DNA from: Thermodesulfobacteriota bacterium
Lineage (GTDB): Bacteria > Desulfobacterota > Desulfobulbia > Desulfobulbales > Desulfurivibrionaceae
Direction of reading: 5' to 3'
DNA: 32,545 nucleotides
Assembly (NCBI GenBank): GCA_040756495.1
Contig: JBFLYY010000097.1
Location: 1 to 32,545 of the forward strand
Part shown: in pieces, positions 1-32,545 of the stretch
How the letters are laid out: every line of letters begins with the position of its first letter
Position numbering within the stretch: position 1 is the first letter of the stretch
The notes under the pieces: generated by a model
Databases searched by the model: none
Told to the model about the DNA's origin: nothing
Seen by the model: the letters and a program-made list of their open reading frames with translations, nothing else
Position numbers and translations under genes: made by a program

Positions 1-102
1 CCACTCCCTCTAATTCACCGCCCTTTTTTTGTCAACAGAAAAAGGCGCGGCGGCACGGAATGGCCGGCATGGCCGAACCGGGCGGAATCGGGCGAAATAT
101 GG

Positions 103-131
103 TTGACCCGTGCCGGGCGATCATTTACCAT
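103..131 (+). promoter_or_regulatory. sigma70-like promoter candidate (TTGACC-17 nt-TACCAT) upstream of the 170..532 CDS
   Basis: TTGACC at 103..108, 17-nt spacer, TACCAT at 126..131. It lies about 40 nt upstream of the ATG at 170. Sequence pattern only. Confidence 0.3.
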
Positions 132-169
132 GGCCTTTCCCCACCCACCCCAGCGGCTGGAGCACCACC

Positions 170-532
170 ATGGCGCAGAAGAGCGACAAAACCAAGGCGA
201 AAAAACTCACTCCCGAACTCGCGGCCCGGAAATCGGAAGAGGCGATGATCGGCGGCATCATCGAGGGCAGCCCCGACGCCGTGGGCGTGGCGGTGATCCG
301 TCTCGACTGCGGCTGCCGGAAGATGGCGGCGGTGGACAAGGAGGGCGAGCCGGCCAGCAAGGTCATCATCTACCGCGACGAGGCGCTTTCCATCTGCGAC
401 CAGTGCAAGGCGGACAACGGCGCCTACGCCCGGGTGACCGAGCAGTTCATCCACTGGGAAAAGGGCGACCTTCCCGAGGCCACCAAGGCGAGGATCATCG
501 CCAAGGTTCTCGGCACCACCACCTGCCACTGA
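170..532 (+). CDS. hypothetical small protein with CxC...CxxC cysteines
   Basis: ORF 110..532 trimmed to the ATG at 170 (MAQKSDKTK...), which has GGAG 7 nt upstream. Codon usage is GC3-biased like its neighbours. Cys pattern is LDCGC...CDQC. No family recognised. Confidence 0.6.
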   Translation: MAQKSDKTKAKKLTPELAARKSEEAMIGGIIEGSPDAVGVAVIRLDCGCRKMAAVDKEGEPASKVIIYRDEALSICDQCKADNGAYARVTEQFIHWEKGDLPEATKARIIAKVLGTTTCH

Positions 533-563
533 ACCTCGGCCAGGCAGCAGGCCGTTCGCCTGT

Positions 564-1049
564 CTATTTCGTGCAGGGGCCGAGATACCTGCCGGTGGTC
601 TTCATCTCCTGCCTCGTGGAGTAGCCGCCCCCCTGGGAGGTCATGACCATCTTGCTCTGCATGGCGTTGCCGCTGTAGGTGGCGGTGCCGTCGCCGGTCA
701 TCCGCACATCCTTCTCGGTGCAGACCACGCTCCAGTTGACCGTATTGCCGCGGCGTTCCATCCTGGTCACCTTGCAGTTCCTGGCCTGCTCATCCGCCGG
801 CACCAGATCCTGATTGGTGATGCACTTGGTCACGGTGGTCCGCATGGTGTTGCCCTTGGTGGACATGGTCATGCCCTCCGGCAGCTTCACCCCTGGCGGC
901 AGCTCGGGCATCTTGGGCATGCCCGCCACCTCCATCTCGGTGGTGAACTCCCACTTGCCCTCCCTGATCGAGTCGGCCGCGCCGGCTGCGCCAGCGCAAC
1001 ACAACACCACCGCACACCCCACCCCACAAGACCATCCTGTCCGTTTCAT
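564..1049 (-). CDS. DUF3617-like secreted protein or lipoprotein
   Basis: N-terminal signal peptide (MKRTGWSCGVGCAVVLCCAGAAGAAD). Followed by GKWEF..., Met/Thr/Gly-rich repeats and spaced Cys residues typical of DUF3617 as I recall the family. Confidence 0.7.
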   Translation of the reverse strand: MKRTGWSCGVGCAVVLCCAGAAGAADSIREGKWEFTTEMEVAGMPKMPELPPGVKLPEGMTMSTKGNTMRTTVTKCITNQDLVPADEQARNCKVTRMERRGNTVNWSVVCTEKDVRMTGDGTATYSGNAMQSKMVMTSQGGGYSTRQEMKTTGRYLGPCTK

Positions 1050-1292
1050 CTTCCCTCCCGCGCCTCATGTTTGCCTGCACCAGCCGACAGGATGCCGGCC
1101 GCGATACTCCATAGGGTGGCAAGGGCTCCCCCTTTTGTCAAGCCGAAGAATGGACCGCGCCATCAGCCGCGGCTGGCGCGGAATTGCCGCGCCTTTGCCA
1201 CCAGGAATCGAACGACAATCGACAGGCAGCGCACCCAGTGGCCAAAGCCGACCACCGCAAAGAGACAACAAGGGGTGGCCGCGATGTGACCG

Positions 1293-2486
1293 TCAGGAGG
1301 AAAGAAAGCCAAAAACCTTTCCCTTGGGCATCTCCTTCACGCGGCGGAAAAATTCCGTCTCCGTAATCTGAGTCGGCCAGTCGAGGTTGATGGAAAGCAG
1401 AAACCCGGCTGCGTCCGGCAAACGCCTGGCGCCGATGGCCTGCAGTTCAATCAGGTAGGAAAGGTCACGAACAAGGGCCTTATGGGGGTTCTTGACCGTA
1501 TAAAAATGAGCGGTACGCCGAGCGAGTTCGCCAAAAGTCAGCTCGCCCGCGTCAAGCATCAGATTCAGCACCTGAACGTGACGGGCCGACATAACCCGCT
1601 TGCGCGGTGATTCCAGACGACCGAAAAGGTCGGTCATCGTGTTGCGGAAAAGCGCCTTGGCCACATGCAGACGGATTTCCGCGAAAAGACGACGGCATTG
1701 ACTCTCGATTCCTTTCAGGCCAAACCGGAGAAAGGGCGTCAAATCGTGCCCAGCCGCACCGGCGGCATTGAGAGCGTTGAGATATTCGATCTTCTGCTCG
1801 TAGTAATAATTCGACATGGCGATGAAAAGCGTGTCACGCAATCCAACGCGTTGGAGCACAAGTGCCTCGAGCGCCCGGGCGGTACGGCCGTTGCCGTCAA
1901 GAAAGGGATGCATCGCCGCGAAGTGATAATGAATGGCCAGCGCCTGAACCAACGGGTCGTGCTCCCTGAAGACGGTGCGAGCCGCCTCGCAAAGCTGGCG
2001 AAAGGCATCGGCACACTCCTTTCCTCCCTCGGCACCGCGATGGCGCGGGGCACCAAAGGTTACGTTCTGGTCACGGCCACGAAGCCGTCCGGGGATGCAA
2101 TGATCGTCGTCGCAGTCGATCACAAGACGACGGTGGATATCGCGAATGAGGGTGTCATCCAGCGGTCGGTCGGCCGGCAACAGGGCGATCCAACGATACG
2201 TGGCAACGGCGGCAGCAGCCTGTTTCTGGGAACGTGTCTCCAATTGCTCGGGCGACTCACGCAGAGCGGCGTCCAGTTCCCGTTCCGTAAATTCGGCCCC
2301 CTCGATGCGCGATGTACCCGCCACTTCGCGCTTGAGCTGAATACGTTGCAACTCCTCGGCCCAACTCCGTTGATAGGGAATCTGCGTCAACGCCATCATG
2401 GCCGCCTTCGCCCCCATCAATTCCTGAAGAATGGCCATCGGATCGTAAGCAATCCAATGACGCGGGATTTTATAACGAAGAATCAT
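1293..2486 (-). CDS. Fic family protein (AMPylase type) with intramolecular inhibitory motif
   Basis: Complete Fic motif HPFLDGNGRTAR. N-terminal TSRIEG matches the (S/T)xxxE(G/N) inhibitory helix. The track ORF starts at a GTG (2492); the ATG at 2486 (MILRYK...) is preferred. GC3 is visibly lower than in neighbouring genes. Confidence 0.9.
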   Translation of the reverse strand: MILRYKIPRHWIAYDPMAILQELMGAKAAMMALTQIPYQRSWAEELQRIQLKREVAGTSRIEGAEFTERELDAALRESPEQLETRSQKQAAAAVATYRWIALLPADRPLDDTLIRDIHRRLVIDCDDDHCIPGRLRGRDQNVTFGAPRHRGAEGGKECADAFRQLCEAARTVFREHDPLVQALAIHYHFAAMHPFLDGNGRTARALEALVLQRVGLRDTLFIAMSNYYYEQKIEYLNALNAAGAAGHDLTPFLRFGLKGIESQCRRLFAEIRLHVAKALFRNTMTDLFGRLESPRKRVMSARHVQVLNLMLDAGELTFGELARRTAHFYTVKNPHKALVRDLSYLIELQAIGARRLPDAAGFLLSINLDWPTQITETEFFRRVKEMPKGKVFGFLSS

Positions 2487-2536
2487 GGCCACATGAAATC
2501 AAAGTTCATTTCCGATGTCAAGGACGACGAATCAAA

Positions 2537-2554
2537 AAAATAATATATTATTTT
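2537..2554. promoter_or_regulatory. perfect 18-bp AT palindrome AAAATAATATATTATTTT upstream of fic
   Basis: Self-complementary as read from the sequence. It sits 51-68 nt upstream of the fic ATG, inside an AT-rich spacer of about 260 bp (2493..2751). Confidence 0.3.
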
Positions 2555-2751
2555 CTGCAAGTTACAACAGAAGAAGAACGATTTACCGTACTGATATTTC
2601 CCTATTCGTTTCCGCTCTGTTTCCGAATTCTGTTTTTTTACAATTCAATGTGTTTCAAAGAAAATATCAGGGGGTCTGCCGACAGAACATCTCAAAAACT
2701 TGACTGGGTCGCGAGAGCATTTCTCGACCGCCAACAACCACCTCCCACCAT

Positions 2752-4155
2752 TCACGCCAGGCCCTGGTCTCGCCTGAACGCTCTTGCCCTGGCCACCAGG
2801 GCCGGCGCCCACTGCGGGGTGCCGATGGCATGGATGTGGGTGTAGAGGGCGAGCACGTTCTTATGGACCAGGCCGTCGCGGCCGGCCAGGAACCCCACGC
2901 CCCGCTCCATGCGCAGCGCGAGCCGGCCAATGTCGCCGCCGTAGTGTTCCACCCGGCTGTAACGGAACTCATGGCCTTTGATGGTCTCGCCTCTCTGGTA
3001 GAAGGGGTTGTCGCCCTCGGCGACCAGCACCGTGTAGCCGTGGGCCTGGGGTTTGCGCTGGAGGGAGAAATGGATGGGAAAGAGCCCCACCAGCGGATAC
3101 TCGACACCGTCGAGGGTCAATCGCTCGCCGAGGTAGATGAGACCGCCGCACTCGGCATAGATGGGCAGCCCCCTCTCCGCCGCCTCCCTGATGGAGGCAC
3201 GGAAGCCGACGTTCGCCGCAAGTTCCCGGGCCGAGGTCTCGGGAAAGCCGCCGCCGATGTAGAGGCCGTCGATCTCGGGCAGCCGTTCGGCAGTGAGGGC
3301 ATTGATCGGTACCAATTCGGCGCCGGCCGCCGCGAGGGCCTCCAGGTTCTCGGCATAGTAGAACTGGAAGGCGGCATCCTTGAGGTAGCCGAGGCGCACC
3401 GGCGGGCCAGCCTCGGTCGCGGGCATGGCCAGAGGCTGCGCCGGTGGCTGCACCTCGGCCATCAACTCCTTGATCCGCTCGATATCGAGATATTGGCTGG
3501 TCCGCTCCGCCAGGGTTGCCAAGGCCGTATCGGCGGCCCCATGCTCCGGGGTGGGGGTGACGCCGAGATGGCGCTGGGGAAAGACGTCGTGGCGCGAGCG
3601 GGGAATGGCGCCCACCACCGGAATCCCGGTATAGCGCTCCACCGCCTCGCGCACCAGGGCCTCATGGCGGCTGGTGCCCACCCGGTTCAGAACCACGCCG
3701 GCAATGCGGACCTCGCGGTCCAGCTCCCGGCAGCCGAGAACCAGGGCGGCCACGGTGCGGGTGGTCTTGGTGCAGTCCACCACGAGAAGCACCGGCAGAT
3801 CGAGGAGTTTCGCCAGTTCCGCCGTGCTGCAGCGCCCCTCCACATCGACCCCGTCGTAGAGGCCGCGGTTGCCCTCCACCAGCACCACCTCGGCGCCCGG
3901 CACATGGTCGGCAAAAGAGGCCAGCAGCGCCTCGGACGCCATGAGGTAGGGGTCGAGGTTGTAGCAGGGGCGGCCGGCAGCCAGGGCCAGCCAGCCGGCG
4001 TCGATGTAATCGGGCCCCTTCTTGAAGGGGGCGACCTTCAGCCCTTGGCGGGTGAGGGCCGCAGCGAGCCCTACCGCCACGACGCTCTTGCCCGAGCCGC
4101 CGCTCATGCCCGCCACTACCAGACCTTTTCCCTTGCCGCCTTGCTCCACCGTCAT
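2752..4155 (-). CDS. dsrN: cobyrinic acid a,c-diamide synthase family amidase; probable DsrN (siroheme amidase) by context
   Basis: N-terminal P-loop (GMSGGSGKS), KGPDYID, and a C-terminal glutamine amidotransferase region with YAECGGLIYLG. Start set at M41 (MTVEQGGKGKGLVVAG), the usual distance from the P-loop. The longer ORF would run into the AT-rich promoter region. The CbiA-family call is high confidence; the DsrN assignment rests only on proximity to dsrABD. Confidence 0.85.
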   Translation of the reverse strand: MTVEQGGKGKGLVVAGMSGGSGKSVVAVGLAAALTRQGLKVAPFKKGPDYIDAGWLALAAGRPCYNLDPYLMASEALLASFADHVPGAEVVLVEGNRGLYDGVDVEGRCSTAELAKLLDLPVLLVVDCTKTTRTVAALVLGCRELDREVRIAGVVLNRVGTSRHEALVREAVERYTGIPVVGAIPRSRHDVFPQRHLGVTPTPEHGAADTALATLAERTSQYLDIERIKELMAEVQPPAQPLAMPATEAGPPVRLGYLKDAAFQFYYAENLEALAAAGAELVPINALTAERLPEIDGLYIGGGFPETSARELAANVGFRASIREAAERGLPIYAECGGLIYLGERLTLDGVEYPLVGLFPIHFSLQRKPQAHGYTVLVAEGDNPFYQRGETIKGHEFRYSRVEHYGGDIGRLALRMERGVGFLAGRDGLVHKNVLALYTHIHAIGTPQWAPALVARARAFRRDQGLA

Positions 4156-4234
4156 CCCTCGTCGCGATTCCTCTGTTGGGCCAGCCCAGGCGAGCGGCCC
4201 TACTGGGGAGGTACACGACCGTCCCCAAAATTTC

Positions 4235-4256
4235 CATGGTTTTTTAGCAAACCATG
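4235..4256. promoter_or_regulatory. palindrome CATGGTTT-N6-AAACCATG in the dsrN / TPR-operon divergent region
   Basis: 8-bp perfect inverted arms (4235..4242 and 4249..4256) around a 6-nt spacer. About 80-100 nt upstream of the dsrN start and about 32 nt upstream of the -35 of the plus-strand promoter candidate. Confidence 0.3.
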
Positions 4257-4287
4257 AAATTTTATTTTGCACCATATTTCAAAGACT

Positions 4288-4316
4288 TTGACGCAAACAC
4301 TCCCGTATGGTAGGAT
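4288..4316 (+). promoter_or_regulatory. sigma70-like promoter candidate (TTGACG-17 nt-TAGGAT) for the TPR/HEAT/TPR operon
   Basis: TTGACG at 4288..4293, 17-nt spacer, TAGGAT at 4311..4316. This implies a leader of about 117 nt that contains a 7-bp hairpin (GTGCTTA / TAAGCAC, 4346..4364). Confidence 0.4.
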
Positions 4317-4439
4317 GCCACGCCGCCTTGCCAAGGGCCGCCCGAGTGCTTACTGAATAAGCACCCCGACTGTGAATCCTGCGCGCGATGGGTAACCTTC
4401 GTCGCCCAACGCGCACCACACCATAATGAGGATGCCATC

Positions 4440-5075
4440 ATGTCCAACCGGAAAAACTCCACGGAGGATCTCAGCGCCGTCATCCAGGAACTGGAAAAAA
4501 AGTGCGAGGAGATGCCCAACAACGTCATCGCCCATCACCACCTGGCCCTGGTGTACCGCAAGGCCGGCCGCATCCAGGACGCCCTGCGCGAACTCCACAA
4601 ATGCCTGGAACTGGACGACCACTCCATCGAGGCATACATCAACCTGGGTGCCTTCTACTTCGAACAAGGGGAACTCGACAAGGCCCTGGCCGTCAACCAG
4701 AAGGCCGTCGCGGTGCTCCCCACCCTGGCCCAGGCCCATGCCAACATCGGCCTGATCCGGCAGCAGAAGGGCGAGGCGGACAAGGCCGTTGCCGCCTACC
4801 AGCAGGCCGTGCAGCACGACCCCAAGATGGTCACCGCCTGGGTCAACATGGCCACCGCCCACATCATGGCCGGCGATTTCGATCTCGCCGCCAGGGCCGC
4901 CAAGGAGGGAATCAAACTCGACCCCGACTTCGGCATGGCCCACAACAACCTCGCCGTGGCCCTCTTCTACCAGGAGCAGCCCAAGGAGGCCATGGCAGCG
5001 GCGGAAAAGGCGAAAGCCCTCGGCTATCCGGTCGATCCCCGCTTCATCGAGGCGATCCGGCAAGCGCTCGCATGA
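4440..5075 (+). CDS. TPR repeat protein
   Basis: Several 34-aa TPR-like units (for example AHHHLALVYRKAGRIQDALRELHKCLELDD and AYINLGAFYFEQGELDKALAVNQKAV). GAGGA lies 7 nt upstream of the ATG. The stop overlaps the next start (ATGA). Confidence 0.85.
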   Translation: MSNRKNSTEDLSAVIQELEKKCEEMPNNVIAHHHLALVYRKAGRIQDALRELHKCLELDDHSIEAYINLGAFYFEQGELDKALAVNQKAVAVLPTLAQAHANIGLIRQQKGEADKAVAAYQQAVQHDPKMVTAWVNMATAHIMAGDFDLAARAAKEGIKLDPDFGMAHNNLAVALFYQEQPKEAMAAAEKAKALGYPVDPRFIEAIRQALA

Positions 5076-6202
5076 AAAAGCCCGAACTCAAGATGGCGCC
5101 GTGGTGCCCCTTCTGCGGGCAGACCGTCGGCCGGCCGCAGCCGCCGGTCCAGCGCAAGCTCGGCGAGTTCACCGTCGGCACCTGCCAGTGCGGGGCGATC
5201 TACACCTGCGACCCCACCGGCTACAACGTAGGCGCCGCCATGGTGGAGGCCCTGGTCTATGCCTGCAACGACGACTGGGATCTCGCCTGGGAACTGGAAC
5301 CGGAAAAGGACTACCTCACCGGCCGTATCGAGAACTACGACGAACAGACCCATCAGGTGCTCGATCAGAAGCACATCGACGGCCGCTATGTCCGCGGCGT
5401 CCTCTACTTTGTCCGCCTGCACAAGGAGGTTGGCGAAATCGCCGAACGTTTCGCCGCCAAGCGGCAGGGAATGGCGCAGCCGACCGGGAAGGCGAGCGAC
5501 CTGCCGGCCATGGAACCGGAGCGCGACCCGAAACGGATGCGGCAGAAGGCCAGCAAGACCAAGGTGCGCGAACTGGTGGCGGCCGGCGATCTCGACGGCC
5601 TCGTCGATCTGGTCTTCGACGACGTCAAGACCCTGTGGCACATGCAGCGGCTGCTCTACGATCCGGACGAGGCCAAGCGCTGGCAGGTTGCCCACCTCAT
5701 TGGCCAGGTCTGCGCCCGCTTCTCCACCCGGCAGCCCGGACCGGTGAGCGACCTCCTGCACCGCCTCTTCGAGGCGAGCACCGACTCCGCCGCCACCCAC
5801 TGGGGGCTCGTCGAGACCATCGGCAGCATCGTCGCCGGCCGGCCCGACATCTTCGGCGCCTTTGCCCGCCACCTGCTCCGCTACCTCGACCACCCGACCA
5901 ACCGGAATCAGGTGCTGTGGGCCCTGGGGACCGTTGCCGAGAAACGACCCGATCTCATCCGCAACACCCCATTCTACCAGCTCTTTTCCTTCCTCGACTC
6001 GCCGGACCCGGTGGCCAGGGCGCTTACGATCCGGCTCATGGGGCGCATCCGGGCCACCGAGGTGGAGTTGCGCATCGCAGCCCTTGCCGATCTTGATACG
6101 CCGGTCACCATCTATGAAAACGGCCAGCCAGTGGCAACCACCATCGGTGATCTCTGTCGCCAGGCCCTCGGCCTCATCCGCCCCGGAGAAACATCATCAT
6201 GA
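5072..6202 (+). CDS. hypothetical protein: N-terminal Cys4 zinc-ribbon-like motif plus C-terminal HEAT/ARM-like helical repeats
   Basis: In-frame ATG at 5072 inside track ORF 4502..6202 (MKKPELKMAPWCPFCGQ...CQCG). It forms an ATGA overlap with the upstream TPR stop. The C-terminal half is made of helical repeats (HEAT-like by eye). No confident family name. Confidence 0.8.
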   Translation: MKKPELKMAPWCPFCGQTVGRPQPPVQRKLGEFTVGTCQCGAIYTCDPTGYNVGAAMVEALVYACNDDWDLAWELEPEKDYLTGRIENYDEQTHQVLDQKHIDGRYVRGVLYFVRLHKEVGEIAERFAAKRQGMAQPTGKASDLPAMEPERDPKRMRQKASKTKVRELVAAGDLDGLVDLVFDDVKTLWHMQRLLYDPDEAKRWQVAHLIGQVCARFSTRQPGPVSDLLHRLFEASTDSAATHWGLVETIGSIVAGRPDIFGAFARHLLRYLDHPTNRNQVLWALGTVAEKRPDLIRNTPFYQLFSFLDSPDPVARALTIRLMGRIRATEVELRIAALADLDTPVTIYENGQPVATTIGDLCRQALGLIRPGETSS

Positions 6203-6774
6203 ACGAACTGAACACCGCCCCCCAGGAACCCGCAGTAAAGAGCCAGGCCCAACTCGACCTTGAGGAGGGCATCCGTTTCCTCAAAAATGAGGATGTCGCC
6301 CAGGCAGCCAGCGCCTTCCATAACGCGCTGCGCGGCTTTGAGGAGGAAAAGAACGACAAGGGAATCGCCAACGCCTCGGACCGGCTCGGCGACATCTGCT
6401 TCGAACGGGGCGATTTTCCCCAGGCGCTGAACCACTTCAACCGCGCCTTTGCCATCGCCGCAGCCCCGGGCGACGAACTGAGCATGACCTACCTCAAGCG
6501 CAAGCTCGCCCGCACCCACCGCGGCCTCAAGCAGTACAGCGAGGCCATGGCCATCTATGCCGATCTGCTCGACGTCTACCGCGACTTCAACAACCCCGGC
6601 GGCACGGTCCAGGTCTTCGAGGAGATGGCGGAGATGTATCTCGACATGGGCGAGCGGAGCAAGGCGGCCGACGCCTACCGCACCGCAGCCAACATCCACC
6701 AGAACTTCAAGCACAGCCGTCATGCCGAGGCCCTGATCCAGAAGGCCAAGGCCGCCGAAGAGGGCGCCATCTAG
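6199..6774 (+). CDS. TPR-like helical repeat protein
   Basis: The ATG at 6199 overlaps the upstream stop (ATGA). Repeats such as ANASDRLGDICFERGDFPQALNHFNRAF look TPR-like. Confidence 0.8.
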   Translation: MNELNTAPQEPAVKSQAQLDLEEGIRFLKNEDVAQAASAFHNALRGFEEEKNDKGIANASDRLGDICFERGDFPQALNHFNRAFAIAAAPGDELSMTYLKRKLARTHRGLKQYSEAMAIYADLLDVYRDFNNPGGTVQVFEEMAEMYLDMGERSKAADAYRTAANIHQNFKHSRHAEALIQKAKAAEEGAI

Positions 6775-6834
6775 CAAGCCCCACCCTTACGCCGACGGGC
6801 CTACCCACCATCGGCTTTCCCTGGGAGGCCCAAC

Positions 6835-6870
6835 AAAAAGGGGCGGAAGGTTAACCCTTCCGCCCCTTTT
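6835..6870. terminator. bidirectional rho-independent terminator between the TPR operon and dsrD
   Basis: AAAAAGGGGCGGAAGG-TTAA-CCCTTCCGCCCCTTTT: about 15 bp of GC-rich stem with one bulged C. An A-run precedes it and a T-run follows, so it reads as hairpin plus U-tract on both strands. It lies between convergent stops at 6774 and 6899. Confidence 0.8.
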
Positions 6871-6898
6871 GCTTACGCAACTTCAGCAAGACCGAGAA

Positions 6899-7138
6899 TC
6901 AGGTACCACGACCCTCTTCGTCCTTGGCACGACCCTTGGCAGCGTACATCGTGGTGCTGCCGGAGGACCAGAAGTCCATCTTGCCTTCCTTGACCAGATC
7001 GTTAGCGGCGTTCTTCACGTCGCGCGGCTTGGCATCCGGATCGCAGGCATAGAAATCCTTCACGTACAGCTGGGGCTTCGGGGATTTCAGCGCCTTCTCC
7101 AGGATCGCCGCCTTCAGTTCTTCCTTGCTCATTGCCAT
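6899..7138 (-). CDS. dsrD: DsrD
   Basis: 79-aa product with the DsrD-type winged-helix signature (...KPRDVKNAANDLVKEGKMDFWSSGSTTMY...). It sits 27 nt downstream of dsrB. Confidence 0.92.
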   Translation of the reverse strand: MAMSKEELKAAILEKALKSPKPQLYVKDFYACDPDAKPRDVKNAANDLVKEGKMDFWSSGSTTMYAAKGRAKDEEGRGT

Positions 7139-7165
7139 AACGAAACTCCTTTCATCAGGTTGTTG

Positions 7166-8296
7166 TTACTTGGTATGGCTGGTGAACTTGAACTGGGTGG
7201 TCGTCCGCCAGGTATCGTAGGCCAGGCGGTAATCGTCGATGCTCTTCTCGGTGAACGGAATCTTGGTCAGCTCGAAGAACTTCTCCCAGCCGATCCGCTC
7301 GGCCCACTCGCCAAGGCGCTCGTACTTGTTGGCGTTCTTGGCCCAGGTCTCAAGGATGTTCTTTACTGCGTCAACAACCTCGGGCCAACGCGGCGGTGTA
7401 TTCGGCAGGAAGGGAATGACCAGCTTGGAGAAGGCCGTACCCTTGCGGCTGTTGGACACCTTGCCGCCCACCAGGATGGCGATACCGTCACCATCCGGAT
7501 CGGCCAGCGGCATCGCCGGGCACATGGTGTAGCAGTTACCGCAGAACATGCAGCGCTCGGCGTTGACCTTGACGGACTTGACGTCCTCGCCGGCGGAGTT
7601 CTTCGCGGTATGCGGCTTGACGGCGCCGAGCGGACAGGCGGAGATGGCCAGCGGCAACTCGCAGACGCCGGTGATGGCGTCGTGATCGACCATCGGCGGC
7701 TTACGATGGATGCCGAGGATCGCGATGTCGGAGCAGTGTACGGCACCGCACATGTTGAGGCAGCAGGCCAGAGCGACCTTGCACTTGGCCGGCAGGTCCA
7801 TGCTGGTGAAGTGATCGAACAGGGCGTCCATGACGGCCTTGACCACGCCGGAGGCGTCGGTGGCCGGGGTATGGCAGTGGATCCAGCCCTGGGTGTGGAC
7901 CACGTTGGAGACAGAGGCACCAGTGCCGCCAACCGGGAAGCGGTTGCCACGGCCCTTGAGGTCTTCCAGCAGGGCCTTGGCCTTGGCCTCGGAATCCGTG
8001 ATGAACTCGATGTTGTTGCGGGTGGTCCAGCGGACATGGCCGTCGCAGAACTTGTCGGCGATATCGCAAGTCTCGCGGAGGAACTCCACGGAGAGGAGAC
8101 GGGCGGAACCAACGCGTACGGTGTAGCACTCGGCGCCGGTCTCGCTCACGTGCTTCAGCACGCCGGGAGCGGTGATCTCATGATAGAGCCACTTGCCACG
8201 ATTCTCGTTGATGACTTTCGGCATCATGGCCTCGTAGTGTGGCGGACCGATATCGGTAATCCTGTCCTTCATCGGATTTTGCGGATCGTAACCCAT
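7166..8296 (-). CDS. dsrB: dissimilatory sulfite reductase beta subunit
   Basis: N-terminus [21 protein letters not shown]. Siroheme/Fe-S Cys clusters ([11 protein letters not shown]...[14 protein letters not shown]) and a ferredoxin insert ([12 protein letters not shown]). Confidence 0.97.
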
Positions 8297-8350
8297 GACA
8301 AACCTCCTTATATGATGATAAGTCCTTGTTGTTGTTCAGTGCGGGCCGGA

Positions 8351-9625
8351 TTACATCGCGTTGCGCTTGCGGAACTCTTTCACGTCGCGCTCCCAGCCAC
8401 CCTCAACCTCCTCCTCACGCCAGAAGACGTAGGGGTTGGAGCGGGGCTCCTTGACGTGCTGCGGAATCGGCTCGACTTCGAGAACGCGGAGGAATACCGG
8501 CAGGCTGATGCGCTGCATGGTCTCACCAAGACGCTCGCGGTTCTTGCCGTTCTCCATCCACCAGTCCCATACCTTCTCGATGATCTCGACCAGGTCTTCG
8601 AACTCGTTCTCGGCATCCAGCTTGATGAAGGGGTAGATCATGGTGGCGAGCTGGGCACCGTCGAGGATCGGGGCCTTGGCGCCCATCATGACGGTGGCGC
8701 CCTGATCGGTGCCGGGGCGCAGGGCCTTCGGCATGACGTTCAGGCAGTGCATGCAGCGGGTGCACTCGGCGTCGTCGATCTTCAGGGTGTCGCCTTCCAT
8801 CCACATGCAACCGGTGGGGCAGAGGGCGATGACCTCCTTCTGGATGTCGAACTTGCCACCCTTCGGGATACCGCCGCCGTTCGGCTTGTTGGCGCCGCTG
8901 ATGTAGTTCTTCACCTCGGCCTGGTTGATGCGGATCGCGTCACGCCAGGTACCGATAACAGCCAGGTCGGAACGGGCGATTGCCGCAACGCAGTCGTTCG
9001 GGCAACCGGAGAACTTGAACTTGAACTTGTAGGGGAAGGCCGGGCGATGGATTTCGTCCTGGTACTTCATGGTCATGGCGTAGCAGACGGCGTCGGTGTC
9101 GTAGCAGGCCCACTCGCAACGGGACTTGCCGATGCAGTTCGCCGGGGTACGCAGGTTGGAGCCGGAACCGCCCAAGTCCCAGTTCAGGTCGTGGGTCAGG
9201 TCGTAGAACAGGGGCTCCAGTTCCTCGGTCCGGGTGCCGAGCAGAACGAGGTCGCCGGTGGAGCCGTGGAAGTTGGTCATGCCGGAACCGCGCTTCTCCC
9301 ACAGATCACACAGCTTGCGCAGGAGTGCGGTGGTGTAGAACTTGCTGGACGGCTGGTTCAGACGGACGGTGTGGAAGTGGGCAACGCCGGGGAACTTGTC
9401 CGGCAGATCGGAGTAACGGCCAACGATACCGCCGCCGTACCCGAAGACGCCGACGATGCCGCCGTGCTTCCAGTGGGTGATTTTGTCCTTGAAAGACTGC
9501 TCCATCTGACCCAGGATGTCCCAACACTGCGGGCTCTTTGCAGCCTGCCGCTTCAGGTCGGAGACAAAGCTCGGCCATGGACCCTTCTCAAGCTCGTCCA
9601 TCATTGGCGTATCGTGCTTCGACAT
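8351..9625 (-). CDS. dsrA: dissimilatory sulfite reductase alpha subunit
   Basis: MSKHDTPMMDELEKGPWPSFVSDLK..., with Cys motifs CIGKSRCEWAC, SGCPNDC and CPTGC...CTRCMHC. Start set at the ATG at 9625, which follows AAGGAGGA. The track ORF extends 14 codons further upstream without an RBS. Confidence 0.97.
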   Translation of the reverse strand: MSKHDTPMMDELEKGPWPSFVSDLKRQAAKSPQCWDILGQMEQSFKDKITHWKHGGIVGVFGYGGGIVGRYSDLPDKFPGVAHFHTVRLNQPSSKFYTTALLRKLCDLWEKRGSGMTNFHGSTGDLVLLGTRTEELEPLFYDLTHDLNWDLGGSGSNLRTPANCIGKSRCEWACYDTDAVCYAMTMKYQDEIHRPAFPYKFKFKFSGCPNDCVAAIARSDLAVIGTWRDAIRINQAEVKNYISGANKPNGGGIPKGGKFDIQKEVIALCPTGCMWMEGDTLKIDDAECTRCMHCLNVMPKALRPGTDQGATVMMGAKAPILDGAQLATMIYPFIKLDAENEFEDLVEIIEKVWDWWMENGKNRERLGETMQRISLPVFLRVLEVEPIPQHVKEPRSNPYVFWREEEVEGGWERDVKEFRKRNAM

Positions 9626-9755
9626 CGTCAAATCCTCCTTGGAAAAGTTATTGGAAAATACCCTCATTCACGCCGCAAAACTCCTTGCCCGGAGCGGGAA
9701 TTGCCCCCCACTACCAGCCGGAGACCGCAGAGTGAGAAAAGAAACCGGTTTTTTC

Positions 9756-9769
9756 TGAATGGAAATTCA
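9756..9769. promoter_or_regulatory. perfect dyad TGAAT-GGAA-ATTCA in the dsrA leader (candidate operator); the extended palindrome TCTGAAT..ATTCAGA spans 9754..9771
   Basis: Read directly from the sequence. It lies 131-144 nt upstream of the dsrA ATG and just downstream of the predicted -10. The same 5-4-5 dyad type occurs upstream of sat at 26694..26707. Confidence 0.4.
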
Positions 9770-9778
9770 GATTCGAGG

Positions 9779-9835
9779 ACAATATACGGCCCTCTCCCCT
9801 TTGTCAACAAAAAACAAAACGAAAAACCGCGACCG
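9779..9835 (-). promoter_or_regulatory. sigma70-like dsrA promoter candidate with T-rich UP-like element
   Basis: Minus strand reads GGTTTTTCGTTTTGTTTTTTG-TTGACA (-35, 9802..9807)-17 nt-TATTGT (9779..9784). An alternative -10 is TATATT with a 15-nt spacer. This implies a leader of about 145 nt. Confidence 0.45.
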
Positions 9836-9965
9836 CTTTCCCTGATTTTTTCCCAGTCCTGACAAGCGATTGCGCCCCATCCGCCGTTGCGGTTTTGCCT
9901 CGCCGACCAGGGCGATTTCGTCTCCCGGCCGGAGCCAATTGACGGTCGCCCTCATGGCTCTGCTG

Positions 9966-9974
9966 TGGTATAAG
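9966..9974 (+). promoter_or_regulatory. extended -10 promoter candidate (TGGTATAAG) for the DUF134 gene
   Basis: TGnTATAAG-type element 45-53 nt upstream of the GTG start at 10019. AGGAG lies 8 nt before that start. No good -35 at proper spacing. Confidence 0.25.
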
Positions 9975-10018
9975 AAACAGGGGAATTCTTCCAGTCAGAC
10001 CACGCAGGAGCAGCGACG

Positions 10019-10351
10019 GTGCCACGCCCGAAAAAACAACGACTCTGCCAGGGTTCCTTCTGCGGCCGGGCCTTCAAACCGACCGGCACGCCGCTCACCT
10101 CGCTCACGCGCATCGGCCTTCAGCGCGACGAGCTGGAGGCCCTGCGGCTCTGCGACATGGAGGGACTTTTTCAGGAGGAGGCGGGGGAACGGATGGGGGT
10201 TTCGCGCGGCACCGTGCAACGGCTGCTCGCCACTGCCAGGCGCAAGGTGGCCACCGCCCTGGTGGAGGGCGCGGCACTCATCATCGGGGAGGAGGAGAAC
10301 ATTGCCCCTCCCTCTGTGGCCGCGCCCCCGGCGGTGGGAAAAAAGGGGTGA
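10019..10351 (+). CDS. DUF134 (UPF0251) family putative DNA-binding protein
   Basis: MPRPKKQRLC...FKPTG N-terminus typical of DUF134. A sigma70-region-4-like HTH follows (LFQEEAGERMGVSRGTVQRLLATARRKV). GTG start with an AGGAG RBS. Confidence 0.8.
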   Translation: MPRPKKQRLCQGSFCGRAFKPTGTPLTSLTRIGLQRDELEALRLCDMEGLFQEEAGERMGVSRGTVQRLLATARRKVATALVEGAALIIGEEENIAPPSVAAPPAVGKKG

Positions 10352-10391
10352 CCCCGCACCGCCGGGCGCGGGGGCAAGAAAAGATCAAGGA

Positions 10392-10799
10392 TCAGACGTG
10401 GCCATGGCCGTGGCAGTTGCCGTGCCCCTGGCACGCCTGGGTTGGCTGCATCATCACCAACTCGTTGCGCACCAGCCCCTCGACCACCGCCCTGACGCTG
10501 CCGAAGGCCTGCTGGGCCGCGAAATAGACCGAGATGCCCGCACTGGCGAAACCATTGAGCGGCCTCGCGCCCATGCCGCCGACCACGATGGCGTGGATAC
10601 CCCTTTCCTGGAGCAGTCCCACCGGCGCCATGCAGCCGCCCGCCTCGTGGGCGACGTTGTTCACGGTTTCGACCGCTGCCACCTGTCCGTTCTCGATATC
10701 GACCAGGGTAAAGAGGTCGCAATGGCCGAAGTGGTCCGACCGGGCCGCCTCGAGCCCGCCCGGCGCGTTGGATGGTACCGCAATCCGTAATGTTGCCAT
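10392..10799 (-). CDS. NifB/NifX-type (dinitrogenase FeMo-cofactor-binding-like domain) protein with His-rich tail
   Basis: MATLRIAVPS...HFGHCDLFTLVDIENGQV...GIHAIVVGGMGARPLNGF matches the Nitro_FeMo-Co fold family as I recall it. The C-terminus reads CQGHGNCHGHGHV. Confidence 0.8.
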   Translation of the reverse strand: MATLRIAVPSNAPGGLEAARSDHFGHCDLFTLVDIENGQVAAVETVNNVAHEAGGCMAPVGLLQERGIHAIVVGGMGARPLNGFASAGISVYFAAQQAFGSVRAVVEGLVRNELVMMQPTQACQGHGNCHGHGHV

Positions 10800-10835
10800 G
10801 AGTTCCGTTCTCCCTCGCTGTCGTTGTCTTCCGGC

Positions 10836-11816
10836 TCACGCCGCCCGGGGCGGCCCGAAAATCCGGTCGGTCAGTTTCACGTACCAGGCCGCGGCCTGCA
10901 CCTGCACAATATAGGAAAGGGCGATCACCAGGGCCGTATCGGCGCCGGCGCTCCCGAAGGCGTTGACCGCGATGGCCAGCGCGATGGAGAGGTTACGCAT
11001 CACCGTGCCATAGACCAGGGCGATGGCGTCCCCCCGCGGGAAGAAGAGCTTGCCCACAATGGTGCTCAGGGCGAAGTTGGCACCGTAGATCACAAGGAGC
11101 GGCACCAGGATCACCCCGAGGATGGCGGGGTTGGCCGCCAGACCTTGCGCCTTCAAGGCAATGGCCACAAAGACGATGCCCAAGACCCCGATGGTCGAAA
11201 GCGACGGAAAACGGGGCGCCCAGATCGTCTTGAAGGCCTCCTGGCCATAGCGCTTCAGAAACCACTGCCGGGTGCAGTAGCCGAGCAGCATGGGCAGGAA
11301 GACGATGACCACGATCTGCCGCGCCACCAGGAGCATGTCCACCTCGACCCTGGCCCCCAACAGCCCCTGCACGTAAAAGGGCGTGGCAATGGAGCCGAGG
11401 GTGAGGCCGATGACGGTCATGTTGATCGCCGCGGCGAGATTCCCCTTGGCAAAGCCGGTCCAGGAGATGGTCATGCCGCTGGTGGGCAACAGGGCCGCGA
11501 GCAAGAGCCCCAGGGCCATGTAGGGCTGATCCGGGAAACAGAACAGGCCCATGCCGTAAGCGAGAAAGGGAATCACGCCGAAGTTGATCGCCTGGGTGGC
11601 CGCCTGCAACCGGACGTTGATCCCCTGCTTGAGATGGGCGATGTTCAAGGTGATCATCATCGGATAGACCATGAGGAAGGTGAGCGGCATGATCCATGCC
11701 TTGAGCCCCTTCACGGTCCCGGGGGCCACGGTCACCCCGAAGAGATAGCCCGCGGCCATCATCATCGGGATGACGACCACCAGCCGCTTGTTGATCTTGA
11801 TGAGAAATTGCCACAT
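10836..11816 (-). CDS. Acr3 / bile-acid:Na+ symporter superfamily permease (Acr3-like, substrate unknown)
   Basis: About 10 hydrophobic segments. LLPTSGMTISWTGFAKGN aligns by eye with the Acr3 TM4 block (..ARCIAMVxVWNxLAKGD). Start set at the ATG at 11816 (GGGGGTGG RBS) rather than the RBS-less GTG at 11858. Confidence 0.8.
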   Translation of the reverse strand: MWQFLIKINKRLVVVIPMMMAAGYLFGVTVAPGTVKGLKAWIMPLTFLMVYPMMITLNIAHLKQGINVRLQAATQAINFGVIPFLAYGMGLFCFPDQPYMALGLLLAALLPTSGMTISWTGFAKGNLAAAINMTVIGLTLGSIATPFYVQGLLGARVEVDMLLVARQIVVIVFLPMLLGYCTRQWFLKRYGQEAFKTIWAPRFPSLSTIGVLGIVFVAIALKAQGLAANPAILGVILVPLLVIYGANFALSTIVGKLFFPRGDAIALVYGTVMRNLSIALAIAVNAFGSAGADTALVIALSYIVQVQAAAWYVKLTDRIFGPPRAA

Positions 11817-11867
11817 GGAACCACCCCCTGTGTTCAGGTTCAACGCGCCGCGCGCCACCGCGCCGGC

Positions 11868-12278
11868 CTATCGGGCCTCTTCGATCATGCCGACGATCTT
11901 CTGGTAGGTCTCGGCCAGGGAGATGGGGAACTGCTCGTCGTCCACCACGGCCCGGATGTTGTCCGCGCTGTAGCGCAAGAAACGGATCTGGGTCTTGCCG
12001 TTTTTGGTGAAGGTCATGATGAACTTGGGCATGAGCACCGCCCGTTCGGGATTGGCGGAAAGGCTCCTGGCCGCCTTTTCCGGCTTGCAGATCTGGATCA
12101 TGTGCAGATCAAAGCCCTCGGCCACCTCGGCGCCGTGCCTGCCGAAGGAGTGCGCCATCTCCATGGTGTTCTCGTTGTGGATGACGAAACCGTACTTTGT
12201 GACCACCTTGCCGAGATCCTCGACAAACTGCCGGTTCGTCTTGCTCGTTTCCGCTGCATAGAGATTGTCACGATTCAT
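11868..12278 (-). CDS. DUF302 domain protein
   Basis: 136-aa product of DUF302 size and pattern (...GFVIHNENTMEMAHSF...FDLHMIQICKPEKAA...MPKFIMTF...). AAGGAG lies 7 nt upstream. It is the first gene of the DUF302-permease-NifX-like operon. Confidence 0.8.
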   Translation of the reverse strand: MNRDNLYAAETSKTNRQFVEDLGKVVTKYGFVIHNENTMEMAHSFGRHGAEVAEGFDLHMIQICKPEKAARSLSANPERAVLMPKFIMTFTKNGKTQIRFLRYSADNIRAVVDDEQFPISLAETYQKIVGMIEEAR

Positions 12279-12339
12279 GGCTGGACTCCTTCAATCGGTG
12301 CAAGGGAATGGAAGAGGGTTGTTTTTTGTGCATATGCCA

Positions 12340-12368
12340 GATATAGGAGGCAAAGCCTCCCCTGTCAA
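12340..12368 (-). promoter_or_regulatory. sigma70-like promoter candidate (TTGACA-17 nt-TATATC) for the DUF302 operon
   Basis: On the minus strand: TTGACA (12363..12368), 17-nt spacer, TATATC (12340..12345). Confidence 0.45.
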
Positions 12369-12408
12369 GAAGAAGTTAAGAAAATAATAAAATACTTCCC
12401 TGAAAGGT

Positions 12409-12437
12409 TTGACAGGAGTCCGGACCCGCGATAGGGT
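12409..12437 (+). promoter_or_regulatory. sigma70-like promoter candidate (TTGACA-17 nt-TAGGGT) for the CoADR-rhodanese operon
   Basis: TTGACA at 12409..12414, 17-nt spacer, TAGGGT at 12432..12437, about 64 nt upstream of the ATG at 12501. Confidence 0.4.
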
Positions 12438-12500
12438 GACCCGGTATCGTCCGATCACAACACCACTTACGATTCACTTTGTCATACGAGGAAAATCGCC

Positions 12501-14228
12501 ATGGCCCAGAAAATCGTCATCATCGGCGGGGTCGCCGCCGGCCCCAAGACCGCCTGCCGCGTCAAGCGCCTCATGCCCGAGGCCGAGGTCACCATCATCG
12601 ACCAGGACAACCTCATCTCCTACGGCGGCTGCGGCATCCCCTACTTTGTCTCCGGCGACGTCTCCGACGAGAAGGAACTGCGCAACACGAGCTTCCACAT
12701 GACCCGGGACGAATCCTTTTTCCTCAAGGCCAAGGGGGTCAAGACCATGACCGGCACCAGGGCACTGGCCATCGACCGCACACAGAAGAGCGTGGCGGTG
12801 GAAAACCTCGCCACCGGAGCCAAGGAATCGCTGCCCTACGACAAGCTGGTGCTCGCCACCGGCAGCCGGCCCAACATGCTCCCCATTCCGGGGGCGGACC
12901 TCGACGGCGTCTTCACCATCAGCGACCTCCACAAGGCCATGGCCATCAAGGAACGGGTGGCCAAAGGCGAGGTGGGCAAGGTGGTGGTGATCGGCGGCGG
13001 CGCCATCGGCATCGAGATGGCCGAATCCTTTGCCGACCTCTGGGGCCTCGAGACCACCATCCTCGAGTTCATGCCCCAGCTCCTGCCCCGCCTGGTGGAC
13101 TGGGACTTTGCCCGCATGCTCGAAACCCACCTCAAGGAAAAGGGGGTGGCGGTCTTTACCAGGGAATCCGCCACGGCCATCGAGGGAGAAGGCGGCAAGG
13201 TGAAGCGGGTGGTCACGGCCCAGCGGACCCTGGAAGCGGATCTGGTCATCATGGCCGTGGGCGTACGGGCACGGAGCGAACTGGCCCAGGCAGCCGGCCT
13301 TCTCGTCTCGGCCCAGGGCAACATCGTGGTCAACGACCGGTTGCAGACCTCGGACCCCAACATCTACGCGGCCGGCGACTGCATCGAGGTAAAGAACATC
13401 CTCACCGGCAAGAAGGGGATCGCGCCCATGGGGTCGCTGGCCAACAAGGAAGGCCGCATCGTCGGCGACAACCTGGCGGGTATCCCCACCGTGTATAAGG
13501 GATGGATCGGCAGCTTCACCATGAAGGCCTTCGAGCGCTGCATCGGCGCCACCGGCCTGGCACTGGACGCGGCCCTGGCCGAGGGGTTCGACGCCGCGGC
13601 GGTGACCACGGCCCAGTCGGACCGGGCCCACTTCTTCCCCACCCAGGCGGTGATCCCCCTGCGCCTCGTCTTCGACAAACGCACCCGCAAGGTGCTCGGC
13701 ATGCAGGGCTTCGGCCCCATGGGCGACGCGGTTCTGGCCCGGCTCGACGCCGCGGCGGCGATGATTATGCAGGGCGCCACCATCGACGACATGAGCCAGC
13801 TCGAAATGGCCTATGCCCCGCCCTTTGCCACGGCGCTCGACGCCTTAAACGCCACCGCCAACGTGGCCGACAACCTCATGGCCGGCCGCCTGCGGTACGT
13901 CCCGGTCAAGGAATTCCTCGACTGGATGGACGATTTCGCCTCCCGCCCCGACTGGGTGGCCCTCGACATCCGCCACCCCAACGAGACCAGGGTCTTTGTC
14001 GAAAAGTACGGGGCGGACAAGTGGATCTCGGTGCCCTATGTCGAGGTCCGCAGCCGCCATCAGGAGCTGCCTCGGGACAAGACCATGGTCATCATCTGCG
14101 ACGCCGGCACCCGGTCGTCGGAGATCCAGATCGTCCTCGACAGCGTGGGGCTTAGAAACAACCTGGTGCTGGGCGGCGGCTTCAACGTCATCCGCCGCCT
14201 GGGCGTGGCCTGGTGGCCCCAAAACTAA
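12501..14228 (+). CDS. CoA-disulfide reductase / NADH oxidase-family flavoprotein fused to a C-terminal rhodanese domain (persulfide/polysulfide reductase type)
   Basis: FAD fold IVIIGGVAAGPK, redox Cys in SYGGCGIPYF (Cys44), NAD fold VVVIGGGAIGIE. C-terminal rhodanese active-site loop ICDAGTRS (Cys533, codon 14097..14099). Confidence 0.9.
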   Translation: MAQKIVIIGGVAAGPKTACRVKRLMPEAEVTIIDQDNLISYGGCGIPYFVSGDVSDEKELRNTSFHMTRDESFFLKAKGVKTMTGTRALAIDRTQKSVAVENLATGAKESLPYDKLVLATGSRPNMLPIPGADLDGVFTISDLHKAMAIKERVAKGEVGKVVVIGGGAIGIEMAESFADLWGLETTILEFMPQLLPRLVDWDFARMLETHLKEKGVAVFTRESATAIEGEGGKVKRVVTAQRTLEADLVIMAVGVRARSELAQAAGLLVSAQGNIVVNDRLQTSDPNIYAAGDCIEVKNILTGKKGIAPMGSLANKEGRIVGDNLAGIPTVYKGWIGSFTMKAFERCIGATGLALDAALAEGFDAAAVTTAQSDRAHFFPTQAVIPLRLVFDKRTRKVLGMQGFGPMGDAVLARLDAAAAMIMQGATIDDMSQLEMAYAPPFATALDALNATANVADNLMAGRLRYVPVKEFLDWMDDFASRPDWVALDIRHPNETRVFVEKYGADKWISVPYVEVRSRHQELPRDKTMVIICDAGTRSSEIQIVLDSVGLRNNLVLGGGFNVIRRLGVAWWPQN

Positions 14229-14260
14229 TCCGTCTTGCGGGCAAAACAAGGAGGGGGATC

Positions 14261-15115
14261 ATGACGTGGTGCGCGACCAAACGCCATCTGCTGGTGGTCC
14301 TCCTTGCCTTCTCCTTGGGGCTGCCGCCCACCGCCGGTTTTGCCCTCGACGGCCAACTCAACCTCAACACCGCCACGGTGGAAGAGCTTGAGATGCTGCC
14401 CACCATCGGCCAAGCCCGCGCCAAGGCCATCAGCGACTACCGCCGCAGGCATGGCGCGTTTCGCTCGCTGGAGCAACTCCTCACCAACAAGCTGGTGGGC
14501 GAAAGCTCCCTGGTCGCTATCCGCCCCTATCTGAGCCTCTCCGGCGCCACCACCCTGAAGGCCGCCGCCCCTTCCTCGGCCAATCGAAAATCCGCTACAC
14601 CCGCCACACCCGCCGCAATCGCCCTCGACCGTCACCTTGCCACGCGGCCGGGCGAGATCCAAATCCTTACGGACGAGGCATACTTCCCCGCCCTGCTCCA
14701 GGCCATTGACGAAGCGCGGCGCACCATCGAAATGGCGATGTTTCTCTTCAAGACAGGGGATGCGCCGGACAACCGGCCGGCCCGACTGGCCAAGGCGCTC
14801 ATCGCGGCGCGAAGCCGCGGGGTGCGGGTGGAGGTGCTCCTTGAAAAATCAGGCTACGACGAGGGAGTCAACCGGGAAAACGAGGAGGTGGCAAACCTCT
14901 TGCGCAAAAACCGCATCGAGGTCCGCTTCGACACCCCGGAGACCACCACCCACGCCAAGCTGGTGGTGATCGACAGCCGCTACGTCTTCGTGGGCAGCCA
15001 CAACCTCACCCAGGCGGCGCTCAAACACAACCACGAATTCTCGCTGCTGATCGACAACAGTGCCCTGGCCCGGGAGGCAAGCGGCTACCTCGACCGGCTC
15101 CGCGCCAGGGAATAG
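14261..15115 (+). CDS. secreted ComEA-like helix-hairpin-helix domain fused to a single-HKD phospholipase D/Nuc-family nuclease domain
   Basis: Signal peptide (MTWCATKRHLLVVLLAFSLGLPPTAGFA). HhH block LNLNTATVEELEMLPTIGQARAKAISDYRRRHGAF. HKD motif HAKLVVIDSRYVFVGSHN, which fits HxK(x)4D(x)6GSxN. ATG at 14261 follows AAGGAGGGGG, 32 nt after the upstream stop. Confidence 0.8.
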   Translation: MTWCATKRHLLVVLLAFSLGLPPTAGFALDGQLNLNTATVEELEMLPTIGQARAKAISDYRRRHGAFRSLEQLLTNKLVGESSLVAIRPYLSLSGATTLKAAAPSSANRKSATPATPAAIALDRHLATRPGEIQILTDEAYFPALLQAIDEARRTIEMAMFLFKTGDAPDNRPARLAKALIAARSRGVRVEVLLEKSGYDEGVNRENEEVANLLRKNRIEVRFDTPETTTHAKLVVIDSRYVFVGSHNLTQAALKHNHEFSLLIDNSALAREASGYLDRLRARE

Positions 15116-15205
15116 GCTCCTCCGCCCCGCAGAGGGTCTCGCGCGCCACAGCGGCCGCCGCCCACTAGGGGTGCCTCACCGGTTCCCCCTCATCAGCTCC
15201 CCTCA

Positions 15206-17791
15206 TCAGCTCCCCCGGCGGCCACAGACCCTGTTGACCGCCGCGGCGAGATCCCGTTCGAGAATCGGTTTCATGATGAATTCCCGGATGCCGAAGGCCT
15301 TGGCGTTCTGCTCGTTGATGACCTCGCTGAACCCGGTGCAGAGGACAATGGGAATCTCCGGCCGGATGGCCATGACCTGCTGGGCGAATTCGATGCCGGT
15401 CATTTTCGGCATGGTCATGTCGGTGACGATCAGATCGAAGCCTTCGGGCGCGTTGCGGAAGGCCGCCAGGGCCTCCTCGCTGCCGGTGAAGAGCCTCACC
15501 GTGTACCCCAGCCGCTCCAGGACGACGCGTTCGAAATGGGCGATGGACTCCTCGTCGTCCAGCAGCAGGATCCGTTCGCTGCCGCGGGGCATCGGCGCCG
15601 GCGCCTCCTCCTCGGCCGCGGCCGTGGCCGTTTCCACCCTGGGGAAGTAAATCGAACAGGTGGTTCCCTTGCCGACCTCGCTCCGGACGGCGATATGGCC
15701 GTGGTGTTTCTGCACGATCCCGTGCACCACCGAAAGACCGAGACCGGTGCCCCTTCCCCGCTCCTTGGTGGTGAAATAGGGTTCGAAGATCCGCGCCAGC
15801 GTCGCCTGATCCATGCCGCAGCCGGTGTCGCCGACCTCCAGGCAGACATACGCACCAGGCGGCAGCCCCTGGAGTTCGGCCGGGCGGTCCGGGCCAAGCT
15901 CGACCGGCGTCAGGGAGACCCGCAACTCCCCGCCCTTTTCCGCCATGGCATGATAGGAGTTGGTGCAGAGGTTCATCACCACCTGGTGCAGCTGGACCGG
16001 ATCGGCCATGACGACCACCTCGGACGAGGGGATCTGCTGGGTGATGGCGATGCGCGAGGGGATGGTGGAACGCAGCAGCCGCAGTACCTCCTTGACCAGC
16101 AGGGCGATCTGGGTCGGCCGCAGTTCCGAACTGGCCTGGCGACTGAAGGTCAGGATCTGCTTGACCAGATCCCTGGCGCGGGTGCCCGCCTTGAGCACCT
16201 GCTGGAGATTGCCCCAGGCCTCGCTCTCGGGGGCGAGCTGTTTTTTCAGCAGCTCGCCGTAGCCGAGGATGGCCGTGAGGATATTGTTGAAGTCGTGGGC
16301 GATGCCGCCGGCCAGGGTGCCGATGGCCTGGATCTTCTGGGACTGGTAAAGCTGCTCCTTCAGCTCTTCCTGCTCCGTCACGTCGCGGAAGATGCAGCGG
16401 ATGGAAACCACCTCGCCGTCGGCCTGCTTGCAGTTCGCGGAGCCCTCGACACTGACCCTCTTCCCCTCCTTGTTCAGGAAGGCCAGCTTCATGTTCGCCA
16501 CGGCCCCCTCGGCCAGCAGCCGCTTGAAGGTCTGCCGGCAATCGGGCCTGCAATCGTGGGCCATCAGGTCGAGGAAGGAGAGGCCACCGAGTTCGCCGCT
16601 GCCGTAGCCCATCTTCTCGCGCCAGGAACGGTTTGCATACAGAACCTGACCGTCGGGCCGCAGCAGCAGGACGAGGTCGTGGGCATTTTCAAAGAGATCC
16701 CGATAGCGCTCCTCGCTCTCCCGCAGGGCGGCCTCGGACTGCTGGCGCTCGCGCACCTCCTCCTCCAGCAGGCGGCGCCGGGTCACGAGCAGGGTTTCCA
16801 GGCGGCCCAGATAGCCCCAGAAAAGCAGATAAAGGCCCAGCCCCAGCACGGCGAAGGACAGCGCCTGGATCAGGGACAAACGCCGCAGGAGCGCCTTCTT
16901 CGCCGAACAGTCGCGCAGGATGATGAGGTTGCCGACCTCCCGGCCGGAAATCTCCTTGAGCGGCACGATGCCGCCATCGTAAACGATCCTGTCCAGGGTG
17001 GTGCTGAAGGAGGAAAAGGTTGCCTGGCCGGCATGGTGGACCCCCAGCTCTTTCTTGAGGCCATGGGGGATGCGGCGCAGGGTCTGCTCGGAAATCACGT
17101 GCCGCTCGAAGAGGTTCCAGTCGGGAGGGTGCCGCAGCATGACCATCCCCTCTTCCCATTGGGCGCGCTGCACAAAACGCTTGTCGATGACGGAGAGCAT
17201 CTCGATGCCAAGCGTCTCCTTGAGCTGGCGGACGACGTGGGAGATCTCCTCGCCCAGCTCCAGGTAGCCGGCCAGGGTGCCGTCGATGTACCACGGCACC
17301 ACCACCCGCAAGGTAAAGGTTCCCAGCGGCCCCAGCTCCACCCCCCACGAGGCCTGTTGCCTCCTGGCCGCGTCCTCCAGGGTATAACGGTCGATCAGGT
17401 CGCCATGTCGGGATGGCTGGTGCACCCGGAGGAAATTGAGATGATCCGGGCCGTGAAAATAGAAATGGGTGACGCGATACTTGCGCTTGAACTCATCGAA
17501 GCGGGGCTGCGCCCTGCGCAGCAGGGTTTCCCGATCCCGGCCCAGCCACGCCTTCCGCAGTCCCTCGTCCTCCTCGATGCAATCGAGCAGCCCCAGCATG
17601 ACTTCGGCGTCCTTGGCCAGGACGGCCTCATAGACCCGCTGGGCGCCGCGAACGGCATCCTCGGTTTCCCGTACGGACTGCGACCACGTCCACCACTGGA
17701 CGCCTCCCACCGTGATGGCCAGCAAGGCGACAAACGCGATGCCCAGAGGGACGAGGATGGATTTCTTGATCTGCTCGGTCTCGTTCTTCAA
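15206..17791 (-). CDS. hybrid sensor histidine kinase (periplasmic Cache-like sensor, PAS, HisKA, HATPase, receiver)
   Basis: Two TM segments flank a sensor domain of about 270 aa. PAS region (ERYRDLFENAHDLVLLL...), H-box IAHDFNNILTAILGY, G-boxes DTGCGM and GTGLGLS, and a C-terminal receiver (ILLLDDE...DLIVTDMTMPKMTG...KP). TTG start preceded by GGAGGG. Confidence 0.9.
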   Translation of the reverse strand: MKNETEQIKKSILVPLGIAFVALLAITVGGVQWWTWSQSVRETEDAVRGAQRVYEAVLAKDAEVMLGLLDCIEEDEGLRKAWLGRDRETLLRRAQPRFDEFKRKYRVTHFYFHGPDHLNFLRVHQPSRHGDLIDRYTLEDAARRQQASWGVELGPLGTFTLRVVVPWYIDGTLAGYLELGEEISHVVRQLKETLGIEMLSVIDKRFVQRAQWEEGMVMLRHPPDWNLFERHVISEQTLRRIPHGLKKELGVHHAGQATFSSFSTTLDRIVYDGGIVPLKEISGREVGNLIILRDCSAKKALLRRLSLIQALSFAVLGLGLYLLFWGYLGRLETLLVTRRRLLEEEVRERQQSEAALRESEERYRDLFENAHDLVLLLRPDGQVLYANRSWREKMGYGSGELGGLSFLDLMAHDCRPDCRQTFKRLLAEGAVANMKLAFLNKEGKRVSVEGSANCKQADGEVVSIRCIFRDVTEQEELKEQLYQSQKIQAIGTLAGGIAHDFNNILTAILGYGELLKKQLAPESEAWGNLQQVLKAGTRARDLVKQILTFSRQASSELRPTQIALLVKEVLRLLRSTIPSRIAITQQIPSSEVVVMADPVQLHQVVMNLCTNSYHAMAEKGGELRVSLTPVELGPDRPAELQGLPPGAYVCLEVGDTGCGMDQATLARIFEPYFTTKERGRGTGLGLSVVHGIVQKHHGHIAVRSEVGKGTTCSIYFPRVETATAAAEEEAPAPMPRGSERILLLDDEESIAHFERVVLERLGYTVRLFTGSEEALAAFRNAPEGFDLIVTDMTMPKMTGIEFAQQVMAIRPEIPIVLCTGFSEVINEQNAKAFGIREFIMKPILERDLAAAVNRVCGRRGS

Positions 17792-17843
17792 CTACCCTCC
17801 GCTGCAAACGCGGGCTTGGTCGCCCATGGGCCGCCGCCCGCCC

Positions 17844-20501
17844 TCACCCCTTTCGCCTGACGACCCGCACCTTGCGCACCCCGCCGCTCGACAGGGTGCC
17901 GCCCTTGACCCGGCGCACCAGCACCTTCTTCTTTACCGGCGCCTGGCCCGGAACGGACGAAGCGCCAACGGCTGGCGGCAGGTCGCCTTCTCCGGGCAAC
18001 GGCTGCGCGTAGGTGCAACCGGCCCGCGGACAACGCAGGGAAATCTTGCCGGCCAGGTTCTTCTTTTCCACCAGGAAGGGCGAATCGCAGACCTGGCAGG
18101 GGATGGGGTGGGGCCTGGACCAGGCCATGAACTCGCAGTCCGCCTCGGGGCAGACGTAGAAGGGTTTGCCGGTGGGGGTGTGCTTGCTGACGATGTTGCC
18201 GATCTGGCACAAGGGGCAGCGCAGGGAGAGCCCCACCTCCTTGCCGTACGATTCGGAATGGCGGCATTCCGGGTGGCCGGAGCAGAACCAGTACTTGCCG
18301 AAACGGTCCTCCTTGAGCAGGAGCGGCCGGCCGCAATCGGGACAGGGCTTGCTCGGCCCGGCCGTCACCAGCGTGGCGGCGGCCGCCACCGGTTCCGGTT
18401 CGGGCGCGACCTCCCTGGCCGCCTCGGCAAAGAGTTCCTGGCCAACCGGCTCCGGAACCACGTCCAGCGGCGCCGGCTCCAGGTCGAGGGCCGGGGCGAC
18501 GGCCTCCTCCATCACCGGCGGTTCCTCCGCTGCCCCGGCAACCTCCGGCGCCAACGCCATGGCCGGCTCCATGATCTCCGGTTCCGCCCCTTCCTGGGCA
18601 ACCGCCTCCGGGGCCGGAGCCTCCTCCGCCGGCAGGGCCTCCTCCGCCGCCTCTTCCGGCAGCGGCTCCGCCACCGGGGCGGCCGCAACGGCATCTTCCG
18701 CCATGGGCGGTTGTTGGAGCGGCACCGTCGCGGGGGCCACCGGCGCCTCCCCCCCCGGGCTCTTGATGATGCTGCGCGAGACCCTGGTCCGGGGCCGGGG
18801 CGCCAGCGGCACCTTGACCTTGACCAGCACGTTGCCCTGCATCATCATGGTCTGATCGAACTGCTGGAGGGCGAAGGCCAGGGGCTTGCGGCTTTCGATC
18901 ACCTCGCCCACGGTCTGCTCGAAATAGGCCGCGAGGTTGATGCCCTTCATGGAGGGAAAGGCCTTGTTCATGACGTTGACGAGGGTGGCGGTGTTCTCCC
19001 GGCAACGCCAGGTGCCGTCCGCCATCAGGGCCAGATAGCCGCCATCGAGCATGCGTTGCAGCATGGCGATGGCGGTGGTGTCCAGGGACAGGGAGAAATC
19101 GGCCAGATCGTTGGCCAGCCCCTCGAAGGTGTAATACTCCGGCGGAAAACCCACGGTCTGCTCGGGAATGATCTGGATGTTGCGCACCTCCTGGCCGTGG
19201 GCGAGTCGGGCCAGCGGGGATGGCGCCAGCAGTTCCCGGAACTGCGGCCCCTGGTAGGCGGCCAGGAACCCGGGCTGCTGCACGACCCGGCCGCTGGCCC
19301 GGAACAGACAGCTTTCCCCGGCCTGCATCACCACCTCCCGCGACACTCCCTCGGCGTCCCGCATCTGGCTGGCCAGGGCCCGGGAGTGAACGAGGGCATA
19401 GATCTGGTGCGCCTCCGGCCCCAGGGTGCCGGCAAGATTGGCCGGGGTCCATTCCGGCCGCAGGGGAAGGAGCACGTCGTTCGCTTCGGCCTGGCAACCG
19501 CCGCCGGCCAGGGCCTCCGGCCCGAAATGCCGTTCCACCTCGCGGCGCAGGCGGGCATAGACCGGTTGCGGATCGCCGGTGCCGCGCGGGCTCGCCGCGC
19601 TGATCAGCCCCACCGTTTCGCCATTGACGATCACTCCCTCGTAGAGTTCCCGCACCGCGCGCAACACCTGCGCCGGCTGGAGCCCATGGGCAAGATAGGC
19701 CTCGTGCAGCAACTCCAGCAGGCGGAAAGGCGCCGGCGGCCCGATCCGCACTTCCTCCTCCGCCACCTCGCCGACCAGGAAGGGCTTGCCGCGGAAGAGC
19801 CCCACCACCTCCTTGCCCTCAAGGGCATCCCGCACGTAGCCATCGTCGGTGATGCCGTAGGCCTCTTCGAGCCGGGCATCGAATTCGCCCTCCTCCGAGG
19901 CCAGGCGCACCCGCACCTGCCACTTGAGCGGCGGGGTAAAGGCCCGGATCTCCGTCTCGCGTTCCGCCAGGAGAAAGAGGATGGCCAGGGTATCGCCGGT
20001 GAGCGGCAGCCCCTGCGGCCCGGTGGTGGTTCCCAGCAACCGTTTGAGGTGGCGGCTCAGGTGGGCGCTGAAGAGCATGCGCAGGTGGTAGGCCGCGGCC
20101 GCGTCGCTGTCCACCGTCTCCACCAGGCGGAAGGATTCCCGCAGTTCGTCGCGGCTCAGGCCGAAGAGGTGGAGCCGCCGCGCCCCCTGCAGACCACTGG
20201 TTTCGGCCTGCAGATATTCGCTGATCAGCCAGGCCCAGTACTCCCCGCGCTGATCGCCCTCAAAGGCGAGATAAAGGGTGGCGGCGCCGGGGGGCGGCAG
20301 TTTGGCAAAGAAGTCGTGCCCGCCCTCCGCCACGGCAAAGGTGAACCTGGGCGGCTCCCGCTTGAGCGGATCCTTGGGCGGCAGGAGCGTCGCCTTGACC
20401 GGCGCCGCGGTCACCACCAGAACCTCCACCTCGCCGCCCAGCTGCGCCGCGACCGTGCGGGCCTTCTGCTCGGAATCAACAATAATCACGTCTTTCGCCA
20501 T
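17844..20501 (-). CDS. type IA DNA topoisomerase (TopA)-like protein lacking the canonical active-site tyrosine; three C4 zinc ribbons and a basic tail
   Basis: TOPRIM-like N-terminus, TopA-like blocks (PPAPF, ELYEGV, IYALVHSRALASQM, FRASG..GFL). An acidic Pro/Ala/Glu linker, then CPDCG..C..C, CPLC..CP..C and CQVC..CP..C ribbons and a KKKVLVRRVK.. tail. The active-site block reads GLISAASPRG instead of GLITYMRTDS. GGAGG lies 5 nt upstream of the ATG. Confidence 0.9.
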   Translation of the reverse strand: MAKDVIIVDSEQKARTVAAQLGGEVEVLVVTAAPVKATLLPPKDPLKREPPRFTFAVAEGGHDFFAKLPPPGAATLYLAFEGDQRGEYWAWLISEYLQAETSGLQGARRLHLFGLSRDELRESFRLVETVDSDAAAAYHLRMLFSAHLSRHLKRLLGTTTGPQGLPLTGDTLAILFLLAERETEIRAFTPPLKWQVRVRLASEEGEFDARLEEAYGITDDGYVRDALEGKEVVGLFRGKPFLVGEVAEEEVRIGPPAPFRLLELLHEAYLAHGLQPAQVLRAVRELYEGVIVNGETVGLISAASPRGTGDPQPVYARLRREVERHFGPEALAGGGCQAEANDVLLPLRPEWTPANLAGTLGPEAHQIYALVHSRALASQMRDAEGVSREVVMQAGESCLFRASGRVVQQPGFLAAYQGPQFRELLAPSPLARLAHGQEVRNIQIIPEQTVGFPPEYYTFEGLANDLADFSLSLDTTAIAMLQRMLDGGYLALMADGTWRCRENTATLVNVMNKAFPSMKGINLAAYFEQTVGEVIESRKPLAFALQQFDQTMMMQGNVLVKVKVPLAPRPRTRVSRSIIKSPGGEAPVAPATVPLQQPPMAEDAVAAAPVAEPLPEEAAEEALPAEEAPAPEAVAQEGAEPEIMEPAMALAPEVAGAAEEPPVMEEAVAPALDLEPAPLDVVPEPVGQELFAEAAREVAPEPEPVAAAATLVTAGPSKPCPDCGRPLLLKEDRFGKYWFCSGHPECRHSESYGKEVGLSLRCPLCQIGNIVSKHTPTGKPFYVCPEADCEFMAWSRPHPIPCQVCDSPFLVEKKNLAGKISLRCPRAGCTYAQPLPGEGDLPPAVGASSVPGQAPVKKKVLVRRVKGGTLSSGGVRKVRVVRRKG

Positions 20502-20697
20502 GCCGCCTCCAAAACGCGCCGCGCACCGTGTCGCGGGAGCGTCAAAAATCTAATTTTTCTCACATGATATAGAATTTTTTTCGCCACCGTCCAGCAGAGA
20601 GTGCATTCTGCCCCGCTTTTTTCCGCCCCAATCGCGGCCGCGGCCCTGCCATTTTCCGCGGAACCCTTCAAGGAAATGGCCGGACCGTTCGACATGG

Positions 20698-20706
20698 TGG
20701 TATAGT
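20698..20706 (+). promoter_or_regulatory. extended -10 promoter candidate (TGGTATAGT) for the FGE-domain gene
   Basis: TGnTATAGT at 20698..20706, about 155 nt upstream of the ATG at 20861. No matching -35. Confidence 0.25.
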
Positions 20707-20860
20707 AAATTGTTGCGAAACTTGCTTTGCAGCAGCCTCCGTGCGCCCAGGGATGGGGCGCCAATTCCGCGAGTTCGTCGTTGCCAAAGGTCAGGGACGA
20801 CTTTTGCACCATCCTGAGAGTGGCGGCACACGCCTTTATCCCCGAGGAGAGTCGTCTTTC

Positions 20861-23374
20861 ATGCCCGCTCTTGTCACCCTGCACGGTATCGATCAGGCCC
20901 TGGCCGCGCTGGACCTCAAGCCCGGCACCCTGAAGGCCCTGCTCGCCGAGGCGATCCGCTCCTTTTTCCCCGACGAGGAATCCCTCCAGCAGATCACCGC
21001 CATCCCTGCCGACGAACTGGTCAAGAAGGTGTACGGCGTCACCAAGGCGGCGGAGATCAAGGCGAAGAAGAAGAACTTCAGCAGCCTCAAATCGGGCCTC
21101 AACAAGAACCTGCGCGACCTCGACGGCGACCGGAACCCGGAAGGCGTCATCATCGGCCGCGACAACGTCTTCATCGTCTCCGACGAACGCAAGGACAACC
21201 TGATCCGCGAACTGGGGCTCGCCGCCGAATCGACCCAGACCCTGCGGGAGATGTTCAAGTCCTTCAAGAGCCTCTTCAACGAGGTCATCAAGGAAAAGGG
21301 GGTTCACGAGGTCCACGACCTGCTGCGGGAATTCGACGAGACCAAGAAACTCATCGAACAGCTGGGCGGTGAGTTGCCCGGCGAGCCGGCGGTTACGGAA
21401 ACGCCGCCGGCCGAGGCAGTGGCGGAGCCCGGCGAGGAGGTCGAGGTCGTCGAGGCCGAGGAGGTGGAAGAGGTCGAACCACCCGAGGAACTCGTCGAGG
21501 AGCTGCCTCCCGGCGAGATCGAGGAGATCCCGGCCGAGGAGATCGAAGAGATCGAAGCGCTGCCCGAGGCCGCCGCCGAGGAGGAGGTGGAGGAGGTCGC
21601 GCCCGAGGAGATTGAAGAGGTTTCCGAGGAGGAGTTCGAGGAAGTCGGGGAGATCCCCCCTCCGCCAGGGGCGGTCGAGGAACTCGGCGAGGAGATCGAG
21701 GTCGTCGAGGCCGAGGAGGTGGAAGAGGTCGAAGAGCTGCCGCCGGCCGCGGAAGAGGTGGAAGAGGTCGCAGAGGCCCCGACCGGGGAGGCGGTCGAAG
21801 AGGTACCGCCCGGCGAGGTCGAGGAGATTCCGGTCGAGGAACTGGAAGAGGTCGAAGGGCTGCCGTCGGCCGCGGAAGAAGTGGAGGAGGTCAGCGAGGA
21901 GGAGATCGAAGAAGTCTCCGAAGAGGAACTCGAAGAGGTTGCGGCAGCACCGCCGCCAGAGGCAGTGGAGGAACCTGGCGAGGAGATCGAGGTCGTCGAG
22001 GCCGAGGAGGTGGAAGAGGTCGAAGAGCTGCCGCCGGCCGCGGAAGAGGTGGAAGAGGTCGCAGAAGCTCCGACCGGGGAGGCGGTCGAAGAGGTACCGC
22101 CCGGAGAGGTCGAGGAGATCCCGGCCGAGGAACTGGAAGAGGTTGCGGAACTCCCGCCGGCCGCGGAAGAGGTGGAAGAGGTCAGCGAGGAGGAGATCGA
22201 AGAGGTCTCCGAGGAGGAACTCGAAGAGGTTGCGGCAGCGCCACTGGCAGAGGCGGTGGAGGAACCTGGCGAGGAAGTCGAGGTCGTCGAGGCCGAGGAG
22301 GTGGAAGAGGTACCGCCCGGCGAGGTCGAGAAGATTCCGGCCGAGGAACTGGAAGAGGTTGCGGAACTCCCCCCAGCCGCGGAAGAGGTGGAAGAGATCG
22401 CGCCCGGGGAAATCGAGGAGGTCTCCGAGGATGAGCTTGAGGAAGTCGAGGAGGCCCCGGCGGAAGCGACGCGGAAGGCAAGCCCTCTCGACCTCCTCTC
22501 AAAGTATCTGGAGGCGGACGAGGCAGTGGCCGAGGAGGGCGACTACCTCAAGGAGACCGACGAGGAGTACGCCGCCCAGATCCTCAGCCGCTTCATGCCC
22601 AAGTTCGTCCACATTCCGGGCGGCGACTACCTCATCGGCAGCGCGCAGCCCAAGGGGTTGGAGCAGCGGCAACGGCGGATCACCCTCCCCCCCTACTACA
22701 TCGGCCAGTTCCCGGTGACCAACGACCTCTTCGACCTCTTTGTCCGCGAGACCGGCTACGAGACCGATGCCGAGGCCGCGGGCTACGGCATCGTCTTCGA
22801 GGGCCGCTGCGTCACCACCATCGATCCGGTGACCAACCGCGCCACGGTAACGCTCTCCGCCGGCACCAGCGCCCATACCGTGAGCGGCGCCACCTGGCGC
22901 CACCCCCACGGCCCGGAAAGCACCATCGAGGGCAAGCACCACCACCCGGTGGTCCAGGTGAGCCACAAGGATGCCATGGCCTTTGCCGCCTGGGCCGGCA
23001 AGCGGCTGCCCACGGAAGAGGAGTGGGAGGCAGCGGCCCGCGGGCCCAACGGCCATCTCTACCCCTGGGGCACCACCTGGCTGCCCAAGCTCGCCAACCT
23101 CGAATCCTCCTGCCTGGGCGATACCATGCCGGTGGACCGCCACGGCCGCGAGGCCATGAGCCACTTCGGCATCCACGATCTTCTGGGGAACGTCTACGAG
23201 TGGACCGCCACCATCCACCAGAGGCCGGGAACGGCCGCGGCCGCCGGCCGGAACGTCATCTACGTGCTGAAGGGGGGCTGCTGGACCTCGCGCGGGGTGA
23301 TCGCCACCTGCCACCGGGAGATCGAGCGGGGCCACTACTGGGCCAACACCATCGGCTTCCGGTGCGCCGTTTAG
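20861..23374 (+). CDS. multidomain protein: unknown N-terminal domain, about 350-aa acidic tandem-repeat region, C-terminal FGE-sulfatase (SUMF1-like) domain
   Basis: ATG at 20861 with GAGGAGA about 10 nt upstream (the track ORF begins at a GTG at 20741). The C-terminal domain (about 22604..23371) has FVHIPGGDYLIGS, YYIGQFPVTN, HPVVQVSHKDAMAFAAWAGKRLPTEEEWEAAARG, YPWG, GNVYEWT, LKGGCW and IGFRCAV. Confidence 0.85.
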   Translation: MPALVTLHGIDQALAALDLKPGTLKALLAEAIRSFFPDEESLQQITAIPADELVKKVYGVTKAAEIKAKKKNFSSLKSGLNKNLRDLDGDRNPEGVIIGRDNVFIVSDERKDNLIRELGLAAESTQTLREMFKSFKSLFNEVIKEKGVHEVHDLLREFDETKKLIEQLGGELPGEPAVTETPPAEAVAEPGEEVEVVEAEEVEEVEPPEELVEELPPGEIEEIPAEEIEEIEALPEAAAEEEVEEVAPEEIEEVSEEEFEEVGEIPPPPGAVEELGEEIEVVEAEEVEEVEELPPAAEEVEEVAEAPTGEAVEEVPPGEVEEIPVEELEEVEGLPSAAEEVEEVSEEEIEEVSEEELEEVAAAPPPEAVEEPGEEIEVVEAEEVEEVEELPPAAEEVEEVAEAPTGEAVEEVPPGEVEEIPAEELEEVAELPPAAEEVEEVSEEEIEEVSEEELEEVAAAPLAEAVEEPGEEVEVVEAEEVEEVPPGEVEKIPAEELEEVAELPPAAEEVEEIAPGEIEEVSEDELEEVEEAPAEATRKASPLDLLSKYLEADEAVAEEGDYLKETDEEYAAQILSRFMPKFVHIPGGDYLIGSAQPKGLEQRQRRITLPPYYIGQFPVTNDLFDLFVRETGYETDAEAAGYGIVFEGRCVTTIDPVTNRATVTLSAGTSAHTVSGATWRHPHGPESTIEGKHHHPVVQVSHKDAMAFAAWAGKRLPTEEEWEAAARGPNGHLYPWGTTWLPKLANLESSCLGDTMPVDRHGREAMSHFGIHDLLGNVYEWTATIHQRPGTAAAAGRNVIYVLKGGCWTSRGVIATCHREIERGHYWANTIGFRCAV
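21431..22466 (+). repeat. in-frame tandem repeat (291-bp / 97-aa unit, about 3.6 copies) encoding Glu/Val/Pro/Ala-rich sequence
   Basis: Unit starts (GGCGAGGAG/A..) at 21431, 21686, 21977 and 22268. The two central units (21686..22267) differ at about 6 of 97 residues by manual alignment. The first copy is 255 bp and the last is truncated. Confidence 0.9.
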
Positions 23375-23616
23375 GAGAGGAAGAGGATGGGAGGAGAAAA
23401 GGGGGAGAGAAAAAGGCTGAACACTGATACCTCTTTGGCAGGAGCCGCCTTAGCGGCGACAGGGAGAAGGGCGACAAAGGGAACTGTCGCGGGTGAACCC
23501 GCTCCTACGGCCATACATCCGTCTCTTCATTCCTGACCATACACTGCCTTGACCAGATCGTGGGCCTTCTGCCAGACCTTGAGCTGCCGCCGTCCCATCT
23601 CTTCCCTTCTCATCCT

Positions 23617-24693
23617 CTATCCCTCTAACACGCTATCAATCAACTCCTCGCTCACCTGGTCGGTGATCACCACCTTGCCGATCGTGGCGGGCAGCACGAA
23701 GAAGACGCGGCCGCCCACGGTCTTCTTGTCGCTCTTGAGATAGCCCTTGATCCGGGCGCGGTCGAAGTGCGGCGGGATACTCACCGGCAGGCCGTAGTCG
23801 ATGAGGAGCTGGCGCAGGGCCGCGGCCTCTGCCTGCGGGAAGAGCCCCTGCCGCACGGCCAATTCCGCCACTGCGGCCATACCCATGCTCACCGCCATGC
23901 CGTGGGCCAGGGTGTAACCCGAGGCCGCCTCCACCGCATGGCCGATGGTGTGGCCGAAGTTCAGGATGCGGCGCAGGTCCGCCTCCTTCTCGTCCGCCGC
24001 CACCACCGCCGCCTTGATGGCGCAGCAGCGGGCGATCACCCCTTCGAGCACGGAAAGGTCGCGGCCGAGAATCGCCGTCCGCTTTGCCTGCAACTCGGCA
24101 AAGAAGGGCGCGTCGTAGATCACGCCGTACTTCACCACCTCGGCCAGGCCATTGAGCATCTCCGCCGCGGGCAGTTCCCGCAGCACCTCGCTGTCGATAT
24201 AGACCCGGCGCGGCTGGTAGAAGGTGCCCACAAGATTCTTGCCCTCGGGGATATCGACCCCGGTCTTGCCGCCCACCGAGCTGTCCACCTGGGCAAGCAG
24301 GGTGGTGGGAATCTGGACAAAGGGGATGCCGCGCATGTAGATCGAGGCGAGGAAGCCGGTCATGTCGCCGGTCACTCCCCCACCCAGGGCGATGAGGCCA
24401 TCCTTGCGGTCCACCCCGAGTTGCGCCAGCCGGCTGGCCAGCGCGCCGATGGTGGCGAGATTCTTGCTCGCCTCGCCGTGGGGAAAGGTGATGCAATCGG
24501 CCTTGATTCCGGCCGCGGCCAACGAGGCCATGAGCCGCTCGCCGAAGAGGTTGGCCACAGAATCGTCGGCCACCACCACGTACCGCTTGGCAATGGTGCG
24601 TGTCTTGAGATCCTGGCCGATCTCCGCCAGCATCCCTGCCTTGATCACAATGTCGTACGCCCGGTTGCCGAGCCCCACCTGTACTGTGCGCAC
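23617..24693 (-). CDS. aroB: 3-dehydroquinate synthase
   Basis: GGGVTGDMTGFLASIYMRGIPFVQIPTTLLAQVDSSVGGKTGV and HTIGHAVE motifs. Start moved to the GTG at 24693 (AGGAG 7 nt upstream; VRTVQVGLGNRAY.. matches the usual AroB N-terminus). The track start (TTG, 24723) lies almost on the predicted -10. Confidence 0.93.
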   Translation of the reverse strand: MRTVQVGLGNRAYDIVIKAGMLAEIGQDLKTRTIAKRYVVVADDSVANLFGERLMASLAAAGIKADCITFPHGEASKNLATIGALASRLAQLGVDRKDGLIALGGGVTGDMTGFLASIYMRGIPFVQIPTTLLAQVDSSVGGKTGVDIPEGKNLVGTFYQPRRVYIDSEVLRELPAAEMLNGLAEVVKYGVIYDAPFFAELQAKRTAILGRDLSVLEGVIARCCAIKAAVVAADEKEADLRRILNFGHTIGHAVEAASGYTLAHGMAVSMGMAAVAELAVRQGLFPQAEAAALRQLLIDYGLPVSIPPHFDRARIKGYLKSDKKTVGGRVFFVLPATIGKVVITDQVSEELIDSVLEG

Positions 24694-24732
24694 CTGCCCG
24701 CTCCTCTGCCAGAATTCGTGCAATGGACCGAT

Positions 24733-24760
24733 ACTATAAAAGAAATCCGCGGATTTGCAA
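24733..24760 (-). promoter_or_regulatory. sigma70-like aroB promoter candidate (TTGCAA-16 nt-TATAGT)
   Basis: On the minus strand: TTGCAA (24755..24760), 16-nt spacer, TATAGT (24733..24738). Consistent with a leader of about 34 nt to the GTG at 24693. Confidence 0.4.
24743..24756. promoter_or_regulatory. perfect 14-bp palindrome AAATCCGCGGATTT inside the aroB promoter spacer
   Basis: Self-complementary. It overlaps the spacer and the edge of the -35 of the aroB promoter candidate, and lies 10 nt upstream of the -35 of the divergent promoter. Confidence 0.35.
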
Positions 24761-24765
24761 TGAAC

Positions 24766-24793
24766 TTGACAATCGTGGCCAGATCACTACACT
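24766..24793 (+). promoter_or_regulatory. sigma70-like promoter candidate (TTGACA-16 nt-TACACT) for the wHTH-like gene
   Basis: TTGACA at 24766..24771, 16-nt spacer, TACACT at 24788..24793. The ATG is at 24833, preceded by ACGGAGGA. Confidence 0.4.
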
Positions 24794-24832
24794 AAAAACA
24801 GTTCCTGACATCAAATAGATACGGAGGATTCC

Positions 24833-25273
24833 ATGGCCACCACCACACCCCGCTCCCGGACGCAGAAAGACACCCTCACCGATGCCGGCGTGCGCATCGG
24901 CAAGGCCCTGGCCCGCTCCTCGGCCAAGGTCGAGCAGACCGGCCGCAAGGCCCAGCAGGCAGCCAAACGGCTGGTCGAGGCCACGATGGGCAAGGGCAAG
25001 AAGAGCGCGGCTCCGAGAAGAGCGAAGAGCACCGCGGAATCGCCCCTCAAGCCGAACTCCGCCATGACGGTGGAGGCGCTCATCGGCTTTCTGGCCGGCG
25101 ACATCTACAACTACCTCGCGGAAAAGAAGGAGGTGGTTACGGCCGACCTCTTCCGCGCCATGAAACACCGCAACAACTCCCAGGCGTACATCTGCGCCGC
25201 CCTGGGCTGGCTGGCCCGCGAGTACAAGATCCGCTTCCTCGACGACGGCGAAAAGATCGCCCTGGTCGAATAG
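24833..25273 (+). CDS. hypothetical protein: Lys/Arg/Ala-rich N-terminal tail plus C-terminal winged-helix-like domain (DUF2582-like, tentative)
   Basis: Good RBS and GC3 bias. The N-terminal 75 aa or so are basic and low-complexity (..GRKAQQAAKRL..GKGKKSAAPRRAKS..). The C-terminal 70 aa or so (VEALIGFLAGDIYNYLAEKKEV...ALGWLAREYKIRF) look wHTH-like from memory of the family. Confidence 0.65.
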   Translation: MATTTPRSRTQKDTLTDAGVRIGKALARSSAKVEQTGRKAQQAAKRLVEATMGKGKKSAAPRRAKSTAESPLKPNSAMTVEALIGFLAGDIYNYLAEKKEVVTADLFRAMKHRNNSQAYICAALGWLAREYKIRFLDDGEKIALVE

Positions 25274-25299
25274 CCCCCCGCCCTTCCTCCGCCGGCAAT

Positions 25300-25334
25300 A
25301 AAAAAAGGGGATGCCGCTCACGCGACATCCCCTT
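25300..25334 (-). terminator. rho-independent terminator of sat
   Basis: Minus strand reads AAGGGGATG-(12-nt loop with an internal CGC/GCG pair)-CATCCCCTT followed by TTTTTTTATT. It starts 26 nt after the sat stop (25360). Confidence 0.8.
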
Positions 25335-25359
25335 GGTCCTTCGGAATCAGAGACAGAAA

Positions 25360-26637
25360 TTACATCTTGGCGCCGGAAGCGGCACCCTGCATCTTGACCT
25401 CAACCTTCTCGGTCAGATTCTGGTAGTACTCCTTCAGGATCACGAGAACCTCGTCGCGACCGAAATGCGGCACGATCTCGGCACCCTCGGAAAGGGCCTT
25501 GCGCAGCTTGGTGCCGGAGAGGATAACGCGATCTTCCTTGCTGTGCGGGCAGGTACGGAGAGAGGCCATGCCGTCGCACTTGTGGCAGTAGAAGGTCCAG
25601 TCGATCTTGAGCGGCTTGCACTGCAGGGCCTTGCCCGGGTCGGCCGGGGTCGGGATGCGGTCGAAGATCTCCTGGGCCTCGAACAGGCCGTAGAAGTCGC
25701 CAACGCCGGCATGGTCGCGGCCGATGATCATCTTGGTGATGCCGTAGTTCTGACGGAAGGTGGCATGGAGCAGGGCCTCGCGCGGACCTGCGTAGCGCAT
25801 GTCCAGCGGGTAACCGGCCTGGATGACGTTGTCCTTCACGAAGTAGTGCTCAACCAGGCAGTCGATGGCCTTGACGCGAACGTTGGCCGGGATATCGCCC
25901 TTCTTCAGGTTGCCGATCAGGGAGTGGATCAGAACGCCGTCGCATACCTCGATGGCGATCTTGGCCAGGAACTCGTGGGAGCGGTGCATCGGGTTGCGGA
26001 GCTGCAGGGCGGCGATGTCCTTCCAGCCGCGCTCCTCGAACATGGCGCGGGTCTCGGCCGGGGTCAGGTAGACGCCCTTGTACTCGGTCGGGTACTCGCC
26101 CTGATTCAGAACCTTCACCGGGCCGGCCAGGTTCACTTCCTTCTGGTTCATGACCATCTGCACGCCCGGGTGATCCTTCAGCGCGATCTCCCAGAACTTG
26201 TCGTCGGCAGACTCCTCGCCCTTGCCCTTGAAGACCTTCTCGCATTCCCACTTCTTGTCGGCCTCGGACATCTCGTACTTCTCGGAGACCTTCATGGTGG
26301 CGTAGACCACGCCGTCACGCTCCAGGGCGATCTCGTCGCCAACCTTGATCGCGTCGGCGTCGGCCTTGGAGACGTCCAGGGTGATGGGTACCGGCCAGAA
26401 GGTGCCGTCGGCCATGGTGAAGTTCTCGCAAACGCCCTTCCAGTCGGCCTTCTTCATGAAGCCATCGAGCGGAGAGAAACCGCCGATGCCCATCATGATG
26501 CAGTCGCCCTTGGCGCGAGCGCTGATCTGAATCTTCTTCAGGCCCTTGGCCTTCTCGATCTCTGCCTCCAGCTCGTTGCCGTGCAGCAGGCAGCAAACCA
26601 GACCCTTGCCTCCGTGGGGAGCTACCAACTTTGACAT
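25360..26637 (-). CDS. sat: sulfate adenylyltransferase (ATP sulfurylase)
   Basis: [10 protein letters not shown]..., [13 protein letters not shown] (HxxH) and IGRDHAGVG motifs. About 425 aa with no APS-kinase domain. AGGAGA lies 6 nt upstream of the ATG. Confidence 0.96.
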
Positions 26638-26693
26638 AACGTCTCTCCTTTATCTGTTGTGGAACATGGTAATGGGGGTATGAATGCGTAGGG

Positions 26694-26707
26694 TGAACGC
26701 CAATTCA
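26694..26707. promoter_or_regulatory. dyad TGAAC-GCCA-ATTCA in the sat upstream region (candidate operator or activator site)
   Basis: Read directly from the sequence. It lies 57-70 nt upstream of the sat ATG, with the same 5-4-5 geometry and half-sites as the dsrA-leader dyad at 9756..9769. Confidence 0.4.
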
Positions 26708-26728
26708 CTATTTTTTAGACGCCGCCTA

Positions 26729-26757
26729 GGTATACGCAAGGGCCGGGGAATTGTCAA
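26729..26757 (-). promoter_or_regulatory. sigma70-like sat promoter candidate (TTGACA-17 nt-TATACC)
   Basis: On the minus strand: TTGACA (26752..26757), 17-nt spacer, TATACC (26729..26734). This implies a leader of about 85 nt. Confidence 0.5.
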
Positions 26758-26814
26758 GGAAAAATTGGCCAGCCGGAAGGCCCGATTTTACTGGCCATGA
26801 CGGCCGATGGCACG

Positions 26815-26838
26815 AAAAAAACCGCCGCGTTGCGCGGC
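26815..26838 (-). terminator. second (weaker) terminator after the flagellar operon
   Basis: Minus strand: 6-bp GC stem (26824..26829 / 26833..26838) with a 3-nt loop, followed by GG and TTTTTTT. Confidence 0.5.
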
Positions 26839-26841
26839 CGC

Positions 26842-26866
26842 AAAAAGGCCCGCTCGAAGCGGGCCT
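26842..26866 (-). terminator. rho-independent terminator after flaG
   Basis: Minus strand reads AGGCCCGC-TTCGA-GCGGGCCT followed by TTTTTG. It lies 122 nt downstream of the flaG stop. Confidence 0.75.
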
Positions 26867-26987
26867 GCGAACGTCGGCAAAAGGAGGGGAATCCGGCAGG
26901 CAATGCGTGCCGCTCTTGGCGCCAACGGCCGGCACGCCACCGCGGCCGGCGGCCGTGGCGGCGGTGTTGCCGCGGGAAGGGTGCGGC

Positions 26988-27395
26988 TTACGCCTTGCCG
27001 TCGAAAAGGAGGCCGACCAGTTCGTCCAGTTTCTTCCGCAGGGCCAGGGCCTCTTCCGCCGGGAACTGCCGCAGCACCTCGCCGCTCTGGCGGTCGGTTA
27101 CCTGCACCACCACGGCATCGGGCTCGTTGTGCAGGGAGAAGCCGAGGCGGGTATTGCCGATGGCATCCAGCCGTTCCTGCATCTCCTTCACCGCCCTGGC
27201 CGCCTCCTCGGCGGTCACCTTCCGCTTCTCCTGGGCCTCTTTGCCCAGCATCGCCTGCCGGTCGAGGGCCGACCTGGAGGAATCGCCGCCAGCGGCCACC
27301 GGGGCCACCTGCGGCTTTGTCCGATCTTCCCGTTCGACTGCCGGAGCGGTTGGCACGCCAAATCCCTTGACTTCCGCACTCATGCTGACATCCAT
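26988..27395 (-). CDS. flaG: flagellar protein FlaG
   Basis: The C-terminal block ...LGFSLHNEPDAVVVQVTDRQSGEVLRQFPAEEALALRKKL is typical of FlaG. GGAGGTGGAT serves as RBS. Confidence 0.85.
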   Translation of the reverse strand: MDVSMSAEVKGFGVPTAPAVEREDRTKPQVAPVAAGGDSSRSALDRQAMLGKEAQEKRKVTAEEAARAVKEMQERLDAIGNTRLGFSLHNEPDAVVVQVTDRQSGEVLRQFPAEEALALRKKLDELVGLLFDGKA

Positions 27396-27417
27396 GATCC
27401 ACCTCCAACCTGCTTGA

Positions 27418-27801
27418 TTACGCCCTGTTGCTCAGTACCCGCGGCATGGCCCCCCGGCTGCCGCCCTGGGCAGCCCCCAATTTCCCCAGCAACTGCTTGC
27501 CCCGCCGCATGGCGCACTGCTGTTTTGCGATCTCTTCCTGCCGCGCCCGCACCGCTTGGGCCAGCTGCCGTTCGCCCTCCAGCAGGAGACCGAGGGCCTG
27601 CTGCACCGCGGCCAGTTCGTCGGCCGGCACTCCGGCGACCCGGCCCAGCTTCACGAACCCCTGCTGCAACTGCCGGAAGGCGATCTCCCGCTGGCCCCGC
27701 CAGAGAAGACACTCCGCCAGCCGGCCCTCGCACAGCGCCTGCCGATGGGCAGCCTGCAAGGCCGCGAACCGCTCAAATCCCTGCCGCAACTCTTCCTGCA
27801 T
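27418..27801 (-). CDS. hypothetical helical protein in the fliS-downstream position (FliT/FlgN-like chaperone candidate)
   Basis: Gln/Leu/Ala/Arg-rich and predicted all-helical by composition. ATG at 27801 preferred; the track start at 27819 is a GTG 3 nt from the fliS stop. No family recognised, so the call rests on position only. Confidence 0.55.
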   Translation of the reverse strand: MQEELRQGFERFAALQAAHRQALCEGRLAECLLWRGQREIAFRQLQQGFVKLGRVAGVPADELAAVQQALGLLLEGERQLAQAVRARQEEIAKQQCAMRRGKQLLGKLGAAQGGSRGAMPRVLSNRA

Positions 27802-27822
27802 GGCCAGACACCACCCCACGCT

Positions 27823-28326
27823 TCAGATGGAAACCGAAACCCCGGAGACCGCCACACTGGCCGCGGGCCCCGGCTTCATCTTCTCTTCCGCGGGCATCGC
27901 CTCGTCCGCCGCCACGGCTGCCGGCCGCTGCTGCCCGCCGGCCAGGCCGCTCTCCACCAGGGCCGTCTCTTCCCAGATCTTTTTCAGTTCCCGGATGTAG
28001 CCGGCCGCCCGCCGCAACACCATGGGATCGTTGGAGATGGAGACCTTGGGCAGCTCCACCAGCATCGCCGAATAGAGCCCGCGCAGGAACTCCGCGGCCT
28101 CCGACTCGTCCTCCGGCTTGATGGCGGCATTCAGTTCCGTGACCAGGGCGATGGCCCGGCCGAGGTTCTCCCCCCGCTTCCGGGGGCTGCCCTCCCTGAT
28201 GGCTGCCTCGGCGTATTCCAGATGGGTCAGCACCCGTTCGTACATCATATGGATAAGTTTTACAGGGTGAATGGATGCCTGCTTCTCCACCTGCCGGTAT
28301 GCGTCAAGCGCGTGATTCACCACCAT
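27823..28326 (-). CDS. fliS: flagellar export chaperone FliS
   Basis: YRQVEKQASIHPVKLIHMMYERVLTHL...LGRAIALVTELNAAI...LRGLYSAMLVEL is a FliS four-helix signature. It carries a C-terminal Ala/Pro-rich extension of about 40 aa. Confidence 0.9.
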   Translation of the reverse strand: MVVNHALDAYRQVEKQASIHPVKLIHMMYERVLTHLEYAEAAIREGSPRKRGENLGRAIALVTELNAAIKPEDESEAAEFLRGLYSAMLVELPKVSISNDPMVLRRAAGYIRELKKIWEETALVESGLAGGQQRPAAVAADEAMPAEEKMKPGPAASVAVSGVSVSI

Positions 28327-28390
28327 GTGCGTCCTTCCTCCATCGAGTGCGTGCGTTTCCCGTTCAAACCCGGATCGTCTTTCCCGCCTC

Positions 28391-30127
28391 TTACCCGCCG
28401 CCGGAGAGCTGCTTGCTCAGGTTGTCGAACTGCGAGGTCAGAAAGCTGGACATCGACGACATCTGACTCATGTATCGGTCCAACTCGACGAACTGTTTAG
28501 TCAATATTTCATAGCGCCGGTCCAGACGCGCGGTCTCCGTCTCGATCCGGAGATTGAGATCGTCGATGCGTTCCTGGGCCGTGGTCTTTTCCGCCTCGAT
28601 CTGGCCGGTGCCGCTGGTCAGCACCCGCAACCGCTCGTTGACCGTGTCGGCAAAGCCGGTGATGTCGTTGTCCTCGTCCCCCAGCAGAAAATCCTGCACC
28701 CCGGCCGCGTCTGTGGCGATCATGGCATCGAGCACCTCGGTGTCGAGGGTGATGGTGCCGTCCTGATTGAACTCCATGCCCAGGTCGAAGAGGCTCGTCA
28801 CCGTGGCGGTGGCGCTCACCTCGACCGTGGAGGTCATCAGGTTCTGCAGGTCGTAGCGCAGGCTGCCCACCGTGGTGCCGGCCAGCAGCCCGAATTCCTC
28901 GGTCTCCGGATCGTAATTCACCTGGGAACGGATCTCCTGCACCGCGTCGTTGTATGCGGTCACCATCTCGACGATCAGGTCGCGGACGTTGTCGTCGTCG
29001 CTCGCCACGGTGATGGTCGAGGAGCCGGTGCCCTGGAGACTCATGGTCACGCCGGTGATGACGTCGCTGATCGTATTGGTCTGGCGCTGGTAGGAGATGC
29101 CGTTGATGGTCACCTGGGCGTTGAGCGAGGCCGCCGCCGCGCCCTGCTGCTCGGTGAAGGTGAGGTCGGGCAGCTGGTCGGTGATGGCGATGCGGTGGTC
29201 TTCCCCGGTGTCGTCGGCCTCGAGCAGCAGCTTGTATGGGGTGGCCGGATCGCCGGTATTGATGACGGAGGCGGTGACGCCGGGATTGTCGGTATCGTCG
29301 TTGATCAGAGTCACCAGCTCGGCCAGGGTGGTGTCCGCCGCCACGTTCAGGGTCACCACCGTGGGGCTGGCCACCGGGCCGAACTCGTACTGGAAGACCT
29401 CATTGGGCGGGCTCAAGGCGAGGCTGGTGTTGTTGGTGGTGATCTTCACCCGGTTGGCCTCGCCGGTGCCGCCGGCAAAGTCGCTGTTAATCCGCAGATA
29501 GGTCTTGCCGCCGGCCACGTAGGTGGAGGCGGTGACCAGCCGGCCGTTGGCGCCGCCGCCGACGTTCTCCGCATCGGTGTTGATGGCGGTGACCAGGTCG
29601 TTCATGGTGTTGACCCCGGCGGTGGGGCCGACCGGCACCGTGATGGTGGTGGGGGTGGAGCCGAAGCTTACGACCAGATTGCCGTCGCTGGCAGCCACCA
29701 CATCGACGGCCGGGTCGGTCACGCCGGTGGTGGATTCCTGGGTGGTGGGAACATAGACGATGGAATCGGTATCAGCGGCCGCGCCGCTCAACCAGGAACT
29801 CCGGGTGGCCAGCCGGTCCACCGTGACCGAGGTGGCCTGCACCGCGGCACCGTCCTGGACGGTGGCGGTCATCACGCTCGTGCTGGAACTGGTGACGGTC
29901 CGGCCCAGGAAGGTGGAGGCCAGGGAAAGGGAGAGTGCCGGGCTCTTCATGGCCAGGAGCTTGTTCTTGACCACGGTGAACTCGTCGAGTTGCGCCGTGA
30001 GGGTCGAAACCTTGGATTCGAGAGGGGCGATGAGCTGTTGTTCGTCCACCCCGCGGAGCTGCTCCAGAATCGATTGCAGCTCGAGGTTGGAGCCGATGCC
30101 CAGCGAAGAGAGGCTGCTGATGGCCAT
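28391..30127 (-). CDS. fliD: flagellar filament cap protein FliD
   Basis: N-terminus MAISSLSSLGIGSNLELQSILEQL... C-terminus ...RLDRRYEILTKQFVELDRYMSQMSSMSSFL is typical of FliD. Confidence 0.92.
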   Translation of the reverse strand: MAISSLSSLGIGSNLELQSILEQLRGVDEQQLIAPLESKVSTLTAQLDEFTVVKNKLLAMKSPALSLSLASTFLGRTVTSSSTSVMTATVQDGAAVQATSVTVDRLATRSSWLSGAAADTDSIVYVPTTQESTTGVTDPAVDVVAASDGNLVVSFGSTPTTITVPVGPTAGVNTMNDLVTAINTDAENVGGGANGRLVTASTYVAGGKTYLRINSDFAGGTGEANRVKITTNNTSLALSPPNEVFQYEFGPVASPTVVTLNVAADTTLAELVTLINDDTDNPGVTASVINTGDPATPYKLLLEADDTGEDHRIAITDQLPDLTFTEQQGAAAASLNAQVTINGISYQRQTNTISDVITGVTMSLQGTGSSTITVASDDDNVRDLIVEMVTAYNDAVQEIRSQVNYDPETEEFGLLAGTTVGSLRYDLQNLMTSTVEVSATATVTSLFDLGMEFNQDGTITLDTEVLDAMIATDAAGVQDFLLGDEDNDITGFADTVNERLRVLTSGTGQIEAEKTTAQERIDDLNLRIETETARLDRRYEILTKQFVELDRYMSQMSSMSSFLTSQFDNLSKQLSGGG

Positions 30128-30198
30128 GGAACTTCCCTCCGTGTGTGCTCAGGAACCAGCCGCCCGCCACTTGGCGGCCGGACCGTTTCCTATAACGC

Positions 30199-30225
30199 AT
30201 ATCGGCAGCAGGCCGTGAAACTTGA
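30199..30225 (-). promoter_or_regulatory. sigma28 (FliA)-type promoter upstream of fliD
   Basis: Minus strand reads TCAAGTTT-11 nt-GCCGATAT, against the consensus TAAAGTTT-N11-GCCGATAA. It lies 72-98 nt upstream of the fliD ATG. Confidence 0.6.
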
Positions 30226-30235
30226 GGGATTTCTC

Positions 30236-30278
30236 AAAAAAAGGGGGGAGCGGCCAGCCGGCCACTCCCCCGAAAAAA
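30236..30278 (-). terminator. rho-independent terminator of the flagellin gene
   Basis: Minus strand: GGGGGAG-TGGCCGGCTGGCCG-CTCCCCC, an interrupted stem of about 11 bp, followed by TTTTTTT. An additional 8-bp hairpin lies at 30288..30308, just after the stop. Confidence 0.8.
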
Positions 30279-30326
30279 GGCTGCCGACCGTCCCCGGAAA
30301 GGGGACGGCCGGGTTGTGGTTTCCGC

Positions 30327-32545
30327 TTATCCCTGCAGCAGCGACAACACGGTCTGGCCGCTGGCATTGGCCTGGGCCATGGCGAAGGAGCTGGCCTGGG
30401 TCAGGATCTGCATCTTGGAGAAGGTGGCTGCCTCCTCGGCGAAGTCAACGTCGCGGATCGAGGATTCCGCAGACGCGATGTTGACCTTGGTGGCCGAGAG
30501 GTTGGCGATGGTGGAGGTCAGCTGGTTCTGGACGGAACCGAGGTCGGACCGCACCTTGTCCAACGTCTTCAGGGCCGAGTCGGCAACCGCGATGGCCACC
30601 TGGGCGCCTTCCTGGCTGGTGACGTCCACGTCGGAGAGCTTGGACTTCACCACGTCGGAAAGGGTGGTGGTCGCGGTGGCGCCGGTGCTCGAAGTCGCCG
30701 TTGCGGCCAGAACACTCGCGCTGCCAATTACCGAATTGGCCTTCAAGGTCATGGCCACGTTCAGGTAATTGGTGCCCGAGGTGATGGCATCGCCCTGGAG
30801 GGTGGTGCCGGCCTTGAGCAATGCCCCACCAGTAACCCAGATGTCGTCGGTGAGCACGGTGCCCGCCTTCAGCAAGGTGCTGGTCGCCAAAACGGTACCA
30901 GCCGCCAGGGTCATATCGCCGGCCAGGGTCACCTTGCCGCCCGACAGGGTCACGTTGCCGCCGATGGTGGAACCCTTGGCGAAGGAGGCGCCGTCGCCGT
31001 CGATGACCGAACCGACCGTGATGGTCATGTCGCGGGTCAGGGTCTTGGCCGCACCGGAGAGCGTGAAGTCACCGCCGATAACCGAGCCGGCCAACAGGGT
31101 GCTGCCGCCGGAAAGGATGATGGAGCCAGACTTCAGCGTCATCTGGTTGGTCAGCGTGGTGGCGCCGGAGGTGGTGATGTCGGCGCTGAGGTACGAACCG
31201 GCGGTCACCGAACTGCCAACGGCATCAACCACGGAACCGGACTTCACCAGCATATCCGCGGTCAGGGTGAGGCCGTTGTCGCTCAGGGTCACGTCGCTGG
31301 CCAGTACGGTGCCGGCCGTATAGGTATTCCCCTTGGCCACGAACGTGGTTGTCACTGTCGTGCCTGCGGCCAGAACCGAGTCCGACGCGAGGATGGAACC
31401 GGTCTTCAGCAAGCTGTCCGCATTCACCGTCGCGTTATTGGTCTTCAGTGCCACCGTACCGCCAAGGATGGTGCCCGACTTGATGGTCGCCGTGGAACCC
31501 AGCACGGAACCGGCCAGCAGGGTGCTGTCCAGAGTGGTGGTAATGGCGGCCGAGGTGTTGGTCAGGCTGAAGCCCAGCGAGGTGCCGGCCTTGAAGGCGC
31601 TGCCGGAACCCACGACGGAGCCCTTGGTCAGGGACGACTCGACCGTGGTGGTCACGGAACCATCCACGTTGATCGCTGCCGTGGTTGCCAGAGAAACCAG
31701 ATCCGCGGCGTCACTGAGTTTGATCTCGTTGGCGCCGGTCTGGAAGAGCTTCACCGTACCGAGGGTGGAGAGATTGCTGCCGAGCAGGGTGGTGCCCGTG
31801 TCGCCGGTCACCTGGATGGCGCGGCCGTCGGTGGAGGTCAGCGTCAGGAAGCCGCTCTCGTCCACGCTGGCGAGCACGCCGTGCTGGCTGGTCTTCTGGT
31901 TGATGGCGTTGGCCAGGGAGCCGTCGGCGTCGTTGGCCTGCACGCTCAGGGAACCGATGGTGATGCCGTTGATGGCAAAGTCGCTGCCGGTGGAACCGGA
32001 CGCCACTGCGGCATTGCTGGTCACCTCCACGTTGGCCTGGGCGGAAACGCCGGTGATGTCCGCCACCTTGTTGATGGCGTTGGCCAGAGCGCCCATGCTG
32101 TTTTCCGCCGTGTTGTCGTAGGCCAACTGAACGGATTGCAGCTGCACGTTCTGGTTCAGGAGGTTACTGTAAATGGACAAACGCACCTCGCCGGTACCGG
32201 AGGGGGTCAACTGACCGGTGGTCACGTGACCGACCTTGGTGGACTCGGCAGAGGCGATGGAGATACCTACGGTCTCACCGGTATAGGCGCCCACCTGGAA
32301 CTTCTTGTTGGTGAACTGACCGGAGAGGAGCTTCTGGTTGTTGAACGCCGTGGTGCGGGCAATGATGTCCAACTCCTGCAGAAGCTTATCGACGTCGGCC
32401 TGGATCGCCTTCCGGGACTCGGTGGTCTGACCGTCCTGGGCGGCCTGGATGGCCTTGGTCTTGATGGTGTTGACGATGTTGATCGCCTCGTCCAACGCAC
32501 CGTCCGCGGTCTGCACCATGGAGATACCGTCGTTGGCGTTCCGCA
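30327..32545 (-). CDS. fliC: flagellin, large form (5' end lies beyond the window edge)
   Basis: The reading frame stays open to the window end (..RNANDGISMVQTADGALDE..). The C-terminus ..VRSDLGSVQNQL..IRDVDFAEEAATFSKMQILTQASSFAMAQANASGQTVLSLLQG is the conserved D0/D1. A flagellin IN-type motif is at about 31803..31982 (DFAINGITIG..LANAINQKTSQHGVLASV..LTLTSTDGRAIQVTG). At least 738 aa are visible. Confidence 0.93.
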   Translation of the reverse strand, partial: RNANDGISMVQTADGALDEAINIVNTIKTKAIQAAQDGQTTESRKAIQADVDKLLQELDIIARTTAFNNQKLLSGQFTNKKFQVGAYTGETVGISIASAESTKVGHVTTGQLTPSGTGEVRLSIYSNLLNQNVQLQSVQLAYDNTAENSMGALANAINKVADITGVSAQANVEVTSNAAVASGSTGSDFAINGITIGSLSVQANDADGSLANAINQKTSQHGVLASVDESGFLTLTSTDGRAIQVTGDTGTTLLGSNLSTLGTVKLFQTGANEIKLSDAADLVSLATTAAINVDGSVTTTVESSLTKGSVVGSGSAFKAGTSLGFSLTNTSAAITTTLDSTLLAGSVLGSTATIKSGTILGGTVALKTNNATVNADSLLKTGSILASDSVLAAGTTVTTTFVAKGNTYTAGTVLASDVTLSDNGLTLTADMLVKSGSVVDAVGSSVTAGSYLSADITTSGATTLTNQMTLKSGSIILSGGSTLLAGSVIGGDFTLSGAAKTLTRDMTITVGSVIDGDGASFAKGSTIGGNVTLSGGKVTLAGDMTLAAGTVLATSTLLKAGTVLTDDIWVTGGALLKAGTTLQGDAITSGTNYLNVAMTLKANSVIGSASVLAATATSSTGATATTTLSDVVKSKLSDVDVTSQEGAQVAIAVADSALKTLDKVRSDLGSVQNQLTSTIANLSATKVNIASAESSIRDVDFAEEAATFSKMQILTQASSFAMAQANASGQTVLSLLQG
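30699..31634 (-). repeat. degenerate Gly/Ser/Thr/Ala/Leu-rich repeats (about 38 aa, built of about 19-aa halves) in the flagellin variable domain
   Basis: Consecutive units DMLVKSGSVVDAVGSSVTAGSYLSADITTSGATTLTNQ, MTLKSGSIILSGGSTLLAGSVIGGDFTLSGAAKTLTRD and MTITVGSVIDGDGASFAKGSTIGGNVTLSGGKVTLAGD, then MTLAAGTVLATSTLLKAGTVL... More diverged copies lie upstream (LTKGSVVGSGSAFKAGTSLG, LLAGSVLGSTATIKSGTILGG). Confidence 0.6.

Follow-up and report, generated by a model that had tools for sequence, protein, structure and literature searches.

Some members of the Desulfobulbales reduce sulfate, others disproportionate sulfur, and still others operate the same enzymes in the reverse direction, and the control of dsr and sat in this order is therefore a real question. 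To our knowledge, little is known about the transcriptional regulation of dissimilatory sulfate reduction, and almost nothing outside Desulfovibrio, where Rex has been implicated. In Desulfovibrio, Rex represses sat, both sat and dsrABD have been predicted or shown to be under its control, and the predicted regulon comprises sat, dsrABD, apsAB and qmoABC (PMC4045070). One palindromic operator that overlaps or follows the core promoter is common to sat and dsrABD there and works by repressor logic (PMC4045070, PMC545781); the same sites had earlier been assigned to HcpR (PMC545781). CRP, FNR and HcpR sites have a TGA-N6-TCA core (TGTGA-N6-TCACA, TTGAT-N4-ATCAA), and the HcpR motifs are TTGTGAnnnnnnTCACAA for Desulfovibrio and, for Desulfotalea, which belongs to the Desulfobulbales, the FNR-type ATTTGACCNNGGTCAAAT (PMC545781). 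SmtB/ArsR proteins, which repress as winged-helix dimers until a small ligand releases them, use 12-2-12 operators that sit around the transcription start, such as AATACCTGAACA-GA-TGTTCAAGTATT and TACAATTGAATA-GT-TGTTCAATTGTT in Anabaena (PMC8790569). The Klebsiella ARG box TGAATTTTTATTCA contains a TGAAT-N4-ATTCA core (PMC12219000).

Here we describe a dyad, TGAAT-N4-RTTCA, that lies upstream of both dsrA and sat in the window, by which we mean the whole 32.5-kb stretch of DNA analysed. We consider it likely, from its pattern of conservation, that this dyad is the operator of a dimeric sequence-specific regulator co-controlling dsrABD and sat throughout the Desulfobulbales. The window forms part of contig JBMONR010000061.1 (assembly GCA_049323475.1), from a metagenome-assembled genome. 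The DsrA protein encoded in the window is 95-97% identical to those of Thermodesulfobacteriota MAGs and 83-87% identical to those of Desulfurivibrio, and on the strength of these identities the window organism is placed as a Desulfurivibrio relative within the Desulfobulbales and not as a Desulfovibrio-type deltaproteobacterium.

The dyad in the dsrA and sat promoter regions

Upstream of dsrA lies a perfect palindrome, TCTGAAT-ttcc-ATTCAGA (TCTGAATttccATTCAGA), whose TGAAT-N4-ATTCA core occupies positions 9756-9769. The initial annotation had placed a perfect dyad at 9755..9770; the dyad is perfect and in place, but its true extent is longer, with a 7-4-7 arrangement (Table 1). On the coding strand the order is TTGACA, 17 nt, TATTGT, tcctcgaa and then the palindrome, and a T-rich run at about 9809-9826 precedes the -35 hexamer. 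Upstream of sat the corresponding order is TTGACA, 17 nt, TATACC, 21 nt and TGAAT-tggc-GTTCA (TGAATtggcGTTCA, coding strand, 26707-26694). The sat -10 hexamer was missed by the promoter scan because the scan rule demands T at position 6. In relatives, the -10 hexamer reads TATTGT, TATGCT or TAAGTT at dsrA and TATAAT, TATACC or TATAGG at sat. Both of the TTGACA-type promoters described at the outset were thus found, and the operator-like positions given for the dyad centres, roughly +10 at dsrA and +21 at sat, were recomputed as near +10 and +22 from the predicted starts.

Table 1. Positions of the putative operators, predicted promoter elements and genes in the window
Feature	Position	Strand	Basis and remarks
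Putative dsrA operator	9754..9771	-	Palindrome, conserved in 51/53 Desulfobulbales dsrA loci; centre ~ +10 from predicted start
dsrA promoter -35, TTGACA	9802..9807	-	Promoter scan; block TTTTTTGTTGACAAA kept in nearly all Desulfobulbales loci
dsrA promoter -10, TATTGT	9779..9784	-	Promoter scan; 17-nt spacer to -35
dsrABD operon	6899..9625	-	dsrA 8351-9625, dsrB 7166-8296, dsrD 6899-7138; Pfam and gene calls
Putative sat operator	26694..26707	-	Kept as TGAAT-N4-GTTCA in 48/70 sat upstream regions; centre ~ +22 from predicted start
sat promoter -35, TTGACA	26752..26757	-	Within conserved block TTTTTCCTTGACAAT; kept across sat loci
sat promoter -10, TATACC	26729..26734	-	Read by hand; 17-nt spacer to -35
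sat (sulfate adenylyltransferase)	25360..26637	-	Pfam ATP-sulfurylase and PUA_2; downstream of the second putative operator
DUF134 gene (sigma-70 region-4-like helix-turn-helix)	10019-10351		Divergent from dsrA
DUF2582 winged-helix gene	24833-25273	+	Convergent with sat

Pfam assigned DsrA and DsrB to NIR_SIR and also confirmed DsrD. The dsrA 5' leader is about 147 nt long in the window (9626-9772), and the distance from dyad to start codon ranges from 114 to 286 nt in the dsrA relatives (L002-L054). An RNA-seq contig over dsrA of a Desulfurivibrio relative ends inside the dyad, which is suggestive of a transcription start just upstream; the other dsrA RNA-seq contigs of Desulfurivibrio relatives, all of them assembled contigs, are either broken up or extend across the promoter. 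For one Desulfurivibrio relative, RNA-seq contigs covered the leader at a depth 10-50x below that of the coding region; contig depth is a poor measure, but the difference hints that the leader may be processed or that a second start exists.

Several minor features were noted along the same DNA. A perfect 10-bp palindrome, AAACCGGTTT (9741-9750), lies 4 nt from the dsrA dyad; it was rejected as a conserved element and is probably due to chance, because L002 and L003, the closest relatives, do not retain it. Between flaG and the sat promoter, a G+C-rich hairpin with a T run behind it (26824-26838, minus strand) is likely a terminator that shields sat from the flagellar operon upstream. Antisense to dsrAB, the hybrid histidine kinase gene and the topoisomerase-like gene there are very long open reading frames (6869-9862, 15536-17860 and 17712-20567, all on the plus strand); they have no Pfam matches and were dismissed as artefacts of high G+C.

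To judge how rare the dyad is, the exact pattern TGAAYNNNNATTCA was counted in the 32.5 kb and in dinucleotide shuffles. It occurred only at the dsrA and sat sites, with 0.05 occurrences expected, and none of 100 shuffles attained the observed count, in agreement with the earlier remark that no further copy with 5-4-5 spacing exists in the window. When one mismatch was allowed, still just the dsrA and sat sites were recovered, and with two mismatches the number of matches was at background level (20 found, 20.9 expected).

Conservation and anatomy across the Desulfobulbales

We compared 80 dsrA loci, drawn from a set in which each species is represented by a single genome, and 80 metagenomic sat loci, whose taxonomy was inferred from similarity alone. 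Exact matches to TGAAY-N4-RTTCA were sought within 450 nt upstream of dsrA, and the expectation was taken from dinucleotide shuffles of the same regions. The dyad was found upstream of dsrA in 51 of the 53 Desulfobulbales loci (59 sites, 0.17 expected), and upstream of sat in 48 of 70 regions (0.2 expected); the loci share ancestry, so that these site counts are not independent and overstate the number of independent events. The remaining two Desulfobulbales dsrA loci carry one-mismatch versions, and about 20 sat loci have a degenerate dyad or none. Named genera with the dsrA site are Desulfurivibrio, Desulfobulbus, Desulfopila, Desulfofustis and Desulfosediminicola, and the sat promoter of Thiovibrio sp. 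JS02 carries the dyad as well. Among the 25 dsrA loci of other orders (Desulfomonilaceae, Syntrophales, Desulfobacterales), a single one had a dyad upstream, and no conserved dyad was found at the same place in their dsrA promoters. A lack of conservation upstream of dsrA and sat orthologues had been named in the initial annotation as grounds for giving up the motif; the outcome was the opposite, and the sites moreover keep a fixed distance from the -35 hexamer.

The dyad is also specific to these two genes. In the dsrA loci, 60 sites fell within 24 kb of upstream DNA as against 6 in the other 852 kb, and three of those 6 are Desulfurivibrio sat promoters, sat being located 5 kb from dsrA there. 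In the sat loci, the other exact or near-exact matches are dsrA promoters, apart from a coding-region look-alike within sat. Almost no dyads were found in 1.4 Mb of flanking DNA outside the dsrA and sat promoters. The look-alike, TGAAAAAGTnTTCA (L107, L111, L132, L134, L142, L143, L145 and L156), lies at about +395 in the sat coding region and fits the loose pattern TGAA-N6-TTCA in many loci; it was rejected as a regulatory site, being conserved as codons (WECEKVF) and not as a site. With regard to dsrC, protein searches seeded with a Desulfovibrio-type DsrC and with the Desulfobacterales DsrC of L079 returned only Desulfovibrionales and Desulfobacterales relatives, and among the fetched loci the gene was present only in non-Desulfobulbales ones.

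The position of the dyad was measured from the -35 hexamer, which is independent of the dyad itself. The proximal dsrA dyad starts 36-40 nt past the first T of TTGACA (45 loci) and the sat dyad 39-51 nt past it (48 loci), which, with usual promoter geometry, puts the predicted dsrA centres at about +8 to +11 and those of sat at about +10 to +22. The two genes share a conserved predicted promoter, TTGACA-17-TATxxT, with the dyad just downstream, and judging from these loci the dyad keeps its place in the promoter throughout the order Desulfobulbales. All 10 core positions were matched in 42 of the 47 proximal dsrA sites anchored on the -35 hexamer. Variation is free in the four central bases and in the flanks and nearly absent from the half-sites; such divergence of spacers and flanks indicates that the core is under selection.

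A second, distal dyad is present in 14 dsrA loci (about a quarter), where it starts 41-44 nt before the first T of TTGACA, with its centre at about -72, and is usually followed by TTT. Both copies occur in L014, L016, L019, L020, L024, L028, L030 and L039, and loci with the distal copy only fall within L040-L051; in six Desulfofustis/Desulfopila-like loci the distal dyad is intact and the proximal one decayed. Lying upstream of the -35 hexamer, the distal dyads are outside the transcript from that promoter. The two dsrA copies are 78-80 bp apart, and this distance of about 7.5 helical turns is unfavourable for simple looping.

The dyad has a strand bias at position 10 of its 14 positions (e.g. 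26698 in the window), where the downstream half reads either ATTCA or GTTCA, with G in 61 of 120 sites anchored on the -35 hexamer; sat sites and distal dsrA sites as a rule have G. In the upstream half, TGAAT is nearly universal and TGAAC is almost never seen. Proximal dsrA, distal dsrA and sat dyads all share this bias, which is at odds with a perfectly symmetric homodimer.

Alternative explanations of the dyad

The pattern was defined only after it had been seen, and promoters are A/T-rich relative to the rest of the G+C-rich window, so a mere chance likeness of the two sites in A/T-rich promoter DNA had to be considered. With 0.05 occurrences expected in the window, and with about 100 loci carrying the dyad at the homologous position against about 0.2 expected per gene set, the probability of such a coincidence is negligible; conservation across the dsrA and sat loci has already refuted it, and the claim that the shared dyad is non-random was borne out by the window shuffles and the relatives alike. 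Another possibility is that the dyad acts as RNA, forming a 5'-end stem-loop on the dsrA and sat mRNAs that stabilises them or binds an RNA-binding regulator. Proximal sites fall within the first ~25 nt of the predicted transcripts, and dsrA and sat are very highly expressed, so that leader stability could matter. The sole frequent core change, from A to G on the 3' arm opposite U, retains a U-G pair, and the mirror change giving a C-A mismatch was seen once and C-G twice (in ~110 sites, the putative hairpin pairs at the variable position are U-A 51, U-G 57, C-G 2 and C-A 1). Structural RNAs, however, show compensatory changes, and RNA-binding proteins usually read the loop. In the dyad an invariant stem encloses a variable loop, the reverse of usual RNA-protein recognition or of a structural hairpin; essentially no covariation was found in the stem across ~110 sites, in which only one pair varies; the bare 5-bp hairpin is marginal, with a median of -1.7 to -1.9 kcal/mol; and Rfam gave no family match anywhere in the window. 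The compensatory changes, stable fold and curated family by which a structured 5'-leader RNA is recognised are therefore all lacking. Since the 14 distal dsrA dyads, ~40 nt upstream of the -35 hexamer and untranscribed, have the same strand bias, we regard an RNA element as a minor and unlikely rival. Invariant arms around an unconstrained centre would be expected of two recognition helices that sit in successive major grooves.

If a protein binds the dyad, it might be a known global regulator, either Rex or a CRP/FNR-family protein such as HcpR. CRP/FNR sites are likewise 5-4-5 palindromes, dual regulators of this family use both upstream and downstream positions, as the dyad does (~ -72 and downstream), and a CRP/FNR-type (HcpR-like) assignment had been suggested initially. 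This assignment could not be upheld, as the dyad reads TGA-N8-TCA in all ~110 sites against TGA-N6-TCA in the family, and the HcpR motif of Desulfotalea, from the same order, differs from it. No CRP/FNR gene was found among the window gene products or the conserved neighbours of dsrA and sat. Rex is brought to mind by the predicted Rex sites of Desulfovibrio sat and dsrABD, formerly given to HcpR, by the repression of sat in that genus (PMC4045070, PMC545781), and by the window sat site itself, GTGAAT-N4-GTTCAC, which contains the Rex-like GTGAA and TTCAC. In the Rex operator TTGTGAA-N4-TTCACAA, however, TGAA and TTCA are separated by 4 nt, whereas the gap in cTGAAT-N4-RTTCA is 6 nt, and a fixed dimer geometry seldom tolerates a 2-bp change in spacing. 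The G before TGAAT is not conserved either, position -1 being C in 47 of 60 dsrA sites and G in 3, and the Rex regulon belongs to the Desulfovibrionales while the dyad belongs to the Desulfobulbales. With these differences, Rex or HcpR is a highly improbable owner of the site. In core sequence and geometry the dyad is identical to the Klebsiella box TGAATTTTTATTCA (PMC12219000), which raises the question whether it is an ARG box, the site of the arginine repressor ArgR (enterobacterial core TGAAT-W4-ATTCA). The likeness ends at the core: the dyad centre is not A/T-rich (A+T 0.33-0.75 per position, with GAGC, TGGC and CCGT common), dyads are single or 78-80 bp apart and not in tandem pairs 2-3 bp apart, and the targets are dsrA and sat, not arginine genes. 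The sole arg gene on the contig, argJ, has no dyad, which is a weak test since argJ directly follows secA. We give the ARG box a very slim chance indeed.

A putative common regulator of dsrABD and sat

An operator bound by a dimeric regulator common to dsrABD and sat remains our preferred reading. Its action is most likely repression, because the putative operator begins just downstream of the predicted transcription start. Both promoters appear to be strong and sigma-70-type, with a T-rich upstream run, TTGACA, a 17-nt spacer and TATxxT, and a dimer on an operator 1-16 nt downstream of the predicted start would block RNA polymerase binding or promoter escape. The signal for release could plausibly be the redox state or a sulfur species. 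The regulator may also act from upstream, in view of the distal dsrA copies, which are better preserved in the Desulfofustis/Desulfopila-like group; the copy at about -72 in some lineages would then provide an auxiliary operator or allow activation of the class-I type. The dsrAB and sat genes are normally among the most highly expressed, a point that counts against this reading. Common repressor control of the two units has a known analogue in Rex, which acts on sat and dsrABD of Desulfovibrio (PMC4045070).

As for the protein family, the TGAAY-N4-RTTCA core has the same geometry as the inner core of the SmtB/ArsR 12-2-12 operators (PMC8790569), and the dyad centres, at +8 to +22 from the predicted starts, are likewise located around the transcription start. 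The dyad does not conserve the inner A and T of those operators (14-mer positions 6 and 9), and of the outer arms (AATAxx...xxTATT) there is no trace, since no conservation was seen at -6 to -2 or +15 to +19. The targets also differ, being metal resistance genes for SmtB/ArsR and respiratory genes for the dyad, and no ArsR-type gene was found among the conserved neighbours of dsrA or sat. The SmtB/ArsR family includes persulfide-sensing members, e.g. SqrR and BigR. Because the dyad core resembles the inner part of the 12-2-12 operators, an ArsR-like winged-helix dimer is our best guess for the candidate regulator. A more ambitious proposal, which we put forward tentatively and hold to be rather doubtful, is a dedicated master regulator that would govern the dissimilatory sulfur pathway throughout the order. 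This could be a winged-helix protein, ArsR-like or of an uncharacterised family, that senses sulfur or redox state and, through one operator, would turn dsrABD and sat on and off together, perhaps along with apr, qmo and dsrC. If this were true, the master regulator could share in the choice among sulfate reduction, sulfur disproportionation and reverse (oxidative) operation.

The dyad is a familiar kind of thing, a putative transcription-factor operator defining a small regulon. In the literature searched we found no description of it, no work joining Desulfobulbales, dsrA and sat with a promoter palindrome, and nothing relevant on TGAAT/ATTCA operators generally; it is thus a real, apparently undescribed, order-wide regulon element. 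What sets it apart is the depth of its conservation and the fact that it links the first and last steps of dissimilatory sulfate reduction order-wide. Its 14-18 bp could serve as bait to capture the regulator by DNA affinity, its motif could be used to reconstruct the regulon genome-wide, and reporter assays could build on defined point mutations. Annotation would gain as well, because across the order the dyad points to the true dsrA and sat promoters and to the long 5' leaders of both genes.

The neighbourhoods of the two promoters were inspected for regulator candidates. The conserved neighbours of dsrA are the housekeeping genes dnaG, rpoD, rpe and pgi, and those of sat are flagellar genes and aroB. 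Two further genes in the window encode candidates, and they are to be taken as nothing beyond that. The DUF134 gene is followed on the opposite strand by genes for a Nitro_FeMo-Co (NifX-like) protein, an SBF-family transporter and a DUF302 protein (10019-12283 in all), and it adjoins dsrA in 8 of 55 loci, always together with the Nitro_FeMo-Co gene. Its product is a possible local regulator; as the regulator of the dyad it is unsupported, as it stands beside dsrA only in the window's own clade and its own promoter has no dyad. The DUF2582 gene, which adjoins sat in 17 of 57 sat loci, again only in the window's own clade, is likewise unsupported as the source of the dyad regulator, its distribution being apparently narrower than that of the dyad and its own promoter lacking one. 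PDB sequence searches with the DUF134 and DUF2582 proteins gave nothing useful, and profile comparison revealed no homology between DUF2582 and DsrD (probability 3.8%). A database of 5.8 billion proteins contained only 52 DUF2582 relatives, which belong to the Desulfurivibrionaceae/Thiovibrio group. The protein has a long lysine/alanine-rich N-terminal tail, and in this group it is fast-evolving (33-45% identity) yet syntenic between aroB and sat.

Follow-up and report, generated by a model that had tools for sequence, protein, structure and literature searches.

The reverse-strand gene at 17844..20501 (stop codon included) of the analysed window, a 32,545-nucleotide stretch of a Thermodesulfobacteriota contig, encodes an 885-residue paralogue of bacterial topoisomerase I (TopA) without the catalytic tyrosine. 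The gene, here called TopL, was characterized from its open reading frame, Pfam matches, an AF2 model, Foldseek comparisons and dN/dS. A conserved TopA copy that lacks the cutting residues and always stands beside an acidic partner looks like a dead enzyme re-used for DNA binding. We therefore consider it probable that TopL is a neofunctionalised, non-catalytic TopA paralogue that binds nucleic acid and acts with its adjacent partner as a module specific to Thermodesulfobacteriota.

The exact open reading frame was found, starting at an ATG (20501..20499, reverse strand) with a GGAGG ribosome-binding site 7 nt 5' of it (20506..20510 in forward-strand coordinates, reverse strand), both read directly; the first-pass annotation had likewise described an intact frame with a good ribosome-binding site. 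Also its remark on host-like codon usage held, the GC3 of TopL (0.87) falling inside the range of the neighbouring genes (0.81-0.91). Pairwise dN/dS with three relatives was 0.25, 0.28 and 0.24, which indicates purifying selection and agrees with the earlier opinion that the gene is not decaying. That the gene is decaying, or that the tyrosine is missing through an alignment or sequencing error in the housekeeping topA, has a negligible probability: the missing residues and nothing more speak for it, and it is refuted by the intact frame with its ribosome-binding site, the dN/dS of about 0.25, the same substitutions in 78 genomes, the concordance of three alignment methods and a 96% identical near-copy from an independent sequencing run (locus L005). 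A phage or mobile origin was rejected as well, because IMG/VR contained no relatives and the composition is host-like. In the divergent intergenic region, a consensus scan found a candidate sigma-70-like promoter, TGGACG-18-TATCAT (20593..20564, reverse strand), and an alignment of four intergenic regions of the closest relatives found a conserved block around it, AAATTCTATATCATGTGAGAAAAATTRGATTTTTTGA (20545..20600, reverse strand). These were the only regulatory motifs detected there by the two approaches, and Rfam gave no RNA-element matches over 15000..24000.

The former active-site loop, GLISAASPRG (residues 298-307; 19581..19610, reverse strand), was aligned with the canonical GLITYMRTDS by phmmer against PDB, by MAFFT and by hhalign, the last comparing a 64-sequence TopL profile with a 24-sequence TopA profile (probability 100). 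All three methods placed Ala302 (codon 19596..19598) at the position of the catalytic Tyr319 of E. coli TopA, as the first-pass annotation had it, and the loss of the following arginine and aspartate that it reported was seen as Ser304 at the Arg321 position and Arg306 at the Asp323 position (E. coli numbering). In the family alignment (n = 64) the tyrosine position is occupied by alanine in 35 sequences, serine in 26, threonine in two and valine in one, and never by tyrosine. When 85 locus ORFs were checked, the full-length members had A, S, T, V, N or P there, and none had tyrosine. The survey of tyrosine-less homologues that the earlier reading had called for thus extended the loss to the whole family, about 68 full-length species-level genes. 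Among the residues invariant in 24 canonical TopAs, TopL has also replaced Arg321 (R in 24/24 canonical TopAs; L, S, A or V in the TopL family), Asp323, His365, Glu366, Arg369 and Glu115, together with the groove residues R169, R173, Y177, S192, G194, R195, Q197, R493, T496, Y497 and R507.

The tyrosine nearest to the loop, Y315 in PQPVYARL, lies 13 residues downstream, the distance given originally. The first-pass annotation had allowed for this tyrosine to belong in the active site, but the alignments do not put it there, and it was rejected as an alternative nucleophile since its column is F, L, I or V in relatives, so that it is not a conserved tyrosine. It is very improbable that TopL is still a topoisomerase using some other nucleophile, whether a threonine or serine at the Thr318 position, a serine at the tyrosine position or a tyrosine one or two places further on. 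In its favour, T or S stands at position 301 throughout the family (64/64) and S at position 302 in 26/64, a tyrosine occurs in a few members at +1 (L031, L040, L042 and L043; 6/64 of the family alignment) or at +2 (the ALISSLYP group), and the closed toroid is kept. However, Thr318 is equally invariant in canonical TopAs, in which it is not the nucleophile, and of the candidates T/S301 alone is conserved family-wide. Moreover, Arg321 and most of the residues that position the G-strand have been lost, and the mini forms described below have no domain 3 at all.

Residue mapping to E. coli TopA identified domain 1 (residues 1-130; 20112..20501, reverse strand) as a degenerate TOPRIM-like domain. 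It contains D9 at the position of E. coli E9, K13, E81/D83/R85 at the positions of D111/D113/E115, and E87. The aspartate in place of E9 and the E/D/R triad had both been read from the sequence at first pass; D9 and E81 proved to be confined to the sub-clade of the window, relatives mostly keeping E9, D111 and D113, and R85 to be family-wide. Three of the four sites E9, D111, D113 and E115 are acidic in the window protein and mostly in the family, with E or D at Ec9 in 64/64 members and D111, D113, K13 and E117 conserved in 55, 62, 61 and 59 of the 64, respectively. The glutamate at E115 has been lost in 63/64 members. The acidic residues conserved in most full-length members hint, at the level of sequence, at a kept metal site or chemistry, and Arg85 may fill the former Mg2+ site and pair with the kept acidic residues.

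The TOPRIM nucleases RNase M5 and the OLD-family enzymes offer a model for hydrolytic nicking, and TopL could similarly have a working TOPRIM metal site with a tyrosine-independent chemistry on nucleic acid, the toroid and ribbons capturing the substrate. Such a chemistry would fit the family-wide conservation of the Ec9, K13, D111, D113 and E117 columns in spite of the missing tyrosine, and the high confidence with which AF2 modelled the TOPRIM segment. It is nevertheless decidedly unlikely: Glu115 is an arginine in 55/64 members, Pfam Toprim had no match in TopL at E ≤ 1 and matched only a few relatives, and domain 1 is less conserved than domain 4 and the zinc ribbons. The partner gene is also still present where TOPRIM is degenerate, as in the divergent member P0181, or absent, as in P0180 and every mini form.

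The full TopA scaffold of the first-pass annotation was confirmed. Pfam Topoisom_bac (PF01131) scored 91 bits in two stretches (gathering threshold 35.1), and among PDB sequences S. mutans TopA 6ozw matched best (E 2e-24, TopL residues 3-548). The AF2 core had pLDDT >90, and a Foldseek comparison of this model returned the TopA fold with TM 0.75-0.78 and E ~1e-33 to 1ecl, 1cy1 and 6ozw (TopA 67K structures of E. coli and S. mutans). Among full-length structures, E. coli TopA and RNAP-TopoI complexes, 4rul and 9gda, matched best. The four-domain TopA toroid is confidently predicted for TopL and, with no tyrosine in the active site and the loss family-wide, it supports the original reading of a pseudo-topoisomerase. 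The domain order D1-D4 is collinear with TopA, and the motifs ERExEI, PPxP[FY], LYxGV, GLI[TS], IYxLIxxRAxASQM and GF[LM]xxY are kept.

Against NCBIfam topA_bact (TIGR01051), TopL scored 118.8 bits, under the equivalog cut-off of 456.4, which together with the loss of the tyrosine, arginine and groove residues sets it apart from the housekeeping TopA, as had been supposed. Its score against NCBIfam topB was 39.6 bits (cut-off 515.75). The hallmarks of TopB are a lysine following the TOPRIM glutamate and a proline following the catalytic tyrosine (PMC10969213), and an identity of TopL as TopB (topoisomerase III) was rejected on its VDSEQK motif, the missing tyrosine and the score under the cut-off.

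Core conservation was highest in the N-terminal segment of domain 4, ...HLKRLLGTTTGPQGLPL...LLAERETEIR (residues 131-188; 19938..20111, reverse strand), which aligns to residues 17-77 of the mini form L078. The C-terminal segment of the domain, PPEYYTFEGLANDLADFS ... SRKPLAFALQQFDQTMMMQG (residues 451-560; 18822..19151, reverse strand), is a signature of the family and is kept in the mini forms, and the mini form matches NCBIfam topA positions 468-574. The domain-4 signature ...GRKxLxFALxQFDQT... was found in the window protein, and also its KVRVVRRK-type C-terminus and adjacent partner agree with membership in the family.

Domain 4 is followed by a disordered, Ala/Pro/Glu-rich acidic linker (residues 565-716; 18354..18809, reverse strand; net charge -23, pLDDT <50), the least conserved region of TopL. 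Three Topo-I-type C4 zinc ribbons (residues 720-829; 18015..18344, reverse strand) come next, recognized by Pfam and by invariant cysteine columns. Their sets are C720/723/740/746, C762/765/784/789 and C802/805/824/829, of which Pfam Zn_ribbon_Top1 (PF01396; 40.4 bits versus 32) detected two. The basic C-terminal tail, ...KKKVLVRRVKGG...RKVRVVRRKG (17847..17936, reverse strand), stands out by conservation and by a net charge of +10, so that the three ribbons and the Lys/Arg tail of the first-pass annotation were all found complete. All cysteines and aromatic residues of the ribbons are kept, the aromatics being a mark of the ssDNA-binding Topo_C_ZnRpt units (PMC10969213). Almost no variation was seen in ribbons 2 and 3. 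The patterns P[TA]GKxFYVC, CEFMAW and LRCP[RK]AGC all occur in P0002, P0018, P0020 and P0053, and direct reading of the window protein gave P-TGK-PFYVC, CEFMAW and LRCPRAGC. The tail motif KV[RV][VI]VRR[KR]K is common to full-length and mini forms.

These C-terminal features bear also on an unlikely reading in which TopL acts on the genuine topoisomerase I pathway as a decoy or regulator, occupying the sites of TopA on RNA polymerase or underwound DNA without cutting and thereby tuning supercoiling or R-loop handling. The partner would then be an accessory or antagonist, its polyacidic region possibly masking the basic tail of TopL. The ribbons and tail are indeed among the best conserved parts, 4rul and 9gda are the top full-length structural matches, and the charges of the tail (+10) and the partner repeat (-164) are opposite. 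The reading is nevertheless purely inferential and leaves the conservation of domain 4 unexplained, and the ribbons diverge from those of E. coli, a phmmer search of PDB having given no matches to the E. coli C-terminal domain.

Homologues of TopL were found in 78 species-level genomes, including isolates and named MAGs of Desulfobulbales. Clustered at 50% identity, they fall into about 60 groups, whose representatives outscored every canonical TopA, and no tyrosine-containing intermediates were found among them. The family is restricted to Thermodesulfobacteriota, with Desulfobulbales sulfur disproportionators and relatives of cable bacteria among the hosts. Its most conserved regions are domain 4, zinc ribbons 2 and 3 and the ...KVRVVRRK tail. 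The same parts make up the mini forms of 470-540 residues, one of them from a Candidatus Magnetomoraceae bacterium, in which TOPRIM and domains 2 and 3 are absent; in one lineage (P0209) the domain-4 module is duplicated. The series from full-length through TOPRIM-less and domain-4-only to tandem-domain-4 proteins suggests that the functional core consists of domain 4 and the zinc ribbons. Canonical topA was not present in the approximately 1.18 Mb of TopL loci scanned. The closest canonical matches to TopL come from Acidobacteria, Paenibacillus and Desulfovibrio, and a protein search with P0188, the most Desulfovibrio-like sequence (Desulfarculales), gave no matches on a contig carrying a TopL gene. 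Since a bacterial genome as a rule encodes one or more Topo I enzymes (PMC10969213), a separate canonical topA is presumed to exist in the TopL hosts.

The partner gene (20861..23374, forward strand; 837 residues), divergent from TopL, was delimited by Pfam, synteny, TRF and charge. Its N-terminal domain (20861..21385, forward strand) appears novel: neither Pfam nor PDB gave a significant match, not even for an alignment built from the loci, and a word-indexed search returned one homologue only. A weak, unconfirmed match to PF08967 (ENCP4) was observed in 9/26 N-domains (best E 0.0045), and the AF2 model from a two-sequence alignment had a pLDDT of 45, too low to interpret. The hyper-acidic repeat region has a net charge of -164 and contains a 291-bp tandem repeat (21494..22311, forward strand); the polyacidic repeat is roughly 400 residues long. 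The C-terminal domain (about 22580..23374, forward strand) resembles FGE/SUMF2 (Pfam FGE-sulfatase, 1.4e-51; best PDB match SUMF2 1y4j, E 1e-42) without the FGE catalytic cysteines. As mapped by one pairwise alignment, the window partner has S at the position of Cys336 and A at that of Cys341, and the Cys336 equivalent is S, T or N, never cysteine, in 39/39 orthologues.

At essentially all loci with enough flank, the gene with the partner N-domain is the next one upstream of TopL and is divergent to it. The gene order sat-aroB-partner-TopL-PLD-CoA-disulfide-reductase-like-dsrAB is, however, syntenic across Desulfobulbales, so that adjacency within it is weak evidence of linkage. The argument for linkage comes from the two mini-form loci L078 and L082, in which the partner follows directly downstream on the same strand; at L078 the ORFs of mini form and partner overlap and stand among genes unrelated to those that flank the pair in the window. 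A DrmC/NucT-like PLD gene stands downstream of TopL. A role in anti-phage defence was rejected, as the PADLOC protein models matched neither TopL, the partner nor the mini forms, and the PLD gene is missing from the mini-form loci.

According to the favoured explanation of a non-catalytic, nucleic-acid-binding paralogue, TopL would keep the four-domain toroid, the three ribbons and the basic tail and would be unable to form the 5'-phosphotyrosyl intermediate; with that intermediate impossible, DNA strands would be neither relaxed nor passed. Most of the selected function would lie with three parts, namely the domain-4 (CAP-like) module, the second and third zinc ribbons and the KVRVVRRK tail. 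By analogy with the C-terminal domains of TopA these would bind nucleic acid, with single-stranded or underwound DNA as the likeliest target. TopL probably works jointly, and we infer in physical contact, with the partner, the two forming a module specific to Thermodesulfobacteriota. A more specific version, possible but tentative, is that TopL and the polyacidic, Cys-less FGE-like partner are a two-protein DNA-associated system in which the toroid is either a non-cutting clamp or sensor, its target then being underwound or single-stranded DNA, or the seat of a tyrosine-independent chemistry, which would take place at the kept acidic TOPRIM site.

TopL shares with TopA (TIGR01051; PF01751+PF01131+PF01396) the D1-D4 order, toroid, C4 ribbons and basic tail, but lacks Tyr, Arg321, Asp323, His365 and Glu115 and differs in its remodelled G-strand groove, a TOPRIM under Pfam detection, an inserted acidic linker of ~150 residues, its obligate neighbour gene and its restriction to Thermodesulfobacteriota. 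E. coli YrdD-type proteins consist of stand-alone C4 zinc ribbons of the TopA type, have no topoisomerase activity and are similar to the mini forms in their C-terminal half; TopL differs from them in keeping the whole catalytic-core fold, in having domain 4 even in the mini forms, and in a tail motif and a partner gene of its own. The partner, like the inactive FGE paralogue SUMF2/pFGE, is without the catalytic cysteine pair, but it is bacterial, apparently cytoplasmic and genetically coupled to TopL, and its N-domain is novel and followed by a polyacidic repeat. To our knowledge, type IA topoisomerases occur universally, with a Tyr/Arg/TOPRIM active site regarded as invariant. We found no description of the TopL family and no non-catalytic type IA example in the literature, and a 2024 review (PMC10969213) mentions no inactive type IA paralogue. 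Non-catalytic proteins related to other topoisomerase classes include the Topo VIB-like meiotic partners of Spo11 (PMC12203943), which are likewise topoisomerase-derived with a role beyond classical strand passage but differ from TopL in topoisomerase class, domain of life and function.

A large selected family that has discarded the active site and kept the toroid would represent a second, non-catalytic use of the fold, and if the two-protein system is real, TopL would be the first case in nature of a type IA topoisomerase whose catalysis has been reprogrammed. As the genes are annotated 'DNA topoisomerase', genome surveys could miscount them as functional. Together with a second apparently dead enzyme bearing an extreme polyacidic repeat, TopL makes up a testable two-gene module in hosts of biogeochemical interest.

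The open reading frame at 17844..20501 (minus strand) codes for a Tyr-less TopA paralogue of 885 residues, here called TopL, and starts from an ATG at 20501..20499 with GGAGG 7 nt upstream. The intact frame with a good ribosome binding site and the host-like codon usage described in the first-pass annotation were both recovered (GC3 0.87, against 0.81–0.91 in the neighbouring genes), as were the basic tail and the three C4 zinc ribbons, each of them complete. Alignment to Pfam HMMs, proposed in the same annotation, bore out the topoisomerase core (Topoisom_bac, 91 bits, cut-off 35.1) and the zinc ribbons (Zn_ribbon_Top1, 40.4 bits, cut-off 32), but the Toprim domain was not detected by Pfam even at E ≤ 1. 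The best sequence match among solved structures was Streptococcus mutans topoisomerase I (6ozw, E 2e-24, residues 3–548). By these superfamily tests at the sequence level TopL is homologous to bacterial TopA. The bacterial topA equivalog of NCBIfam reached only 118.8 bits, below its cut-off of 456.4, and because both this threshold and the catalytic features failed, TopL was not filed as topoisomerase I.

GLISAA of TopL was placed opposite GLITYM of 6ozw in the sequence alignment, and the same register was obtained from a MAFFT alignment including E. coli TopA and from hhalign of a 64-sequence family profile against a profile of 24 canonical TopAs (probability 100). In all of these Ala302 (codon 19596..19598) corresponds to the catalytic Tyr319, as had been read from the sequence alone, and the reported loss of the neighbouring Arg and Asp is seen as Ser304 at Arg321 and Arg306 at Asp323. 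Mapping to E. coli also agreed with the altered TOPRIM residues, Asp9 standing at Glu9 and the D111/D113/E115 triad reading E81/D83/R85. The canonical site of TopL can thus form no phosphotyrosyl intermediate. Tyr315, earlier left as a possible escape, was ruled out as the active-site Tyr, the position being F, L, I or V in relatives.

Residues were counted over the 64 family sequences in E. coli numbering, and were considered lost when invariant in 24/24 canonical TopAs and changed in the family. The functions of the mapped residues are those described in the E. coli literature, except that for the Tyr with its adjacent Arg, the Glu and the DxD motif they were taken from a review (PMC10969213). 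The lost residues included E115 (R in 55/64), Y319 (A/S/T/V), R169 (M), R173 (S/A), Y177 (R/K), S192 (P), G194 (N), R195 (Y/F), Q197 (S), E366 (G) and R369 (L), together with R321, D323, H365, R493, T496, Y497 and R507, all replaced. The kept residues were E9 (E or D in 64/64), K13 (61/64), D111 (55/64), D113 (62/64), E117 (59/64), R168 (R/K) and T318 (T/S in 64/64). With these losses the family has had its cleavage chemistry dismantled, and the canonical G-strand groove as well. Cleavage by an alternative nucleophile is disfavoured: T/S301 is the sole conserved candidate, and Arg321 and the groove are gone.

In an AF2 model built from the family alignment, the core (residues 1–560) had pLDDT above 90, and ahead of the three ribbons residues 565–716 formed an acidic Ala/Pro/Glu linker that was disordered. 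Foldseek matched the core to the E. coli 67K enzyme and to S. mutans TopA (E ~1e-33, TM 0.75–0.78), and among the full-length hits the first places went to full-length E. coli TopA and RNAP–TopoI complexes. As modelled, TopL has kept the TopA fold. Conservation within the family was highest in domain 4, in the second and third zinc ribbons and at the C-terminal end ...KV[RV][VI]VRR[KR]K.

The protein search recovered approximately 85 clusters with 36–96% identity to TopL, the named ones being Desulfurivibrionaceae, Desulfobulbaceae, Thiovibrio or Thermodesulfobacteriota, after which the score dropped from 347 bits to 219, the level of the first ordinary TopAs. When each species was represented by one genome, 78 loci were recovered, all within the Thermodesulfobacteriota group. 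Strain M19 and Hydrosulfovibrio ferrireducens CB1MN are isolates among the carriers, and Hydrosulfovibrio, like Thiovibrio, is a member of Desulfobulbales. When the locus ORFs were compared with the family HMM, the Tyr-equivalent was A, S, T, V, N or P and never Tyr in all of the ~68 full-length genes, so that the survey of Tyr-less homologues suggested in the first-pass annotation showed the loss to be family-wide. A few genes had a Tyr one or two positions downstream, inconsistently. When the family profile was run exhaustively against 1.84 billion representatives with HMMER, about 60 outscored every canonical enzyme, the lower-ranking canonical matches all had GLITYMRTDS, and no Tyr-containing intermediates were found between the two. 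No TopL relatives were present in IMG/VR and no PADLOC model matched TopL. In public records the family proteins bear generic names ('DNA topoisomerase', 'topoisomerase DNA-binding C4 zinc finger domain-containing protein', 'hypothetical protein').

Nei–Gojobori dN/dS of TopL was 0.28 and 0.24 against two relatives with ~70% identity and 0.25 against a 96%-identical copy that stems from an independent sequencing run; the core was the most constrained part (0.20). The range of 0.24–0.28 indicates purifying selection, and TopL is therefore not a decaying pseudogene, in line with the first-pass annotation. The reading of TopL as a pseudogene or an artefact is refuted by the dN/dS of ~0.25, the same loss across the family and the agreement of the alignment methods.

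The family includes a natural deletion series. The TOPRIM is degenerate in the full-length representatives P0181, P0179 and P0184 and missing from P0180. The representative search and genome scan also gave mini forms of 470–540 aa, no fewer than a dozen (e.g. P0210, P0212 and P0230). The mini forms comprise two domain-4 segments, an acidic linker, ribbons 2–3 and the same basic tail as in TopL; those of loci L078 (5471..7033) and L082 (6011..7624) have 520–537 aa. P0209, named from Candidatus Magnetomoraceae bacterium, carries two domain-4 modules in tandem. The evolutionarily required part is therefore domain 4 with the ribbons and tail, and not the gate or cleavage domains. The series bears also on residual TOPRIM chemistry, such as a nuclease activity, as a rival explanation. 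The acidic TOPRIM cluster is retained in most full-length members, which would favour such chemistry, but E115 has become Arg, the TOPRIM is weakly conserved and the mini forms lack it altogether. The family-wide Arg may pair with the retained acidic residues and fill the former metal site.

A gene here called the partner lies divergently upstream of TopL (837 aa, likely ATG 20861, end 23374, plus strand), and in practically all loci with sufficient flank the gene next to TopL on this upstream side encodes its N-domain. In Desulfobulbales the whole region is syntenic (sat–aroB–partner–TopL–PLD/HhH–CoA-disulfide-reductase-like–dsrAB), and the adjacency there is therefore weak evidence alone. 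In the mini-form loci L078 and L082, however, the surrounding Desulfobulbales genes are missing and the partner is still adjacent, on the same strand and immediately downstream. In L078 the partner (7014..9728) opens before the mini TopL ends at 7033. Both loci have a LysR-type regulator gene upstream, and L078 has sugar-nucleotide enzyme genes downstream. As far as gene order can tell, these loci are good evidence that the two form a functional gene pair. TopL is under selection and coupled to the partner.

The partner N-domain of 125–175 residues, with conserved KAKRKNLSSLKS...NPEGIIIGRDNVF motifs, had no PDB or Pfam match. A weak Pfam match to PF08967 (ENCP4, putative type 4B encapsulin shell protein) was seen in 9 of 26 N-domains (best E 0.0045) and may reflect chance or remote homology. 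The acidic region of ~400 residues includes 164 Glu with a net charge of −164, and is built in part by a 291-bp tandem repeat (21494..22311). The C-terminal domain is FGE-sulfatase (Pfam, 1.4e-51), its nearest solved relative being SUMF2/pFGE, the human inactive FGE paralogue (E 1e-42). The position of FGE Cys336 was S/T/N in 39/39 orthologues and that of Cys341 T/S/A/P in 33/39. With the catalytic Cys missing, the partner is apparently a second dead enzyme paired with TopL.

Two intergenic blocks were kept in the four closest relatives, AAATTCTATATCATGTGAGAAAAATTRGATTTTTTGA (~20545..20600), overlapping a predicted sigma-70-like TopL promoter, and ACTATACCAYCRTGTCGA...CGGCYATTTCCTTGA (20670..20715). 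A ComEA-like HhH and PLD (NucT/DrmC-like) protein is encoded at 14213..15115 (plus strand), convergent with TopL in most Desulfobulbales loci and matching the PADLOC DrmC/MkoB models at 1e-15 to 1e-16. The gene was not found in the mini-form loci and is for that reason probably not part of the TopL–partner module. Between it and TopL is a hybrid sensor histidine kinase (15206..17791, minus strand; dCache_3, PAS, HisKA, HATPase and receiver), present also in the 96%-identical contig L005, with a 57%-identical match after TopL in L043, and missing from that position in most other loci. Long plus-strand ORFs at 6869..9862, 10824..12434, 26751..28121 and 28325..30484 had no Pfam match, and in this window of 64% GC some may be shadow ORFs of opposite-strand genes, for example of dsrAB, which would be expected at ~10–12 kb of the window by synteny with loci L001–L004. 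The minus-strand genes for a Fic-domain protein (1293..2492), a CobB/CobQ-like amidotransferase (2752..4275) and a 730-aa flagellin with Flagellin_IN repeats (30327..32519) are ordinary context, which fits the flagellar genes fliD, fliS and flaG next to sat in related loci.

No canonical topA was found within the ~1.18 Mb of TopL-bearing loci, and protein searches for a Desulfobulbales TopA gave matches in other lineages. TopL is probably not the housekeeping enzyme, given the missing active site and the general rule of at least one Topo I per bacterium (PMC10969213). Outside the TopL family, TopA-like representatives with altered active sites were seen on metagenome contigs: P0204 (GLITFILTD, Tyr to Phe and Arg to Leu, TOPRIM intact), P0236 (GLITFMRSD, Tyr to Phe), P0207 (Arg to His), and P0200 and P0234, in which the DxD motif is missing. 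Type IA paralogues without activity may occur more widely. Literature phrase searches returned nothing that describes type IA families lacking the Tyr, and the terms 'inactive' and 'paralog' are absent from the 2024 review of type IA diversity (PMC10969213).

The TopL ribbons retain their Cys ligands and aromatic residues, the latter associated with ssDNA binding (PMC10969213). TopL would bind nucleic acid through the ribbons, the tail and the CAP-like domain 4, the target probably being single-stranded or underwound DNA, and would act in complex with the partner. More speculatively, the opposite charges of the TopL tail (+10) and the partner repeat (−164) could serve in competition or masking. 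It would also be compatible with the data if TopL served as a decoy for TopA or RNA polymerase, or regulated one of them.
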